A DNA stretch of 38,698 bases from Fidelibacterota bacterium UBA7300 (lineage in GTDB: Bacteria > Fidelibacterota > Marinisomatia > Marinisomatales > UBA2128), in assembly GCA_002471865.1 (NCBI GenBank), contig DKQU01000009.1, forward strand, positions 1,993 to 40,690. The letters are read 5' to 3'. The position numbers and the translations under genes are program-made. The notes below the pieces were generated by a model. It was not told the origin of the DNA. It did no database searches and saw nothing but the letters and a program-made list of their open reading frames with translations. Numbering within the stretch: the first letter of the stretch is position 1; each line of letters opens with the position of its first letter. Below are positions 1-38,698 of this stretch, one piece after another.

Positions 1-1
1 A

Positions 2-1732
2 ATACCTCATCAGCCTGCGGCAGGCTATATTCCGCCAGAAATCAGTACAGAAGAAAATCCTAATTTAATCGGGACTGGTACGGTTCAACCGGAAATCTTA
101 GCTAGAGGAAGTCTTAAACCAGGACATGAATACATGATGACTTTTGGTATAGATACCTTGGGTCAAGTCTCCGGATACGATAACGGGATTCTGTACGCGA
201 CAAACAAGTATAGTGTATACGACGTAGGCGATGACGCATGTGGAGCGCCAGTACTTCCTCACGATGGTTCAGATGGTTCTTCAGATTCGGCGACATGGGT
301 GTATGACGAAGGTGCAAGCACTATTACGCTTAATGGGGTAGGTGCCTATTTAGGACTACCGAAGGCTCACAACGAAGGCGAACTCAGTTCTCCTGATGAA
401 GCCCCGGAATCCATTACTTATGACGTAACGTTTTCAGATGGCGACAATACAATGACTCTGGTTATCGAAGCAGGAACAGGGGTGTTCTGGACCTTTAAAC
501 TTGTAGCAGATGAGGCAGAAACAGTTCCAGTAGGAACATGGAAAATAGCTCCAGAAGCAGGTGCTTTAATGAGAGGACCAGCCCCTAATGATGGAAGTTG
601 GTGGTCAAACTCTGAAGAAGATGTTGTTACAAGAGCTTGCTATTTCGATGACGACTATATTTTCGATGGAGATGGTTCGTTTAATAATGTTCTAGGTGAT
701 GAAACTTGGATTGAAAGATGGCAAAGTACTATATTAGTATATGAAGAGGATTCCACCAAGTATGTAGGAAAAAATCTTGTATTCAGGGATTCGCTTGATT
801 CCTGGACATTGAATGTGGAAGAGGAAATTTCCAGTGATGTGTTCGATGGCATTCGGGTAATAATTGATCCCGCAGTAGAAACTGCTGATTATAATTATTC
901 AGAATCGGGATGGCTGGTAGGCAATGGGCTCATGAGAATAACGCCTTCCATTAGTGAAGGCCCCAAGATGCCTTGGAAATATCAAATTGTATTTACGGAC
1001 AATGATTCAGCCTATGTTGGTATAGCTTCTACTGGTACAGTAAGGGATGAAAATGGCTCATCAATTGGTTCTGATAAAATCGCTAATCCTGCTATCAATT
1101 TTTATGTACAGAATATGTTCTTTGTTGATTCTATCTCAGGGCAATATGAACTTATGGATGTTATCGCCCAAGACATGAATAATAATGATACTTTTGATCT
1201 ATTTGAGGATAGAATTTTTGTAGGAGCTCCAGCTGGTAATCGTTGGCGAGCTACTGCATTTATCATTGATTTTCAACTGGCAACCGATGCAACATACCCG
1301 CTGAGTGGGGATGTGTATCAGGTTGATTGGGATCGTCCATTTTTTGAGTCAGATACGATAAGGTTTACTGTGTCGTCGGATGATTCCTTGGACACTGGTG
1401 ATCTGAGCAGTGATATGAAGAATATCAAAGTAGTACCCAATCCTTATGTAATGACGAACTTGATGGAGCCAGCTTTATCGAATCCCTTCTTGAATCAACG
1501 ACGGCGTCTACTCTTTACGCATATCCCTGCTACTTGTACCATCAAGATATTTACAATCAGCGGCGTCTTGGTAGATAAAATCATTGTGGAAAATGAACCA
1601 GATAATGGGATCGTTCATTGGGATATGCTTACAAGGGAAGGATTAGAGATTGCTGCCGGTATGTACCTTTATCATGTTGAATCACAGGTGACTGGAGATG
1701 AAAAACTTGGGAAATTTGCTGTAATTAAATAA
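2..1732 (+). CDS. 3' part of a very large secreted/surface protein, 5'-truncated by the window edge. Paralog of 24630..28061, ending in a variant T9SS-like C-terminal domain.
   Basis: The frame is open from nt 2, with no stop before the first ATG at 134. My translation of 2..133 is IPHQPAAGYIPPEISTEENPNLIGTGTVQPEILARGSLKPGHEY. IPHQPAAGYIPPEI aligns with IPRSPAAGYVEGQV of ORF 24630..28061. The last ~100 aa of both proteins align throughout (VVPNPYV, then ~20 aa, then F.H[IL]P..CTI[KR]I[FY]T.SG.LV ... G[MV]Y[LI][YF]HV ... G[KR].[AG]VIK). Confidence 0.8.
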   Translation: MPHQPAAGYIPPEISTEENPNLIGTGTVQPEILARGSLKPGHEYMMTFGIDTLGQVSGYDNGILYATNKYSVYDVGDDACGAPVLPHDGSDGSSDSATWVYDEGASTITLNGVGAYLGLPKAHNEGELSSPDEAPESITYDVTFSDGDNTMTLVIEAGTGVFWTFKLVADEAETVPVGTWKIAPEAGALMRGPAPNDGSWWSNSEEDVVTRACYFDDDYIFDGDGSFNNVLGDETWIERWQSTILVYEEDSTKYVGKNLVFRDSLDSWTLNVEEEISSDVFDGIRVIIDPAVETADYNYSESGWLVGNGLMRITPSISEGPKMPWKYQIVFTDNDSAYVGIASTGTVRDENGSSIGSDKIANPAINFYVQNMFFVDSISGQYELMDVIAQDMNNNDTFDLFEDRIFVGAPAGNRWRATAFIIDFQLATDATYPLSGDVYQVDWDRPFFESDTIRFTVSSDDSLDTGDLSSDMKNIKVVPNPYVMTNLMEPALSNPFLNQRRRLLFTHIPATCTIKIFTISGVLVDKIIVENEPDNGIVHWDMLTREGLEIAAGMYLYHVESQVTGDEKLGKFAVIK

Positions 1733-1749
1733 GTACGAGAGAATAAGCC

Positions 1750-2802
1750 ATGAAACAAATACAAAAGCTGTTAATGATTGTGTTATTAGCAGTTACTCTA
1801 GGGTTTTCACAGGAAATCAATCGATATGGTACCACAGCTGCCAACTTTCTGGAAATCGGAATTGGAAGCGCCGCCAGTGCTATGGGTGAAGCCTATGTTG
1901 GTGTAGCAAATGACTTATCGTCTATTTACTGGAACCCTGCCGGGCTTGCCTCCATCCAACAAAGTGAAGCTCTATTTGTCATTCAACCGTGGGTAATAAA
2001 TATAAATACTCTATTTGCTGGAGCAGCTATTAAGGTTCCTTCTATTGGAACGTTAGCTCTCGGACTTACTCAGGTCGATTATGGTGAAATGGATGTGACT
2101 ACCCTCGAGTATCAGGATGGTACTGGGGAAAAATTCACGGCCAATGATTTAGCTGCCAGCGTATCCTTTGCCCGGAAACTTGTCCCTTGGTTTTCTTTTG
2201 GTGTTTCAGGCAAACTTATTCATTCAAATATCTGGCGCTGCAATGCTAATGCCGTTGCTATGGATTTGGGTGTAATTGTTAATACTCATTTTTTCTCCGT
2301 GACAGGCGAACAAAAGGATGGAATGACCATTGGAATGAGTATCTCGAACTATGGTACCCGGATGAGATACGATGGAATTGATTTGTTGAATCCCATTGAT
2401 ATTTCCCTTTACGAAAATGGAAACTATGGTGATGTACCAGGACAGTTTCGGACTCAAGCCTGGGAATTGCCTTTACTGTTCAGAATTGGGGTTGCTGTCA
2501 AACCTATTGTATCTACATATCATAACCTGATCATTGCTGCTGACGCTCTCCACCCCAACAACAATATGGAGTCTGTCAATGTAGGAACACAATATGAAAT
2601 GCATATACCCGGAGCAGGCAAATTTTACCTGCGTGGTGGCTATAAAGCACTTTTCATGAACAAGACCGAATATGGTATAACTGGCGGAGGAGGAATCAAA
2701 CTCTTCTTCATGGGCAATCATTCCATAACTATCGATTATGCCTACAAGACTATGGGGATCTTGGGGAATGTTCATGCCTACACGGTCGGGATGACATTCT
2801 GA
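1750..2802 (+). CDS. PorV/PorQ-family (LptO-like) T9SS-associated outer-membrane beta-barrel, copy A
   Basis: 350 aa with a signal peptide. The N-terminal motif GTTAANFLEIGIGSAASAMGEAYVGVANDLSSIYWNPAGLA is, as I recall it, the hallmark of PorV/PorQ-family barrels. The C-terminal residue is Phe (..YTVGMTF), as in OMP barrels. It is a full-length paralog of 28081..29115 and lies 17 nt after the upstream stop. Confidence 0.7.
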   Translation: MKQIQKLLMIVLLAVTLGFSQEINRYGTTAANFLEIGIGSAASAMGEAYVGVANDLSSIYWNPAGLASIQQSEALFVIQPWVININTLFAGAAIKVPSIGTLALGLTQVDYGEMDVTTLEYQDGTGEKFTANDLAASVSFARKLVPWFSFGVSGKLIHSNIWRCNANAVAMDLGVIVNTHFFSVTGEQKDGMTIGMSISNYGTRMRYDGIDLLNPIDISLYENGNYGDVPGQFRTQAWELPLLFRIGVAVKPIVSTYHNLIIAADALHPNNNMESVNVGTQYEMHIPGAGKFYLRGGYKALFMNKTEYGITGGGGIKLFFMGNHSITIDYAYKTMGILGNVHAYTVGMTF

Positions 2803-2810
2803 TTCTTTTT

Positions 2811-4310
2811 TTGCGTTGTAAAAAACAACTCCTGATCTATATTCTTACTCTCGGCTTGTTCGCCTGTGAAATACGGGGCGAGGAACTTCCTAAGAATGCA
2901 ATTCTCGCTCGGATTGGAGATCATCTGATCACTGTTCAAGATTTTATTCGACGGGCTGAATACACTATTCGACCTGACTATTGTCGTGGGGATCTTTATG
3001 TTCACAAGAAAATTATCCTCAATTCCCTTATTGCAGAAAAATTGCTTGCTTTGGAAGAAGCACAGAATAGCCAACTTAATTCCATTGCAGGCTTCCAAGC
3101 CTTTTTACAGGGGAGGAAGGAACAAGCCATGCGGCAATGGTACTATTATGACCAAGCTTATAATAAAGTTCAGCTAGATATAAACCAACTTAAGAAAGCT
3201 TACAAATTAGCCGGGAGGACTATAGACGTAGCATTTTACACCCTTCCGAATCCACATATCGCCGATAAAGTTGGCCAAGCTTTGGAGGATGGGTTGTTTT
3301 TTGAAGAAATATATGAAGCATTTAGTGGAATAGACAGTCTTCCACGACAACAAGTCGGTTGGTTTGATCGTGAAGATCCTATCATCCACGATCTATTATT
3401 CAACGATAACCTTACACCAAATCAAGTGTTAGGTCCTGTCAAGACTGGGGATGGTTCTTTTCTTCTTATGAAAGTGATGGGGTGGATAGACAGACCTGTC
3501 ATTACGGAAAGAGAAACGAATCAGCGGTGGAAAGATGTGGAAGAACGTCTTACGGATAGTGAAGCAAAAACCATCTACAAAGAACTTGTAGGGGAGATCA
3601 TGCGTGGAAAGCGTGTTGATTTTAATGAGGATATATTTTTTGCTTATGCTGATCATGTCGCAGATTATTATTTAAAATCTTTAGAAGAAAAAGAAAACCA
3701 ATTGGAATTGATGATCTGGGAAGATCAAGAAATTCAAGAATTAGCTCCAACCACTCCATTTCCATATGCTTTAAAGCACACACCTTTCTTCAGAGTGAAT
3801 GAGCAGATATGGACTGTTGAAGATTTTGAAAAAACTTTACAAACTCATCCACTTGTATTCCGAAAGCAAAAAATCAGTCACCAGGAATTCCCAGGACAGT
3901 TTAAACTTGCCATTGTTGATTTGATTCAGGACCGGTTTGTGACAGAAGAATGTTTTCAATTAGGGTATGAAACAGTTACTGCTGTTCGACTGAATGAGGA
4001 AATGTGGGCAGACTATTATTATGCTCGGCAAAGGCGGAATGATTTTCTTCGATCAAAAGGAGTCTATGGAGACTTCGGTAAGGATTATCTCCATCTTATA
4101 GAAACAGTTTTAAATCCTTATCTGGATTCTCTTCAAAACCTTTATTCAGATCAAATCGAAATAAACATGAGTGAATTTGAAAAAATTGAACTAACATCTA
4201 TCGACATGTTTGTAACTCAAAAAAATGTTCCCTACCCGGTTATAGTACCCCAATTCCCCATCCTGACAACAGATAATCGTTTAGATTATGGCAGAGAAAT
4301 GGATGATTAA
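2811..4310 (+). CDS. Putative lipoprotein with a SurA-N-terminal-like chaperone region. No PPIase motif recognised.
   Basis: TTG start. The N-terminus MRCKKQLLIYILTLGLFAC has a lipobox-like LFAC. ARIGDHLITVQDFIRRAEY...KKIILNSLIAEKLLALEEA resembles the N-domain of SurA/PpiD-type periplasmic chaperones. The rest is unassigned. Confidence 0.45.
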   Translation: MRCKKQLLIYILTLGLFACEIRGEELPKNAILARIGDHLITVQDFIRRAEYTIRPDYCRGDLYVHKKIILNSLIAEKLLALEEAQNSQLNSIAGFQAFLQGRKEQAMRQWYYYDQAYNKVQLDINQLKKAYKLAGRTIDVAFYTLPNPHIADKVGQALEDGLFFEEIYEAFSGIDSLPRQQVGWFDREDPIIHDLLFNDNLTPNQVLGPVKTGDGSFLLMKVMGWIDRPVITERETNQRWKDVEERLTDSEAKTIYKELVGEIMRGKRVDFNEDIFFAYADHVADYYLKSLEEKENQLELMIWEDQEIQELAPTTPFPYALKHTPFFRVNEQIWTVEDFEKTLQTHPLVFRKQKISHQEFPGQFKLAIVDLIQDRFVTEECFQLGYETVTAVRLNEEMWADYYYARQRRNDFLRSKGVYGDFGKDYLHLIETVLNPYLDSLQNLYSDQIEINMSEFEKIELTSIDMFVTQKNVPYPVIVPQFPILTTDNRLDYGREMDD

Positions 4311-5889
4311 TCCCGGACTTTCTTCAAAATTTTGGTGGAGAACGTTATTTTTTTCTCTGATCCTCATGATTCTTTCAGGTCCAGGCTATGGCAAAGATTA
4401 CAAAGGTGGAGAATTAAGAACCTATGATACATATCGTTACGGACGCTTTGAAGTTCGAATGAAATCGGTAGCGGGCAGCGGTGTATTATCATCTTTTTTC
4501 ACTTATCACGATTTTACGTCCGGAGGAGCAGGAAACTGGAATGAGATCGATTGGGAATGGCTGGGAAACCACGATGATAAGGCTCAGACAAATCTGATTA
4601 TCCAGAACCAGTGGGACCTGCCAGAATTTATCGATGTTGATTTTAATCCTCATGAAGACTTCCATACTTACGCGTTTGAATGGACACCAGATTATGTTGC
4701 TTTTTTTATTGATGATCAGTCGGTCCGGTGGATTGATAACTTTTATGTGGATTCGCTGTACCACTATCAAAAGATTATGATGAATATATGGCAGCCGATC
4801 TATGAAGAGTGGGTGGGAGAATTTGACGAGGATATCTTGCCTGTTTATGCCTACTATGATTGGGTAAAGTATTATATGTATGTTCCCGGAACGGGCAATT
4901 ATGGGACAGACAACAATTTCTTCCTACTCTGGGGAGATGAATTCGAAACTTGGGACACAGACAGATGGCAAAAAGCGAATCATACTTTTTATGGGAATAA
5001 CTGTGATTTCATCTATGACAATGTAGTTTTTTATGACGGATATTTGATCCTTTGTCTGACCACTCCGGATGATACAGGATACGGAGATGATGACACACAG
5101 TATATATTACACAATCCCGGTTTTGAATCAGACATCGAGAACTGGTCAGTTTGGCCTGAAAACCTTACTAATTATACTGTGGTGACTGAACCTGTGTTAC
5201 ATGGCAATCACTCTCTAAAATTGTTTGGACAAAACTCAGGAACGACAAATAGTATTTCGGTTTATCAAACATTTAACCCTTCCCAGGGAGACGAATTCAC
5301 CTTTTCGGGATATGCTTATTCAGCATCTGATGATCCAATCTCCGGAGATAACAGTGCGTATTTAGAACTAACATTTTTCGATGAGAACTGGAATATACTA
5401 GGTGAGCAACCTGTATCTTCATCAATTACGAGTTCATCACCTACCGATCAGTGGATCCCTTTAACTGTTTCCGGCACAGCACCCACTGGTGTTGTATCTT
5501 TTAATGTCGCTATGATATTTAATCAAATAGATGATGATTCGGGCTCAGTATTTTTCGACGACTTAGATTTGTTTTATTCCAATCTATCAACAAATTCATC
5601 TGTTGCTCCAGTCAATTATAACCTCTTTCAGATTTATCCAAATCCTTTTAATAATCGTACTATTTTTCAGTTCATAATTGAAGATTTTAGTCCGGTGACA
5701 TTAACAGTCGTAAATGTTTTAGGACAACATATTACAACAGTTGTAGATCGGGACCTGAATACAGGTGAATATAAACTCTCCTGGGATGGGACGGATCATA
5801 ATGGAACAGAGCTGCCGTCTGGCGTCTACTTTGCAATGCTTGAAAACGTGAATGGGATTGAAGTACAAAAAATAATTCTATTAAAATGA
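4288..5889 (+). CDS. GH16 beta-glucanase (licheninase-like subfamily) + CBM4/9-like module + T9SS C-terminal sorting domain
   Basis: YRYGRFEVRMK...NEIDWEWLG (the ExDxE catalytic motif as in Bacillus lichenases) ...FHTYAFEWTPDYVAFFIDD. A second domain reads HNPGFESDIENW...VFFDDLDL. The CTD reads IYPNPFNNRTIFQF...SGVYFAML...QKIILLK. It overlaps the upstream gene by 23 nt. An alternative ATG lies at 4303. Confidence 0.85.
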   Translation: MAEKWMINPGLSSKFWWRTLFFSLILMILSGPGYGKDYKGGELRTYDTYRYGRFEVRMKSVAGSGVLSSFFTYHDFTSGGAGNWNEIDWEWLGNHDDKAQTNLIIQNQWDLPEFIDVDFNPHEDFHTYAFEWTPDYVAFFIDDQSVRWIDNFYVDSLYHYQKIMMNIWQPIYEEWVGEFDEDILPVYAYYDWVKYYMYVPGTGNYGTDNNFFLLWGDEFETWDTDRWQKANHTFYGNNCDFIYDNVVFYDGYLILCLTTPDDTGYGDDDTQYILHNPGFESDIENWSVWPENLTNYTVVTEPVLHGNHSLKLFGQNSGTTNSISVYQTFNPSQGDEFTFSGYAYSASDDPISGDNSAYLELTFFDENWNILGEQPVSSSITSSSPTDQWIPLTVSGTAPTGVVSFNVAMIFNQIDDDSGSVFFDDLDLFYSNLSTNSSVAPVNYNLFQIYPNPFNNRTIFQFIIEDFSPVTLTVVNVLGQHITTVVDRDLNTGEYKLSWDGTDHNGTELPSGVYFAMLENVNGIEVQKIILLK

Positions 5890-7538
5890 TACGTAAAATG
5901 ATGACTAGCAATATGAAGTGTGCCATCCTTTCATTAGTATTTATATCATTTAATTATTTAAATGCATTTGTAAACGGCAACTTCGACGGCGATGATTCTG
6001 CCTGGACGATCTGGATAGTTGATGGTGAGGTTGAAGTTGACCTTGATTACACAGATGATGGTCCAAGCGGAGGGAGTGGTGAAGCATTAAGAATTTTGGC
6101 ATCAAATTGGGGGAATGGCGGTGTTTATCAAGCAATCAATCTGGAAGAGAACAACGTATATGAACTTTCGGGCCTGTTCAAGGGAGTTGGCTGTGATCAA
6201 AACTGGGTGGAAATTTCCATTCTTGATTATGAACCCCAGCAAGGAGTGGACGTCGGCGTAGGTGATATTATCGTAGAACAGCATTTCTGGCACTGTGGAG
6301 CATCCGCGTCGTGGAACTGGGATACGGATTTTGCCGGCTCGTGTGGTTCAAACGCGTATATGCCGGGTTCTCCACCCGGTGTGTTTACGGTCCCGGGGAC
6401 CGGAACCTACTACCTGTTGATCAAAGCGGGTGGTGTTGTATCCGATGTCATGTTCGATGACCTTAATCTTGAAGTTATAGATGATGATCCCCCAGACACT
6501 GAATGGGTTTTGGTATGGTCCGATGAATTTGATTCTTCGGATATAGATATGAGTAAATGGAGCTATGATATAGGTACCGGTGATTGGGGCTGGGGAAATG
6601 ACGAACAGCAATATTATACCAGTAATTCCAATAATTCTTTTATCGAAGATGGAAAGTTGATTATACAGGCGCTTCTTCAGAATTATGGTGGAGCAAACTA
6701 TACTTCCGCCCGTATGGTTACAAGGGACAAGGGTGACTGGACGTATGGACGGATAGAAGTAAGAGCAAAATTACCCGGTGGTGTGGGAACTTGGCCTGCA
6801 ATATGGATGCTTCCTACCGACTGGGTCTACGGCGGATGGCCCTACAGCGGTGAAATCGATATTATGGAACATGTTGGCTTTGATCCCAATGTGATTCACG
6901 GGACTGCTCATACGGAGGTCTATAACTGGTGGAACGGTATACCGCCACCGGGAGGATCAATATATGTAAATGGTGCAACTTCAGGTTTTCACGATTACAC
7001 TCTGGAATGGGATGAAGATTATATCAAATGGTATGTGGATGACGTACATTATTTTACCTATGCGAATGATCAAGATGGGAATTATGCAACCTGGCCTTTT
7101 GATCAGCGTTTTCATCTTCTTTTAAATATTGCGATAGGTGGTACCTGGGGTGGCCAGCAGGGTATTGATGATAGTATATTCCCGGTTCGGATGGAAGTTG
7201 ATTACGTCAGGGTCTATGAAGCTTCTTCCGAACTCTCATCTCAACTTGAAACGATACCTAATACTTATAATCTTCACTATAATTACCCCAACCCATTCAA
7301 TCCCGCTACAACCCTATGCTACTTTTTACCAGAACAAACCCACGTAACACTCACGGTCTGCGATTTGACGGGTAGAGAAATAAACCGGCTTGTAAATACC
7401 ACACAAGATGCTGGATATAAAACTGTACCATGGGATGGGACGGATAGCTTTGGCAGACCCGTAAGTTCAGGCTTGTACTTGTATCAAATTAGGACGAGTA
7501 ACCATACCAGCGTGGGTAAGATGGTATTACTCAAATAA
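5886..7538 (+). CDS. GH16 laminarinase (endo-1,3-beta-glucanase type) with an N-terminal CBM4/9-like module and a T9SS C-terminal sorting domain
   Basis: WVLVWSDEFD...GDWTYGRIEVRAKLPGGVGTWPAIWMLP...GEIDIMEH...LLNIAIGGTWGG...MEVDYVRVYE is the classic GH16 laminarinase pattern. The N-terminal region FVNGNFDGDDSAW...MFDDLNL looks CBM-like. The CTD reads NYPNPFNPATTLCYFLP...SGLYLYQI...GKMVLLK. An ATGA start/stop overlap joins it to the upstream gene at 5886-5889. Confidence 0.9.
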   Translation: MIRKMMTSNMKCAILSLVFISFNYLNAFVNGNFDGDDSAWTIWIVDGEVEVDLDYTDDGPSGGSGEALRILASNWGNGGVYQAINLEENNVYELSGLFKGVGCDQNWVEISILDYEPQQGVDVGVGDIIVEQHFWHCGASASWNWDTDFAGSCGSNAYMPGSPPGVFTVPGTGTYYLLIKAGGVVSDVMFDDLNLEVIDDDPPDTEWVLVWSDEFDSSDIDMSKWSYDIGTGDWGWGNDEQQYYTSNSNNSFIEDGKLIIQALLQNYGGANYTSARMVTRDKGDWTYGRIEVRAKLPGGVGTWPAIWMLPTDWVYGGWPYSGEIDIMEHVGFDPNVIHGTAHTEVYNWWNGIPPPGGSIYVNGATSGFHDYTLEWDEDYIKWYVDDVHYFTYANDQDGNYATWPFDQRFHLLLNIAIGGTWGGQQGIDDSIFPVRMEVDYVRVYEASSELSSQLETIPNTYNLHYNYPNPFNPATTLCYFLPEQTHVTLTVCDLTGREINRLVNTTQDAGYKTVPWDGTDSFGRPVSSGLYLYQIRTSNHTSVGKMVLLK

Positions 7539-7547
7539 TAATGCAAA

Positions 7548-8783
7548 TTGACAAATCGTGTTAAAATGATACATGGAATAATGACTCTATTCTTGTCTGT
7601 GGTTTTTCTTATGTTTCTCACTGTTTGTGAAGAAAGTATATATTCCAACCAACTTCCGGATGAAAATAATCATACGCTGGAAGGTTGGGGATTGGTTTGG
7701 AACGACGAATTTGACGGTGATGCTATTGATGGTCAAAAGTGGAATAAGCTCCTTTGGCGTCCCGGATGGGTAAATAATGAACTGCAGGCTTACACGGACC
7801 GTGACACGAATGTGTTTGTTCAGGATGGCAACTTGGTCATCCGAGCCTTGATTGAACCGGGGTTTTTTGGCACAGATTATACGGGTACTAGCTACACGGC
7901 TGATTATACCTCTGGCCGCTTGAATACAGCTGGCAAAGGAGAGTGGACATACGGCCGTTTTGATACCAGAGCCAAGCTACCGAAGGGGATTGGTTCCTGG
8001 CCTGCAATCTGGATGCTGGGATCTAATATATCTACTGTAGGATGGCCTCATTGTGGTGAAATCGATATTATGGAACACGTGGGCTTTGATGAAGGGAATA
8101 TTCACGCTTCGATCCACACGACTGATTACAACCACGTGAATGGTACTCAAAAATCCGGTCAGGTAATAATTCCGACCGCCACTGATTCTTTCCACGTTTA
8201 TTCTTTGGAGTGGGACAGCACCTATATTCGCTACCTAGTGGATGATGAACCCTATTTCTTTATTTACAATGACAGTAATGGTGATGAAGATAAGTGGCCA
8301 TTCAATAAACCTCAATACATTATACTTAACTTGGCAGTTGGTGGTGATTGGGGTGGTGCTCAAGGAATTGATCCTTCTGTTTTCCCAATGGAGATGAAAG
8401 TGGATTATGTCCGGGTCTTTGAAAAAAGTGAAAATTCAACCAATGTTAATGTAACATTTCAAGTTGATATGAAAAACGAGATAGTAAGCGGTGAGGGTGT
8501 CTGGCTTTCCGGCGGCAATATAAGCTCCGGTCAGCCCGGTGGCCTGCAGATGCAACCTGTGGCTGATACAACAGTATGGGAGGTAACCTTAACCTTGCCA
8601 CCTTATTCAAGTTATAATTATAAGTACAGAAATGGGCATTATCCGGATACTTGGTCTGGAGGATGGGAATCTGTGCCTGATGAATGTGGTGAAGGTTCAT
8701 ATAACGATAGGGCTTTATTAGTTGGTAATTCAGATACGACTCTGTCGGTTGTCTGTTTTAAGGAGTGTACAGCATGCGAATAA
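7548..8783 (+). CDS. GH16 laminarinase, probable lipoprotein, with a C-terminal Cys-containing beta-sandwich (CBM-like) domain and no T9SS CTD
   Basis: WGLVWNDEFDG...GEWTYGRFDTRAKLPKGIGSWPAIWMLG...GEIDIMEH...LNLAVGGDWGG...MKVDYVRVFE is a close paralog of the catalytic domain of 5886..7538. The ORF-track start is TTG 7548, but ATG 7566 (MIHGIMTLFLSVVFLMFLTVCEES, lipobox-like LTVC) is more likely. The tail reads VTFQVDMKNE...YNYKYRNG...VVCFKECTACE. Confidence 0.85.
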   Translation: MTNRVKMIHGIMTLFLSVVFLMFLTVCEESIYSNQLPDENNHTLEGWGLVWNDEFDGDAIDGQKWNKLLWRPGWVNNELQAYTDRDTNVFVQDGNLVIRALIEPGFFGTDYTGTSYTADYTSGRLNTAGKGEWTYGRFDTRAKLPKGIGSWPAIWMLGSNISTVGWPHCGEIDIMEHVGFDEGNIHASIHTTDYNHVNGTQKSGQVIIPTATDSFHVYSLEWDSTYIRYLVDDEPYFFIYNDSNGDEDKWPFNKPQYIILNLAVGGDWGGAQGIDPSVFPMEMKVDYVRVFEKSENSTNVNVTFQVDMKNEIVSGEGVWLSGGNISSGQPGGLQMQPVADTTVWEVTLTLPPYSSYNYKYRNGHYPDTWSGGWESVPDECGEGSYNDRALLVGNSDTTLSVVCFKECTACE

Positions 8784-10741
8784 TTATTGGATCAATTTTT
8801 CTTTTAAATATTCTTTTTTCACAGGGATTTTTACATGTCGAAAACGGGAATATTGTTGATGGTGAAGGTAGTCCAGTTATTTTAAAGGGTTTGGGTTTAG
8901 GCGGGTGGTTAGTTCCAGAAGGTTATATGCTCAACATACCAGGATATGGTTCACCCACGGAGATCGAAAATAAAATTGAAGCTTTACTTGGGGCTGATCT
9001 CGCAGCAGAATTTTGGGTTCTTTATCATGAAAATTATGTAGCACAAGCGGATATTGATCAGATTGCAGAATGGGGATTTAATTCTATTCGAATCCCATTT
9101 CATTACAAACAATTTTCACCATTACCAGGTGAAGTAAATCAATTTGGGTATGATATCATTGATTCACTTTTGTCATGGTGTGCACCTTATAACATGCATA
9201 TTATTTTGGATATGCATTGTGCTCCCGGTGGACAAAATAATGGCGAGATTAGTGACAGTGATGGTGTGGCTCGCTTATGGCTTGAGGATGGATATAAAGA
9301 GCATACCATTGAGATTTGGCATTCCATTGCTGAATATTATGCCGATGAGACCCTAATCGGTGGATATGATCTCATTAACGAACCTGTATTACCCGATGGA
9401 ATCAGCAGCGAAGATTTAAGAGAGTTGTACATTGACATTACCAATTCGATCCGGGAAGTAGATACAAACCATCTTCTCTTTATTGAAGGGAATTGGTATG
9501 GTACTGATTTCACTTCCTTGACGCCGCCGTGGGATGACAATATGTCCTATTCCTTTCATAAATACTGGAATGATGTAACGCAGGGCACCATCCAATATTT
9601 AATTAACATGAGCAATACTTATAATATTCCACTTTGGTTGGGTGAAACAGGGGAGAACTCAAATCACTGGGGATATGAAGTCATGCAACTTTGCGAATCA
9701 AATGATATAGGGTGGAACTGGTGGACTCATAAAAAACTGGAAAAAATAACAAGCCCGCTTTCAGCCATTATTACACCTCAATATCAGGATATTCTTGATT
9801 ACTGGAACGGTAACGGAAGCGAGCCAAGTACAGAATATGCCCAGGCTGCCCTGTTTGGTATGGCTATCAACTTAGCTATAGAAAATTGTGAATCCAGGCC
9901 GGGTGTTATTCCTGCACTAATGGACTCAACATATGGTGAATCACCCGTTCCTGTAACAGCTCATTCCATACCGGGAACAATCGCAGCGGTTGATTATGAT
10001 ATTGGTGCGCGAAATGTTGCCTACACTGATGTAGATTATATGAATACTGGAAACGGTGGTTATAATTGGGGTTGGTCCTACAGAAATGATGGTGTTGATA
10101 TTGAAGCTAACGGCGATGAAAATGGTCTACCCTATAATGTGGGCTGGACCGCTGTTGGTGAGTGGATCGGCTATACCATAGAAGATGTGACTGCCGGTAC
10201 TTACGATTTACTGGTCAGGGTATCCAGCAATGTAGACGGCGGGATTTTCTTCCTGGAACTCAATGGAACCAATTTAGGCGTTTTTTCTGTACCACATACC
10301 GGTGGCTGGTGGGCTTGGGAAACGATGACTATCCCAGATGTAATTATTGGTGATGAACCGCAATACCTGAAACTAATGACTGTCCAGGAAGGTTACAATA
10401 TTGAAGGGTTCACTTTTAGCGAAACAGCTAATTCTGGAGATGACGGAAGCGAAGAACTCATTCCCAAATCTTTTACACTGGGGAATTATCCGAATCCATT
10501 TAATTCTCAAACCACGATTTTCTATGATGCTCCATTAACCACTGATGTAAATCTAAGTATCTATGATATCAACGGCGTACAAGTAAAAAGGCTTTATTCC
10601 GGGTTAAGTAGTATTGGGGAAAACAAATTTATTTGGAATGGGGTTAATGATTTAGGTATGTTAGTGAGTTCTGGTGTCTACTTCTACCGACTTGAAGGCA
10701 ATGATTTTGTGCGAACCAGAAAAATGGTTCTAGTCAAATAA
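8765..10741 (+). CDS. GH5 glycoside hydrolase (beta-glucanase, possibly exo-1,3-beta type) + CBM6-like module + T9SS C-terminal sorting domain
   Basis: FNSIRIPFHY, ILDMHCAPGGQNNG, DLINEP (acid/base NEP) and LWLGETGE (nucleophile) are GH5 motifs. The CBM6-like region reads IPGTIAAVDYDIG...GWTAVGEWIGYTIEDVTAGTYDLLVRVSS..GGIFFLELNG. The CTD reads NYPNPFNSQTTIFYDAP...SGVYFYRL...RKMVLVK. The track start is GTG 8765, but ATG 8774 (MRIIIGSIFLLNILFSQG) is likely. Confidence 0.8.
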   Translation: MYSMRIIIGSIFLLNILFSQGFLHVENGNIVDGEGSPVILKGLGLGGWLVPEGYMLNIPGYGSPTEIENKIEALLGADLAAEFWVLYHENYVAQADIDQIAEWGFNSIRIPFHYKQFSPLPGEVNQFGYDIIDSLLSWCAPYNMHIILDMHCAPGGQNNGEISDSDGVARLWLEDGYKEHTIEIWHSIAEYYADETLIGGYDLINEPVLPDGISSEDLRELYIDITNSIREVDTNHLLFIEGNWYGTDFTSLTPPWDDNMSYSFHKYWNDVTQGTIQYLINMSNTYNIPLWLGETGENSNHWGYEVMQLCESNDIGWNWWTHKKLEKITSPLSAIITPQYQDILDYWNGNGSEPSTEYAQAALFGMAINLAIENCESRPGVIPALMDSTYGESPVPVTAHSIPGTIAAVDYDIGARNVAYTDVDYMNTGNGGYNWGWSYRNDGVDIEANGDENGLPYNVGWTAVGEWIGYTIEDVTAGTYDLLVRVSSNVDGGIFFLELNGTNLGVFSVPHTGGWWAWETMTIPDVIIGDEPQYLKLMTVQEGYNIEGFTFSETANSGDDGSEELIPKSFTLGNYPNPFNSQTTIFYDAPLTTDVNLSIYDINGVQVKRLYSGLSSIGENKFIWNGVNDLGMLVSSGVYFYRLEGNDFVRTRKMVLVK

Positions 10742-10874
10742 CCCCGGCTTAATAATTCATTATGAAAAGCCAATCCCTGTTTTTACCTAATAAGTGACTT
10801 CTTCGAAAAGATTATCTTAGCCCTGGCGTGGTTTTACCTTTTTACACCGTTAACTGATTTTAGTTTGTGAAGTG

Positions 10875-11843
10875 CTACGGGGCTGTAATGGAAACTTTTA
10901 CTGCTAAGTGATCGGAGTAACCTCCCAGTAACTTGTTTCCCGCCCAGAAGCGATACGGATAGTGCCGGTAGTTACCTGACTGTTGGCGGTACTTCGGCAT
11001 GTCGAGTATTGCGGTAGATCCTTCTACTACGATGAGTCCTTCTTCCTGCATCAATCCCCGGCTGACGATAATCTGATCGATAATCTCATCTTCTCCGCGG
11101 TAAACGTAAGTGCCCACGTTGGGCTTGCTGATGAATGGGATCATGAGGTTTTGTAGTCGGAAAGCAGGATTTTCTGACCTGCGGGAGAGCAGGCTCTGGA
11201 CGTTATCATCCAACGGTTCTTCGTTCAGATCACCTATGATCACTATTTCTGCACTCGGGTCACCAGTTAAGATGTCCATTATATGCTTTCTGAGCAGAAT
11301 TGATGTCTCAGCCCGCTTCGGGATCGCCTGTTCTTTACCGCCATAATTTGAGGGCCAGTGGTTAACGAATATGTGGAGTTTTTCCCCGCCGAATTCACAA
11401 ATAGCATATAAAATATCACGGGTAAGTTTTCCGGAGGAAAGTCGATTAGCTATAGCTTTGGAATCCAGAACTGTCAGGACCTCCGGATCATACAAAAGTG
11501 CGCAGTCTATCCCTCTGCGGTCAGGAGATTCGTAATGAACAATGTTATAATTCCGACCGGTGAACTCCTTATTCAGCTCTTCCAGAACGAAGCGGTTCTC
11601 AACTTCGCATAGTCCTACTATGTCTGCATCCAGGTCAGCCAGTACTTCCGCACAGTGTTCCAGTTTCAGATCGTAAATTTTCTGTGTCACATCCTTTTTG
11701 CCACCTAAGGCAAATTCCTCATCGTTTTTTCGAGGATCATCCTCCAGATCAAAGAGGTTCTCCACATTCCAGAAAGCGACGGTAAGCGTATCGCTGGCTA
11801 CTAGGAGTAGTGGGCATAAGAGAGTAAGCAGTAATTTTTTCAT
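10875..11843 (-). CDS. Secreted endonuclease/exonuclease/phosphatase (EEP) family protein
   Basis: Signal peptide MKKLLLTLLCPLLLVAS. LTVAFWNVENLFD, DIVGLCEVEN, NHWPS and a C-terminal YSDHLAV are typical EEP-fold motifs. Confidence 0.75.
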   Translation of the reverse strand: MKKLLLTLLCPLLLVASDTLTVAFWNVENLFDLEDDPRKNDEEFALGGKKDVTQKIYDLKLEHCAEVLADLDADIVGLCEVENRFVLEELNKEFTGRNYNIVHYESPDRRGIDCALLYDPEVLTVLDSKAIANRLSSGKLTRDILYAICEFGGEKLHIFVNHWPSNYGGKEQAIPKRAETSILLRKHIMDILTGDPSAEIVIIGDLNEEPLDDNVQSLLSRRSENPAFRLQNLMIPFISKPNVGTYVYRGEDEIIDQIIVSRGLMQEEGLIVVEGSTAILDMPKYRQQSGNYRHYPYRFWAGNKLLGGYSDHLAVKVSITAP

Positions 11844-12520
11844 TATGTTAAGTCCTCATTAAAAGCTTTTTGAGCATTTGAGATAAATTCGTTTACTTTG
11901 GAGAGATCGTTCCTCATCCCTCCGTTCTTGACACCCGTGTGTACATCTACTCCGGCAGGCTGTACTTCACGAATTGCTTCGGATACATTCCCGGCATGTA
12001 GCCCGCCCGCCAGGATAACAGGACGCTCAGACAGTTCCACCAATCTGTGGCTGACAGTCCAATCGTGAGTGAGACCCGTTGCTCCCATGGCACCGGTGGC
12101 GGAATCGTATGTGTCGGTGATGAAAGCGTCTACATGAGGTGAAAAGTACTCTACAGCCTCTTCCAGAAGAACGAGATTGTCCTCCCGGACCACCAGACTC
12201 TTGATGATAGATAAATGGTGTGCTGCCGTTTTTATACGAGCGATTTCTTTAGTCGGAATATCGCCATGAAGTTGCACCCACGTCACTCTCAAGTAGCTGC
12301 AGAACTCTATGATCTCATCAGCTTTGTCAAGATATGTGATCAATACTGGAGTCGCTTTATCTTTGAGAAAGTGAATAATCTCCTTTGCAGATGATTCTGA
12401 TAGATATGGGTTGTGTATATCTAGGCGGAGAGGGAATCCGATGGCATCCGCACCGGCAGAAACTATAATTTCGGCATCGGCGATATCGTGGACTCCGGCG
12501 ATCTGGATATAGTTTTTCAT
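11843..12520 (-). CDS. trpF: Phosphoribosylanthranilate isomerase (TrpF)-like protein
   Basis: MKNYIQIAGVHDIADAEIIVSAGADAIGFPL...WVQLHGD...ATGLTHDW...PVILAGGLHAGNVSEAI...PAGVDVHTGV matches the PRAI (TIM-barrel) pattern. The ORF extends to 12577, but ATG 12520 gives a canonical N-terminus. Its stop overlaps the EEP start by 1 nt (TAATG). Confidence 0.7.
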   Translation of the reverse strand: MKNYIQIAGVHDIADAEIIVSAGADAIGFPLRLDIHNPYLSESSAKEIIHFLKDKATPVLITYLDKADEIIEFCSYLRVTWVQLHGDIPTKEIARIKTAAHHLSIIKSLVVREDNLVLLEEAVEYFSPHVDAFITDTYDSATGAMGATGLTHDWTVSHRLVELSERPVILAGGLHAGNVSEAIREVQPAGVDVHTGVKNGGMRNDLSKVNEFISNAQKAFNEDLT

Positions 12521-12588
12521 AGGAATCAATTTATGGAATTTAACCTGTGAAGCGTCAATGGACAGTATTAAACTCACATCTCAACCTT

Positions 12589-13245
12589 ATGGAAGCGACA
12601 AGATATAAGCACATCATCTGGGACTGGAACGGTACACTGCTGGACGACGCCTGGCTCTGCGTGGATATTATGAACGTCGTTCTCTCTCGCCGGAAAATGC
12701 CGGTCATTTCCCTTCGACAATATCAGGAGCTGTTCGATTTTCCAGTTGTTGACTACTACGTGAGGTTGGGTTTTGATTTTGAAAAAGAGTCATTTGAGAT
12801 TGTTGGAACGGAGTTCATCGATTACTATGAAGAACGACGACATGAAGCACCATTGCAGAAAGAAGTTAAGGCGGTGCTGAGGACCGTTCGTGAAGCAGGG
12901 ATTACGCAGTCGCTTCTCTCCGCCTACAAGCAGAGTACACTCAACGAACTGGTGGCGTATCATCGGTTGAACGACTACTTCCTAATGGTAATGGGCCTGG
13001 ATAATCACTACGCTCACAGCAAAGTCGAGATCGGTAAAGCGTGGATGAACGAGCTGCACTACGGGCCTCACGAAGTTCTCTTCATTGGTGATACCGTTCA
13101 CGATCATGAAGTGGCGGAGGCAATCGGAGCTGACTGTCTGCTGGTTACCAGCGGTCATCACCGTCGTGAAAAACTTGAAGAATGCGGTGTGCCCGTTTTA
13201 AGTTCTATCTGTGATGTGGTGGATTTTGCTGTGATGAAATATTGA
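12589..13245 (+). CDS. HAD-superfamily hydrolase (phosphoglycolate-phosphatase-like fold)
   Basis: HIIWDWNGTLLDD (motif I), SLLSA (motif II), HSK (motif III) and FIGDTVHD (motif IV). The track ORF starts at GTG 12547. ATG 12589 is preferred because it avoids the trpF-like gene region. Confidence 0.7.
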   Translation: MEATRYKHIIWDWNGTLLDDAWLCVDIMNVVLSRRKMPVISLRQYQELFDFPVVDYYVRLGFDFEKESFEIVGTEFIDYYEERRHEAPLQKEVKAVLRTVREAGITQSLLSAYKQSTLNELVAYHRLNDYFLMVMGLDNHYAHSKVEIGKAWMNELHYGPHEVLFIGDTVHDHEVAEAIGADCLLVTSGHHRREKLEECGVPVLSSICDVVDFAVMKY

Positions 13246-13255
13246 GGATAGTACG

Positions 13256-13459
13256 ATGAAACAAGGTACAGTAAAAGAATACGACAGATACAAAGGGTTC
13301 GGATTTATCACAGGAGATGACGGCGAGGATTACTTTGTCCATGCACGGGGCTTGAGAGTGGATCTTCAAGATCGAGGATTGCGGCCGGGTCAGCGAGTAG
13401 CATTCGATGTGGATTTCGACATGAAGGGTGATAAAGCCGTGAATGTGAGACCAAAATGA
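13256..13459 (+). CDS. csp: Cold-shock-domain protein (CspA family)
   Basis: 67 aa. GTVKEYDRYKGFGFITGDDGEDYFVH contains RNP1-like KGFGFI and RNP2-like FVH. GAGGA lies upstream. Confidence 0.85.
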   Translation: MKQGTVKEYDRYKGFGFITGDDGEDYFVHARGLRVDLQDRGLRPGQRVAFDVDFDMKGDKAVNVRPK

Positions 13460-13484
13460 CCAAGGCCCTCGCTGGCGGATTTAG

Positions 13485-14429
13485 TCAGCTTACCGCAGGT
13501 TCCAACAGTTTAAGCGAAACGTAACTATCATCAGCCTCAAGGCGGGTCGGGATACCCAGCGGAAGTGTAGCCAAGTGACGGCCGTGACCGCACGGGAAGT
13601 TGGAGACAATGGGATAATCGCCATCTCCGCACACATCCATCACAATTTCATCTATAGATTTTCCAAATGGAATCTCTTCATCCTCGATGTTGATCATCTG
13701 TCCCACAATGATTCCGGCGATCCTGTCGAGTTTTCCGGCTCGCTTCAGCTGTAGCAGATCCCGGTCAATACGGTAGAATTTCTCATCCACGTCCTCTACG
13801 AATAGAATTGTCCCTTCCGTATCAAAATCCCAGCGAGTGCCGATCATTTTAGAAAGTAGAGTCAAGTTTCCGCCGAAGAGTTGACCGGTTACTTCGCCTG
13901 TTCGCAAGACTGTTGGCTGCAGTTCATTGGGAAACTCCAGTTTAGAAGGGTCATCACCACTGAGGACGGACAATAGATTGTTCAGTGTAAAGGGGTCTGC
14001 GGACTTCTCGAAGTTCCACAGCATGGGACCGTGGAAAGTAGTAAGTCCGCACTCTTTCTGTATAGCGCAGTGGAGGGCTGTGATATCGCTGAAGCCGACA
14101 AAAATTTTGGGATTGTCTCGAATGATCGAGTAGTCGAGTCCATCCGTAACACGGATTGAACCGTAACCACCCCGGGCACAGATGATAGCATCAATCTCAG
14201 GATCGGCAAAAAGCTCTTCCAGTTCACGAATCCGTTCTTCCGTGGATCCAGCATACTGATTCTCTCGGAGATGACATGCTGGCCCGAATTTCACCATGTA
14301 TCCTGCATCAGTCAAAACTTGAGCTGCAGTTCCGAGCTTATCCTTGGTCGTCCACCTTGCCGGTGAGGCGATACCGATGGTGTCTCCGCTTGGAAGTCGA
14401 GGCGGTTTTATAATACTATTCAATCTCAA
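13485..14429 (-). CDS. ldcA: LD-carboxypeptidase (muramoyl-tetrapeptide carboxypeptidase, peptidase S66)
   Basis: GDTIGIASPA, ARGGYGS, VGFSDITALH (nucleophile Ser) and FPCGHG (His) form the S66 pattern. There is no signal peptide, so a cytoplasmic location is expected. Confidence 0.85.
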   Translation of the reverse strand: MRLNSIIKPPRLPSGDTIGIASPARWTTKDKLGTAAQVLTDAGYMVKFGPACHLRENQYAGSTEERIRELEELFADPEIDAIICARGGYGSIRVTDGLDYSIIRDNPKIFVGFSDITALHCAIQKECGLTTFHGPMLWNFEKSADPFTLNNLLSVLSGDDPSKLEFPNELQPTVLRTGEVTGQLFGGNLTLLSKMIGTRWDFDTEGTILFVEDVDEKFYRIDRDLLQLKRAGKLDRIAGIIVGQMINIEDEEIPFGKSIDEIVMDVCGDGDYPIVSNFPCGHGRHLATLPLGIPTRLEADDSYVSLKLLEPAVS

Positions 14430-14628
14430 TGTTACTGTTGGCGATGTATTCCCGTTCGGAGAGCGACAGATTGATCTCCTTTTCCGCTAATCCCGTAGGT
14501 CTCACGGCTCTAGAAGTTTTACCGCCATGACCTGGATCAAGACAGAAGGAGACGCCAGAGAAATCCTGTCCGCTGAATAGCGATATAATCAACACTGAGA
14601 GATAAAGTGATATCTTAATATGATTCAT
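14416..14628 (-). pseudogene. Truncated N-acetylmuramoyl-L-alanine amidase (Amidase_3) remnant: signal peptide plus the first ~40 aa of the catalytic domain
   Basis: The 70-aa ORF reads MNHIKISLYLSVLIISLFSG..FCLDPGHGGKTSRAVRPTGLAEKEINLSLSER. It matches the start of AmiA/AmiC/CwlD-type domains (.DPGHGG.D.GA....G..EK..NL......L) and then stops. Its 3' end overlaps the ldcA start by 14 nt, so there is no room for the rest of the domain. Confidence 0.5.
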
Positions 14629-14632
14629 AAGA

Positions 14633-16756
14633 TTACTTCAGCAGCAACAGTTTTCTGGTCAACTGAAATGTTTCTCCACTGCCTAAAGGGTTAAACTCAC
14701 CTTTTAGCAAATAGACTCCACTGGCTGCTTCATCTCCATTCCAGTTGAATTTATACTCTCCACTCTCAACTTTACTATTCACCAGTTCATCTACCTCCCG
14801 TCCAAGGATGTCATGGGCAGTCACCCTAATTTTGCCGTTTGTTGGTAAATTGAAACGGATGGTAGTGCTGGAGTTAAAAGGGTTGGGATAGGCATCTATT
14901 GAGAAGTGGTTTGGGAGAGAAGGTTCTTCTGAAACTTGCAAATCTTCCAGGAGCCACTGAGTGATTTCCACCATCAGTTCATCATCCGGTTCCGGGCCAA
15001 ATAGCATCTCCGGGGGTGGGGTAGTATACAGGAACTGATATGCCTGCACGCCGAATGAGTGTCCTTCACTATCTTCCAAAATAGTAGATCCAATGAATGG
15101 ATCTATTTCAGCAGTGTTTATGGAATCCAATACATACCACGAAGTGTCTATCTGGAACGTTTGTCCCCAGAAACCAGTCATTTCATCTGGGGTAGCAGTT
15201 GATGGACCGGCAGAAAGACTCAGTTCCTCCAAATACAACTGACCCAAGGAATCGGAACTGAAACCCTCTAAGAGACGGCTACCAATCAGCCATGTGCCGT
15301 TGAAAAAGTCTCGTAATTGTTGTGTTAGCGAAGACGGTAGAGGATCAGCATCATCCAGAGTATAGATAATCTTTCCCTCATGTAAAAAATAAGTGGTATC
15401 CAGTTCGAATAGATCGTCGTTAACCGTTTCAAACGGGAAACCAATTCTGTCCAACCTTTGACCAAGCAGCGCCACAAAAGGGTGGGATGATTCAGTCCAT
15501 ACACCGTCTGTTCCGTCAAAAGCATCAACAATGACCAATGGTAAATTGGAGTCTCCCAACCGTAGCCCGTAAATGTCCGATTGTTCACTCTCATTTGGAA
15601 AAGGAGCATTGTCCACCGCCGTCAATTTGAAGTAGATGACCAAGTCCTGTGAGAAAGACGGAGCTATAAATTCAGAAGTGGTATCGGTCAGGACCGATTC
15701 ATCGTGATTGCTGGTCCAAGTTTCCATATCATAGCTGAAGTACAGACGATAACCAGCCAGGTCTTCTTCCGTGTTCGGCAGCCAGCGGATACTGAATCCC
15801 TCGCCTTCGCTTAGGACAGAGAGAAGAGTAGGTGCCGCTGGAGCTTCATTGTCCTGTTCAGTAACCTCGAATTCAACAGTCAAAGTGTCAATATTGTCTC
15901 TCGTATCCCAACAGAAAACTCTGGCGTTGTAGAATCCCTGCTCCCAATCGGTGACGTTCACGGATCCGTTATGGGTCAGGTGATTAGAAACGATGTAGTG
16001 ATACACGCTGGTGTTGGAGCCCTGGTGGAATACGTTGTGGACGTATGAATCGGTAGCCGGGATTTCATCAAACAGGTAGGGGAATCTAGGGCCTGCCACT
16101 ATGCTGTCATTCTGATCCACGATGTCGAAGCCAATCTTGTAGATACCGTTGTTCCCGCCGTAGGGACCCATGTCGGTTAGATCCGCAGACCGACTGACAA
16201 TATCCACCAGTCCGAATACACGATTATCAGTGAATTGGTTCGTAGTGCCGTCCTTAAAGAAGCGGATATTCATCACTTCGGGTTCGTAAGGGTCCTCGAA
16301 TGGATCCAGACCACCGCCATCCCGCAGGGCGTTAATCTCCGAACCAGGATATCCATCCTTGAAGTGGATGTGATTCCAGGAATTGGTCGTACCAAGGACA
16401 GTCTCAAAAGCGGTGACTTGATTACCCACAGAGAGTCCGGAGGCAGGATTTACATGTACATAAGCGTAACGTCCTACCCGAACCCAAGAGTTAATCCCGT
16501 AATCTGACGGCCAGCCGATGCTTGTGACAGTTCCATTAATAACAGAGTACACTTGGCCACCAGCAGATAGGTGCATGTCCACACCGTCGTGAAAGTGATC
16601 GATGGACCCGGATGTTCCTTCCCGGTTTTCGCAAAAAGTACCGTTGATCCAGTGCTGTTCGTCAAACGGTTCGCACGGCCAATTGTAGGAGTCAGCCCAA
16701 ATGAGCTGAAAACTTCCAGCAATAATAAAGATAGATGTTAATTTGAATCGGTTCAC
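14633..16756 (-). CDS. M23 (LytM-type) metallopeptidase + Fn3-like + uncharacterised ~200-aa module + T9SS C-terminal sorting domain
   Basis: Signal peptide. HFHDGVDM (HxxxD) and NHIHF (HxH) are M23 zinc ligand motifs. The Fn3-like region reads APAAPTLLSVLSEGEGFSIRWLP..LAGYRLYF. The module LPLVIVDAFDG... is shared with the GH18 protein. The CTD reads AYPNPFNSSTTIRFNLP...SGVYLL...RKLLLLK. Confidence 0.8.
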   Translation of the reverse strand: MNRFKLTSIFIIAGSFQLIWADSYNWPCEPFDEQHWINGTFCENREGTSGSIDHFHDGVDMHLSAGGQVYSVINGTVTSIGWPSDYGINSWVRVGRYAYVHVNPASGLSVGNQVTAFETVLGTTNSWNHIHFKDGYPGSEINALRDGGGLDPFEDPYEPEVMNIRFFKDGTTNQFTDNRVFGLVDIVSRSADLTDMGPYGGNNGIYKIGFDIVDQNDSIVAGPRFPYLFDEIPATDSYVHNVFHQGSNTSVYHYIVSNHLTHNGSVNVTDWEQGFYNARVFCWDTRDNIDTLTVEFEVTEQDNEAPAAPTLLSVLSEGEGFSIRWLPNTEEDLAGYRLYFSYDMETWTSNHDESVLTDTTSEFIAPSFSQDLVIYFKLTAVDNAPFPNESEQSDIYGLRLGDSNLPLVIVDAFDGTDGVWTESSHPFVALLGQRLDRIGFPFETVNDDLFELDTTYFLHEGKIIYTLDDADPLPSSLTQQLRDFFNGTWLIGSRLLEGFSSDSLGQLYLEELSLSAGPSTATPDEMTGFWGQTFQIDTSWYVLDSINTAEIDPFIGSTILEDSEGHSFGVQAYQFLYTTPPPEMLFGPEPDDELMVEITQWLLEDLQVSEEPSLPNHFSIDAYPNPFNSSTTIRFNLPTNGKIRVTAHDILGREVDELVNSKVESGEYKFNWNGDEAASGVYLLKGEFNPLGSGETFQLTRKLLLLK

Positions 16757-16767
16757 GGAATCAGTCC

Positions 16768-17949
16768 CTATTCAGCACTGTATTCCAAAAGTTCTCTGTC
16801 TAGCTGGAGGAAAAACTTTCCATCCTTGATCGGTAGAATATTCACAACTTTGTGGTAATCCCGGCTCACGGAAATCTCAGAGTGGCCCAACGTCTGCTGA
16901 TCAACGGTCATGATTCCAATGCTCCCCAATTCGTTTTTTCCTTCACTGTAGCGGCTGTTTCCGGCGTACAGGAGATGGACAGAAGAGCCTGCAGTAAAGA
17001 GTTCCAGCGGGATGAGCCTAGAGGGGAACTGAATCTCTGCCAAAGGTCTGTCGCTATTTGGTTTAAGGACAATCAGTCGCCTACTGTCTGCTGCGAACAA
17101 TGTTTCATCCGCCCAAATCATTTTCCTGGGAAGAATTTTGTAGTTGAAAGATGTTAAATCTTCCAGAGACAGTAGTATGAGTCTGTGCTGCTGATTGTAT
17201 TCCTGCCCAGATACAACTGTCCCGGAAATAGCGGCGTAGCCATTGGTGGAAAGAGAAATATTCCGCAGGACAGTAAGCGGCAATTCCTTTATTTCAAAGG
17301 GGGAATCGTTCAGATTCCAAGAGAACAGTGCAACATTATCTGTTTGATCCAGAGCTGCAGATTTCATTCCTGCTATATAAACGTGGCTCGGCGAATGGTG
17401 TGCAATAGCTATAACCTTTTCATGATCTCTATCATCATTGGAGAAGAGTGAATGAAATTCAGAAAGGGTGCCATCTTCATTCAGCAAGCGCACTTCTTGA
17501 CTCTGAGGATCGGTGATCACAATACGATTCCCGCCATTAATTGGGGCAAGGGAAGGAAAGGCATGATCCCAAGGGACATCTATTTCCCCGGAAAAAATCT
17601 CCTCATCCTCACTGGACATGACTGATATGGCCATAGTTCTGGAAGAGAACTGAACCGGATGTTCGATGGTGACGACTACGAATTGCTGAGTTCTATTTGA
17701 AGTGGTGGATATAACCTTCAGTACTTGTTCATTTTTATACTTCGTGATTGTTGGCCCAAGAGAGAGTTCATCTTCTATCCAGTAGCCGACGACTTCTCCA
17801 GCATGTGAAGTCAGAAGCTGAGCCCTCTCCGGAACGTCAAGAATGGTACGATTCTGAAGAGAGACCTGCCCAGAAAGTGATGAGATCGCAAATAGTGTAG
17901 CAAAAACAAGCGATAGATACCAAGTGTGTGTGTGGGTTTTGTACATCAC
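16768..17949 (-). CDS. Hypothetical secreted (periplasmic?) protein with no recognisable domain and no T9SS CTD
   Basis: 393-aa ORF with a signal-peptide-like N-terminus (WYLSLVFATLFAISSLSGQ). It is packed between the GHL10-like and M23 genes, with a 1-nt gap on one side and an 11-nt gap on the other. The only coding evidence is ORF length and operon context. Confidence 0.55.
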   Translation of the reverse strand: MMYKTHTHTWYLSLVFATLFAISSLSGQVSLQNRTILDVPERAQLLTSHAGEVVGYWIEDELSLGPTITKYKNEQVLKVISTTSNRTQQFVVVTIEHPVQFSSRTMAISVMSSEDEEIFSGEIDVPWDHAFPSLAPINGGNRIVITDPQSQEVRLLNEDGTLSEFHSLFSNDDRDHEKVIAIAHHSPSHVYIAGMKSAALDQTDNVALFSWNLNDSPFEIKELPLTVLRNISLSTNGYAAISGTVVSGQEYNQQHRLILLSLEDLTSFNYKILPRKMIWADETLFAADSRRLIVLKPNSDRPLAEIQFPSRLIPLELFTAGSSVHLLYAGNSRYSEGKNELGSIGIMTVDQQTLGHSEISVSRDYHKVVNILPIKDGKFFLQLDRELLEYSAE

Positions 17950-17950
17950 T

Positions 17951-19786
17951 TCATTTTATATATATCATAGGTATAGCTTGCATGTATTCATTTACACTTA
18001 ACTTACAAATATATACACCAGATGAAACTGGAAATCCTGTTTTATGTCTTGCATTCCAAATAATGGTATGTTCACCTGGAATAAAAGGATTATCTACAAG
18101 TGATATTACGTGGCGTCCAATCAAATCGTAAATATCCAGTTGGACAACCCCCAAATCTGGAAGTGAGAAAGGAATAACTGTTGTAGAATTGAATGGATTG
18201 GGAAAGTTATAACCGAGTGAATAGGAAGCGGGCAAGGGTGTTCTGCTTGCAAATACAATATTGGATGGGTCAGATTCATTCCTGGATCGATCAGCTTGAG
18301 TAGCAATGTACAGGGCAGTAGAATCTTGGACATTTGAAAAATCTGATTGGATCGTATAGGGTTCACCACCAAAGTGAATATCAATAATTTCAGATTCATC
18401 AGAGTTTATTAATTCTTCTGTTGAGCGGTAAAGAATTGACCACCTGTTTTCATTGGAATTGGATGGTATGATCGTAAGATCATGGGTAACCGAATCGATG
18501 TAGGTTAATATAAGGCTGGGAGCTTCTGGTGTTGACCCGTAGTTGCCCGGGATATTTCTTATCTTTGTTTTCTTGCTGAAAAAGGAGTTGCCGGCGGAAT
18601 ACCAGTAATCACGATCATCCCAGGATCCATAACTGAAAAACTGAAATCCATCAACCCATGGAATGGTACGGCAAGCTTCTACAATGGGATCATGATTGTC
18701 CCAGACATTATATTCTTCGAAGATGTATGATCCGGGACCCACGGTGAATAGTAGTCCGTCATTGATACCGGGTTGAATATACTGTCCCCAACATTCTGGA
18801 CAATTACCCTCCAGCATTCCGTAAAAGCTTTCCGCACTGTACCAGTGATAATGCATAGGCATGAGTTGATCAATATATCCTTCATTGAACCATAAAGCGG
18901 CATCCTGATAGACGGAGCCGTATCCCTGCCATCCTGACCAGTTATATTTTCCCAAAGCGGCCACAGAAAGACGAACATGTGGTTTTACAACTTGAATAGA
19001 GTCGTGAAGAGTGTTAACAAACTCAGTGACTGACCCGCGCCACCATTCTTCCCATGAGAAAAAGCCGTCAGGTACTCCTGCCGAGTATGGATGCAGATAG
19101 TCATAAAGATACCTTCCGGAACGGTTATTGTTTAGTGCTTCTAACTCTTCGTCGCTAATGATGCCGTCCATCCTTTGGAGTTCTTTTTCATGACTTACTT
19201 CTCCACGCAGACTGTTGGAATGTTCATTCCAACGGATATAATCCAGATGAAGGCCGTCTATATCGTAATTATTGACAATTTCCATAGCCACATCAATAGT
19301 GTACGCTCGCACATCTTCCAAGCCCGGGGATAAGGAGCGATAAGAATCCATACTGTAACCATCCTGATCACGGCAAATCCATTCGGGGTGTTCGGCAGCT
19401 GGTGCACCTTCATAAGTACTGGAACACTGAAAAACATTAAACCACGCATGGAGTTCTAAACCTCGTTTGTGTGCTTCCTGAATTGCATACTCCAATGGAT
19501 CATACCCTGGATACTGATACCCAGCATAATATCCCCACGGTTCATAGGACGATGTGTAGTAAGCTGTCCCACCTTGACGGACTTGAAACAGCACCGCGTT
19601 CATATTAGCTTCTTTATGGTTGTCCATGATCGTTTGAACATGTGCCTTATTAATATGAGCTGGAGCATTTCGGTCTATGTGATCCCAGGTAATCACCCAT
19701 GTAGCACGGAATTCTTTATTTTGTTGAGAAAGAAGGGACGAACAGATTGTCAAGAAAAGTCCCAATCTCTTTAACATAATTATCAT
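17951..19786 (-). CDS. Glycosyl-hydrolase-like 10 (GHL10, YddW/DigH-type, UPF0748) protein + T9SS C-terminal sorting domain
   Basis: EFRATWVITWDHID...NMNAVLFQVRQGGTAYYTSSYEPW...YDPLEYAIQEAHKRGLELHAWFNVF matches the YddW/GHL10 N-terminal pattern. The CTD reads GYNFPNPFNSTTVIPFSLP...SGVYICKL...PMIYIK. Confidence 0.75.
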   Translation of the reverse strand: MIIMLKRLGLFLTICSSLLSQQNKEFRATWVITWDHIDRNAPAHINKAHVQTIMDNHKEANMNAVLFQVRQGGTAYYTSSYEPWGYYAGYQYPGYDPLEYAIQEAHKRGLELHAWFNVFQCSSTYEGAPAAEHPEWICRDQDGYSMDSYRSLSPGLEDVRAYTIDVAMEIVNNYDIDGLHLDYIRWNEHSNSLRGEVSHEKELQRMDGIISDEELEALNNNRSGRYLYDYLHPYSAGVPDGFFSWEEWWRGSVTEFVNTLHDSIQVVKPHVRLSVAALGKYNWSGWQGYGSVYQDAALWFNEGYIDQLMPMHYHWYSAESFYGMLEGNCPECWGQYIQPGINDGLLFTVGPGSYIFEEYNVWDNHDPIVEACRTIPWVDGFQFFSYGSWDDRDYWYSAGNSFFSKKTKIRNIPGNYGSTPEAPSLILTYIDSVTHDLTIIPSNSNENRWSILYRSTEELINSDESEIIDIHFGGEPYTIQSDFSNVQDSTALYIATQADRSRNESDPSNIVFASRTPLPASYSLGYNFPNPFNSTTVIPFSLPDLGVVQLDIYDLIGRHVISLVDNPFIPGEHTIIWNARHKTGFPVSSGVYICKLSVNEYMQAIPMIYIK

Positions 19787-19953
19787 TTTATATCAGTATT
19801 AAATGAACAGAATTATTTAATGGTTTGCATTTAAGATAACTAAATCGGATGAAATTTAACGTTAATAGTTTTAATGAACGTGAAAATAGATTTAAATTGT
19901 ACTTAGATCAACTTTTGACAGTGCAACTTATTTTACCCATTCATTATATAAAT

Positions 19954-19986
19954 AAAAAAAGCCCCTTGGATCAAGGGGCTTTTTTT
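19954..19986 (-). terminator. Rho-independent terminator, symmetric (A-run / 8-bp GC-rich stem / T-run), downstream of the FG-GAP gene
   Basis: The sequence is aaaaaaAGCCCCTTggatcAAGGGGCTtttttt. It has a perfect 8-bp stem (19960-19967 pairing with 19973-19980) flanked by an A7 run and a T6 run. It lies 16 nt after the stop of the minus-strand gene 20002..21762 and separates that gene from the GHL10 operon. Confidence 0.85.
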
Positions 19987-20001
19987 ATGGTTAGTTAAGA
20001 T

Positions 20002-21762
20002 TTACTTAAGCAACATCATCTGTTTGGACTTTTCAAAGTTTCCAAACTTCAGCGCATAGATATACATGCCGCTTGTAACATTCATCCCGTTTGCATCTTT
20101 GCCATTCCACAAGACAGAGTAGTTGCCTGCACGTTGATATTCCCTGTCAACAAGCTTCACAATTTCCTGCCCCAACATATTGTAAATAGTCAGAGAAATC
20201 GTATTCTGAAGAGGAAGACTGTACTCAATCCTTGTCGTGGCGTTGAATGGATTCGGGAAGTTCTGTGCCAGTTTGTAATCTTCCGGCATAATGAACGTTA
20301 TATCTCGAACGGTAACGGATCCATCATATTCAGCTAGACGAAAGACACGGTTCCCAGCTGGATCGAGTTCACCGCTTTCAAGAGTATCATTGACAGCTTG
20401 GTAAGGCAATAGAACTCCGAAATCTGCATCTCCCGGAAACCACGCTTTAGCTTTGAAACCCCAACCGGAAGTTGCATCGTCAAGAGCATAAGAGCTATGA
20501 GTCCAACTTGAAGAATCCAGTGGGTTTCCTCCAGCGGCAAGTTCAAACAAGTTAATGTCGCTCACTCCGGCTGTTCCACCATGAATAACTCCACCCATGC
20601 CCGAATTTGTAAAGCCCGCGCCGGTTGAAGTACCAAATCCGCCGCCGCCACCAAATTCGTGAATAATAGCAATCTCACTATTGCCGGTCCAATCACCAGG
20701 GCCGCCCGTTGTGTCAAGATTCGTGGCATCACCATCAGAGTCGGTGATCACAAACAAGCTTCCATCATAGTAACCGGTAACATAGACTTCGTCTTTTCCG
20801 TCGCCGTCATTATCTGCAGCAGAAGCGCCCAGAGTCCAGTCATCGGAAATCCCGAGTTTACGGTATGTTGTGTCGCCAATGGTGTAAGCATCAGGACCGG
20901 TTGCTTCAATAAAGAACATTGCCAGATTATTCCACGAGAAACAGGCTGCTTCCAAATTACCATCACCATCTGTGTCACAGATAATAATTTCCTGAGGGCT
21001 TCCACCACCCAGGGCATTTTCTCTAACGCCGTCTTTATCGACATCCCGGGGTGCCATGGAATATTCTTCCACAATGGTGGCACCAAAACCGCCAATTTCG
21101 CCGTCTACGGACAAAATGATGAACCGATCTTCAGAGTAGGGAGTTGAACCATCCTGAGTCCCATAATACGGATCCGATCCCCCATTATTTGCAAGAAGAA
21201 TCTCATCCTGTCCGTCACCATCAATGTCTCCAACGGAGAATCCTTCAACACGGGATTCACCAAGTGAATCATTCAATGCACTAAAAAAGTCAACCCGAAA
21301 AGCGGCTTCTGTACCGTACCCGTTATCTGTACCGTCCCATTCGTAAACATGCAGCCCTGCATCAGGATTAGACTCTCCTGTCCAGCGTCCAACGTGAAAG
21401 ATGATTTCACCGTTCCCATCGCCATCCAGGTCTCCGGTATGCACATCGCGGGGTGTAGAATAATCTGCGGTTATTTCGGCAGATGCCCACACGAAGGCTA
21501 ACGTATCCGTTCCGGCTTCTTCAAAGCAGAATACTTGGCCACCGTTTGAATAACTGGACACCCAAACTTCGTTGAGGCCGTCGCCATCTAGATCGGTACC
21601 TGCCAGAGATCCACGAGAAACACCAGAGGGATCTCCGCCAAACAGACTGTCACCCGTCTCAGTTATGAACGAGGGAGCAACACCAGATTGTACGAAATCT
21701 CCAGCGAAAACAAAAGATACCGTGCAAGTAATAATAAAAAGACCAGTAACTATTTTTCTCAT
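20002..21762 (-). CDS. FG-GAP/VCBS-repeat (integrin-alpha-like beta-propeller) protein with a T9SS C-terminal sorting domain
   Basis: Signal peptide. Repeated Ca-binding-type motifs are present: TDLDGDGLNEVWV, GDLDGDGNGEIIF, GDIDGDGQDEILL, CDTDGDGNLEAAC and ADNDGDGKDEVYV. The CTD reads QNFPNPFNATTRIEYSLP...SGMYIYAL...KQMMLLK. Confidence 0.8.
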   Translation of the reverse strand: MRKIVTGLFIITCTVSFVFAGDFVQSGVAPSFITETGDSLFGGDPSGVSRGSLAGTDLDGDGLNEVWVSSYSNGGQVFCFEEAGTDTLAFVWASAEITADYSTPRDVHTGDLDGDGNGEIIFHVGRWTGESNPDAGLHVYEWDGTDNGYGTEAAFRVDFFSALNDSLGESRVEGFSVGDIDGDGQDEILLANNGGSDPYYGTQDGSTPYSEDRFIILSVDGEIGGFGATIVEEYSMAPRDVDKDGVRENALGGGSPQEIIICDTDGDGNLEAACFSWNNLAMFFIEATGPDAYTIGDTTYRKLGISDDWTLGASAADNDGDGKDEVYVTGYYDGSLFVITDSDGDATNLDTTGGPGDWTGNSEIAIIHEFGGGGGFGTSTGAGFTNSGMGGVIHGGTAGVSDINLFELAAGGNPLDSSSWTHSSYALDDATSGWGFKAKAWFPGDADFGVLLPYQAVNDTLESGELDPAGNRVFRLAEYDGSVTVRDITFIMPEDYKLAQNFPNPFNATTRIEYSLPLQNTISLTIYNMLGQEIVKLVDREYQRAGNYSVLWNGKDANGMNVTSGMYIYALKFGNFEKSKQMMLLK

Positions 21763-21906
21763 CCTTACCTCCTTTTTCTTTTTGATTTATTTTGTGTAGA
21801 TTAGTTTATCGATTTTTTACAGCCATAGTCAAGTAAAATCCTCTAATAATTATATCTTAACTTGCTTTTGACTTTGTCATATCGATTGCAATAAATTCAA
21901 CTTGAT

Positions 21907-24606
21907 ATGAAGGACGAAAAATTGGAAAGGAATTGTTTTGTGAATCTGAACCGTCAGTTTCTTATCCTTCTTTTATTAACATCTAATCTTTTTGCTGCAA
22001 GCGGCAAAGTTTCTGGTAGAATTATTAGTGCAGAAACGGGTGAACCTCTTCCTGGAGTTAATGTTATTATTGAAGAAGTATCACTAGGAGCTGCGACTGA
22101 TTTGAATGGTGAATATGTCATTTTAAATATACCCTCGGGGAGTTATACGCTTCATGTATCTTATATTGGATTTGCTAAGCATACGATTAAGGGTTTAAGC
22201 GTCTATACGGATCGGACAACTCGGCAAGATTTTTCCTTAAAACAGGAAGATATTGAGGGAGAAGAGGTTATAGTGGTAGCAGAAAGACCATTGATCCAGA
22301 AGGATCTAACAGCATCTCAAAAAACTCGAACAGCTGAGGATATTAAAGATATGCCGGTTGAAACCTTCTTGGGTGTTTTAACTACACAAGCAGGAGTAAA
22401 CCAGGGTGCAGGTGGAGAGCTTCATATAAGAGGCGGTCGATACAATGAAGTTGGGTATTACATAGATGGAATATCAGTAACTAATCCTTTTTTCACAAAT
22501 TCCCTTGCCACCAATGTAGCCAATAAAGCTATTGAGGAGATGAGAGTTGTAAGTGGTGCCTTTAATGCGGAATATGGGAATGCCATGAGTGGAATTGTTA
22601 ATCTTGAGATCAAAGAGGGAGGTCCAACATACGAAGGCAGTTTTTCCATGTATACCGGTGATTATCTCTCTAGTGATACCAAGATTTTTATGAATATTGA
22701 CGAGGTAAATTATTTATCCAATCAAGTTATTGAAGGAACGCTTAATGGTCCGGTACCTCTGCTTTCTACCGGGGGGAAATTCACTTTTAACGTAAGTGGA
22801 CGATACAGTAATAGTGACGGATATTTATATGGGAAACGGGAGCATCTGCCGGATGATTATGCAGATTTCAGGGTATCTGATTATTGGTATATTGAATTAG
22901 GTGGTGATAATAAATATGTACCTATGAATCCGTCAAACAGTTTGAATATGCTTACTAAACTAACTCTTAGAATTACCCCTAAGTTGAAAGTGTCGACACA
23001 GATGCTTCACGATCAACGCAATTGGAAATCATATAACCATGCGTACAAATACAATCCTGATGGCACTTACAATCACTTTACTGCAAATGACAATTTTTCT
23101 CTAAAGTTATCCCAAGTCTTCACAAAAACATTTTATGAAGCAAACGTGTTTTATTCTACTACGGATTTTAGCCAATATGTTTATGAAGACCCATTTGATG
23201 AAAGATATGTTTCTACAAATACTATTCAGGGAGCTCCTCCGACTACGACCTTCGTTTTCGGAGGTACACAGATGGGTCATTATTACCGGGAGTCTATATC
23301 CAAAGGAGGTAAATTTGACCTGACCAGCCAGATTACCAGTAAACATGAGATAAAAATAGGTGTTAGTGGTAGACTGGATGATCTTGAAGAAAACAATTTC
23401 ACCGTTCTCTATGATGGTTATGATTACCCAGTACCCACGGTTCTTCCTGCGAATGATTCCCCGAGCCATAACTATTATAACAAAAATGCATTTTTTGCCT
23501 CTTCCTACATTCAGGATAAAATTGAATACACTAACATGGTTGTAAATGCGGGTATCCGGTACGATTATTTTGATCCTAATGATAATTACATTGTGGATCA
23601 GTTAAATCCCGAGGGAGAAAGAGAGGAAGCCAAACCCAAATCAATGATCTCACCACGACTAGGTGTTTCATTTCCCATCACGGATCGCGGAGTTCTTCAC
23701 TTTTCCTATGGACATTTTTATCAAATGCCAACGCTGAGACGACTTTACAAAACCAGCATTTTTGGTGCTAATCTGTCACCGACGATCGGTTACAGTAATT
23801 TAAAGCCGGAAAAGACAGTAATGTATGAGTTTGGACTTCAGCAACAACTGTCTCACATTATAGCAGTTGATGTGAGCGCTTACTACAAGGACATTCGGGA
23901 TTTGCTTGCCGTTCAGTCCATAGATTATCAATCCCCAACTTACGGACCTGCTTCCTATAGCATTTATCTGAACAAAGATTATGCAACGGTGAAGGGTTTT
24001 GCTATCAGCTTAACAAAACGGTACGATCGTTTCTCTAAGACGTCTGCTTTTATTGATTATGCTTATCAGATGACCGATGGAAATGATGTTAACTCTGGAT
24101 CCTTCTACTTCAACGCATTGACAGGGGAAGAAGAGGAGAAAAGAATTGTTCCCCTTAATTGGGATCAATGGCATGTTTTTAACGCTACTATCACTATCAG
24201 TGATCCAAATAACTGGGGCATCAGTGTAATCGGTAAACTTTCAAGCGGTTGGCCTTATACGCCAGATATCCCCAATGCTAATTATGTCCCTGAATCTAAT
24301 AGCGCTCGAAAACCTTGGCAGAAAAGTGTAAATGTCAGAGTGTATAAAACCGTGAATGTGGGGAAAATGAATGTGGTTATATTTACCAAAATTTTTAATC
24401 TTTTTGATACGAGAAATGAAAGATACGTTTATGATGATACTGGTAGATCTGGTTATACTTTTATAAATCGAACCAATCAGGAAACAGAAGCATTTATAGA
24501 ACATTATGGCGAGCCCGGTGTTCATACCTGGGAAGAATATCAAGTTAGACCTCATTACTATAGTACTCCCCGATCAGTACAGATGGGGCTTTCACTGGAT
24601 TTTTAA
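21907..24606 (+). CDS. TonB-dependent outer-membrane receptor with an N-terminal carboxypeptidase-regulatory-like domain
   Basis: GKVSGRIISAETGEPLPGVNVIIEE..GAATDLNGEYVILNIPSGSYTLHVSYIGF is the CarbopepD_reg-like domain. The plug-like region reads EEVIVVAERP...DIKDMPVETFLGVLTTQAGV...LHIRGGR. A ~650-aa barrel follows, ending ..QMGLSLDF with a terminal Phe. The true start may be GTG 21940 (VNLNRQFLILLLLTSNLFAASG), which is preceded by GGAAAGGA. Confidence 0.85.
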   Translation: MKDEKLERNCFVNLNRQFLILLLLTSNLFAASGKVSGRIISAETGEPLPGVNVIIEEVSLGAATDLNGEYVILNIPSGSYTLHVSYIGFAKHTIKGLSVYTDRTTRQDFSLKQEDIEGEEVIVVAERPLIQKDLTASQKTRTAEDIKDMPVETFLGVLTTQAGVNQGAGGELHIRGGRYNEVGYYIDGISVTNPFFTNSLATNVANKAIEEMRVVSGAFNAEYGNAMSGIVNLEIKEGGPTYEGSFSMYTGDYLSSDTKIFMNIDEVNYLSNQVIEGTLNGPVPLLSTGGKFTFNVSGRYSNSDGYLYGKREHLPDDYADFRVSDYWYIELGGDNKYVPMNPSNSLNMLTKLTLRITPKLKVSTQMLHDQRNWKSYNHAYKYNPDGTYNHFTANDNFSLKLSQVFTKTFYEANVFYSTTDFSQYVYEDPFDERYVSTNTIQGAPPTTTFVFGGTQMGHYYRESISKGGKFDLTSQITSKHEIKIGVSGRLDDLEENNFTVLYDGYDYPVPTVLPANDSPSHNYYNKNAFFASSYIQDKIEYTNMVVNAGIRYDYFDPNDNYIVDQLNPEGEREEAKPKSMISPRLGVSFPITDRGVLHFSYGHFYQMPTLRRLYKTSIFGANLSPTIGYSNLKPEKTVMYEFGLQQQLSHIIAVDVSAYYKDIRDLLAVQSIDYQSPTYGPASYSIYLNKDYATVKGFAISLTKRYDRFSKTSAFIDYAYQMTDGNDVNSGSFYFNALTGEEEEKRIVPLNWDQWHVFNATITISDPNNWGISVIGKLSSGWPYTPDIPNANYVPESNSARKPWQKSVNVRVYKTVNVGKMNVVIFTKIFNLFDTRNERYVYDDTGRSGYTFINRTNQETEAFIEHYGEPGVHTWEEYQVRPHYYSTPRSVQMGLSLDF

Positions 24607-24629
24607 TGTTAATCAGGAGTTGTTTGTAA

Positions 24630-27600
24630 ATGAAGCTTAAAATAGAAATTTCAAGAACTTCTATTTTTCTTCTTTTGATAAGTTTATTAATAATTATTCC
24701 TTTCAATACGCTCTCCAGTCAATGGAAGTTCTTTGGAAAGAAAGATAATACAGCCATGCACGAACTTGTGCCAGAAAAGGATTGGCCTGAGTGGAAATAC
24801 CGCGACTACTACGACTGGCGTAACACGGCATTGATGAGACAGTTGGATGATGAAGATGACCCGCAGATACTTAGACGGCAAAAAGCTATTCTTGTAGGTA
24901 ATAAGATTTCCGCTGAAATCTGGAATTTTGGATCTATTTCCAGCCCAGGAAATCATACTTCCGATATTGTATGGGAAGGACTCGGATATGGATATGAATT
25001 TGGTCCGTTTATTTGCGCAGAAGTTGAAGTGACTCCATCCAGCCATCAGGATGCTTACATCAAGACCGATGAACTTGGAAATCCGGTTATCAACGAGGAG
25101 GGCGACACTGTCTGGGTAGCGAGAGTCATTAGTGATGGTTTGGTTTCTCTGGGAGGTGAAGTATCACCTGATGGTCAAGAATTCTGGGGATGGCAGCCTC
25201 TTGCATATAACAATGAGCTTGTTCCTTATGCGGATCCTAACAGCAATTATATCCCCACATCAAATGATGTGGACCGCGATGGTGATGGTAAACCAGACAG
25301 CTGGCCTGAAGGGTGGTACAATGAGAATCTAAAGGAATTTGTTTGGCCCGGGGCTCTAAAACAAGGTGCATCTAATTCTGATATGGAAAGCTTCTTTGTG
25401 GTGGACGACCGAACTAACAAGGAATTTGAATATTATCCAATCAGCAACGATTCTACCCGTAAAGGACTTGGAATTGAAATTGAATGTCGGTATTACCAGT
25501 GGTCCAACCCTTTAGCTGAAGATATTATTTTTCTTATTTACAAAGTTACTAATGTCAGTGACAAAGATCTTGAGGAAGTCATATTTGGAATGTGGGGTGA
25601 TCCCCATGTTGGCGGATGGGCAAACTGGCAGGATGACCTCTCCTTTTTTGATCAAGATATAAATATGGTGTACTGCTGGGATGAAGATGGAGTCAGTGAT
25701 GTGTCTGGACGTCCCCCGGGGTATTTTGGCTATAAATTTCTGGAGAGTCCAGGGAACCCATATGATGGTATAGATAACGACGATGATAATATGATAGACG
25801 AAAGCCGGAGTGACGGAATCGATAACGATTTAGATTGGGATGTTGAAAAACATGATGTTGGAGTTGACGGTCTTCCTAATACTGGCGACGAAGGTGAAGG
25901 AGATGGTGAGCCAACCGCAGGAGATCCTTTTGATATCCGCGAACCTGGAGAACCTAATTACGAATGGACTGACTTGGACGAGGCGGATATGGTGGGGTTA
26001 ACAGGATTTTCCTCACCTGTGTTCGGAGGAAATAACACCATATCAGAAGATCATCACGTATTCGAAGATTTTTTGACTCCGGGAGTATTTGATTCTGCAA
26101 ATGCTAATACGGCCGGAGATTATATTTTCATCTACAGCTCAGGACCGATTGATCTACCTGCTGGAGAAGCTCGGCGGTTTTCAGTCGCATTGTTGGTAGG
26201 ACAAAATTATCAAGATCTTACATTGAATGCTGTGACAGCTCAAAGCATATATGAGCGGAATTATCAATTTGCAAAACCTCCTGAAAAACCTAAGGTCACA
26301 GCTGTTCCAGGTGATGAGAAGGTGACCTTCTACTGGGATGACGTGGCGGAATCTTCTGTGGATCCAATTTCAGAAACAGAAGATTTTGAGGGGTATGTTA
26401 TCTATCGCAGCACCGATCCGCAGTTCTTGGATCAGCAAACAATCACAGACGCTTACGGTTCGAATTTTCTGTTTACTCCACTAGAAATGGTGGGAGGAGC
26501 CCCTGCCCGATTTGACCTTGATAATGAATATAGCGGTTTAAGTGATATTCTTTATACCGGGCATGGTATTCCCTATAACCTTGGCAACAATACTGGAATC
26601 CTGCACTCTTTTGTGGACTCTAACAATGTGATTAACGGTCAAACATATTACTATGCCGTTGTCTCTTATGATCATGGAGATGATAGCTTGGAGATAGCTC
26701 CCGCAGAATGTTCCAAACTGATTACACTAAATCCTGAATCGAACGAAATTTTCCTCGATGTGAATACAGTACAGATCATTCCTCGCTCTCCCGCTGCAGG
26801 ATATGTGGAAGGACAAGTAATAGATGATGATATTTTACACCTATCGGGAATTGCTACAGGGAACCTGAGAGTTGAGATTATCGATCCTATGAAAATAGAA
26901 GATCAGGATACATTTAAAGTAACTTTTCAGGAGTCGCCAACTCGGTTTTCCATTGAGGACCTGAAACTCATAGATGATCAGTTTATCGCCAATGTAGATA
27001 AATTTATCTCTCTTTCTCATAAGAATATCAATGATAGTACTTTTTATCTTACAGATACGGCAGAAGTAAATATCTATAACAGAGATGTAGATTATGAACT
27101 TGATGCAGAATTCGGTCGTATAAAAGCCCTCGCTACTGGAGATTTGGAGGATGGAATCCTCTATTTTGCCAAGTATACCTACTTACCGATTTTTGAGAGC
27201 CAGTTGATAGATAATGAAGAAGCGAATCCTGTATTTGATGGGATGAAGATCTTTGTTGAAGACCAACCCTTGGAGATTGACATTTCAAAGACGGGATGGA
27301 ATGCATTAAGTCCGACAAATTATACTGCAGTTGTCGGAGTGTATTCACAAGGTGGGAACTCTTATCCGGCAGATTATGAAGTTCGTTTTGCATCATCAAT
27401 TGTTGACACAGGATCTTATTCAGGCATTTTTACTCCATTCAATATATATAAAACCACTATGGGCATGGTTCCCGAAAAGCAGAGGTTTGCAATTATCAAA
27501 AAACCGCCCGATGTAAGCAATGATACCTGGGACACGCACGATGAAATCGTGTTGTTTGAGGGAGAGGGATTTGGATCGCCAACTTGGATGATTAAATTCT

Positions 27601-28061
27601 TTGAACCAAGTGAGGGAACACCTGTTCTTCCGACGGAAGATGACATTTTCTATGTCTTTACTTCCCGCCCATTCTATGAAGATGATGTATATACTTTTGC
27701 TACACAGGCATCTTATATAGACAATCAGCTCGGGGAAGCAAGTTTAGATCAAATATCGGTAGTTCCAAATCCCTACGTAGTAACTAATGTTTTGGAACAA
27801 CTAGATCGCCAAAATCCGAGAGACCGTGGTCCTCGACGGGTATATTTCAACCATTTACCTACAGAGTGTACGATTCGTATATATACAATGTCAGGTGAAT
27901 TAGTAAAAACCCTGTATCATCAATCTGATCTTGATGATGGTAAGGAATTTTGGGATCTGACGACGAAAGATAATTTCCCAATTGCTTATGGTGTTTATAT
28001 CTTTCACGTGGATGCCGGAGAATTGGGGCAAAAGATTGGTCGTCTTGGTGTCATTAAATAA
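24630..28061 (+). CDS. Giant (1143 aa) secreted/surface protein of unknown function. It has an Asp-rich Ca-binding-type repeat region, an Fn3-like segment and a variant T9SS-like C-terminal domain. Paralog of 2..1732.
   Basis: Hydrophobic N-terminal signal/anchor (SIFLLLISLLIIIPF). The Asp-rich region, at about nt 25764..25934, reads YDGIDNDDDNMIDESRSDGIDNDLDWDVEKHDVGVDGLPNTGDEGEGDGEPTAGDPFD. The Fn3-like stretch reads PEKPKVTAVPGDEKVTFYWDD...FEGYVIYRS. The C-terminus reads ISVVPNPYVVTNVLEQLDRQNPRDRGPRRVYFNHLPTECTIRIYTMSGELV...GVYIFHV...GRLGVIK. AGGAG lies 13 nt upstream, and the gene starts 23 nt after the receptor stop. Confidence 0.8.
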   Translation: MKLKIEISRTSIFLLLISLLIIIPFNTLSSQWKFFGKKDNTAMHELVPEKDWPEWKYRDYYDWRNTALMRQLDDEDDPQILRRQKAILVGNKISAEIWNFGSISSPGNHTSDIVWEGLGYGYEFGPFICAEVEVTPSSHQDAYIKTDELGNPVINEEGDTVWVARVISDGLVSLGGEVSPDGQEFWGWQPLAYNNELVPYADPNSNYIPTSNDVDRDGDGKPDSWPEGWYNENLKEFVWPGALKQGASNSDMESFFVVDDRTNKEFEYYPISNDSTRKGLGIEIECRYYQWSNPLAEDIIFLIYKVTNVSDKDLEEVIFGMWGDPHVGGWANWQDDLSFFDQDINMVYCWDEDGVSDVSGRPPGYFGYKFLESPGNPYDGIDNDDDNMIDESRSDGIDNDLDWDVEKHDVGVDGLPNTGDEGEGDGEPTAGDPFDIREPGEPNYEWTDLDEADMVGLTGFSSPVFGGNNTISEDHHVFEDFLTPGVFDSANANTAGDYIFIYSSGPIDLPAGEARRFSVALLVGQNYQDLTLNAVTAQSIYERNYQFAKPPEKPKVTAVPGDEKVTFYWDDVAESSVDPISETEDFEGYVIYRSTDPQFLDQQTITDAYGSNFLFTPLEMVGGAPARFDLDNEYSGLSDILYTGHGIPYNLGNNTGILHSFVDSNNVINGQTYYYAVVSYDHGDDSLEIAPAECSKLITLNPESNEIFLDVNTVQIIPRSPAAGYVEGQVIDDDILHLSGIATGNLRVEIIDPMKIEDQDTFKVTFQESPTRFSIEDLKLIDDQFIANVDKFISLSHKNINDSTFYLTDTAEVNIYNRDVDYELDAEFGRIKALATGDLEDGILYFAKYTYLPIFESQLIDNEEANPVFDGMKIFVEDQPLEIDISKTGWNALSPTNYTAVVGVYSQGGNSYPADYEVRFASSIVDTGSYSGIFTPFNIYKTTMGMVPEKQRFAIIKKPPDVSNDTWDTHDEIVLFEGEGFGSPTWMIKFFEPSEGTPVLPTEDDIFYVFTSRPFYEDDVYTFATQASYIDNQLGEASLDQISVVPNPYVVTNVLEQLDRQNPRDRGPRRVYFNHLPTECTIRIYTMSGELVKTLYHQSDLDDGKEFWDLTTKDNFPIAYGVYIFHVDAGELGQKIGRLGVIK

Positions 28062-28080
28062 TGAAAAAGTAAAAAAAAAG

Positions 28081-29115
28081 ATGAAGTCAACTATCAAGAT
28101 TCAACTCTTATGCCTACTTGTCTTTGGGAACTTTGGTTGGTCCCAATTGGATAACGTGCAGACGATCACCAAAACAGGGACCACTGCAGCACAATTCTTG
28201 AAGATTGGTGTAGATCCAAGAGGATCATCTATGGGGAATGCTTTTACAGCGATGCCAGGAGATGTCAGTTCTATGTTCTGGAATCCTGCTGGGTTAACCG
28301 CTGTAAAAAGGATCGAATCCATGTTTGTTGAAAGTGATTGGCTGGCAGGAGTGAGTTATAATTATTTGGCTCTTGCACTACCGATTCGTAGTATAGGTGT
28401 GCTAGGGATGAGCATCACAAACTTATCTGTTCCTGAAGAGATCGTTCGTACGGTAACTGACCCGGAGGGCACTGGAGAATATTGGGATGCACAAGATCTG
28501 GCAATCAATCTTGCTTTTGCTAGAACTTTAACTGACAGGTTTTCTATAGGTGCAAATATTAAATATATTCAACAGAATATTTGGCATGCCACCGCCGATG
28601 CATTTGCTGTGGATATAGGTGCTCTGTTCATCACACCGTGGGGAGTCCGATTGGGGGCAAGCCTTGCCAATTATGGTAATTATATGAGACTGTCTGGACG
28701 GGATCAAAAATTAAGTGTTGATCCTGATCCTCAGAACCAAGGAAACGTTGAATTTGTAAATGCCATGTATGAGACAGATTATTTTCCTCTTCCACTCATG
28801 TTTCGTGTAGGATTATCAGGAGAGATTATAAAAACCAATGCATTGCGGCTTAGTTTTGGTGTGGATGCACTGCATCCAAACGATAACAGTGAAGCGGTTA
28901 ACGCTGGGTTTGAAATGGCAATGGGTGAGACTATTTTCCTCCGGGGTGGACATGCAAACCTGTTCAGAGAAGGTGCCGAAGAGGGATTTACACTTGGTGG
29001 AGGGATTCATTATAGGTTAAAGAGTAGTCCTACAATTATTAAGATAGATTATTCCTATTCTGATTTTAGCAGGTTAGAAGGAGTCCAACGAATATCCATG
29101 GGGATTAAATTTTAG
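28081..29115 (+). CDS. PorV/PorQ-family (LptO-like) T9SS-associated outer-membrane beta-barrel, copy B
   Basis: MKSTIKIQLLCLLVFGNFGWSQ is the signal peptide. GTTAAQFLKIGVDPRGSSMGNAFTAMPGDVSSMFWNPAGLTA follows. The protein is collinear with 1750..2802 over its full length (..ALHPNDNSEAVNAG..FLRGG...IDYSY..) and ends ..MGIKF. The track ORF start at 27982 lies inside the upstream gene, so ATG 28081 is preferred. Confidence 0.7.
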   Translation: MKSTIKIQLLCLLVFGNFGWSQLDNVQTITKTGTTAAQFLKIGVDPRGSSMGNAFTAMPGDVSSMFWNPAGLTAVKRIESMFVESDWLAGVSYNYLALALPIRSIGVLGMSITNLSVPEEIVRTVTDPEGTGEYWDAQDLAINLAFARTLTDRFSIGANIKYIQQNIWHATADAFAVDIGALFITPWGVRLGASLANYGNYMRLSGRDQKLSVDPDPQNQGNVEFVNAMYETDYFPLPLMFRVGLSGEIIKTNALRLSFGVDALHPNDNSEAVNAGFEMAMGETIFLRGGHANLFREGAEEGFTLGGGIHYRLKSSPTIIKIDYSYSDFSRLEGVQRISMGIKF

Positions 29116-29215
29116 TCTCCCTTTACACGAAATCCCCAGATTTACTGTTCGCAAGAGAGAAGGTAATTTTATCATCAGAAAGCTATTTTCTAAAGATTTG
29201 TTATATAAGTAATTC

Positions 29216-30517
29216 ATGAATAAAAAACTAAGTGTCATCTTTGTTTATCTAATTATTGTTATCTTTCCTCAATCTGGATTTTGTTTCTCTGATATCGCTC
29301 AGAAAATATCAAGTCAGATAGTCTCCCGCGTATTAAGGTCAGGACAAGTTGTACAGCTCATCGGTGTTACCGAGGATTATACTAATATGGGTAATATTGA
29401 AGGAGTAGCTATCCACATTTATTCGGAAAATATTCCAGATGTTTCTCTCCGTTTTCAATATGATAATGGTAACTGGTCGGAGTGGCAAAACGCCCAACTG
29501 TTTACTGAGCCGTTTTCGTACCGTTCCATTGCCTGGTTCAGGGGTGAACTGGCCAAATCATCCATGCGATATGAATATAACACTTCCGTTCAGCAGGGTA
29601 GCATAGAGATACTAAGTGTTGGCCTGTTTCTTGAAGATAATGAAGAATATCCCATTGTATCTGAAATCCCCAAAGTAACACCACATGATTTGCAAAAACC
29701 CCGTATTATTACCAGAGAAGAGTGGGGAGCTCAACCCCCAACACATGGTTATACAAATCACCCATACTTTACAAAGTTAACTCTTCACCATGCGGCGGGA
29801 TTTTCCGCCTCGAATATTGAAGAAGGGAAAATTCAGATGAGGGCTATTCAAGACTTTCATCAGATTGTCCGTGGATGGAGTGATATTGGTTATCACTTTG
29901 TTGTTGATCGAGCAGGTAACATTTATCAAGGGAGACCTGAGACAGTAATTGGTGCTCATGTGCTTAGCCATAACACGGGCAATATTGGTGTATGTGTTCT
30001 AGGGTGTTATCATCCACCGGAATTGTATTGTAATGATCAACTTACTCAAGCTTCAAGAGATTCGCTGGTCAAACTTTACGCGTGGATTTCTGAAACATAT
30101 GACTATAATCCTTATGTTCTTCTCGGTCATAGAGATTATCCAGACAATGATACTTCATGCCCTGGTAACAATGTCTGGTCTCTTTTATATTCAATAAGAG
30201 ATGCAATAAATATTTATATAGAAATGGGAGGGCCTCCACTTTACTATACATTATCACAGAATTATCCTAACCCATTTAATCTGCAAACAACAATTCTCTT
30301 CGATTTACCAAAAGAAAGTATGGTTCATTTGACTATATTTAACATCCAGGGTAGAGTAGTAAAAAAAGTTGTAGACCAGATTATGAATAAGGGAATACAG
30401 ACAGTTATGTGGGATGGAAGAAATATTGAAGATACCCAAGTAAGTGCAGGAGTTTATCTATACCAAATAGAGGCTGGAGATTTTGTGCAGACCAAGAAGA
30501 TGGTGCTCCTAAAGTAA
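29216..30517 (+). CDS. N-acetylmuramoyl-L-alanine amidase (Amidase_2/PGRP-type) with a T9SS C-terminal sorting domain
   Basis: ITREEWGAQPP...LTLHHAAG...IQDFHQIVRGWSDIGYHFVVDRAGNIYQGRP...GAHVLSHNTGNIGVCVLG...SCPG is the amidase_2 (T7-lysozyme/PGRP) pattern. The CTD reads QNYPNPFNLQTTILFDLP...AGVYLYQI...KKMVLLK. Confidence 0.8.
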   Translation: MNKKLSVIFVYLIIVIFPQSGFCFSDIAQKISSQIVSRVLRSGQVVQLIGVTEDYTNMGNIEGVAIHIYSENIPDVSLRFQYDNGNWSEWQNAQLFTEPFSYRSIAWFRGELAKSSMRYEYNTSVQQGSIEILSVGLFLEDNEEYPIVSEIPKVTPHDLQKPRIITREEWGAQPPTHGYTNHPYFTKLTLHHAAGFSASNIEEGKIQMRAIQDFHQIVRGWSDIGYHFVVDRAGNIYQGRPETVIGAHVLSHNTGNIGVCVLGCYHPPELYCNDQLTQASRDSLVKLYAWISETYDYNPYVLLGHRDYPDNDTSCPGNNVWSLLYSIRDAINIYIEMGGPPLYYTLSQNYPNPFNLQTTILFDLPKESMVHLTIFNIQGRVVKKVVDQIMNKGIQTVMWDGRNIEDTQVSAGVYLYQIEAGDFVQTKKMVLLK

Positions 30518-30607
30518 AAGAGATATGTTAGTTTGGCATAAGCACTGACTTCACCGGATGGAACCAATAGGTGATCAATTTGTGCAGGATTGGTTAAACT
30601 GGCACAA

Positions 30608-33070
30608 CTATTTCAGTAGAGTAAACTTTCGGGCGTAGCTCTGACCACCTGATTTAAGCAGTACGGTGTAAGTTCCCGATGCTGCCATTTCTCCGGCAAA
30701 CGTCTTTCCATTCCATTTTACAGTGAGTTCGCCCCCGGTGGTCGGCAAAGCGGTTAGAGGAATTTCAGCCACTGACCGTCCAAGAATATCAAGGATCTTG
30801 ATAATAGATGTTTCTGCCTGAAATCCCTGAGAGATCTGGATCAATATATTGACTTGGAGATTTGCAGGATTGGGGTAAATGGCAGTGATGCTCGGAGTTT
30901 GTGGCAACGGTGTTGGATCAGTCACTAATTGGAGGTTCGTGTAGAAGTAGTTCAGCATTTCGGACATGATAGCGTTCCTGCTCTCCTCCGGGTAGATGGT
31001 CTCGAAAGGGATGGCAAGATGTACCACTCCTCCCTGAGAAGAACTTCCCCCGAAATTTCCGATGTACTCTATTCCTGCTCCTCCCTTTGTGGAATAATCC
31101 ACATTGTTGTATTTAAGATTTATGGCAGATCCAGCGGTAGGTTTGATCCCATCCGGCCAGTCCACATCATAAGTGCCATGACTTCCGTTGTCAAAGGTAA
31201 CGCTGGAAAAGTCGGAGAAGATTCCTCCGTCAGTGCCGAATGCTTCATAAGTTCCCTGTTGGCCGCCTGCCGCGTCAGAGACAAAAACTGACTTCAGATA
31301 ATCGGTGTAGAAAGCATAATCAGCAGCATCTCCCTCAGCCACCAGATCGTAACCGATTTCTGAACCTGAAACAAATAGTCCCCGCCCTGCCTCGAGGAAG
31401 TCCATCACCTCTGCTTGTTCAGCCGCTGTAAAGGAGCTGGTAGCTGTTCCTTCTTCGCCCAGAATCCAGTCAACAATGAAGTAATCGTTCAAATTGATAC
31501 TGCCTGATTCCACAACTTCGTTAGCGCAGGCGTCGAAGGCAACCCCGGCGGCTTGAATGGCAGGACCGTGGCGGCGAATGAAATCAAATGTGTTGGTGGT
31601 GCCGTTAACACGGTCGAAGCCGTTTACCACCAGGATAGGAACTTCCTCAGAAGTTGGTATTACACCCAGCACTTCTGTCATAGGGCTTTCGCCATACTCG
31701 TTCTCTGCTGATATTTGGAAGTAGTACAGTTCGTCTTCTGTTAGATTGGTCAAGACTACAGGTTCACTTGAAAAGGTTGCGAGCAACTCTGAACTGCCTG
31801 CTAACCAGCTGTAGATGTTAAACTCACTGGCGCCGCTTGGCGTAGAGAAGTTGATTTGCACCGAGCCGTCGCCTATATTGATGATACTCAGATTGGTGGG
31901 AGTTGTGGGCGGAGCAGAAGCGCCAAAGTGATCAGCCAGCGCTCCCCATAACTCCGGTTCAGTTCCGTCATAGCCGAGTGCCCAAATACCGATACCCAGC
32001 AAGTCTTCGTCGATGGCCAACTCGTATTTAAGGGAAAGTGAGAGGCTGTCATCATACCACCCTTGGTGCCAGTTACTGCTGCCATCTTGGTAGTGGTACC
32101 ACGGTGTCTGGGATTCATCGTTCCACAAGGGGCCGTAACTCTCCGCCAGAGCGATGGCTTCGGAGTAGAATTTGGCATCGCCGCTCCCGGTAGTGGATGC
32201 TCCGGCGCTGCCGGAAGTAGTTGGCCATTCGTATCCGTAGTACGGCAAGCCGAGGATGATCTTATCCCGGTCGTTTCCGGTCTCGTTCAAGTAGTCGTTC
32301 ACGGTCCAAGTGACGTTGTAGGTACCCCAGCCGGATAGGGGAGAGACAGGTCCTGCCGTGGGACTGCCGCTCCAGTGATAGGCGTAACCCATGATCATCA
32401 AGCCGTCGCAAGTTTCAGCGAGAGCGTCGTAATCAAAGGCGTTAGACCAATCCACAGCCGGAGTAGCCATAGTCACCTGTGATGCCGGATTCGCTTCGTG
32501 AAAAGCTGCAGTTAGATCCGTCATGAATGTGGTAAGGTTGTTACGTTGGCTGGAGGGGACACCTTCAAAATCTATATTCACCCCGTCAGCTCCAGCATCG
32601 TTTACCTCTGTCAGGAGATTATTGATGAGTGTCTGCCGGTTGGAAGGGCTGCTCAAAAGCTGGGCTAAGTTATCGCTGTTGAATAGGATGACTCCCAATG
32701 AGACTTCTGTTCCGTACGAGTGAGCTTCGTTGATGAGGCTCGTCACCGGCCAGCCGTGATGATCAACTATATTACCGCTGCCGTTGATCTCCAAACCGAA
32801 ATAGGCGATGGTGGAAATGAGATTGAAGTTGTAGCTCTGCCACGCCGTCCCCATCCAGTAGGGGTGGTAACCGAATACCTCCCTGGAGGGTATTGTCCGT
32901 CGTGCCTGTATTGGGATAGAAGCACCATAGGATTCGGTTTTGATGTCACGATATAGCTCTCGGAAGATTTCGTGTTGTTCTTGGTGGATACTTTTGTGAT
33001 ACTGTCCGGTAGCGACGTTTGTCAGCATTAAAACAAAGGCCAAAAAGAGTAATGCCTGCAGTAGCTTCAT
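30608..33070 (-). CDS. GH18 glycoside hydrolase (SleL/YaaH-like, chitinase-like) + Fn3-like + uncharacterised ~230-aa module + T9SS C-terminal sorting domain
   Basis: VFGYHPYW...LSTIAYFGL...ADGVNIDFEG is the GH18 DxxDxDxE region with Asn at the second Asp position, as I recall for Bacillus YaaH/YdhD-type enzymes. ...LMIMGYAYH...LGLPYYGY...IGIWALGYD follows. The Fn3-like region reads PTNLSIINIGDGSVQINF. The shared module reads VPILVVNGFDR...LFVSGSEIGYDL. The CTD variant reads AIYPNPANLQVNILIQ...GTYTVLL...RKFTLLK. Confidence 0.8.
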   Translation of the reverse strand: MKLLQALLFLAFVLMLTNVATGQYHKSIHQEQHEIFRELYRDIKTESYGASIPIQARRTIPSREVFGYHPYWMGTAWQSYNFNLISTIAYFGLEINGSGNIVDHHGWPVTSLINEAHSYGTEVSLGVILFNSDNLAQLLSSPSNRQTLINNLLTEVNDAGADGVNIDFEGVPSSQRNNLTTFMTDLTAAFHEANPASQVTMATPAVDWSNAFDYDALAETCDGLMIMGYAYHWSGSPTAGPVSPLSGWGTYNVTWTVNDYLNETGNDRDKIILGLPYYGYEWPTTSGSAGASTTGSGDAKFYSEAIALAESYGPLWNDESQTPWYHYQDGSSNWHQGWYDDSLSLSLKYELAIDEDLLGIGIWALGYDGTEPELWGALADHFGASAPPTTPTNLSIINIGDGSVQINFSTPSGASEFNIYSWLAGSSELLATFSSEPVVLTNLTEDELYYFQISAENEYGESPMTEVLGVIPTSEEVPILVVNGFDRVNGTTNTFDFIRRHGPAIQAAGVAFDACANEVVESGSINLNDYFIVDWILGEEGTATSSFTAAEQAEVMDFLEAGRGLFVSGSEIGYDLVAEGDAADYAFYTDYLKSVFVSDAAGGQQGTYEAFGTDGGIFSDFSSVTFDNGSHGTYDVDWPDGIKPTAGSAINLKYNNVDYSTKGGAGIEYIGNFGGSSSQGGVVHLAIPFETIYPEESRNAIMSEMLNYFYTNLQLVTDPTPLPQTPSITAIYPNPANLQVNILIQISQGFQAETSIIKILDILGRSVAEIPLTALPTTGGELTVKWNGKTFAGEMAASGTYTVLLKSGGQSYARKFTLLK

Positions 33071-33075
33071 TAGTC

Positions 33076-34380
33076 TTAATCTCCGTTCCAGTTACACCCA
33101 GCAAAGATATCCTCAATGGTTTCTTTCTTTCGTATCATTCTTGGTTTGCCGTTTTCCATTAGCACCTCTGCCGGCCTGGATCGTGTGTTATATGGAGTAG
33201 CCATTACATAGCCGTAGGCGCCAGCGTCCATGATAGCCACAAGGTCGCCTTCGTTCAAGGTGGGGAGGTCCCGATCAACTGCTAACCGATCACTGTTCTC
33301 ACAGATACCACCTGTTACGTCTACAGTCTGAGTTGTTGGCGCCTCAGGTTCACCAATCTTTAGAATGCGATGGTAGGCATTGTAGAGGGCTGGCCGGATG
33401 AGTGTGTTCATTCCGGCGTCAAGACCCACGAACCGCTTGTAACTTTCCTTCACTCCCGTCACTCGACTGAGAATGAAACCGGCATCTGCCACTAGGTACT
33501 TCCCCGGTTCTATAAAGAGGGCAGGAGTATCAGGGGAGTTCCGGTCATAGAATTTTCTAAATACCTTCCCGAGACTCTCGAACAGCTCACTGACATCAAG
33601 AGATGATTCATCAAGTTTATACGGAATTCCAAATCCGCCGCCCATGCTGATGTATTCAAAGGTTATACCAAGCGATTCTTCAATTTCCCGGGCTACAGTC
33701 AGAATAGCTGAGAGAAGCTCTACGAAATAGCCAGGGTCTAGATTGCCGGAGCCGGTCATGCACTGCAAGCCAAACCGCTCCACACCGTCATCTTGCGCCA
33801 AGCGGTAGGCATCGATTATTTTCTCTCGCGGTATACCAAATTTGGCTTCCCGTCCGGCGGTAACAATGGCGGGGAAGCGACCTTTTCCGAAGCCGGGATT
33901 CAGGCGAAAAGAGATCTCCTTTGGGACACTTATCTTTCGTAGGCGGAGGTAGCTGGAGGAATCATCAAGATTCAGATGGACTCCGGAATCGAGGGCGGTC
34001 TTTAGCTCTTCTGGACTCTCATAATTTCCTGTGTAGATACACCTCTCAGGTGGGATGTTGAGTCTCTGAGCTATGTAAAGTTCGCCTGGACTAGAGCAGT
34101 CTGCTCCAAGGGAGGAAGCTGCCCCTAACAAGACAGAGAGGATGTGGGGATTAGAATTGGCTTTTAGCGCATAACAGATCTGAGACTTCGGGAATGAACC
34201 GGAGAAAGCATTTTCCATCCGTGAGGTGTTGTCTCTCAAGCGGTCGGCGTCGTAAATGTAGAGGGGAGTACCAAATTCACAAGCGAGATCTTCTGCGAGA
34301 ACACGGTCAGAGATGAGCTGTTGAAGAGGATGGGGTGTGGTTGTTAATGTCATGTCTGAAAGATAAAATAGCTCAATCAA
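33076..34380 (-). CDS. lysA: Diaminopimelate decarboxylase (PLP-dependent Orn/DAP/Arg decarboxylase family 2)
   Basis: TPLYIYD, CYALKAN (PLP-Lys motif), ISMGGGFGIPY, GGICENSD and AGAYGY. It sits 5 nt upstream of the GH18 start and 1 nt after the fxsA stop. An alternative ATG lies at 34353. Confidence 0.85.
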   Translation of the reverse strand: MIELFYLSDMTLTTTPHPLQQLISDRVLAEDLACEFGTPLYIYDADRLRDNTSRMENAFSGSFPKSQICYALKANSNPHILSVLLGAASSLGADCSSPGELYIAQRLNIPPERCIYTGNYESPEELKTALDSGVHLNLDDSSSYLRLRKISVPKEISFRLNPGFGKGRFPAIVTAGREAKFGIPREKIIDAYRLAQDDGVERFGLQCMTGSGNLDPGYFVELLSAILTVAREIEESLGITFEYISMGGGFGIPYKLDESSLDVSELFESLGKVFRKFYDRNSPDTPALFIEPGKYLVADAGFILSRVTGVKESYKRFVGLDAGMNTLIRPALYNAYHRILKIGEPEAPTTQTVDVTGGICENSDRLAVDRDLPTLNEGDLVAIMDAGAYGYVMATPYNTRSRPAEVLMENGKPRMIRKKETIEDIFAGCNWNGD

Positions 34381-34381
34381 T

Positions 34382-34777
34382 TTACCTCATAATCATGGTA
34401 AAGTTCGTTCTGCCTGAGTCTGCCATATCCCGGAATTTTTTTCTGATGGCACTTTTAAAGAGATTTCTGGTTACCGGGATGAGAAGCATGAAGCCGAAGA
34501 TATCAGTTAAAAGTCCCGGTGTCAGCAATACGATTCCGCCGATGAGAATGAGCAATCCGTCCACAAGTTTATCCGCCGGCATGTTTCCCTGCGAAAGCTC
34601 ATGCTGAATCTCCAACCAGATCCACATACCCTGGGATCTGGCTAGAGAGGCACCAAGGACGCCAGTAACGATTACCAGAAAGATGGTAGGCCAGAAGCCG
34701 ATTTCACGCCCCAGCTCAATGAGTATCATAAGTTCCAGCAACGGGATGCCGATGAAGATAAATAGAAGCTTTGTCAC
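34382..34777 (-). CDS. fxsA: FxsA-family cytoplasmic membrane protein (UPF0716)
   Basis: LLFIFIGIPLLELMILIELGREIGFWPTIFLVIVTGVLGASLARSQG...LLLTPGLLTDIFGFMLLIP is the characteristic FxsA pattern. Confidence 0.8.
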   Translation of the reverse strand: MTKLLFIFIGIPLLELMILIELGREIGFWPTIFLVIVTGVLGASLARSQGMWIWLEIQHELSQGNMPADKLVDGLLILIGGIVLLTPGLLTDIFGFMLLIPVTRNLFKSAIRKKFRDMADSGRTNFTMIMR

Positions 34778-34867
34778 GGTATCTGAATTTTGGCAGGGAG
34801 AGACAAACTAGCAACCTAAACATGTAGAACTTTGCACACTTTTCCCCGAGGCATTATATTCACCCTC

Positions 34868-35101
34868 ATGACTACTGATCATGTTAAGGAATTGATTGAA
34901 GCAGGCCTGCCCGGAGCAGCTGTTGAAGTAACGGACGAAAGGGCGACCGGTGACCATTTCAGCGCAGTGATTGAGTGGGCAGGATTCGAGGGACTCTCTC
35001 TTCTTGAGCAGCATCAGAAAGTGTATGCGGCAGTGGGGGAGTACCTGACCAGGGAAATTCATGCCTTGCAATTAAAGACATTTACACCTGACACAACTTG
35101 A
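34868..35101 (+). CDS. BolA-family protein
   Basis: VEVTDE...GDHFSAVI...F.GLSLLEQHQKVYAAVGEYL..EIHALQLKTFTP is the BolA/IbaG pattern. It lies immediately upstream of a CGFS glutaredoxin, the classic partner. The track ORF starts at TTG 34832, but ATG 34868 is preferred. Confidence 0.75.
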   Translation: MTTDHVKELIEAGLPGAAVEVTDERATGDHFSAVIEWAGFEGLSLLEQHQKVYAAVGEYLTREIHALQLKTFTPDTT

Positions 35102-35111
35102 GGAGAAGAAA

Positions 35112-35438
35112 ATGGAACTGAAAGAGAAAATCCAGAACGACATTCTCGAAACCCCCGTGATACTTTACATGAAAGGGACGCGGGATATGCCCATGTGCGG
35201 ATTTTCGTTTGCTGTTGTGGAAGCACTCAACCAGTATGAAGTAGAGTACAAAACCGTGAACGTCTTGGAAGATCCTGAGATACGAATAAAACTTTCAGAA
35301 ATATCCAACTGGCCTACCATCCCACAGCTCTTCGTGAACAGTCAGCTGATAGGAGGCTGTGATATTACCCTGGAACTTCATCAGAACGGCGAATTAGAGA
35401 AAGTCCTCAGCAGTGCCAATTCATCTGCTGAAGAATAA
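35112..35438 (+). CDS. grxD: Monothiol (CGFS) glutaredoxin, Grx4/GrxD type
   Basis: PVILYMKGTRDMPMCGFS...WPTIPQLFVNSQLIGGCDI. GAGGAG lies 7 nt upstream. Confidence 0.9.
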   Translation: MELKEKIQNDILETPVILYMKGTRDMPMCGFSFAVVEALNQYEVEYKTVNVLEDPEIRIKLSEISNWPTIPQLFVNSQLIGGCDITLELHQNGELEKVLSSANSSAEE

Positions 35439-35508
35439 TTAGAAGTAGATTCCCTTCCGATCTTCTTTGCCGCTTCCTTTTGATGTGCTATATTTGCCAG
35501 CCTTATTT

Positions 35509-35580
35509 GGCCCCTTCGTCTAGTGGTTAGGACGTCAGGTTTTCGACCTGAGAACAGGGGTTCGATTCCCCTAGGGGTCA
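35509..35580 (+). tRNA. tRNA-Glu (anticodon UUC)
   Basis: Folded by hand. The acceptor GGCCCCT pairs with AGGGGTC (one G-U pair). The D arm is GTCT-agtggtta-GGAC. The anticodon arm is TCAGG-ttTTCga-CCTGA. The variable region is gaac. The T arm is AGGGG-ttcgatt-CCCCT. The discriminator is A, and no CCA is encoded. Confidence 0.9.
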
Positions 35581-35591
35581 CTTGTTGAACG

Positions 35592-35629
35592 AACCTTCAA
35601 GGTTTTATCCTTGAAGGTTTTTTCTTTTA
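35592..35629 (+). terminator. Rho-independent terminator after tRNA-Glu
   Basis: AACCTTCAAGG-ttttat-CCTTGAAGGTT is a perfect 11-bp stem (35592-35602 pairing with 35609-35619). It is followed by ttttcttttat. Confidence 0.8.
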
Positions 35630-35718
35630 TTGAAAAAATATCCTTCTGCTCCTGATATAGATTGGGAAACATTTAAAGAAGGTTGTAAATAAAAAACTGC
35701 ACACAACAATGTATCAAG

Positions 35719-35740
35719 CCCCACATTCGTGGGGTTTTTT
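35719..35740 (+). terminator. Second rho-independent terminator with no annotated gene upstream
   Basis: CCCCAC-attc-GTGGGG is followed by TTTTTT (35735-35740). It lies ~90 nt after the previous terminator. Confidence 0.6.
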
Positions 35741-35794
35741 GTTTGTGGGATGATGGGTAGATTTGGCTCGGTAGGCAAATTATAGGGAGTTAGA

Positions 35795-35841
35795 TGGGAA
35801 TCATAACCTAAAGGTCGTAGGTTCGAATCCTACCCCCGCTA
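35795..35841 (+). pseudogene. tRNA 3'-half remnant (CAT-anticodon-loop-like + perfect T arm + 3' acceptor strand), not a foldable full tRNA
   Basis: 35817..35841 reads GTAGG-TTCGAAT-CCTAC-CCCCGCT-A, which is a 5-bp T stem, a canonical T loop, a 7-nt acceptor 3' strand and a discriminator. It is preceded by aggtc (variable-loop-like) and ATCATAA (anticodon-loop-like). I find no complementary 5' acceptor strand ([AG]G[CT]GGGG) upstream, and the anticodon and D stems do not pair. Confidence 0.45.
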
Positions 35842-35924
35842 TTTAAGGAAACCCGTCTTGATTGGCGAGTTTCTTGAATCAAATAGTTATATCTAGGGTT
35901 TTTTTATTACATTTTTATTATTAC

Positions 35925-35943
35925 TTTTCATTCTAAATGAAAA
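35925..35943. promoter_or_regulatory. Perfect 8-3-8 palindrome resembling a Fur/Zur-family operator, overlapping the start codon of 35937..36269
   Basis: TTTTCATT-cta-AATGAAAA. The adjacent CTAAATGAAAATCATAAGA matches 12/19 positions of the E. coli Fur-box consensus GATAATGATAATCATTATC by my manual alignment. It lies at the head of a His-rich/zinc-uptake gene cluster. Confidence 0.3.
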
Positions 35944-36269
35944 TCATAAGACAACTTTTTTCATTGACCCTCGTTTTCTCTTTAGGTTTTCTGGCCTATG
36001 TTACCGAATCCCACGTGGGTCACCACCACAGTTTGGTCCCTGTTGCAGTGGCCATATGTGCCATAGATTGTGAAAACGAAGATCACCGATCTGCTGGATA
36101 TGATTGTGTCTGGTTCCAAACCAAGCGTTTCACAGAGTATGTTGGAGCTCTGGCCATAAATAGTCAGATACATTTTGAATCCGAAACATTTCAATGCTCT
36201 GACCAAATCCTTCGTTTAACCGCATCCTTTGATTCATGCCATTGGAATCGCGGTCCCCCTATCACATAG
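35937..36269 (+). CDS. Small hypothetical secreted protein with an N-terminal His cluster and several Cys
   Basis: 110 aa. The signal-like N-terminus is MKIIRQLFSLTLVFSLGFLAYV, followed by ESHVGHHHS and five Cys. No family is recognised, and an antisense ORF of similar size exists. Coding status rests on the signal peptide and context only. Confidence 0.4.
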   Translation: MKIIRQLFSLTLVFSLGFLAYVTESHVGHHHSLVPVAVAICAIDCENEDHRSAGYDCVWFQTKRFTEYVGALAINSQIHFESETFQCSDQILRLTASFDSCHWNRGPPIT

Positions 36270-36336
36270 TAATTCAACTAAATGACATATCTCCTTCAAT
36301 GGAGATCCCACAATAATTAACATTAAAGGAAAAATT

Positions 36337-37425
36337 ATGTTAAAAAAATTGATCGGGGGACTATTTATTGTATCAATATCTTTTGGCCAAACCACAGCCA
36401 ACCCCCAATTTAGTGTGGTAGGTGATTTAATTATGAATGACCTTCATAATAATCCAAACTTATATAGTTCAGGAATAGAGATTGCTGTTCAAGGATATGT
36501 GAATCCTTTTGCACGGGCAGATGTCTATTTACATAAACACAATGATGAATCAGCACTGGAATTAGAAGAAGCTGTAATGACGATCGAAAGAGGGCTGCCA
36601 TTTGGTCTTGGATTAAGGGCCGGTAAGTTTAGACCAGACCTTGGGAAAATCAATAAAGATCATGCACATTTATTCCCTTTTATTGAAGCTCCTTCTGGTA
36701 TGGCTAATATTTTAGGTAAAGAGTTTTGGGCAGGGACAGGTCTTGAAGCTAGTATATTTCTGCCTGTACCTTGGTACAGTAATATATCTATTGGTTTATT
36801 TGATTCAGGATTAGGTGATCATGATCATGACATTGAAAAAGAAGATGTTCATAATGATCATAAAGATAAAGATGAACACGTAGATGAGCATGATCATGGA
36901 ATAAATGAAAAAAAGGAAAAAGTTTTTTCAGCTAGATGGGGTCATTTTTTCGAACTTAGTGATATAAACCTTATGGAAATAGGCACCAGTTATTATAAAG
37001 GTCCTGAGAGTAGTTTGATGGGAGCAGATTTCAAGTATAAATGGCGCCCCAACAAGTATCGTTCACTAACAATACAAGGTGAAATAGTACAGCTTAGTAT
37101 AAAAGAAGAGCATCATGAAGAAAAACATGCGGATGAAGTTTATAAGGGAGAGTACAAAAATAAATCAGATGCAGGATATCTGATGATTAACTATCAGTTT
37201 AATAAATCATTTAATTTTGGCATAATCGGTGATTATTATAGAGAGACGGATAAAGGGGCCGAAATCAATCCATCAATATTTTTCGGATTTAGCCCTGTTG
37301 AAGAATCAACTGTATTTAGATTGAAGATTGGACAGGTTGAAGATCATAAGAGTCATAAAAAACATTTAAAAACAACAGCTCAGATTATTTGGTCATTAGG
37401 TCCACATAAACCTCACCGATATTAA
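36337..37425 (+). CDS. Putative outer-membrane beta-barrel (porin-like) protein with His/Asp/Glu-rich loops
   Basis: Signal peptide LFIVSISFGQ. The sequence alternates in a beta-strand-like way and ends ..PHKPHRY with a terminal aromatic residue. The metal-ligand-rich inserts are GDHDHDIEKEDVHNDHKDKDEHVDEHDHG, KEEHHEEKHADE and EDHKSHKKH. AAGGAAAA lies upstream. It lies directly upstream of the znuA-like gene, with a 3-nt gap. Confidence 0.6.
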   Translation: MLKKLIGGLFIVSISFGQTTANPQFSVVGDLIMNDLHNNPNLYSSGIEIAVQGYVNPFARADVYLHKHNDESALELEEAVMTIERGLPFGLGLRAGKFRPDLGKINKDHAHLFPFIEAPSGMANILGKEFWAGTGLEASIFLPVPWYSNISIGLFDSGLGDHDHDIEKEDVHNDHKDKDEHVDEHDHGINEKKEKVFSARWGHFFELSDINLMEIGTSYYKGPESSLMGADFKYKWRPNKYRSLTIQGEIVQLSIKEEHHEEKHADEVYKGEYKNKSDAGYLMINYQFNKSFNFGIIGDYYRETDKGAEINPSIFFGFSPVEESTVFRLKIGQVEDHKSHKKHLKTTAQIIWSLGPHKPHRY

Positions 37426-37428
37426 TCC

Positions 37429-38313
37429 ATGAGAAAATTGATCATTATAAGTTCTCTTTTCACTTGTCTTTATGGTCAAGTTCGAGTTGTATCTTCAACA
37501 TCGGATATTGCAGATATAGTAAAGATCATTGGCGGAGAGAATGTTACAGTCACAAGTATAGCACGAGGAAATCAAGATCCACATTATGTAGAAATCCTAC
37601 CTTCATACATGATTAAGGTAAGAAAAGCCGATATTTATTTTATGGTTGGAATGGAACTTGATCTTTGGGCTCAACAAATTATTAATGGTTCAAGAAATCA
37701 AAAAGTGTTAGTGGTGGACTGTTCAGTTGAGATAAATAAAATGGAAGTTCCCACTGGGCAGATTGATGCAAGCATGGGTGATATTCATCGATTTGGTAAT
37801 CCTCACTACTGGCTAGATCCTGAAAATGGGAAATTAATAGCCAAAGTAGTAACAGAAAAATTGAGTAATTACGACCCCAAAAACGCTAATCAATACAAAA
37901 CAAACCTTTATCAATTTGAAACAGATTTAGATTCCGCAATGTCAAAATGGAATAATAAGTTTTCCATTCTTAAAGATAAAAAAATAATATTTTATCATAA
38001 TTCCTGGCCCTATTTCTCAAAAAGGTTTGGCTTAATTACAGTTGGTTTTCTGGAACCAAAGCCGGGGATAACACCCTCGCCGTCGCAATTGATTCAAGTC
38101 ATTAATCAAATAAAAGAAAATGAAATTGAAGTCATTGCCTCTGAATCCTATTTCAGCGATAGAGCACCGAAATTTATTGAGTCAAAGACAAATGTAAGAA
38201 CAGTCAAATTAGCTCAATCTGTTGGCGCAATTGAAGGTGCGAATTCTTATATCAACCTTTTCGAGACCAACCTTCTTATTTTAGCAGAAGCGTATGGAGT
38301 TATGTATGATTGA
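37429..38313 (+). CDS. znuA: Metal (zinc/manganese) ABC transporter substrate-binding protein, ZnuA/TroA family
   Basis: GNQDPHYVE, GNPHYWLDPENG, FYHNSWPYFSKRFGL and EPKPGITPSPSQL are typical cluster-A-I SBP motifs. Confidence 0.8.
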   Translation: MRKLIIISSLFTCLYGQVRVVSSTSDIADIVKIIGGENVTVTSIARGNQDPHYVEILPSYMIKVRKADIYFMVGMELDLWAQQIINGSRNQKVLVVDCSVEINKMEVPTGQIDASMGDIHRFGNPHYWLDPENGKLIAKVVTEKLSNYDPKNANQYKTNLYQFETDLDSAMSKWNNKFSILKDKKIIFYHNSWPYFSKRFGLITVGFLEPKPGITPSPSQLIQVINQIKENEIEVIASESYFSDRAPKFIESKTNVRTVKLAQSVGAIEGANSYINLFETNLLILAEAYGVMYD

Positions 38314-38698
38314 TATCATATTTTGGCCATTACTAGCAACTTTTGTGTTAACAGGTATTCATGTATACTTAGGATTGCATGTTGTTACTCGTGGAGTAAT
38401 TTTTGTTGATCTTGCTTTAGCACAAGTTGCTGCGCTTGGTGCTGCTGTAGGTATTGTAATGGGATTGGAGCATGATGGTAATGCGAGTTATGTGATGGCA
38501 TTGGTTTTTACATTTATAGGTGCTGCATTTTTTGCGTATATCCGTTCTAGTAATCAAAAAGTTCCACAGGAAGCAATTATTGGAATCACCTATGTTGTCT
38601 GTGCTGCCGCTATGATATTATTGTTTAGCAAATCAGCTGAAGGATCTGAACATTTAAATCATTTGCTTGTTGGCTCAATCTTATTTGTTACTCCAGAA
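38306..38698 (+). CDS. znuB: Metal ABC transporter permease (ABC-3 / ZnuB family), 3'-truncated by the window end
   Basis: This ORF is not in the ORF track because it has no stop. I translated from ATG 38306: MIDIIFWPLLATFVLTGIHVYLGLHVVTRGVIFVDLALAQVAALGAAVGIVMG...ITYVVCAAAMILLFSKS...HLLVGSILFVTPE. It is hydrophobic and ZnuB-like, and it overlaps the znuA stop by 8 nt. Confidence 0.7.
   Translation, partial: MIDIIFWPLLATFVLTGIHVYLGLHVVTRGVIFVDLALAQVAALGAAVGIVMGLEHDGNASYVMALVFTFIGAAFFAYIRSSNQKVPQEAIIGITYVVCAAAMILLFSKSAEGSEHLNHLLVGSILFVTPE

Follow-up and report, generated by a model that had tools for sequence, protein, structure and literature searches.

The chitin locus of Flavobacterium johnsoniae is a T9SS-dependent polysaccharide utilization locus, MepM and ShyA are LytM/lysostaphin-type M23 peptidoglycan endopeptidases, and B. 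subtilis has a dacB-spmA-spmB operon. Growth of F. johnsoniae on Bacillus peptidoglycan fragments has been described (PMC6401489). Among GHL10 proteins, E. coli DigH cleaves denuded murein glycans (PMC12288456), C. difficile Cwp19 is a lytic transglycosylase acting on murein glycan (PMC6016235) whose closest structural neighbor is PgaB (PMC5765458), and starch is the reported substrate of DogH (PMC9967864). Fidelibacter multiformis IA91, the only cultured member of its phylum, lives on exogenous muropeptides and cannot make peptidoglycan precursors (PMC11652737).

By purely computational means, we analyzed a 38,698-nucleotide stretch of DNA (the window) from a marine Marinimicrobia/Fidelibacterota (SAR406) organism and compared it with 32 genome loci and 4 metagenome loci. 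We propose, with a probability of approximately 0.6, that it carries a reduced copy of a Marinimicrobia "peptidoglycan utilization" locus serving the uptake and catabolism of foreign peptidoglycan. As called from open reading frames, a minus-strand string of five genes spans positions 13485-19786, with the products, in order, and the 5′ boundary as follows.

17951..19786, minus strand, GHL10 protein with CTD (611 aa; PF02638 and TIGR04183)
16768..17949, minus strand, secreted beta-propeller (unk393; 393 aa; signal-like N terminus, no CTD)
14633..16756, minus strand, M23-CTD metallo-endopeptidase (707 aa; signal peptide, PF18962 and TIGR04183)
14416..14628, minus strand, Amidase_3-CTD pseudogene stump (70 aa; signal peptide and the first ~45 catalytic-domain residues)
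13485..14429, minus strand, cytoplasmic LD-carboxypeptidase (peptidase S66, LdcA type; 314 aa; PF02016 and PF17676)
19962..19985, minus strand, terminator hairpin and T-run that ends the upstream FG-GAP gene and is followed by an AT-rich spacer of ~170 nt

Read 5′ to 3′, the genes are separated by gaps of 1, 11, and 4 nt and then overlap by 14 nt, exactly the tight packing reported in a preliminary description made from the sequence, and they may be co-transcribed. An AT-rich spacer of 215 nt, which holds the strong hairpin and T-run, parts the string from the upstream gene. The first four products each have a signal-like hydrophobic segment at the N terminus; LdcA has none. The same arrangement was found in an independent assembly from Tara run ERR599037, and a 97%-identical contig from another sample agrees at the junction between the M23 stop codon and the start of the amidase. 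Gene order is kept in >20 genomes at 41-83% protein identity, a conservation well beyond chance.

The M23 protein comprises a signal peptide, an M23 domain (approximately residues 40-135), Ig-like (160-300) and fn3 (310-400) regions, an alpha/beta glutamine-amidotransferase-like (GATase1-like) domain (405-605), and a T9SS CTD (618-707). Its structure model is of high confidence (pLDDT 90.5), and the accessory domains resemble those of surface enzymes. The M23 domain scores 24.6 bits against PF01551, which is below the gathering cutoff of 28.7 and counts against our proposal. The active site is nevertheless intact, as shown by the catalytic motif H56-x3-D60, H101, H129-x-H131, which is invariant in 68 full-length relatives; the best-matching solved structures are M23/LytM peptidases. 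Of the three Pfam families named in the preliminary description, PF02638 and PF02016 are matched above cutoff and PF01551 is not, with its catalytic residues invariant. The CTD passes both PF18962 (30.9 versus 27) and TIGR04183 (29.6 versus 23), is kept throughout the M23 family, and has motif residues P624, N625, P626, G652, and G680 that are invariant in the 68 relatives. The protein shares with LytM/lysostaphin-type enzymes the HxxxD and HxH zinc motifs and the extra catalytic His, but differs from them in its short, divergent N-terminal M23 domain under the Pfam cutoff, in its Ig, fn3, GATase1-like, and T9SS CTD regions, and in the pairing of its gene with a propeller gene. That propeller gene lies upstream of the M23 gene in 25 of the 32 loci. 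Its product, previously noted as an unknown secreted protein, indeed has a signal-like N terminus and yielded no Pfam match. The family is narrow and unnamed, with just 24 representative clusters in a set of 1.84 billion proteins; the AF2 model of the protein is all-beta (pLDDT 74), and structure comparison returned generic propeller matches only.

The GHL10 protein has a signal-like N terminus, a TIM-barrel glycosidase domain (approximately residues 22-400), a linker/Ig region, and a T9SS type A CTD (528-611). It scores 132 bits against PF02638 (cutoff 27.9), which secures the family assignment made earlier. Its CTD passes TIGR04183 (25.2 versus a cutoff of 23) but falls below the cutoff for PF18962 (16.5 versus 27), and therefore the word "canonical," which had been applied to both CTDs, stands for the M23 protein and is slightly generous for this one. 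The best solved relative is Cwp19 (5oq2; E = 2e-30), and the TIM-barrel residues W36, Q77, W127, D196/Y197, and Y297 (Cwp19 numbering) are kept. However, identity to DigH is only 25%, Gln occupies the position of the Arg132 that is conserved in Cwp19 and DigH, Met replaces Gln295 (Cwp19 numbering), and an insertion of ~60 aa follows the HLDYIRW motif. The protein is a member of a divergent GHL10 subfamily, not a DigH ortholog. Because of the low identity, the Arg-to-Gln change, and the insertion, the denuded-glycan activity that had been brought in from YddW/DigH is an analogy rather than demonstrated orthology. The substrate is uncertain, since the Arg of Cwp19 and DigH is missing and activity on starch has been reported for another GHL10 protein; this weighs against our proposal. 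Where DigH and Cwp19 have a lipoprotein anchor or cell-wall-binding repeats, this protein has a T9SS CTD, and it is thus predicted to face outward rather than to be periplasmic or septal. Marine orthologs are abundant; linkage to the locus occurs in 5 of the 32 genome loci, which makes GHL10 a variable member.

The 70-aa stump scores 22.9 against the Amidase_3 profile (cutoff 27), covering profile positions 2-32 only. Alignment to a related locus (L002) revealed that it matches residues 44-116 of an Amidase_3-CTD protein of 762 aa, with an internal deletion of 28 aa and the remainder of the protein gone. A second deletion of ~2.8 kb at the stump extends as far as the final codons of a gene for a PD40 propeller. 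The amidase remnant recognized previously is therefore a truncated, internally deleted Amidase_3-CTD gene. The final gene was correctly taken to encode a cytoplasmic LdcA: PF02016 (134 bits) and PF17676 (117 bits) are both over cutoff, the Ser-Glu-His triad is present (S114, E212, H282), there is no signal peptide, and the TTG start is common to relatives.

Across the 32 related loci, the conserved core consists of the beta-propeller, M23-CTD, PBP4 (DacB), and LdcA, and the invariant unit is the propeller with M23. Many loci continue with genes for two SpmA/B-like membrane proteins (Gate-domain pairs), a DdpX-like D-Ala-D-Ala dipeptidase (M15), and a second LdcA, together with an amino-acid permease, a carboxypeptidase of the M14 family, and a D-aminopeptidase-like enzyme. 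AnmK lies near the locus in relatives. The PBP4 of relatives passes TIGR00666 (240 bits versus 108). PBP4, LdcA, and AnmK also serve cells in the ordinary recycling of their own wall, which counts against our proposal. In several lineages, Amidase_3 and PBP4 have proved dispensable. Calditrichota have the propeller-M23 pair without LdcA or PBP4, a further point against the proposal. AmpG, NagZ, AmpD, Mpl, and MurQ were not found in the related loci, nor were AmpG, NagZ, Mpl, and MurQ seen in the window; their absence from the window also weighs against our proposal. The window holds a reduced, eroded copy of this locus: PBP4 is gone, the Amidase_3-CTD/PD40 pair has been deleted to a stump, and the downstream catabolic genes of relatives are missing. 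These losses, too, weigh against our proposal: in this organism the pathway may lack steps or have them encoded elsewhere.

Beyond the string, the window carries a receptor cassette and adjoining genes.

20002..21762, minus strand, FG-GAP/VCBS propeller protein with T9SS CTD, a conserved neighbor
21907..24606, plus strand, SusC-like TonB-dependent receptor (CarboxypepD_reg and Plug), divergent from the cluster
24630..28061, plus strand, 1143-aa protein with no assigned function, in the SusD position
27982..29115, plus strand, PorV-like outer-membrane protein, a paralog (36% identity) of ORF 1750-2802
29216..30517, plus strand, PGRP-type N-acetylmuramoyl-L-alanine amidase with T9SS CTD (Amidase_2, aa 187-318)
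30608..33070, minus strand, GH18, fn3, and alpha/beta module with T9SS CTD, nearest YdhD/YaaH/SleL
33076..34380, minus strand, diaminopimelate decarboxylase (LysA), followed after 5 nt by the GH18 gene

The cassette, which in the window has the PGRP-type amidase-CTD as its final gene, is a conserved neighbor of the string; it is divergent in 13 loci, and in one (L003) it is co-directional and directly upstream of the string. In relatives, the FG-GAP/VCBS gene sits between the cassette and the M23 string, and the string itself runs on from the second LdcA to the GH18 gene. The GH18 catalytic domain is nearest the cortex-lytic YdhD/YaaH/SleL group rather than chitinases, and a C-terminal module is common to the GH18 and M23 proteins. 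Membership of LysA in the system is uncertain. The C-terminal module of ~180 aa in the 1143-aa protein recurs in ORF 134-1732, and PorV-like genes are the only T9SS machinery seen in the window, another point against our proposal. A second cassette of like design surrounds GH16/GH5 beta-glucanases, which points to a nutrient-acquisition architecture.

The preliminary suggestion that external rather than self murein is processed gains support from the catabolic genes of relatives, the TonB receptor, the two additional CTD-bearing murein-type enzymes, and the conservation of the CTD in the M23 family. It is also favored by the murein-glycan activity of both characterized close GHL10 members (DigH and Cwp19), by the reliance of IA91 on exogenous muropeptides, and by the growth of F. 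johnsoniae on peptidoglycan fragments. In the mechanism we envisage, Sec-exported, CTD-tagged M23, GHL10, PGRP-type amidase, and SleL-like GH18 proteins, joined in relatives by Amidase_3, would cross the outer membrane via type IX secretion and would act on wall debris of other bacteria, either on the cell surface or in the water around it, by cutting cross-links, releasing stem peptides, and cleaving glycan strands. The most plausible role of the secreted beta-propeller is that of a periplasmic escort or inhibitor, which would keep folded M23 off the cell's own sacculus before export. The neighboring TonB-dependent receptor cassette would take up the fragments. In relatives, these would be un-crosslinked and freed of terminal D-Ala by a PBP4 lipoprotein in the periplasm, and the permease, the SpmA/B-like proteins, or both may carry peptides across the inner membrane. 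Cytoplasmic LdcA would then remove D-Ala4 to give the tripeptide, and breakdown would be finished in relatives by the DdpX-like dipeptidase, the M14 enzyme, and the D-aminopeptidase-like enzyme.

External murein could be broken down in the same way and the tripeptide and amino sugars fed into the cell's own wall synthesis, as in IA91, a reading we consider possible, if unlikely. This strain and class AB16 are reported to depend on exogenous muropeptides, a dependence said to go back to the ancestor of the phylum (PMC11652737). LdcA is moreover the enzyme that makes an imported tetrapeptide reusable, and AnmK is near the locus in relatives. However, the DdpX-like, M14, and D-aminopeptidase-like enzymes and the amino-acid permease of relatives point to complete breakdown, Mpl, AmpG, and MurQ were not seen in the loci, and IA91 is described as using released muropeptides rather than lysing walls (PMC11652737). 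The pairing of the propeller with M23 in 25 of the 32 loci, with frames that often overlap or nearly touch, could also reflect an antibacterial or predatory weapon in which M23 (with Amidase_3) would be a lytic toxin, the CTD-less propellers (unk393 and PD40) periplasmic immunity proteins, and the metabolic genes secondary. The pair recurs in Calditrichota loci lacking LdcA and PBP4, a second hydrolase-propeller pair (Amidase_3-CTD and PD40) exists in L002, and in Bdellovibrio a dedicated immunity protein guards against the bacterium's own secreted PBP4-type endopeptidases. We find this reading improbable: intact diderm cells, whose murein is out of reach for freely secreted hydrolases, dominate seawater, there is no delivery apparatus, a TonB receptor and genes of peptide catabolism stand in tight linkage with the locus, and self-protection by the propeller fits a nutritional role equally well.

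That the genes remodel the cell's own sacculus, as an M23/amidase/DigH-like cell-separation set with PBP4 and LdcA in turnover, and with CTDs that are vestigial or direct some other localization, seems very improbable. M23/LytM factors, amidases, and DigH do cooperate at the E. coli septum (PMC12288456), and turnover and recycling are the classical roles of PBP4, LdcA, and AnmK. Yet the CTD motif residues of the M23 family are invariant and CTDs recur on GHL10, Amidase_2, Amidase_3, and GH18; the M23 domain has a full catalytic site and is not a degenerate activator; accessory domains of the Ig, fn3, and alpha/beta kinds are what surface enzymes typically have; a TonB receptor adjoins the locus; and several lineages do without Amidase_3 and PBP4. 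The least probable alternative is that the substrates are not murein, GHL10 and GH18 acting on some other GlcNAc-containing polymer, such as chitin, PNAG, or glycoproteins, and M23 being a general protease for Gly-rich proteins, with an incidental link to LdcA. Chitinases make up the majority of GH18 enzymes, the window abounds in other CTD-bearing glycan-degrading enzymes, the GHL10 active site is divergent, and GHL10 specificity is not fixed, given DogH (PMC9967864) and the proximity of Cwp19 to PgaB (PMC5765458). This is hard to square with the co-linearity of PBP4, two LdcA paralogs, a D-Ala-D-Ala dipeptidase, and two murein amidases, and the GH18 domain ranks nearest cortex-lytic enzymes. 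We therefore favor utilization of foreign peptidoglycan.

With Gram-negative murein recycling (AmpG-NagZ-AmpD-LdcA-Mpl; AnmK/MurQ), the locus shares a cytoplasmic S66 LD-carboxypeptidase with a Ser-Glu-His triad and, in relatives, PBP4 and AnmK; in contrast, the loci are without AmpG, NagZ, AmpD, and Mpl, their lytic enzymes are predicted to be exported past the outer membrane, and they are tied to a TonB receptor and degradative D-peptidases. The GH18 domain is nearest the B. subtilis spore-cortex enzymes YaaH/SleL and YdhD, and relatives link a DD-carboxypeptidase with an SpmA/SpmB-like pair, as in dacB-spmA-spmB; however, the context is not sporulation, the PBP4 of relatives belongs to family S13 and not S11, and in place of LysM domains the window GH18 protein has a CTD together with fn3 and an alpha/beta module. 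IA91 is of the same phylum and uses wall fragments of others as a source of wall, carbon, and energy, but the available portion of its report describes uptake of muropeptides from growing bacteria and makes no mention of an exported lytic set with a TonB receptor (PMC11652737), whereas the loci in our comparison belong to uncultured lineages, marine and other. Compared with Bacteroidota polysaccharide utilization loci, the locus has no SusD, a >1000-aa protein without assigned function and a PorV-like porin being present instead, and its probable target is murein (peptide and glycan) and not a plain polysaccharide; like those loci, it places a SusC-like receptor beside CTD-tagged depolymerases and intracellular processing enzymes, in a cassette design that is reused for beta-glucanases elsewhere in the window.

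The preliminary description had reported a packed run of five minus-strand genes, and the open reading frames were found as claimed, with successive gaps of 1, 11, and 4 nt and then a 14-nt overlap.

17951–19786, minus strand: GHL10 protein
16768–17949, minus strand: unk393, a 393-aa secreted beta-propeller (the name is also used for its family)
14633–16756, minus strand: M23 protein
14416–14628, minus strand: amidase stump
13485–14429, minus strand: LdcA

A strong hairpin with a T-run at 19962–19985 ends the gene upstream of the string, an AT-rich spacer of ~170 nt lies between this hairpin and the string, and the downstream genes are oriented convergently toward it. Given the single strand, the close spacing (11 nt at most, or an overlap), the upstream terminator, and the convergent downstream genes, it is plausible that the five genes form one transcription unit. 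Scanning for sigma-70 promoters was uninformative (26 sites versus 17.9 expected), and promoter types other than sigma-70 are probably used in this phylum. Hydrophobic N-termini are present on four products of the string. Tara Oceans run ERR599037, assembled independently, yields a stretch near-identical to the window, with 100% identity over the overlapping DNA and 99.7 to 100% identity among the products.

Profile searches with the Pfam families proposed for the string placed the GHL10 (PF02638) and S66 domains above their cut-offs and the M23 domain (PF01551) below (24.6 versus 28.7 bits). The LdcA assignment was confirmed, as both S66 domains score well (133.7 and 117.1 bits), the triad S114, E212, and H282 is present, and the N-terminus carries no signal-like segment. 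LdcA is therefore predicted to be a cytoplasmic LD-carboxypeptidase, with membership at the level of the family and not of the NCBIfam equivalog PRK11253 (169 versus 378). An N-terminal truncation was considered and rejected because the 314-aa, TTG-initiated form fits the full S66 N-domain and the orthologue in locus L003. The public gene call on the identical Logan contig (L001:6927–7739, 270 aa) begins 44 codons late and thereby omits the first part of the S66 N-domain.

The M23 assignment holds despite the low PF01551 score. The residues H56-x3-D60, H101, and H129-x-H131 are invariant among 68 full-length relatives, and the nearest solved proteins in alignments are the M23 peptidase 9gy1 and LytM, so we regard the assignment as sound. 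Many orthologues also carry a precomputed PF01551 match. An AlphaFold model of the M23 protein built from the 68 sequences (pLDDT 90.5) has the following layout.

Signal helix
M23 domain, ~40–135
Ig-like sandwich, 160–300
fn3 domain, 310–400
Alpha/beta domain, 405–605
CTD (T9SS type A C-terminal sorting domain) sandwich, 618–707

A fold search with the whole model was dominated by fn3/Ig chains. The alpha/beta domain profile returned nothing significant in the PDB and only weak Pfam matches to DUF4960, ABC_transp_aux, DUF4159, and ThuA, by which the DUF4960/ThuA/DUF4159 fold class is only suggested. Among the members of this class is a glycan-binding surface protein from the levan utilisome of Bacteroides.

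Canonical CTDs had been claimed for both the M23 and GHL10 proteins. For the M23 protein this holds with both profiles (TIGR04183, 29.6 versus 23; PF18962, 30.9 versus 27), and the PNPF motif of the CTD is invariant among the 68 relatives. The GHL10 protein passes with TIGR04183 (25.2 versus 23) but not with PF18962 (16.5 versus 27). With a CTD and an N-terminal signal each, both are predicted T9SS type A cargo. CTD-tagged hydrolases are numerous in the window, and the only T9SS-machinery genes seen there are two PorV-like genes.

The PF02638 match of the GHL10 protein spans aa 25–314 (132.2 bits versus a gathering score of 27.9), and its nearest solved relative is Cwp19 (5oq2, E = 2e-30). Putative active-site positions of Cwp19 are kept at W36, Q77, W127, D196/Y197, and Y297, whereas the window protein and its orthologues have Q in place of R132 and M in place of Q295 of Cwp19; the roles of these residues are conjectural even in Cwp19. 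The subfamily also has an insertion of ~60 aa. The protein is not a close orthologue of DigH/YddW, with which it shares 25% identity; DigH/YddW is a periplasmic lipoprotein that hydrolyses denuded, peptide-free glycans, whereas the window protein has a CTD and the insertion. Murein glycan is the substrate of both Cwp19 (PMC6016235) and DigH (PMC12288456), and activity on starch has been reported for another GHL10 member (PMC9967864). In view of the two substitutions, the insertion, and the starch-active member, any murein specificity of the window protein is inferred from gene context. Orthologues are abundant in marine metagenomes as CTD proteins of ~615 aa or as forms of ~1030 aa with Big_5 domains. 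In E. coli K-12 (L034, 1560000–1575000), digH lies ~4.4 kb from ddpX and the ddp transporter genes, and GHL10 and DdpX-like genes share a gene string in Marinimicrobia; this resemblance is probably a coincidence.

The description of the fourth gene as an amidase_3 remnant was borne out. Its PF01520 match covers profile positions 2–32 only (22.9 versus 27 bits), whereas a complete Amidase_3 has a catalytic domain of ~170 aa with all zinc ligands. According to DNA alignment, the open reading frame corresponds to residues 44–116 of the amidase in L002, a 78% relative, minus 28 internal codons, and is fused to the last codons of a PD40 gene directly before the LdcA start. Judged from this alignment, the stump is a pseudogene. 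The window string also lacks PBP4, and a search elsewhere in the window found no PBP4 gene. An assembly artefact was rejected as the origin of the stump because the independent assembly is identical and because the junction between M23 stop and amidase start recurs in a 97% relative from another sample, again without PBP4. The gene orders in two relatives are as follows.

L002 (78% relative): M23, PBP4, Amidase_3-CTD (762 aa), PD40 propeller (304 aa), LdcA
L036–L038 (83% relative, including GCA_002311395.1): FG-GAP, GHL10, propeller, M23, PBP4, LdcA

The flanks of L036–L038 match those of the window, with HAD, PRAI, and endonuclease genes on one side and a receptor cassette on the other. The Amidase_3-CTD/PD40 pair, retained in L002, has been lost with different breakpoints in the window lineage (14416–14640), L036–L038 (L036:13456–13730), and L003 (L003:11450–11800), and the loss is therefore recurrent. 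The site looks like a hot spot of repeated independent loss.

Among species-representative genomes, the M23 protein has relatives in Marinimicrobia (Neomarinimicrobiota/Fidelibacterota) and more distant ones in Calditrichota. We located counterparts of the window proteins in 32 genome loci and annotated the genes left unmatched. A recurrent Marinimicrobia arrangement was observed, in which a divergently transcribed receptor cassette and an FG-GAP CTD protein are followed by the main gene string.

Receptor cassette: TonB-dependent receptor and a >1000-aa protein; PorV-like porin added in the window, L003, and L010
Main string, first part: GHL10-CTD (variable), unk393-family propeller, M23-CTD, GATase1/C26-like protein (variable)
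Second part: PBP4/DacB lipoprotein (TIGR00666, 240 bits versus 108), LdcA
Third part: two Gate-domain (SpmA/SpmB-like) membrane proteins, DdpX-like D-Ala-D-Ala dipeptidase (variable)
Fourth part: second LdcA (variable), amino-acid permease (variable)
Fifth part (variable): at least one of GHL10-CTD, GH18-CTD, D-aminopeptidase-like beta-lactamase-fold protein, M14 carboxypeptidase

The propeller gene lies directly upstream of the M23 gene in 25 of the 32 loci, PBP4 follows M23 in 21, and LdcA is within the string in 21. A receptor is found within 8 kb in 14 of 32; in L003 the receptor gene lies immediately upstream, on the same strand as the string. AnmK and a glucosamine-6-P-isomerase-like gene are frequently near the main string, and Calditrichota retain the propeller–M23 unit only. 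The linkage of PBP4, LdcA, and the SpmA/SpmB-like pair (L007:10112–13609 and most Marinimicrobia loci) recalls the dacB-spmA-spmB operon of B. subtilis, which hints, by analogy, that SpmA/B-type proteins handle a murein-derived solute. Some lineages encode, between M23 and PBP4, a small cytoplasmic protein that resembles class-I glutamine amidotransferases and C26 peptidases (L006:10134–10808, L005:4517–5167, and L010:10174–10824), a candidate for attack on the gamma-D-Glu linkage in stem peptides.

Further enzymes, two cassettes, and a tRNA are encoded around the string.

134–10741, plus strand: second utilisation-type block, with CTDs on most products
21907–30517, plus strand: receptor cassette, including a 1143-aa protein (24630–28061) and a PorV-like porin (27982–29115)
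30608–33070, minus strand: GH18-CTD protein
33076–34380, minus strand: LysA (TIGR01048, 378 bits)
35509–35581, plus strand: tRNA-Glu(TTC), the sole tRNA in the window

The SusC-like receptor matches TIGR04056 in its N-terminal part only (81 versus 368 bits), and the 1143-aa protein encoded after it has no match to SusD or to any other Pfam or PDB entry, even at E = 1. The adjacent SusC/SusD pair of a canonical Bacteroidota PUL is therefore lacking. The last product of the cassette is an Amidase_2-CTD protein, closest among solved structures to catalytic PGRPs and T7 lysozyme. The GH18-CTD protein is nearest to B. subtilis YdhD and cortex-lytic YaaH/SleL, with chitinases ranking behind, and its orthologue directly follows the second LdcA in L007 and L032. 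A C-terminal module (fn3, alpha/beta, and CTD) is common to the GH18, M23, and L002 amidase proteins. The LysA gene, 5 nt upstream of the GH18-CTD gene, occupies the position of the second LdcA in relatives; LysA might convert scavenged mDAP into lysine, or the two genes may be neighbours by chance.

In block 134–10741, the final ~180 aa of one product match the C-terminal end of the 1143-aa protein. This product is followed by a PorV-like porin, which has 36% identity to that of the receptor cassette, and by a 499-aa protein with no assigned function; the block also includes three GH16 enzymes and one GH5+CBM6 enzyme. Its target is probably laminarin or another beta-glucan. The repetition suggests a SusD-less scaffold of receptor, giant protein, and PorV-like porin with exchangeable enzyme sets.

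The most economical reading, and our main explanation (confidence about 0.6), is that the window string is a reduced copy of a peptidoglycan utilisation locus. External murein would be depolymerised by the exported endopeptidase, amidase(s), and glycosidases, and the fragments would be imported via the TonB receptor, with PBP4, where present, acting in the periplasm and LdcA and D-peptidases in the cytoplasm. An external substrate is favoured because CTDs are conserved on every lytic enzyme, because these enzymes bear accessory domains like those of surface enzymes, because a receptor is linked to the locus, and because the cassette of the same design elsewhere in the window carries GH16/GH5 beta-glucanases. 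Remodelling of the producer's own wall, which could employ the same enzyme families, is less well supported.

Two published cases were also counted as support: the only cultured member of the phylum, Fidelibacter multiformis IA91, requires exogenous muropeptides (PMC11652737), and Bacillus peptidoglycan fragments are a carbon source for Flavobacterium johnsoniae (PMC6401489). The IA91 requirement also brings to mind a wall-building auxotrophy, a less well supported account of the locus. Non-murein substrates, for which the starch-active GHL10 member and the neighbouring beta-glucanases offer precedent, likewise have less in their favour, as does an antibacterial weapon with immunity proteins, a role for which the propellers might be candidates.

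The propellers bear on utilisation as well. Each of two exported murein hydrolases is adjoined by a gene for a signal-peptide beta-propeller without a CTD, namely unk393 (window 16768–17949) before M23 and the PD40 protein (L002:10613–11527) after Amidase_3-CTD. The two show no detectable relationship by BLASTP, and the idea of two propeller partners is suggested by fold class and position. The unk393 family is very narrow (24 representative clusters among 1.84 billion proteins). Its predicted model is a generic beta-propeller, and a fold search with it returned only generic WD40/NHL/BamB-type propellers and gave no functional assignment. These propellers may be escort or immunity partners of the hydrolases, and our inference for unk393 is that it most plausibly escorts or inhibits the folded hydrolase in the periplasm. 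More generally, the locus poses the question of what keeps folded murein hydrolases from attacking the sacculus of a T9SS producer while they are in transit.

When these elements are joined, SAR406 would be cell-wall necromass specialists with a dedicated T9SS-dependent locus and wall-shielding propeller partners, a composite that we offer tentatively and hold somewhat less probable than its converse. At the cell surface, an endopeptidase, amidases, and glycosidases would operate alongside a TonB receptor cassette that lacks SusD, with PBP4 in the periplasm and the LdcA, DdpX, and M14 peptidases in the cytoplasm. Each exported murein hydrolase would be paired with a new kind of periplasmic beta-propeller that shields the producer's wall during transit.

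SAR406/Marinimicrobia are among the most abundant dark-ocean bacteria, and peptidoglycan remnants and their D-amino acids account for a sizeable share of the dissolved and particulate organic nitrogen of the sea, one that cycles slowly. To our knowledge, the depolymerisers of these remnants and their machinery are poorly defined. By linking exported lytic enzymes with a dedicated receptor in the outer membrane and with the catabolism of D-peptides, a locus conserved in an abundant and uncultured phylum would yield marker genes for murein turnover in metagenomes and metatranscriptomes. It would extend the IA91 example, in which muropeptides are taken up passively, to the active digestion of walls, and would supply unstudied enzymes for biochemistry (divergent GHL10, multidomain M23, and propeller partners).

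Peptidoglycan degradation has been proposed, on thinner evidence, for marine Dadabacteria (PMC8115339). The searchable literature, which did not include the primary IA91 paper (10.1038/s41564-024-01717-7), returned no description of a Marinimicrobia or T9SS peptidoglycan locus. The component enzymes come from known families, yet the GHL10 protein is no DigH orthologue and the M23 domain scores below the Pfam cut-off. Compared with murein recycling, the Marinimicrobia locus has the degradative end without AmpG, NagZ, or Mpl genes, and it would work similarly to a SusC-type utilisation locus, but without SusD.

Follow-up and report, generated by a model that had tools for sequence, protein, structure and literature searches.

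Can a TonB-dependent receptor without a SusD-like partner form a surface capture system with other proteins? The question is raised by three co-directional genes in a 38,698-nt stretch of DNA from the Marinimicrobia (SAR406) member Fidelibacterota bacterium UBA7300 (hereafter, the window), in which a TonB-dependent receptor (21907-24606) is followed by a protein of 1,143 residues, here called the giant (24630-28061), and by a PorV/PorQ-family barrel (28081-29115). Receptor and giant are separated by 23 nt (24607-24629), with AGGAG upstream of the giant's ATG, and giant and barrel by 19 nt (28062-28080); an ORF check returned exactly the coordinates and gaps of the original prediction, which had read the triad as a SusD-independent system whose giant is held at the surface by a private barrel. 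No published description of such a triad was found in the literature, in keeping with the earlier statement that none was known. Overall, that interpretation is partly supported.

The receptor (899 aa, forward strand) was assigned from Pfam and NCBIfam matches and from reading of the sequence. It comprises a signal peptide, a CarboxypepD_reg-like N-terminal domain, a TonB-box-like EEVIVVAERP, a plug and a barrel ending in ...LSLDF. Matches to CarbopepD_reg_2 (75 bits), CarboxypepD_reg and Plug confirm the predicted receptor type, NCBIfam adds partial matches to TonB-receptor barrels, PF00593 is found in orthologues, and public records name the protein 'TonB-dependent receptor'. Membership of the SusC/RagA family was rejected, as TIGR04056 reached 81 bits against a cut-off of 368 and matched the N-terminal part only. 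The predicted absence of a SusD-like gene also held, with no match to a SusD-type family in any sizeable ORF of the window. SusCD pairs have been reported in some of the phyla that carry the triad (PMC5753385), so a missing SusD does not by itself account for the triad.

The third gene encodes a dedicated barrel of 344 aa (forward strand), whose ATG at 28081 is backed by orthologue alignments beginning at residue 1. This barrel and a second one in the window (350 aa, 1750-2802, forward strand) score 191 and 206 bits with the PorV/PorQ-family model NF033709 (cut-off 90), whereas PorP/SprF, OmpA and porin models gave no match to either at E<=0.01, and a proposed comparison of PorV/PorQ with PorP/SprF is thus decided for the former. 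The only FadL-type matches fell far below their cut-offs, Toluene_X on the second barrel (17.8 bits against 29.7, E 0.0012) and pilus_FilD on the first (23.7 against 970). The nearest solved structure to the first barrel is PorV (6h3i_F, E 3.8e-6). Its assignment as an orthologue of PorV, PorQ or PorV2 was rejected (score/cut-off: NF033710, 64/250; NF033711, 70/220; NF052325, 83/325).

The giant (1,143 aa, forward strand) is a 'hypothetical protein' in every public record seen and matched no Pfam family and no NCBIfam family above cut-off, as anticipated from its lack of any recognisable family. Sequence searches returned at least 2,835 homologues, and the family comprises 6,278 clusters at 50% identity. 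The protein has no lipobox. It is presumably secreted, and an AF2 model (pLDDT 84, pTM 0.77) shows an all-beta protein built of a supersandwich, Ca-repeat-like loops, Fn3/Ig-like domains and a C-terminal domain (CTD), with no catalytic domain seen. Residues ~80-545 (24867-26264), the most conserved part as judged from invariant columns, are modelled as a large beta-supersandwich that Foldseek matches, with probability 1.0, to the beta-sandwich that GH94, GH116, GH149 and dextran dextrinase carry as a non-catalytic domain at their N terminus; the (alpha/alpha)6 catalytic domain is absent from the model in this search. The supersandwich is interrupted at residues ~375-460 (25752-26009) by Asp-rich loops that read as Ca-repeat-like DxDxDG-type repeats, and many acidic residues are invariant in alignments of the giants. 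An Fn3-like domain with a long insert (residues ~550-720, 26277-26789), assigned from AF2 secondary structure and Fn3 fold hits, falls within profile positions ~380-765, the region that the most distant family members match in a representative search. Residues ~725-1039 (26802-27746) are modelled as beta-sandwich domains with pLDDT about 90; they share little similarity with the paralogous giant described below and are a candidate ligand-specific part.

The CTD of the giant (residues ~1040-1143, 27747-28058) is best described as a divergent type-A-like type IX secretion system (T9SS) CTD. It lies below the curated thresholds of TIGR04183 and PF18962, so T9SS export is predicted from its profile-profile match to the ordinary type-A CTDs of the window (hhalign probability 91.7%, E 7.7e-7) and from the many T9SS substrates encoded nearby. 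A CTD HMM scores the giants at 57-158 bits and ordinary CTDs at 16-33 bits. A conserved insert of ~20 residues (1048-1065, 27771-27824) is disordered in the monomer model, with pLDDT <50 in both predictions, and E1056 is invariant in the giant alignment. Judged from these profiles, the giant CTD is homologous to type-A CTDs yet stands apart from them as a class of its own, whose occurrence follows that of the barrel: in the loci examined, it adjoins a PorV/PorQ-family gene almost without exception.

The second cassette, on the forward strand at the start of the window, carries the C-terminal 576 residues of a paralogous giant (2-1732), recognized by alignment to the first giant and by the CTD HMM (123 bits), together with the second barrel. 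Contigs that carry the identical barrel gene supply the full-length giant, of 1141-1155 aa, and upstream of it the receptor that had been predicted to lie outside the window (923 aa, CarboxypepD_reg/Plug, 33% identical to the first). Within the window, the alignment of the two giants is confined to the last ~186 aa, at 33% identity; the full-length protein aligns with the first giant from residue 177 to the end, at 29% identity. The two barrels are 36% identical over their full length. The genes at 2-2802 are therefore true paralogues, as claimed, and these identities indicate that receptor, giant and barrel were duplicated together. A recurrent fourth gene follows the barrel and encodes a PPIase-like lipoprotein (…LFAC; 2811-4310, forward strand) with weak SurA-N/PPIC-rotamase similarity (Rotamase_2 E 0.017); homologues at L079:12452-13864 (Rotamase_2 1e-5, SurA_N_3 5e-5) and L130:17270-18799 (Rotamase_2 43 bits, SurA_N_3 34.5 bits) match the same families. 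Co-directional glycan hydrolases, identified with Pfam as GH16/T9SS, GH16/T9SS, GH16 and GH5+CBM6/35/T9SS, come next (4288-10741, forward strand), and in this operon on L089-L092 the genes upstream encode an SSF symporter, a CBM9/T9SS protein and the receptor. The whole is a beta-glucan/laminarin operon.

The neighbourhood census that had been proposed covered about 170 loci from Marinimicrobia, KSB1, Calditrichia, Ignavibacteria and Gemmatimonadota, and the triad was intact wherever the contig extends, bar three exceptions. In the genome set, 84 of 90 giants have a receptor upstream and 87 a barrel downstream, every miss being a contig end or an ORF-calling artefact; the 80 genome loci, from Marinimicrobia, KSB1, Calditrichia, Fidelibacterota and others, have both partners where the contig extends. 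The metagenome set comprised 80 more divergent loci, with giants 23-76% identical to that of the second cassette; a neighbouring barrel was found in 59/63 and a neighbouring receptor in 43/46. Frameshifted giants account for two of the three receptor misses; of the four barrel misses, two trace to L115, a single permuted cassette that retains a barrel. The exceptions are L094 and L157, without an adjacent barrel, and L110, without both partners; gene order is permuted in L102, L103 and L115. Seen from the barrels, 87 of 89 in the genome set lie beside special-CTD proteins, the other two being at contig starts, as do all those of the metagenome set except in L115. The receptor directly adjoins the giant in almost every locus, often with overlap or gaps of a few nucleotides, and the median giant-to-barrel gap is -4 nt, stop and start overlapping. 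The three-gene linkage is real and far above chance.

The triads fall into two classes: a highly conserved core beside an FG-GAP/T9SS gene, to which the triad at 21907-29115 belongs, and paralogues in PUL-like operons. The core triad of the window is flanked by an FG-GAP/VCBS-repeat protein with an ordinary type-A T9SS CTD (20002-21762, reverse strand; FG-GAP_3, FG-GAP, Por_Secre_tail; TIGR04183 35 bits) and by a secreted N-acetylmuramoyl-L-alanine amidase (Amidase_2) with a type-A T9SS CTD (29216-30517, forward strand; Pfam, NCBIfam). An FG-GAP homologue ends <1.5 kb upstream of the receptor in 39 of 54 eligible genome loci and is also found in Ignavibacterium, KSB1 and other contexts. The Amidase_2/T9SS homologue, present at 26 of 80 genome loci and also in L081-L083, often lies beside the core triad in Marinimicrobia; the other conserved neighbours are housekeeping genes. 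The claim that both cassettes lie inside glycan-hydrolase loci thus holds for the second only and is not confirmed for the first. Between MAGs that are assigned to different phyla, core-type giants keep ~60% identity over 1140 aa, a strange degree of conservation for a surface protein that binds a ligand and perhaps a sign of a housekeeping role.

The paralogous triads keep company with LacI, a CBM9/T9SS protein, GH16/GH9/GH3 and ABC or SSF transporters. Gene orders include SSF, CBM9/T9SS, receptor, giant, barrel, PPIase-like, three GH16 and GH5; LacI, CBM4_9/T9SS, triad, ABC transporter, PPIase-like and GH; CBM9/T9SS, triad, GH9/T9SS and two GH3; CBM9/T9SS, triad, GH16 and GH3; and, in Gemmatimonadota, LacI, triad, T9SS proteins, GDE_C and SSF. 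In many cassettes, a separate CBM9- or CBM4_9-bearing T9SS protein lies just upstream and could be the real glycan binder instead of the giant. SusD-independent capture finds its support in the paralogous triads of sugar operons, not in a conserved glycan locus around the first copy.

We consider it somewhat more likely than not that the T9SS exports the giant, that an uncleaved CTD keeps it on its cognate barrel, and that it partners the receptor in capture or as a lid. What the analysis shows is the order of the genes, their close or overlapping spacing, their families and joint duplication, the operon contexts, an all-beta non-enzymatic fold and the CTD relationship; T9SS export, CTD retention, barrel binding, receptor contact and ligand binding are inferred. 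The three proteins would form a single outer-membrane machine that uses TonB energy to import a macromolecular nutrient, with receptor and small barrel inserted into the outer membrane and the giant crossing it through the T9SS by its divergent type-A-like CTD. Instead of being cleaved and linked to LPS, this CTD would stay on the cognate PorV/PorQ-family barrel, as PorZ does on PorQ and PorU on PorV, so that the giant would be tethered non-covalently at the cell surface. The conserved N-terminal supersandwich/Fn3 module may associate with the receptor, and the variable beta-sandwich region may bind the substrate, presumably a glycan in the paralogous cassettes, and hand it over to the receptor, comparable to SusD-type and other lipoprotein lids in Bacteroidota.

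Several known systems resemble parts of this machine. As in SusC/SusD and RagA/RagB of Bacteroidota PULs, a CarboxypepD_reg-like receptor is followed by the gene for a non-enzymatic surface protein, and SusC/SusD, like the paralogous triads, share their operons with a LacI-type regulator, with glycoside hydrolases that are secreted or lie at the surface, with CBM proteins and with sugar transporters of the inner membrane. The triad differs in that its receptor fails the SusC/RagA model, its partner is an all-beta protein of ~1,100 residues with a T9SS-type CTD rather than the ~550-residue alpha-helical TPR lipoprotein SusD, and a PorV/PorQ-family barrel is an obligatory third gene, with no SusD family present. 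The lid concept is shared with BtuG, XusB, HmuY, DUF4249, DUF4625 and DUF4876 of Bacteroides, non-SusD surface proteins beside non-SusC receptors that are predicted to bind the receptor's outer face and aid capture (Price et al., 10.1101/2023.03.17.533168). Those lids are small lipoproteins delivered by lipoprotein export, whereas the giant, about ten times the size of some of them, is predicted to travel through the T9SS and to rely on a separate barrel for its attachment.

For the anchor, PorZ and PorU of the P. gingivalis attachment complex keep their CTDs and bind PorQ and PorV, 14-strand barrels of the PorV/PorQ family, and cognate PorV-like barrels have been proposed to shield CTDs from cleavage (PMC10202324). 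The triad barrels share an NCBIfam family with PorQ and PorV but fail their equivalog models, the giant lacks the PorU peptidase signature and the PorZ architecture, and a genome has several giant-barrel pairs, every one of them linked to a TonB-dependent receptor and many to sugar operons. The order of giant and barrel mirrors that of the adjacent genes porU and porV. In SprB-SprF and PG1035-PorP-PorE, which use type-B CTDs, the cargo gene also adjoins that of a FadL-family barrel, one-to-one and with many paralogous pairs per genome, and the PorP/SprF-like barrel is credited with two tasks, collecting its own cargo and anchoring it (PMC9143113). The triad differs from these by its type-A-like CTD (no TIGR04131/CHU_C match above threshold), a barrel of the PorV/PorQ rather than the PorP/SprF family with no PorE-like partner seen, and a TonB-dependent receptor as constant third member. 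The likeness to BamG-BamH of the Bacteroidota BAM, in which a large extracellular protein is bound through the extracellular loops of a FadL-type barrel in a multi-barrel machine (PMC12578637), is architectural only, as that machine is centred on BamA and made of other families. The predicted one-to-one pairing of cargo and anchor gains support from the hhalign match of the divergent CTD, from CTD-barrel adjacency and from co-duplication.

A less likely reading, though one to be taken seriously, makes giant and barrel a T9SS cargo/anchor pair merely co-expressed with the receptor, forming no stable lid-like complex, with the giant serving as a surface glycan-binding protein, scaffold or novel enzyme upstream of uptake. 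Supersandwiches of the galactose-mutarotase/GH-accessory type seen among the fold hits can bind or even process sugars, the invariant acidic residues of the giant are numerous, and in Bacteroidota PULs, too, genes for binding proteins and enzymes of the cell surface lie next to SusCD. Against this stand the co-duplication of the receptor with the pair, its immediate adjacency in almost every locus, the absence of a recognizable catalytic domain, and the sharing of the giant's N-terminal module by paralogues of differing operon contexts, as substrate-independent docking predicts.

It is improbable that the barrel is instead a private shuttle, taking the giant to the SprA/Sov translocon in the manner of SprF-SprB, after which the giant is released or otherwise attached, a reading that would exclude our own only in part. 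A CTD this divergent might do no more than require an adaptor to itself, and according to one proposal PorV and PorP-like barrels dock on the translocon, where each picks up its own class of cargo (PMC9143113); yet the barrels of SprF-SprB, PorP-PG1035, PorQ-PorZ and PorV-PorU also remain bound as anchors (PMC9143113, PMC10202324), and one barrel gene strictly per giant, with translational coupling, suits a stable partner.

Still less probable is that the core triad is a housekeeping envelope machine, such as an equivalent of the T9SS attachment complex peculiar to this lineage, or another device of surface assembly, from which only the paralogues were recruited to sugar operons. The high conservation of one cassette type across MAGs placed in different phyla, its flanks of housekeeping genes and T9SS substrates (FG-GAP, amidase) rather than transporters, and Reg_prop propellers with a CTD, like PorZ, among distant family members would fit. 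So would weak fold hits to PorZ and PorU, but these are of low confidence and low TM (PorZ, probability 0.66, TM ~0.1; PorU, probability 0.35), similarity to the PorZ and PorU models is confined to the C-terminal ~70 residues, and the giant reaches the cut-off of neither NCBIfam model. No Cys is invariant outside the CTD, so the giant is not a PorU-type Cys/His peptidase. To our knowledge, plug-containing TonB-dependent receptors are importers in all well-studied cases, and the paralogues clearly sit in uptake operons. It is very improbable that the barrel merely serves as a FadL-type channel through which some hydrophobic compound passes and that its place beside the giant has no cargo/anchor meaning: PorV/PorQ proteins are FadL-family barrels and Toluene_X weakly matches the second barrel below cut-off, but the NF033709 match is strong and family-specific, barrels adjoin special-CTD proteins throughout both sets bar the cases given, and the barrel gene overlaps the giant's stop codon in most loci.

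The three outcomes that the original prediction had named as counting against it were all looked for, and none was found: the barrels score with the PorV/PorQ family rather than as generic outer-membrane proteins, synteny with receptor and PorV-like genes is near-universal, and Pfam, NCBIfam, profile and fold searches place the giant in no known enzyme family. Taken together, a TonB-dependent receptor, a secreted all-beta giant of ~1,100 residues and a PorV/PorQ-type barrel probably represent an undescribed way to build a nutrient-capture machine, one that is kept in ocean SAR406 bacteria and related phyla and occupies the place of SusC/SusD in sugar-utilization operons.

The three open reading frames of the flagged cassette were confirmed on the (+) strand at 21907–24606 (receptor), 24630–28061 (the 1143-aa giant protein) and 28081–29115 (barrel). 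Between the end of the receptor TAA at 24606 and the giant's ATG at 24630, which AGGAG precedes, is a gap of 23 nt; the giant's TAA ends at 28061, 19 nt before the barrel ATG at 28081. As the original prediction proposed, the first gene encodes a TonB-dependent receptor of the CarbopepD_reg type, with Pfam matches to CarbopepD_reg_2, CarboxypepD_reg and Plug (PF07715, 44 bits) and partial NCBIfam matches to TonB-receptor barrels (residues 349–759 to TIGR01786 and other receptor barrel models); PF00593 is present on its orthologs. With a TonB-box-like EEVIVVAERP and a terminal ...LSLDF read from the sequence, the protein classes as a general TonB-dependent receptor, a group defined by a plug followed by a 22-strand barrel, a TonB box and a C-terminal aromatic residue. 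Against the SusC/RagA model TIGR04056 it scores 81 bits, over residues 34–224 only, versus a cut-off of 368. A Pfam scan of the window's ORFs found no SusD families, and no SusD-like gene follows the receptor: the next gene, that of the giant, has no Pfam family, is modelled as all-beta and carries a signal peptide without a Cys. The giant is neither a lipobox protein nor a member of the alpha-helical, TPR-like SusD family, and so is not a SusD/RagB lid lipoprotein.

The second cassette, at the start of the window, comprises the C-terminal part of a giant (2–1732) and a barrel (1750–2802). Inside the window, alignment of the two giants is confined to their last 186 residues (33%) and a short IPxxPAAGY motif, and the two barrels are 36% identical. 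Looking up the exact second barrel on public contigs recovered the genes beyond the window edge: an SSF symporter, a 1184-aa CBM9/T9SS (type IX secretion system) protein, a 923-aa CarboxypepD_reg/Plug receptor and a giant of 1141–1155 aa lie upstream, and a 499-aa lipoprotein, three GH16 genes and GH5+CBM6 follow downstream. The receptor predicted to lie outside the window thus exists and is 33% identical to the flagged one, and the full-length giants are 29% identical from residue 177 to the end, which bears out the proposed paralogy. Because all three genes are paralogous, the triad of receptor, giant and barrel was duplicated as a unit.

The linkage of the three genes is conserved across genomes. 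When one genome per species was scanned, 289 genomes proved to carry relatives of the giant, and 80 loci from this set entered a census of gene neighbourhoods; taxon names there are MAG record titles, several evidently mis-binned. By tblastn over these 80 loci, a receptor (47–76%) lies directly upstream and a barrel (44–71%) directly downstream, barring contig ends. ORF calling with three HMMs gave 90 giants in 89 sources, accompanied by a receptor in 84/90 and a barrel in 87/90; all those lacking either partner in this set are explained by contig ends or ORF artefacts. Conversely, a giant precedes 87 of 89 PorV-family genes, the remaining two sitting at contig starts. Giant and barrel genes are translationally coupled, with a median gap of −4 nt (ORF starts being longest-ORF calls). 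A metagenome scan seeded with the second cassette added 80 loci whose giants are 23–76% identical to its giant; here the barrel adjoins the giant in 59 of 63 eligible cases and the receptor in 43 of 46. Genuine exceptions are locus L110, which has neither partner, and L157 and L094, which have no barrel; L148 and L154 are only apparent exceptions with frameshifted giants, as are L021, L061 and others owing to ORF calling or contig ends. Gene order varies to receptor–barrel–giant in L102 and L103 and to giant–receptor–barrel in L115, where a second, normal triad follows, and L150 (510–18814) holds two tandem triads with giants of ~1600 aa.

Some loci show further peculiarities. In L094 (12444–21411; CP070762.1, a 5.2-Mb genome), the place after the giant is taken by a reverse-strand ORF without a precomputed Pfam match and then by a run of small ORFs essentially without Pfam matches; an insertion here may have displaced or replaced the barrel. 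Two KSB1 genomes carry a 125-aa gene for 23S_rRNA_IVP, a four-helix-bundle domain, between receptor and giant (L084, 9538–9915; L085, 3252–3629). Triad contigs of the Marinimicrobia type, at 57–76% identity, also occur inside MAGs labelled with unrelated taxa (L001, Winogradskyella sp.; L053, Chloroflexota; L067, a Methanobacteriota archaeon; L014, L022 and L025, uncultured Cytophagia), most likely because public MAGs were wrongly binned or labelled.

The giant had been described as belonging to no recognisable family, and this stands: Pfam gives none, the one NCBIfam match, to an Ig-like tail-tube segment, is under threshold, and its profile has zero matches at E≤1 among PDB sequences. Its top-ranked homologs in public data belong to Candidatus Marinimicrobia/Neomarinimicrobiota (SAR406; 60–99% identity), with KSB1 homologs at up to ~60%, and every name seen in the records is 'hypothetical protein'. 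The giant's profile, searched against 1.84 billion cluster representatives, picks out 6278 clusters at 50% identity with E≤1e-3, 917 of which reach E≤1e-30; the farthest relatives have profile positions ~380–765 in common, and a second search brings in Calditrichia, Ignavibacteria, Gemmatimonadota and one MAG labelled Bacteroidota. Precomputed annotation assigns PF27730.1 to P0013, an ortholog 69% identical, and a very recent Pfam release may therefore already model part of the giant. Pfam scans of distant relatives returned weak C-terminal-domain (CTD) or propeller matches only. Among such relatives, three of ~1500–1600 aa (P0144, P0150 and P0154) carry, directly before the CTD, Reg_prop-type beta-propeller repeats such as are annotated in PorZ-like proteins, and P0125 begins with a BNR/YCF48-like propeller.

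A first AF2 model of the giant, built from 32 close orthologs, had a pLDDT of 59, with the N-terminal 720 residues unusable and an uninformative fold search. Rebuilding the alignment with 60 homologs (35–77% identical) yielded a second model that is almost wholly beta (pLDDT 84, pTM 0.77). Searched against the PDB with Foldseek, as the original prediction had proposed, this model places the giant in no known enzyme family. It matches, with probability 1.0 over ~500 columns, the N-terminal non-catalytic beta-supersandwich of GH94, GH116, GH149 and dextran dextrinase, and Foldseek found no counterpart in it of the catalytic (alpha/alpha)6 domain of these enzymes. A glycoside phosphorylase or hydrolase is thereby ruled out, the accessory beta-sandwich alone matching; Fn3 arrays, S-layer proteins, PorZ and PorU match only weakly. 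Along the chain, Asp-rich DxDxDG-type loops were read in the sequence at residues ~375–460, an Fn3-like domain with an insert occupies ~550–720, confident beta-sandwiches that are unconserved between the two window copies span ~725–1039, and a beta-sandwich that ends in ...GVIK makes up the last ~105 residues.

This C-terminal domain appears to be related to, and distinct from, known T9SS signals. The flagged giant does not match the type-A CTD models TIGR04183 or PF18962, and the second giant scores 16.8 bits versus a type-A cut-off of 23. When compared profile to profile with the window's seven ordinary type-A CTDs, the giant CTD matches with a probability of 91.7% (E 7.7e-7); it thus appears to be a divergent type-A subclass with an insert of ~20 residues (1048–1065), which is conserved and disordered in both models. 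An HMM of the giant CTD scores giants at 57–158 bits and ordinary type-A CTDs at 16–33 bits; because of this separation we treat it as a distinct class, one that co-occurs with a private PorV/PorQ-family barrel. The type-B models (TIGR04131, PF13585 CHU_C) do not match the giant, CHU_C being seen only at E 0.005–0.009 in three distant relatives. The sole invariant Cys among 32 giant orthologs, C1080, lies within the CTD.

Taken together, these data slightly favour a three-component uptake machine. The giant, which has a signal peptide and no lipobox, would be exported through the T9SS; its CTD would be retained and bound by the cognate barrel, and the tethered giant would cooperate with the receptor, through a putative direct contact, as a lid or capture element. 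Docking is a candidate function of the N-terminal module conserved between paralogs, and ligand binding a candidate function of the variable sandwiches. Such a fate is documented for PorZ, held on PorQ, and PorU, held on PorV, both with the CTD retained, and type-B CTD proteins on PorP-like barrels are anchored analogously (PMC10202324, PMC9143113). The main alternative, itself unlikely, keeps the cargo/anchor pair and treats the giant as a surface binder that stands by itself, or as a novel enzyme; the receptor conserved directly upstream counts against it.

Genomic contexts fall into two classes. Both cassettes had been placed in glycan-hydrolase loci, which holds for the second copy only: contexts in other genomes rule out a conserved glycan-hydrolase locus for the flagged copy, whose class, here termed core type, spans Marinimicrobia, KSB1 and Ignavibacterium. 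An FG-GAP/T9SS protein lies directly upstream in 39 of 54 eligible core-type loci and an Amidase_2/T9SS protein close by in 26 of 80, and the other neighbours are housekeeping genes. These neighbours would suit a housekeeping role for the core triad, a lesser alternative set against the sugar-operon setting of its paralogs. In the window, cell-wall-related genes surround the core triad (13485–19786 (−), 29216–30517 (+) and 30608–33070 (−)), encoding an LD-carboxypeptidase, an M23 peptidase/T9SS protein, an unknown 393-aa protein, GHL10, a secreted Amidase_2/T9SS protein and GH18+Fn3/T9SS; the cluster hints at peptidoglycan or chitin scavenging. The GH18, GHL10, M23 and LD-carboxypeptidase genes are not conserved neighbours, and the amidase is the sole window cell-wall gene recurring beside triads elsewhere.

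In the second class, which includes the second window copy, the triad lies inside co-directional sugar operons. L130 reads LacI, CBM4_9/T9SS, triad, ABC binding protein and permease, SurA/PPIase-like protein and GDE_C/GH94-like protein; L108 reads CBM9/T9SS, triad, GH9/T9SS and two GH3 genes; L114 reads CBM9/T9SS, triad, GH16+malectin/T9SS and GH3; and a Gemmatimonadota genome has LacI, triad, T9SS proteins, GDE_C and SSF. Here the triad holds the place of SusC/SusD in the polysaccharide utilisation loci (PULs) of Bacteroidota. Almost always, the protein encoded directly upstream of the receptor is large and has an ordinary type-A T9SS CTD. In sugar-operon cassettes it bears CBM9 or CBM4_9, and in core-type loci it has FG-GAP repeats (L089, 170–3724; L091, 2–2419; L108, 4311–7115; L114, 4731–7196; L121, 3853–7242; L130, 4706–7219; window, 20002–21762 (−)); it may be a fourth, surface glycan-binding component. 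A lipoprotein of ~470–510 aa with weak SurA-N and PPIC-rotamase similarity recurs after the barrel or farther down the operon (window, 2811–4310 (+); L079, 12452–13867; L076, 12500–13900; L130, 17270–18799) and could be a dedicated periplasmic chaperone; the SprA translocon of F. johnsoniae is reported to bind a PPIase (PMC9143113). A promoter and terminator scan, ill-suited to FCB promoters, gave background levels.

Both small barrels belong to the PorV/PorQ family, as predicted, matching NF033709 over the full model at 191 bits (28081–29115) and 206 bits (1750–2802) versus a cut-off of 90; the closest solved structure by sequence is PorV 6h3i_F. Over their N-terminal halves only, they score, respectively, 64 and 80 bits for PorV proper (NF033710, cut-off 250), 70 and 82 for PorQ proper (NF033711, 220) and 83 and 58 for PorV2 (NF052325, 325). 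Neither matches PorP/SprF (TIGR03519, PF11751) at E≤0.01 in Pfam or NCBIfam. A barrel acting as a shuttle only is a lesser alternative, at odds with the pairing of each barrel with its own giant. The barrels are not generic outer-membrane proteins, OmpA and porin matches at E≤0.01 being absent. An unrelated FadL-type channel is another lesser idea; the sole FadL-type matches, Toluene_X and pilus_FilD, are far under cut-off.

The triad differs from each known system compared. Unlike SusCD, it has a receptor outside the SusC family, a giant that is not SusD and an obligatory extra barrel; unlike the alternative Bacteroides lids (10.1101/2023.03.17.533168), the giant is not a lipoprotein; and SprB–SprF differs in both CTD type and barrel family. 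With PorZ–PorQ and PorU–PorV it has the barrel family in common, although its barrels fail the ortholog models and the giant lacks the PorU catalytic Cys and the PorZ propellers. The adjacency of porU and porV suggested that the giant might be PorU or PorZ. It has no match outside the CTD to the PorU sortase model NF033707 (a C25-type Cys/His peptidase) and a fold match to 6za2 of probability 0.35; for PorZ (NF052228), the second giant scores 18 bits, in the CTD only, versus ≥260, with a fold match to 5m11 of probability 0.66 and TM ~0.1. Lacking a catalytic Cys, a model match beyond the CTD and a propeller, the giant is neither. Literature searches found no published description of the triad. 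PULDB records susCD tandems in Gemmatimonadetes and Ignavibacteriae (PMC5753385), so that in at least some phyla the triad is an additional system and not a mere substitute.

We tentatively extend the uptake reading, at somewhat lower confidence, to non-Bacteroidota FCB phyla (Marinimicrobia/SAR406, KSB1, Calditrichota, Ignavibacteriota and Gemmatimonadota): polysaccharides might be taken up there, unlike by SusCD, via a receptor working with a T9SS-delivered, beta-rich giant as capture or lid protein, held non-covalently by a PorV/PorQ-type barrel of its own, the triad being a PUL hallmark and the core type an ancient, extremely conserved form for a universal substrate. The core-type triad occurs in at least 289 species-level genomes, with very high conservation of its giant. 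SAR406 bacteria are among the most abundant in the dark ocean, and SAR406, KSB1, Calditrichota and Ignavibacteriota are thought to be polymer degraders. PUL prediction rests on the susC/susD tandem, and triad loci therefore escape current PUL tools; the triad is easy to search for and can mark glycan-uptake operons in these phyla. The giants form a large, well-conserved family with no functional annotation in the records seen and now a confident structural model, which makes the hypothesis directly testable. If it is true, PorV-family barrels can be permanent docks for transporter components, and the T9SS can stand in for surface-lipoprotein export when a transporter lid is assembled; the FCB-wide reading would define a new class of uptake complexes in the outer membrane and give PorV-family barrels a new role outside secretion.

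Follow-up and report, generated by a model that had tools for sequence, protein, structure and literature searches.

A variant T9SS-like C-terminal domain with its own PorV/PorQ-family barrel as the probable mark of a hitherto undescribed surface complex for nutrient capture

Gene content of the window and extent of the family

The window, by which we mean the whole stretch of 38,698 nt analysed here (Fidelibacterota bacterium UBA7300, contig DKQU01000009.1), encodes two giant proteins, gA and gB, that end in a variant C-terminal domain (CTD) and are each followed by a gene for a PorV/PorQ-family barrel. The following features are considered:

2..1732, + strand: giant paralog gA, C-terminal 576 aa, truncated at the left window edge
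224..724, + strand: insert of gA, one module of ~165 aa that is tandemly repeated in PKD-domain proteins of marine Bacteroidota and in a GH16 protein
1424..1732, + strand: variant CTD of gA, the same stretch as in gB
1750..2802, + strand: barrel A, NF033709 206.5 bits (cutoff 90), PF19572 38.8 bits, starting 18 nt past the gA stop
2811..4310, + strand: parvulin-like PPIase protein with a lipobox-like N-terminus, weak Rotamase_2 match
21907..24606, + strand: TonB-dependent receptor, first gene of module B, PF13715 74.9 bits, PF07715 44.3 bits
24630..28061, + strand: giant gB, 1143 aa, no Pfam family at E ≤ 1
27753..28061, + strand: variant CTD of gB, last 102 codons and stop of the ORF, from ISVVPNPYV
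27771..27836, + strand: loop peculiar to the family, joining strand 1 (VVPNPY) of the CTD to strand 2 (RVYFNH), with an invariant Glu and RG.R, pLDDT below 50 in both models
28081..29115, + strand: barrel B, NF033709 191.1 bits (cutoff 90), starting 20 nt past the gB stop
ORFs at 4288, 5886, 8765, 14633, 17951, 20002, 29216 and 30608: canonical type-A CTD, TIGR04183 passed

The unit consists of three genes in a conserved operon: a TonB-dependent receptor, the giant and the PorV/PorQ-family barrel. The receptor of module B is composed of CarboxypepD_reg, Plug and barrel domains and reaches 81 bits on the SusC/RagA model TIGR04056 against a cutoff of 368, with its N-terminal part only. Where a locus extends far enough, a homologous receptor almost always adjoins the giant on its upstream side, and orthologs of gA also sit in receptor-giant-barrel clusters. 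The sequence-only reading had made no mention of the upstream receptor. The PPIase protein is an accessory in many modules: homologs were found directly after the barrel or before the receptor in about 20 loci, with clearer matches at loci L042 and L077. Scanning module B for promoters and terminators gave counts equal to those of shuffled controls. In the literature we found no paper treating PorV together with Marinimicrobia, and a search for PorV-like barrels, TonB receptors and these phyla returned no description of the module.

The conservation map (alignment A1) divides gB into a conserved N-terminal region of ~720 aa, a variable part at ~725-1010, a pre-CTD domain and the variant CTD. 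Its N-terminus has a hydrophobic stretch, helical in the AF2 model, which is read as a putative signal peptide. Putative Asp-rich Ca-binding-like repeats and an FN3-like segment were recognized by eye in the letters of the N-terminal region. Apart from a short IP..PAAGY stretch, gA and gB have only their last ~186 aa in common (33% identity), a longer region than the ~103 aa given previously. Judging by the proteins in which it recurs, the gA insert is probably a glycan-binding module, with laminarin as a presumed ligand in view of bioRxiv 10.1101/2023.09.07.556657. The gA locus contains a cluster of three GH16 genes and a GH5 gene, and giants of other family members feature beta-propeller inserts.

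A search with the variant-CTD profile returned 7165 clusters (at 50% identity) for E ≤ 1e-3 and 2254 for E ≤ 1e-10. At least 590 loci were located in species-representative genomes of Marinimicrobia, KSB1, Ignavibacteriota, Rhodothermales, Calditrichota and Kryptonia, so that the family is found mainly outside Bacteroidia and Flavobacteriia, and a single genome can hold several modules. Homologs of gB number more than 2835 and are ~60% identical between Marinimicrobia and KSB1; identity this high across phyla is not typical of nutrient binders, and the gB type could have a housekeeping function. The variant CTD is always C-terminal, the best 150 profile matches all ending on the last residue of the protein. 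In addition, the ~720-aa N-terminal region of the giant was present in all 60 representatives of at least 500 aa. The variant CTD is tied, as a fixed domain, to a single protein family (about 1000-1600 aa). It had looked like a recognition code, but it is not a portable one placed on assorted cargo.

The variant C-terminal domain and its closest relatives

We compared the ten C-termini of the window using the curated T9SS models. All eight canonical C-termini pass TIGR04183 (25.2-43.7 bits, cutoff 23) and score 16.5-33.4 bits on PF18962. The giants do not score like them: TIGR04183 gives gA a sub-cutoff 16.8 bits (E 0.005), PF18962 (cutoff 27 bits) does not match gA, and gB matched neither model at E ≤ 1. 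The type-B model TIGR04131 matched none of the ten at E ≤ 1. The variant tail seen by the sequence-only reading is therefore real. Its description of the canonical CTDs as near-identical does not hold, the other seven being only 24-38% identical to the first of the eight (A4).

Scoring with two HMMs, one built from variant and one from canonical CTDs, separates the groups across the family. The gB CTD scores 154 bits on the variant and 15 bits on the canonical HMM, the gA CTD 143 and 25 bits. Variant CTDs overall reach 133-172 bits on their own HMM and at most 26 on the other; canonical CTDs score 20-128 bits with the canonical HMM and never exceed 28.5 with the variant one. This scoring revealed no intermediates, and the variant CTD is a discrete class rather than the tail of the canonical score distribution. 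Its sequence nevertheless shows it to be homologous, if divergently so, to the type-A T9SS CTD, with cross-matches of 15-28 bits in both directions. Variant and type-A CTDs have in common a homologous 7-stranded sandwich, predicted in the case of the variant, the PNP motif in strand 1, the G..V strand and the terminal Lys. They differ in that the variant remains below the curated cutoffs, carries a conserved Cys and a fixed insert of ~20 aa with an invariant Glu, and has a private barrel where type A uses a shared PorV.

Most of the motifs noticed in the two giants recur among 149 representative family members. VVPNPY, which replaces YPNPFN, is kept in at least 90% of them, the Cys in 140 (8 have Ala or Ser instead) and the terminal Lys of the G[KR].[AG]VIK ending in 147. 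Measured from PNPY as far as the F of YF.HLP, the segment has a fixed length of 24-25 residues, its Glu is present in 149 of 149, and RG.R is near-invariant. The insert was described as rich in basic residues; it is real and of fixed length, its basicity being mild (on average 3.4 K/R, net charge +1.4). Both AF2 models predict a 7-stranded beta-sandwich for the variant CTD (mean pLDDT of the CTD model 74.6), and AF2 is confident for gB residues 720-1143. An alternative MAFFT alignment, in which SNPF of gA corresponds to the canonical PNPF and VVPNPYV becomes an N-terminal extension, was rejected: AF2 places strand 1 at VVPN, followed by the loop as a low-confidence stretch (1048-1067) and then strand 2, and NPF is not conserved across the family. 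A disulfide between the CTD Cys and the barrel was likewise discarded, as mature barrel B has no Cys at that position and barrel A a single one; the Ala or Ser of some members weakens it further.

Sequence-profile matches of the variant CTD in the PDB were limited to PorU (6za2, E 0.0087) and PorZ (5m11, E 0.022), both weak; in the PorZ alignment RFAVIR is paired with KFAVIK and the Cys is aligned. Foldseek with the CTD model ranked the PorZ CTD first (E 1.1e-4, TM 0.65, rmsd 2.5 Å), followed by PorU and then by type-A CTDs bound in the translocon. Canonical CTDs match PorU and PorZ by sequence too, with slightly higher scores than the variant, and thus the resemblance is not exclusive to the latter. 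With the whole of gB (pLDDT 63.7), Foldseek found only weak matches, to the N-terminal sandwich of GH94/GH116, and the PorZ superposition was meaningless (rmsd 31.8). The whole-protein A1 profile found nothing in the PDB.

These matches bear on the possibility that the terminal domain is an Ig/FlgD-like structural domain with no secretion signal, the giant being a receptor partner that is periplasmic or reaches the surface by another route. We regard this as very improbable. The domain passed no curated T9SS CTD model, and FlgD and other Ig-like domains resemble so generic a beta-sandwich; however, its position at the extreme C-terminus with a conserved final Lys is that of a CTD, and its best matches in both fold and sequence are T9SS CTDs. 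Furthermore the partner barrel comes from a T9SS carrier family, and the family of the giants is confined to FCB lineages, with a window rich in T9SS cargo.

PorU and PorZ are T9SS proteins anchored on PorV and PorQ (PMC12365241). By analogy, the likeness of their CTDs agrees with the earlier suggestion that the variant CTD may be retained and docked. The likeness to the P. gingivalis attachment complex extends to the arrangement, presumed for the giants, of surface proteins on PorV/PorQ-family barrels (PorU-PorV, PorZ-PorQ; PMC12365241) and to the CTDs, which among solved structures come nearest to the variant CTD both by profile and by predicted fold. One could therefore suppose that the gB module belongs to the T9SS or outer-membrane machinery, the giant being a PorZ/PorU analog on a PorQ/PorV-like barrel, e.g. 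in a lineage-specific attachment or surface-assembly complex, with the gA copies as later specialisations. The high identity of gB orthologs between Marinimicrobia and KSB1, where they are located among housekeeping genes, would suit such a role, as would the recurrence of PPIase genes in the modules, since PPIases are also found in the SprA translocon and the Bacteroidota BAM (PMC10994853, PMC12578637). We nevertheless consider it improbable. On the equivalog models gA scores only 14.1 bits for PorU (NF033707, cutoff 420) and 18.3 bits for PorZ (NF052228, cutoff 260), in both cases with the CTD alone; gB matches neither, and the Pfam search found no Peptidase_C25 in the giants. The constant partner of the giant is a TonB-dependent receptor, paralogs carry inserts of a ligand-binding type in glycoside-hydrolase cluster settings, and the PorU/PorZ system is without counterpart to this receptor or to several paralogous modules per genome.

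Linkage of the variant CTD to private barrels

Barrels A and B are 36% identical to each other. Neither reaches the equivalog cutoff for PorV, PorQ or PorV2, and the PorP/SprF model was not among their matches. Among 92 assessable variant-CTD genes, a PorV/PorQ-family barrel was located directly downstream in 88 (start at -205 to +513 nt) and within the cluster in 91. In contrast, none of the ~100 canonical CTD genes at the same loci had such a barrel directly downstream. The co-occurrence with a private barrel, which had been called strict on the basis of two proteins, hence extends across the family with one exception. Deviating arrangements were rare. At L042 the gene order is receptor-barrel-giant, at L077 two giants are accompanied by one barrel, and at L082, on a short contig, an aldolase-like gene occupies the position expected for the barrel. 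The identical CTDs of the L077 pair were discarded as evidence for CTD matching: identity is 100% throughout the C-terminal ~570 aa and, in a comparison of the DNA, over the last 900 nt, and the pair stems from recent duplication or from the assembly. The notion that only variant-CTD proteins adjoin the barrel applies to the position directly upstream; the amidase gene at 29216..30517, which has a canonical CTD, abuts barrel B on its downstream side, an adjacency that KSB1 does not share.

We further analysed co-variation within the module by distance-matrix correlation (mirror-tree). No CTD-specific co-variation with the barrel was found (partial r 0.13), and the strongest partial correlations were those between the N-terminal domain and the receptor (0.565) and between barrel and receptor (0.44). 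No other part of the module is as conserved as the CTD, whose mean identity is 56% vs 43-46% elsewhere. Taken together, low correlation with the barrel and high conservation of the CTD fit a private code no better than recognition by a shared, conserved partner. Of the proposal that the CTD routes or anchors the giants via a cognate barrel, a discrete subtype linked to its own barrel is thus borne out; CTD-specific co-variation is not.

The low CTD-barrel correlation also suits another explanation, in which the tail is an ordinary if divergent type-A CTD: the giant would be exported via the housekeeping PorV, cleaved by PorU and released or attached to A-LPS, and the barrel, with no CTD binding, would serve the receptor as a FadL-type channel or BamG-like platform, the three genes being linked only through a common uptake pathway. 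The barrel indeed co-varies with the receptor far more than with the CTD, homology between variant and canonical CTDs is detectable, gA reaching 16.8 bits on TIGR04183, and FadL-family barrels that are not carriers exist, e.g. BamG (PMC12578637), to which barrel B and the L042 barrel show faint matches (11.8 and 25.6 bits vs a cutoff of 250). This explanation is less easily reconciled with the sharp split from canonical CTDs of the same genomes, with an insert of fixed length and invariant Glu, and with a CTD that is the most conserved part, which is unexpected for a disposable generic tag. In addition, the barrels are solid members of the PorV/PorQ family (191-207 bits), and canonical CTD genes are devoid of a directly downstream barrel. 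We therefore judge it rather unlikely.

A candidate surface capture complex

As the chances stand at about even, the receptor-giant-barrel operon may encode a giant that is exported by the T9SS, docks with its CTD on its own barrel and passes substrate to the receptor. The giant would cross the inner membrane by Sec and leave the cell by the T9SS, carried by its own barrel rather than by the housekeeping PorV. It would then be held at the cell surface by an uncleaved CTD docked on that barrel, much as PorQ holds PorZ, PorV holds PorU and PorP/SprF-like barrels hold type-B CTD proteins. The pair would be located beside the TonB-dependent receptor, and the variable middle of the giant would bind substrate and feed it to the receptor, thereby filling, in the FCB lineages concerned, the role of SusD or of surface glycan-binding proteins (SGBPs). 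To our knowledge, these lineages mostly lack SusD. The eight canonical CTD proteins in the window point to a T9SS cargo set in the organism, whereas retention, docking and T9SS dependence of the giant itself are what we infer by analogy. A role in substrate binding is suggested by the repetition of the gA module in PKD-domain and GH16 proteins, by the GH16/GH5 cluster and by the propeller inserts elsewhere, and a complex with the receptor by the partial correlations of N-terminal domain and barrel with the receptor. Precedents are available (PMC9143113, PMC12618676, PMC12365241, PMC10994853).

In type-B CTD pairs such as SprB-SprF and PG1035-PorP the barrel is carrier as well as surface anchor and the CTD remains uncleaved (PMC9143113, PMC12618676). 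As there, the variant is a CTD subtype apart from type A, and its gene is linked to that of a FadL-family barrel of its own; the linkage in 91 of 92 genes shows that it is organised like a type-B/carrier pair without being a member of the type-B family. It differs in having no match to TIGR04131, in a barrel of the PorV/PorQ rather than the PorP/SprF family, in a type-A-like sandwich with an insert that is restricted to one protein family, and in the TonB-dependent receptor of the module. With the SusC/SusD systems and SGBPs of Bacteroidota PULs the module shares a CarboxypepD_reg TonB transporter adjoining a large surface protein and the setting in GH clusters. Unlike these, the giant has neither a SusD-type nor any other Pfam match and would be anchored via CTD and barrel instead of a lipid, and the receptor is not of the SusC family. 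BamG, which acts with BamH in the BAM of Bacteroidota, is a 14-stranded FadL-family barrel packed on another barrel and forms a platform for extracellular proteins in a complex that includes PPIases (PMC12578637). A FadL-family barrel beside a second barrel, PPIases and a platform for extracellular proteins would be features of both, whereas the barrels described here score only faintly as BamG, whose partners are lipoproteins and not CTD proteins.

A broader proposal, which we put forward tentatively and hold to be somewhat short of even probability, is that T9SS signals and carriers pair here in a third way, through a PorZ/PorU-like CTD that has a fixed insert and a dedicated barrel of the PorV/PorQ clade. 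Together with the TonB receptor the two would form a widespread surface capture-uptake complex in Marinimicrobia, Ignavibacteriota, KSB1, Calditrichota and Rhodothermales, the long-missing functional counterpart of SusD and SGBPs in FCB phyla with TonB receptors and glycoside-hydrolase clusters but without SusD. If true, the cognate-carrier principle, so far associated with PorP/SprF and type-B CTDs, extends to the PorV/PorQ clade. Type-A models in current use overlook the variant as an entire class of proteins that are probably T9SS cargo.

Marinimicrobia, Ignavibacteriota, KSB1 and Calditrichota are abundant, mostly uncultured degraders. The conserved three-gene module, with thousands of clusters, no Pfam model and no NCBIfam model above cutoff, is a candidate for the machine by which these phyla would capture polymers at the cell surface without SusD, and it would mark PUL-like loci outside Bacteroidia. 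Genomes assigned to Melioribacter and to Ignavibacterium, both of them genera with cultured members, contain it as well. The variant tail probably marks a surface nutrient-capture complex that has so far been undescribed.

Two classes of C-terminal tail

Ten proteins in the window end in a T9SS-like C-terminal domain (CTD), two of them the giant paralogs gA and gB. The variant CTD comprises the last 102 codons plus the stop codon of each giant, and its first residues read I.VVPNPYV:

2..1732, gA, giant cut by the left window edge (576-aa fragment); variant CTD at 1424..1732
24630..28061, gB, giant of 1143 aa; variant CTD at 27753..28061

In full-length scans the eight canonical tails (ORFs starting or ending at 4288, 5886, 8765, 14633, 17951, 20002, 29216 and 30608) passed TIGR04183 with 25.2–43.7 bits (cutoff 23) and scored 16.5–33.4 bits on PF18962. 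The gA fragment reached 16.8 bits on TIGR04183, below the cutoff, and gB gave no match to T9SS CTD models at E≤1. No match to the type-B model was found among the ten proteins. Comparing type-A and type-B models over all ten C-termini thus cleanly separated the tails of the two giants from the other eight, as the sequence-only reading had set them apart. Two canonical-CTD genes flank the gene of a 393-aa protein (16768..17949, minus strand) whose N-terminus is signal-peptide-like; this protein has no Pfam or NCBIfam match and is kept in the Tara contigs L003–L005.

A profile of the variant tail, searched against 1.84 billion representative proteins, matched 7165 clusters at E≤1e-3, of which 2254 remained at E≤1e-10. 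The match extends to the last residue of the protein in all of the best 150. Among these, the giant's conserved N-terminal region is present in 60 of 60 representatives of at least 500 aa; shorter representatives are fragment-like and too short to hold it. Scanning species-representative genomes yielded at least 590 variant-CTD loci, carried by Marinimicrobia/Neomarinimicrobiota, KSB1, Ignavibacteriota (including Ignavibacterium album and Melioribacter), Rhodothermales, Calditrichota, Kryptonia and Fidelibacterota. We then ran local HMMs of both tails on every ORF of 87 further loci and the window. On the variant HMM, variant tails reached 133–172 bits and canonical tails no more than 28.5; on the canonical HMM, canonical tails gave 20–128 bits and variant tails no more than 26. 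No intermediate scores occurred. The variant tail is a discrete, family-wide class, and the absence of score overlap bears out the proposed distinct CTD subtype. Weak cross-matches between the HMMs show that both classes share a common origin.

Across 149 representatives VVPNPY is conserved to at least 90%, the distance from PNPY to the Phe of strand 2 is a constant 24–25 residues, a Glu within this segment is invariant (149/149) and the terminal Lys occurs in 147. The Cys noted earlier is indeed conserved (140/149). The insertion described as rich in basic residues holds as a segment of fixed length, but with a net charge of just +1.4 it is only mildly basic. Both the sharp class separation and the conserved insert count against three other readings: that the variant CTD is an ordinary cleaved type-A tail and the barrel serves the receptor, that the highly conserved gB type has a machinery role, and that the C-terminal domain is a non-secretory Ig-like domain.

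Organization of the receptor-giant-barrel module

Each giant is followed by a barrel, and a TonB-dependent receptor precedes gB:

21907..24606, plus strand, TonB-dependent receptor, ends 24 nt before gB
28081..29115, barrel B, NF033709 191.1 bits (cutoff 90), begins 20 nt past the gB stop codon
1750..2802, barrel A, NF033709 206.5 bits (cutoff 90), begins 18 nt past the gA stop codon

Both barrels are firm PorV/PorQ-family members, with scores short of the PorV, PorQ and PorV2 equivalog cutoffs. The mechanical ORF start of barrel B is TTG 27982, overlapping the gB end (27982..28080); translation more likely starts at ATG 28081 (MKSTIKIQ..., signal-peptide-like), 20 nt past the gB stop. Downstream sequence sufficed for assessment in 92 of the 93 variant-tail ORFs, and 88 of these are followed by a same-strand PorV/PorQ-family ORF starting −205 to +513 nt from the giant's end, versus none of about 100 canonical-tail ORFs at the same loci. 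The proposed tie between variant CTD and own barrel thus holds family-wide, and the barrel's membership in a carrier family again counts against each of the three readings. Gene order is receptor-barrel-giant in locus L042 and receptor-giant-giant-PPIase-barrel in L077, while on the 3.2-kb contig L082 an aldolase-like gene takes the barrel's place. Wherever the contig extends far enough, the gene immediately upstream of the giant encodes a TonB-dependent receptor with CarboxypepD_reg and Plug domains, and the module is therefore a three-gene operon; the unit first described had contained giant and barrel and missed the receptor.

The tandem giants of L077 (7082..13572) have one barrel in common. 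Their C-terminal ~570 aa are 100% identical, as is the DNA over the last 900 nt compared, and their N-terminal halves are 72–88% identical; the pair arose by recent gene conversion or duplication, unless it is an assembly artefact. In about 20 of 87 loci the module has an additional parvulin-type PPIase-like ORF, placed immediately behind the barrel or immediately ahead of the receptor (window 2811..4310, with a lipobox-like N-terminus; L042 10426..11838; L077 13494..14960). An FG-GAP protein with canonical CTD (20002..21762, minus strand) flanks the receptor in 18 loci including the window, spanning Marinimicrobia, KSB1, Rhodothermales and Ignavibacteria, and is a conserved neighbor of gB-type modules. 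Elsewhere in the window, in the stretch 36337..38313, a 362-aa protein without family match has a signal-peptide-like N-terminus and a long His/Asp/Glu-rich stretch; directly downstream, a 294-aa ORF is by eye a putative periplasmic metal-binding protein, and the two are possibly a metal-uptake pair.

Structure and co-variation

Orthologs of gB are ~60% identical between Marinimicrobia and KSB1. Asp, Gly and aromatic residues are invariant at many sites of the first ~720 residues, which by eye appear to comprise Asp-rich repeats and an FN3-like stretch. Residues ~725–1010 are variable, with BNR or Reg_prop propellers in other family members, and are followed by a conserved pre-CTD domain and the CTD. 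Outside the final ~186 aa, which are 33% identical, gA and gB have only the junction motif IP..PAAGY in common. Neither the giant nor its tail is covered by a Pfam model. Within the variable region, aa 788–852 of gB (26991..27185) gave 33.5 bits to NF052337 "phage tail tube protein 6XGR" (cutoff 60), probably a shared Ig-like domain.

AF2 was confident only for residues 720–1143 of full gB. Modeled alone, the CTD (pLDDT 74.6) is predicted to form seven strands and a short helix, and confidence is low for the loop at the insert. Foldseek against the PDB ranked PorZ first (5m11; E 1.1e-4, TM 0.65, rmsd 2.5 Å, 23% identity) and PorU (6za2) second and third; lower ranks hold generic sandwiches as well as type-A CTDs bound in the SprA-PorV translocon (8glk_D, rank 8; 8gl8_D, rank 12). 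Searched against the whole PDB, the variant sequence profile matched nothing but PorU (E 0.0087) and PorZ (E 0.022); in the PorZ match the Cys is aligned and the alignment extends to the last residue (RFAVIR versus KFAVIK). The canonical profile also matches PorU (28.5 bits) and PorZ (19.9 bits), besides FlgD and gingipain CTDs, so this likeness is not exclusive to the variant.

In 55 complete modules, partial correlations of pairwise identities were strongest for N-domain/receptor (0.565) and barrel/receptor (0.44), which fits the proposed barrel-giant-receptor capture complex. Since CTD/barrel reached just 0.13 and the CTD is the most conserved module part, the data lend no support to a recognition code that diversifies; a conserved surface, either on the barrel or on the translocon, may be what the CTD contacts. 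Within multi-module genomes, leaving out the recently duplicated tandem pairs of L065 and L077, tail cores are 41–67% and barrels 37–57% identical, and in ungapped comparison tails mostly diverge more in the loop than in the core. This divergence is weakly compatible with specificity.

Glycan context and proposed role

The variable region of gA holds one ~165-aa module (window 224..724, gA aa 75–241); marine Bacteroidota PKD-domain proteins and a GH16 enzyme contain it 3–6 times in tandem. Laminarin-binding CBM repeats have been described for surface glycan-binding proteins (bioRxiv 10.1101/2023.09.07.556657); the gA module agrees with that account and is probably of this type. After gA follow the barrel, the PPIase-like protein, three GH16 genes and a GH5-CBM6 gene, and L006 and L007 repeat this order with a receptor in front. 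This hydrolase-cluster context likewise counts against an ordinary cleaved tail, a machinery role and a non-secretory Ig-like domain, all of which are weakened. Window 2..10741, L006 and L007 resemble a laminarin PUL without SusD; two of the three GH16 genes carry canonical CTDs, the GH5+CBM6 gene carries a CTD as well, and L007 adds a LacI-type regulator.

The principle of a CTD subtype paired with its own barrel is already known: type-B CTDs have cognate PorP/SprF-like carriers, on which they are anchored uncleaved (PMC9143113, PMC12618676). PorV anchors PorU and PorQ anchors PorZ (PMC12365241). In the literature, Pfam and NCBIfam we found no description of a giant-barrel-receptor module with the variant CTD. 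This module unites a single giant family, whose type-A-like CTD contains an insert, with a PorV/PorQ-clade barrel and a TonB-dependent receptor, and it is distributed across several mostly uncultured FCB phyla. By analogy, the private barrel would be the giant's carrier and anchor, with the variant CTD retained on the giant, and both would join the receptor in a capture-and-uptake complex.

What the first reader, a model, noticed from the sequence alone, without database searches (positions are those of the whole stretch)
29216..33070. Cassette B is flanked by T9SS-tagged amidase_2 and SleL/YaaH-like GH18: all four peptidoglycan bond classes are covered by exported enzymes
An amidase_2/PGRP-type MurNAc-L-Ala amidase with a CTD lies directly downstream of the receptor/giant/barrel triad, after a 100-nt gap. 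A GH18 with a CTD lies convergent to it.

The GH18 catalytic region ADGVNIDFEG has Asn at the second Asp position. As I recall, this resembles Bacillus YaaH(SleL)/YdhD-type enzymes, which act on spore-cortex PG fragments. A true chitinase or endo-beta-N-acetylglucosaminidase cannot be excluded.

Together with the M23 (peptide bridges) and GHL10/DigH-like (denuded glycan) proteins at 14633..19786, the exported set would cover four targets. These are the stem-peptide/glycan link, the cross-links, and two kinds of glycan cleavage. A TonB-dependent receptor sits in the middle to import products. This is the composition one would design for a murein utilisation locus.
Basis: partly seen in the sequence, partly recalled or inferred. 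Interest (0 to 1): 0.6.

Follow-up and report, generated by a model that had tools for sequence, protein, structure and literature searches.

The report
Exported cell-wall-cutting enzymes in SAR406
An uncultured ocean bacterium of the SAR406 group exports two enzymes that most likely cut up other bacteria's cell walls for food, and one of them belongs to a family that earlier work on these bacteria read as a chitin-degrading enzyme.

Summary
The gene at 29216-30517(+) encodes a PGRP/T7-lysozyme-type zinc amidase with an intact active site and a T9SS tail. The gene at 30608-33070(-) encodes GH18 + fn3 + an unnamed 265-aa domain ('X') + a T9SS tail.

The Asn-in-motif argument is not diagnostic. 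In a profile search of solved structures, true chitinases score above SleL/YaaH.

Gene context supports a peptidoglycan role instead. In 58 distinct relatives' loci with GH18+X:
- the exo-muramidase NamZ lies directly downstream in 45;
- lysA lies directly upstream in 34;
- a second NamZ lies directly upstream in 14.

One whole branch has Alr-GT2-x-SpoIID-NamZ-GH18-NamZ-MFS-SSF-MFS, which resembles the Tannerella forsythia MurNAc salvage operon.

Domain X is also fused to Amidase_3, GHL10 and a PBP-like fold.

The amidase lies beside the TonB receptor/giant/PorV cassette in 15 of 16 relatives.

Best reading: exported endo-N-acetylglucosaminidase plus amidase that feed NamZ, MurQ, LdcA and LysA.

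This scan found SAR406 cell-wall salvage clusters before on other DNA (e1-2403377 and others), and Fidelibacter's dependence on muropeptides is published. I therefore class this as a new variant of a known kind. Biochemistry and co-regulation remain untested.

The parts
29216..30517 (+). Gene for the exported PGRP-type N-acetylmuramoyl-L-alanine amidase (433 aa): signal peptide, beta-sandwich N-domain, Amidase_2 domain, T9SS tail
29297..29635 (+). Amidase N-terminal beta-sandwich domain (residues 28-140); no family assigned
   Evidence: AlphaFold2 pLDDT 84-94 for this stretch. Only generic beta-sandwich matches, Z about 7.8. No Pfam hit.
29699..30187 (+). Amidase_2/PGRP catalytic domain (residues 162-324). 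H191, Y226, H305, T313 and C315 are invariant.
   Evidence: PDB phmmer: 4z8i 1.9e-24, PGRP-LB 3.3e-20, T7 lysozyme 3.1e-12. Invariant columns in 15 orthologues. VIA-align Z 12.0/10.9.
30257..30514 (+). T9SS type A C-terminal sorting domain of the amidase
   Evidence: Structural match to the PorU, PorZ and mirolase CTDs, Z 8-10.
30518..30607 (.). Convergent intergenic spacer with an imperfect hairpin
   Evidence: RNA fold of 30510-30615: -26.8 kcal/mol, z -2.6. RNA-library contigs of two studies end at 30478. This is a weak hint only.
30608..33070 (-). Gene for the exported GH18 + fn3 + X + T9SS-tail protein (820 aa)
31901..32908 (-). GH18 catalytic domain (residues 55-390). Motif D162-G-V-N165-I-D167-F-E169 lies at 32564-32587.
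31670..31903 (-). Fibronectin type III domain (residues 390-467)
30866..31663 (-). Domain X (residues 470-735): GATase1/ThuA/GIFT-like flavodoxin fold with an invariant Glu571 in 'GSEIG' at the strand-helix elbow
30611..30880 (-). T9SS type A C-terminal sorting domain of the GH18 protein
33076..34380 (-). lysA (diaminopimelate decarboxylase), 5 nt upstream of the GH18 gene on the same strand. It is the only lysA found in the assembly.
   Evidence: TIGR01048 377.7 bits against 297.9. Single copy. Directly upstream of GH18+X in 34 of 58 relatives' loci.
34382..34777 (-). fxsA, 1 nt upstream of lysA. Not a conserved member: seen only in L003.
21907..29115 (+). Cassette B: TonB-dependent receptor, 1143-aa protein, PorV/PorQ-like barrel. 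The amidase follows it.
   Evidence: Orthologous cassettes lie beside amidase orthologues.
20002..21762 (-). FG-GAP protein with a T9SS tail, divergent from the receptor. In 8 relatives the amidase lies next to its orthologue.
13485..19786 (-).

Best explanation
The two genes encode surface-exported (type IX secretion) enzymes of a peptidoglycan foraging and salvage pathway of Marinimicrobia/Fidelibacterota (SAR406).

Proposed pathway:
1. The PGRP-type zinc amidase strips stem peptides from MurNAc.
2. The GH18+X enzyme cuts the glycan strand. GH18 chemistry needs a GlcNAc acetamido group at the -1 site, so the most likely cut is the GlcNAc-beta-1,4-MurNAc bond, made as an endo-N-acetylglucosaminidase. 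The fragments then begin with MurNAc.
3. The fragments cross the outer membrane, probably through the neighbouring TonB-dependent receptor cassette.
4. NamZ exo-muramidases (two copies elsewhere in this genome) and GH3 enzymes trim them.
5. SSF/MFS transporters carry the sugars in and MurQ opens MurNAc-6P.
6. LdcA processes the peptides, and LysA turns released meso-diaminopimelate into lysine.

Shown here:
- the domain make-up of both proteins;
- intact catalytic residues;
- the presence of T9SS parts in the genome;
- conserved gene neighbourhoods;
- the fusions of domain X;
- the presence of the downstream pathway genes.

Inferred:
- the substrate and the bond cut;
- export to the cell surface;
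- import through this particular receptor;
- use of the products as food rather than as a weapon.
For: (1) Active sites.
- The amidase aligns with catalytic PGRPs and T7 lysozyme. The His/Tyr/His/Thr/Cys positions are conserved and invariant in 15 orthologues.
- The GH18 keeps D167-x-E169 in all 41 aligned sequences.

(2) Export.
- Both proteins have signal-peptide-like N-termini and type A CTDs above the cut-offs.
- PorU scores 685 bits against 420, and SprA pieces are present.

(3) Context of GH18+X in 58 distinct relatives' loci.
- NamZ lies directly downstream on the same strand in 45.
- LysA lies directly upstream in 34.
- A NamZ paralogue lies directly upstream in 14.
- LdcA lies directly upstream in 2.
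- 12 of the 13 loci L037-L049 (all but L041), plus L093, L095 and others, carry all or part of Alr-GT2-unk-SpoIID-NamZ-GH18-NamZ-MFS-SSF-MFS (L044 only NamZ-GH18-NamZ-MFS-SSF-MFS).
- That order parallels the T. forsythia operon gtf-gtf-lytB-ampG-namZ1-murT-murK-murQ (passages of bioRxiv 10.1101/2021.12.02.470905).

(4) Biochemical fit. The NamZ paper states that endo-N-acetylglucosaminidases leave MurNAc at the non-reducing end. It also states that the NamZ substrate MurNAc-GlcNAc is made from peptidoglycan with an amidase plus an endo-N-acetylglucosaminidase (passages of PMC8054146).

(5) Domain X.
- It is shared with the C-terminal half of the window's M23 protein (BLASTP 6e-14; hhalign 85.5%).
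- Among 28 other X proteins examined, the recognisable partner domains were Amidase_3 x5, GHL10 x1, beta-lactamase/PBP fold x1 and LysM x1. No partner domain was recognised in the other 20.

(6) Amidase context.
- Full-length orthologues occur in 16 of 200 other genomes searched.
- 15 of those 16 lie beside cassette-B genes: 7 after the PorV-like barrel and 8 beside the FG-GAP gene.
- L012, L013, L076 and L099 show LysA-GH18-NamZ convergent with amidase-PorV-giant. That is the window's layout plus NamZ.

(7) The window's own genome (84% complete).
- Present: NamZ x2, one of them in an SSF-NamZ-MFS operon; MurQ at 357 bits against 302; GH3 x2.
- A single GH18 and no GH20 found.

(8) RNA libraries. 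Metatranscriptome contigs from 3 studies cover both genes. Contigs from all four runs span the GH18-lysA junction.

(9) Published biology. A cultured member of the phylum lives on exogenous muropeptides (abstract and passages of PMC11652737).
Against: - No enzyme assay exists for any GH18+X protein.
- Sequence alone does not separate the catalytic domain from chitinases.
- The Asp after the conserved Tyr of the 'MxYD' strand varies among orthologues: A, G, D, N, P, S.
- In this window NamZ is not next to the GH18, and the three congeners searched have no Amidase_2 at all. The pairing of the two genes of the finding is therefore not a fixed unit.
- GH18 homologues without domain X in other phyla (44 loci) have no peptidoglycan-related neighbour, except L101, which does carry X.
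- lysA is the only copy in the genome, so its linkage could reflect housekeeping synteny.
- Related genomes are not independent, so the tallies overstate the number of independent events.
- 20 of 28 X proteins have no recognisable partner domain.
- Contig data cannot show transcription, its level or co-regulation.
Confidence: 0.7

Rival explanations
1. The GH18 is a secreted chitinase or chitodextrinase, as GH18 of SAR406 was read in earlier work, and the amidase is unrelated to it.
For: - Chitinases score high in the profile search of solved structures: 8hw6 119 bits and chitotriosidase 103 bits, above YaaH and SleL.
- Thrash et al. 2017 listed SAR406 GH18 under chitin (passages of PMC5596340).
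- T9SS-secreted chitinases exist in Bacteroidota (recalled, not checked here).
Against: - NamZ flanks GH18+X in 45 of 58 loci. SpoIID, alanine racemase, LdcA and LysA are the other neighbours.
- Every recognisable partner domain of X is a cell-wall enzyme family.
- No GH20 was found in the 84%-complete assembly.
- The best solved relatives are 4WIW and the YdhD spore-associated type.
Confidence: 0.12
2. The exported amidase and GH18 are weapons that lyse neighbouring bacteria, with nutrient gain only secondary.
For: Both enzymes are exported wall hydrolases. An M23 and a GHL10 enzyme with T9SS tails lie in the same window.
Against: - The conserved partners are catabolic and uptake genes (NamZ, transporters, LdcA, LysA, MurQ). 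No immunity-like genes were seen.
- The wall of Gram-negative neighbours is shielded by an outer membrane (general knowledge).
- This reading is not exclusive of the main one.
Confidence: 0.1
3. The enzymes remodel or recycle the cell's own wall, and the T9SS tails are not used for export.
For: - lysA is the single housekeeping copy.
- MurB is present, so the cell makes its own wall.
- The salvage operons of B. subtilis and T. forsythia also serve recycling.
Against: - Type A CTDs score above the cut-offs and PorU is present.
- A separate Amidase_3 gene on contig C83 is available for the housekeeping role.
- The amidase is tied to an outer-membrane receptor cassette.
Confidence: 0.05
4. The GH18 is an endo-beta-N-acetylglucosaminidase for N-glycans of eukaryotic glycoproteins.
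For: A weak GH85 hit (E 3.4e-4, 20.7 bits against a cut-off of 22.2). PF03644 is listed for many orthologues.
Against: GH85 and GH18 are related folds, so a cross-hit is expected. No mannosidase or other N-glycan genes lie nearby.
Confidence: 0.03

Closest known systems
Tannerella forsythia PG/MurNAc salvage operon (Tanf_08345-08385: xanthan-lyase-like, gtf, gtf, lytB, ampG, namZ1, murT, murK, murQ) with NamZ1/NamZ2
   Same: Relatives of this GH18 sit in an operon of the same make-up: GT2, an unknown gene, a SpoIID/LytB-type protein, NamZ paralogues and MFS transporters. The window's genome has NamZ x2 and MurQ.
   Different: The passages of the T. forsythia preprint read name no GH18, no PGRP amidase, no T9SS-tagged endo-acting enzyme and no TonB-receptor cassette. 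In this window the operon is split: GH18 is with lysA, and NamZ is on other contigs.
Bacillus subtilis murQ-murR-murP-amiE-nagZ-namZ operon
   Same: An amidase plus glycosidases plus NamZ take peptidoglycan apart to MurNAc and GlcNAc (passages of PMC8054146).
   Different: The B. subtilis enzymes are exo-acting, in a Gram-positive cell. Uptake is by PTS. There is no GH18.
SleL/YaaH, YdhD and the 4WIW protein (GH18 of spore formers; SleL is an N-acetylglucosaminidase acting on cortex fragments)
   Same: These are among the best solved relatives by sequence: 4WIW and YdhD rank first and second. They also lack Asp at the second position of DxxDxDxE. JGI names orthologues 'spore germination protein YaaH'. 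SleL's glucosaminidase activity is cited in a table of PMC10653849.
   Different: There are no LysM domains and no sporulation context. YaaH and SleL score below true chitinases in the profile search. The protein here adds fn3 + X + a T9SS tail.
Catalytic PGRPs (Drosophila PGRP-LB, amphioxus PGRP3) and T7 lysozyme
   Same: The fold and the zinc/catalytic residues match.
   Different: This is a bacterial protein with an N-terminal beta-sandwich and a T9SS tail. It is genetically tied to a TonB receptor/giant/PorV cassette.
Fidelibacter multiformis IA91 (cultured member of the phylum) living on exogenous muropeptides
   Same: The same phylum and the same resource (abstract and passages of PMC11652737).
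   Different: IA91 cannot make its own wall. This genome has MurB. The primary paper (Nat Microbiol 2024) is not held, so I could not see whether it describes exported GH18 or amidase genes.
Polysaccharide utilisation loci of Bacteroidota (SusC/SusD with surface enzymes)
   Same: Surface enzymes sit next to a TonB-dependent receptor with a SusC-like N-terminus.
   Different: There is no SusD. A giant protein and a PorV-like barrel stand in its place. The substrate is peptidoglycan.

Membership tests
Amidase_2 / PGRP / T7-lysozyme zinc amidases | Sequence match to the family model above the curated cut-off | tested here: met
   PF01510 at 59.9 bits against 26. PDB 4z8i at 1.9e-24.
Amidase_2 / PGRP / T7-lysozyme zinc amidases | Zinc ligands His, His, Cys and the catalytic Tyr (their roles are recalled; PDB titles name C160S and Y78F mutants of PGRP-LB) | tested here: met
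   These residues align with PGRP-LB. H191, Y226, H305 and C315 are invariant in 15 orthologues.
Amidase_2 / PGRP / T7-lysozyme zinc amidases | Hydrolysis of the MurNAc-L-Ala bond | not testable with these tools
   Needs an enzyme assay.
Glycoside hydrolase family 18 | TIM-barrel domain match and the catalytic D-x-E of DxxDxDxE | tested here: met
   PF00704 at 124.6 bits against 29.6. D167 and E169 are kept in 41 of 41 sequences.
SleL/YaaH/YdhD-type (cortical-fragment-lytic) GH18 | Closer to these than to chitinases by sequence | tested here: inconclusive
   Single-sequence search: 4WIW, YdhD, YaaH and SleL rank first. Profile search: 4WIW 147 bits, YdhD 133, chitinase 8hw6 119, chitotriosidase 103, YaaH 97, SleL 92. 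No tree with named references could be built.
SleL/YaaH/YdhD-type (cortical-fragment-lytic) GH18 | N-terminal LysM domains (recalled as typical of SleL/YaaH/YdhD) | tested here: not met
   No LysM hit in Pfam at E up to 0.01.
SleL/YaaH/YdhD-type (cortical-fragment-lytic) GH18 | N-acetylglucosaminidase activity on peptidoglycan fragments | not testable with these tools
   Inferred from NamZ adjacency only.
T9SS type A cargo | C-terminal sorting domain above the cut-off and T9SS machinery in the genome | tested here: met
   TIGR04183 at 43.7 and 32.8 bits against 23. PorU at 685 bits against 420. SprA pieces on contig ends, each below the cut-off.
NamZ-centred peptidoglycan salvage system (T. 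forsythia / B. subtilis type) | NamZ, MurQ and sugar transporters present and genetically linked to the enzyme | tested here: met
   All are present in this genome. The linkage is met in relatives: 45 of 58 loci. In this window the linkage to NamZ is lost.
Class I glutamine amidotransferase-like / ThuA / GIFT fold (domain X) | Flavodoxin-like fold | tested here: met
   Model pLDDT 86.9. Foldseek hits to the GH42 middle domain, STM3548, a ThuA-like protein and IFT52, at E 5e-8 to 2e-5 and TM 0.5-0.6.
Class I glutamine amidotransferase-like / ThuA / GIFT fold (domain X) | Cys-His-Glu triad | tested here: not met
   Glu571 stands in 'GSEIG' where the Cys of G-x-C-x-G would be (the position is recalled). 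The strand-helix junction is taken from the model's secondary structure. Pfam matches are only weak, at 0.0001-0.02.
Bacteroidota-type PUL | SusC/SusD pair | tested here: not met
   No SusD-family hit was found among the window's proteins. The receptor has only a SusC-like N-terminus.

The most novel reading that the evidence does not exclude
GH18+X defines a peptidoglycan-specific branch of GH18: an exported endo-N-acetylglucosaminidase that hands MurNAc-ended fragments to NamZ.

Domain X would be an undescribed module of the exported wall hydrolases of this phylum. It has a GATase1-like fold with an invariant Glu at the nucleophile elbow. It could be a glycan-strand clamp or a second catalytic site.

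Together with a PGRP-type amidase tied to a SusD-less TonB receptor cassette, this would make a true 'murein utilisation locus'. SAR406 would use it to consume bacterial wall debris in the ocean interior, and its 'chitinase' genes would have been misread.
Probability: 0.35. Interest if true: 0.7.

Novelty: new variant of a known kind. Interest (0 to 1): 0.5.

Why it matters
Peptidoglycan remnants are a large, poorly accounted part of marine dissolved and particulate organic matter (general knowledge, not checked here). SAR406 is abundant in the dark ocean.

If its single GH18 and the PGRP-type amidase are surface enzymes for wall debris, three things follow:
- Genome-based carbon budgets that count SAR406 GH18 as chitinase (PMC5596340) need correction.
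- GH18 gains a second peptidoglycan-active branch outside spore formers.
- The NamZ pathway gains its missing endo-acting first step in Gram-negative foragers.

Domain X gives a handle for finding further exported wall hydrolases whose catalytic domains are still unnamed (20 of 28 examined).

Tried and rejected
- Tree of GH18 against named SleL, chitinase and ENGase sequences. Not possible: no tool returns the reference sequences, and I did not type any. HMMER rankings against PDB stood in for it and were inconclusive.
- NCBIfam gave no model for the GH18 or amidase catalytic parts.
- Sigma-70 promoter and terminator scan of 28900-35200. Nothing usable; terminator-like sites were below the shuffle mean.
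- Context of GH18 homologues outside the phylum. I scanned 82 immediate neighbours of 44 loci. None is peptidoglycan-related except NamZ in L101. The 44 GH18 proteins themselves and the second-ring neighbours were not scanned.
- ESM Atlas for domain X. Best score 0.87 (a DUF4960 cluster), below the 0.9 line, so a lead only.
- A profile of X found only the GH18 copy in the window's genome. The M23 protein's X-like part is seen only by BLASTP and hhalign.
- Amidase N-domain: no specific fold match. The model of the catalytic part was poor (pLDDT 40-80), although sequence and fold matches are clear.
- RNA contigs cannot rank genes or show co-regulation. Parts without cover are not evidence.
- Literature searches for GH18 with NamZ, Marinimicrobia with peptidoglycan or T9SS, and TonB-dependent peptidoglycan uptake found no description of GH18+X, of domain X, or of a PGRP amidase tied to a receptor cassette. 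The key primary paper (Nat Microbiol 2024) is not held, and bioRxiv supplements are closed, so this absence is provisional.

Full report
**What is there**

The window is contig C49:1993-40690 of a 1.55-Mb, 112-contig assembly that is 84% complete. Public names on near-identical proteins are 'Candidatus Marinimicrobia', 'Fidelibacterota' and 'FCB group' bacterium. Record titles of related loci say the same.

ORF 29216-30517(+) encodes 433 aa in four parts:
- a signal-peptide-like start;
- a confidently modelled beta-sandwich at residues 28-140 (pLDDT 84-94) with no specific fold match;
- an Amidase_2/PGRP domain (Pfam E 4.2e-16);
- a type A T9SS tail.

ORF 30608-33070(-) encodes 820 aa in five parts:
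- a signal peptide;
- a GH18 domain (E 8.7e-36);
- an fn3 domain;
- a 265-aa stretch without any Pfam family, here called X;
- a T9SS tail.

On the minus strand, fxsA, lysA and the GH18 gene follow each other with gaps of 1 and 5 nt.

**The amidase**

Its best solved relatives are amphioxus PGRP3 (1.9e-24), Drosophila PGRP-LB (3.3e-20), clostridial endolysin amidases and T7 lysozyme (3.1e-12). Fold comparison agrees: VIA-align Z 12.0 for 4z8i, 11.2 for 6srt and 10.9 for PGRP-LB, and Foldseek gives the same families.

The residues that align with the zinc ligands and catalytic Tyr of PGRP-LB are present. H191, Y226, H305, T313 and C315 are invariant in 15 orthologues. Three further cysteines (C260, C264, C272) are invariant too and remain unexplained. 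The protein therefore looks like an active MurNAc-L-Ala amidase. It is the only Amidase_2 in the assembly.

**The GH18 domain**

The motif is D162-G-V-N165-I-D167-F-E169. Asn165 is kept in 37 of 41 aligned orthologues and is Asp in three. D167 and E169 are kept in all 41.

With the single sequence, the best solved relatives are 4WIW (1.1e-27), YdhD (6.4e-23), YaaH (3.4e-17) and SleL (1.7e-15), ahead of chitinases (1.8e-13 and weaker). At the Asn position these four carry V, T and H.

With a profile of 32 orthologues the order changes:
- 4WIW 147 bits;
- YdhD 133;
- a chitinase (8hw6) 119;
- chitotriosidase 103;
- YaaH 97;
- SleL 92.

The sequence therefore places the domain near the spore-former group but does not separate it from chitinases. 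JGI's pipeline names several orthologues 'spore germination protein YaaH'. SleL is recorded as a glucosaminidase that cleaves small fragments (table passage of PMC10653849).

**Gene context of the GH18**

I took 40 loci around full-length matches from a 201-genome sample of the phylum and the 80 best loci of a scan of species-representative genomes.

Filtering went as follows:
- 9 duplicates were removed.
- 53 loci were set aside because the GH18 ORF shows no domain X: 4 of my 40 and 49 of the 80. Some of these are cut by contig ends.
- 58 distinct loci remained. The window itself is not among them.

In these 58 loci:
- NamZ (the GH171 exo-beta-N-acetylmuramidase) lies directly downstream on the same strand in 45.
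- lysA lies directly upstream in 34.
- A second NamZ lies directly upstream in 14.
- An LdcA paralogue lies directly upstream in 2.

A whole branch carries Alr - GT2 - unknown - SpoIID - NamZ - GH18+X - NamZ - MFS - SSF - Atg22-like MFS on one strand. This branch includes 12 of the 13 loci L037-L049 (all but L041; L044 shows only the part from NamZ onward), plus L093, L095 and others. L037 and L039 were annotated by Pfam. The others were assigned by phmmer with the L039 proteins.

This is the gene order of the T. forsythia MurNAc/peptidoglycan salvage operon (gtf, gtf, lytB, ampG, namZ1, murT, murK, murQ; passages of bioRxiv 10.1101/2021.12.02.470905), with a GH18 added.

Other arrangements:
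- L050: SSF-LysA-GH18-NamZ.
- L035 and L036: LdcA - LysA-like decarboxylase - GH18.
- L036 continues with FG-GAP, TonB receptor and giant protein on the same strand.
- L007: LdcA-receptor-giant-PorV-GH18-NamZ.
- Three loci titled WOR-3 or untitled (L106, L107, L109): GH18+X, a ~180-aa ORF, then a TonB receptor.

By contrast, 44 loci from other phyla gave 82 immediate neighbours with no cell-wall function, apart from NamZ in L101. Most of their GH18 proteins lack X. L101, L106, L107 and L109 do have X. The context signal therefore belongs to the GH18+X group, not to the wider GH18 branch.

**Why this points to a bond**

The NamZ paper states that endo-N-acetylglucosaminidases produce glycans with MurNAc at the non-reducing end. 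It states that NamZ removes exactly such terminal MurNAc from peptide-free strands. It also states that its minimal substrate MurNAc-GlcNAc is prepared from peptidoglycan with an amidase plus an endo-N-acetylglucosaminidase (passages of PMC8054146).

GH18 enzymes use the acetamido group of the -1 sugar (established mechanism, recalled). That fits GlcNAc at -1 and MurNAc at +1. An exported amidase plus a GH18 glucosaminidase upstream of NamZ is thus a coherent pathway.

The window's genome holds the rest of that pathway:
- two NamZ genes, one on C69 and one on C93 in an SSF-NamZ-MFS operon next to GlcD-like oxidase genes;
- MurQ above its cut-off;
- two GH3 genes;
- LdcA in the window.

It also has MurB. 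Unlike Fidelibacter multiformis (PMC11652737), it is therefore not obviously dependent on foreign wall material for building its own wall. Only one GH18 and no GH20 were found in the 84%-complete assembly.

**Domain X**

An alignment of 31 X domains gave a model with pLDDT 86.9. Foldseek matches the middle domain of GH42 beta-galactosidases, STM3548/STM1381, ThuA-like proteins, the IFT52 GIFT domain and glutamine amidotransferases (E 5e-8 to 2e-5, TM 0.5-0.6). Weak Pfam hits agree: ThuA, DUF4159, DUF4960, ABC_transp_aux.

Twelve columns are invariant. One is Glu571 in 'GSEIG' at the junction of a strand and a helix. That is where, as I recall, the nucleophile Cys of G-x-C-x-G sits in amidotransferases. 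It hints at a functional site, but nothing more can be said.

X occurs in 97 of 121 genomes of a phylum sample, mostly in several proteins per genome. Of 28 non-GH18 X proteins examined, the recognisable N-terminal domains were:
- Amidase_3 in 5;
- GHL10 in 1;
- a beta-lactamase/PBP fold in 1;
- LysM in 1;
- nothing recognisable in 20.

27 of the 28 end in a T9SS tail.

The window's own M23 protein (14633-16756) carries a diverged fn3 + X-like + tail half: BLASTP 6e-14 at 24% identity and hhalign 85.5%. It does not keep the GSEIG motif. Wherever its partner can be named, then, X accompanies a cell-wall enzyme.

**Context of the amidase**

Full-length orthologues were found in 16 of 200 other genomes of the phylum sample, all of the same order. 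In these 16:
- Seven follow the PorV-like barrel of the orthologous receptor/giant/barrel cassette, as in the window.
- Seven follow the FG-GAP T9SS protein that is divergent from the receptor.
- One is convergent with that FG-GAP gene.
- One (L030) lies beside LdcA instead.

In L008 and L022 the amidase is convergent with a NamZ gene. L012, L013, L076 and L099 have LysA-GH18-NamZ convergent with amidase-PorV-giant. The window's arrangement is thus the same supercluster with NamZ moved elsewhere.

The three congeners (90-97% complete) have no Amidase_2 at all. One congener (G099) and G083 have an Amidase_3+X+tail protein instead. In the window, a 42-residue Amidase_3 remnant lies between the M23 and LdcA genes. 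This suggests, without proving, that the two amidase types replace each other.

**Export and expression**

PorU is present at 685 bits, and SprA pieces sit on contig ends.

RNA-library contigs of three studies cover the amidase, GH18, lysA and the cassette. Two runs match without a single difference. Contigs of all four runs span the GH18-lysA junction. Contigs cannot prove transcription or rank genes. Still, the contig depth over the FG-GAP gene (about 900-2500 in two runs) against 3-40 over its neighbours is not what contaminating DNA would give.

**Comparison and novelty**

Salvage of wall sugars through NamZ is known in T. forsythia and B. subtilis, and one cultured member of this phylum lives on muropeptides. 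This scan has already described SAR406 wall-salvage clusters on other DNA, including a lysA-led operon with a T9SS GH18 and NamZ (e1-2403377; also e1-4446896, e1-4067568, e1-2489543). My tallies agree with these.

What this finding adds:
- the case that the SAR406 GH18, listed under chitin in Thrash et al. 2017, is the exported endo-acting enzyme of that pathway;
- domain X as a shared module of exported wall hydrolases;
- the PGRP-type amidase as a regular companion of a SusD-less receptor cassette.

My literature searches found none of these three points. The primary Fidelibacter paper is not held, so the claim of absence is provisional.

**Verdict**

It is weak in its stated reason (the Asn motif), and the claim of one co-regulated locus is untested.
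- The finding is a new variant of a known kind of system.

Noticed in passing
window 14425-14544 (-): A weak Amidase_3 fragment (model positions 2-43, 21.6 bits, open frame 73 aa) lies in the 203-nt gap between the M23 and LdcA genes. It is probably the remnant of a lost exported amidase gene.
   Followed up: partly
window 20002-21762 (-): RNA-library contigs over the FG-GAP T9SS protein have depths of about 900-2500 (two runs) and 200-600 (a third). Neighbouring genes show 3-40. The gene may be very highly expressed, but contig depth is a poor measure.
   Followed up: no
window 14633-16756 (-): The C-terminal half of the M23 protein is a diverged copy of the fn3 + X + T9SS-tail module of the GH18 protein. 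The invariant GSEIG motif is not kept.
   Followed up: partly
window 29993-30031 (+) (amidase residues 260-272): Three cysteines (C260, C264, C272 in 'GVCVLGCYHPPE..C') are invariant in all 15 amidase orthologues, in addition to the zinc-site Cys315. This could be a disulfide or a second metal site.
   Followed up: no
L106, L107, L109: In loci titled candidate division WOR-3 (L107) or untitled, a GH18+X gene is followed on the same strand by a ~180-aa ORF and a TonB-dependent receptor. In L106 a giant-protein homologue follows as well. This shows the same coupling in what the record titles call another phylum.
   Followed up: partly
G099, G165, G201 (same genus); L163, L162: The three congeners have no Amidase_2 gene. 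G099 and G083 carry an Amidase_3 + X + T9SS-tail protein. The two exported amidase types may substitute for each other.
   Followed up: partly
G000 contig C93 (L064:132-9566): An SSF - NamZ - Atg22-like MFS operon lies about 1.5 kb from GlcD-like FAD oxidase and Fe-S (CCG) genes. These could oxidise the D-lactate released by MurQ, as described for Fidelibacter.
   Followed up: no
window 30478-30615: The convergent spacer folds into an imperfect hairpin (z -2.6). RNA-library contigs of two studies that cover the GH18 gene end at 30478, inside the 3' end of the amidase gene.
   Followed up: no
window 24630-28061 (+): The 1143-aa 'giant' protein has a sub-threshold NCBIfam match to a phage tail tube protein model at residues 788-852 (33.5 bits against 60).
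   Followed up: no
L155 (G103:C2): A 1715-aa protein carries two X domains in tandem, a weak LysM hit and no T9SS tail.
   Followed up: no
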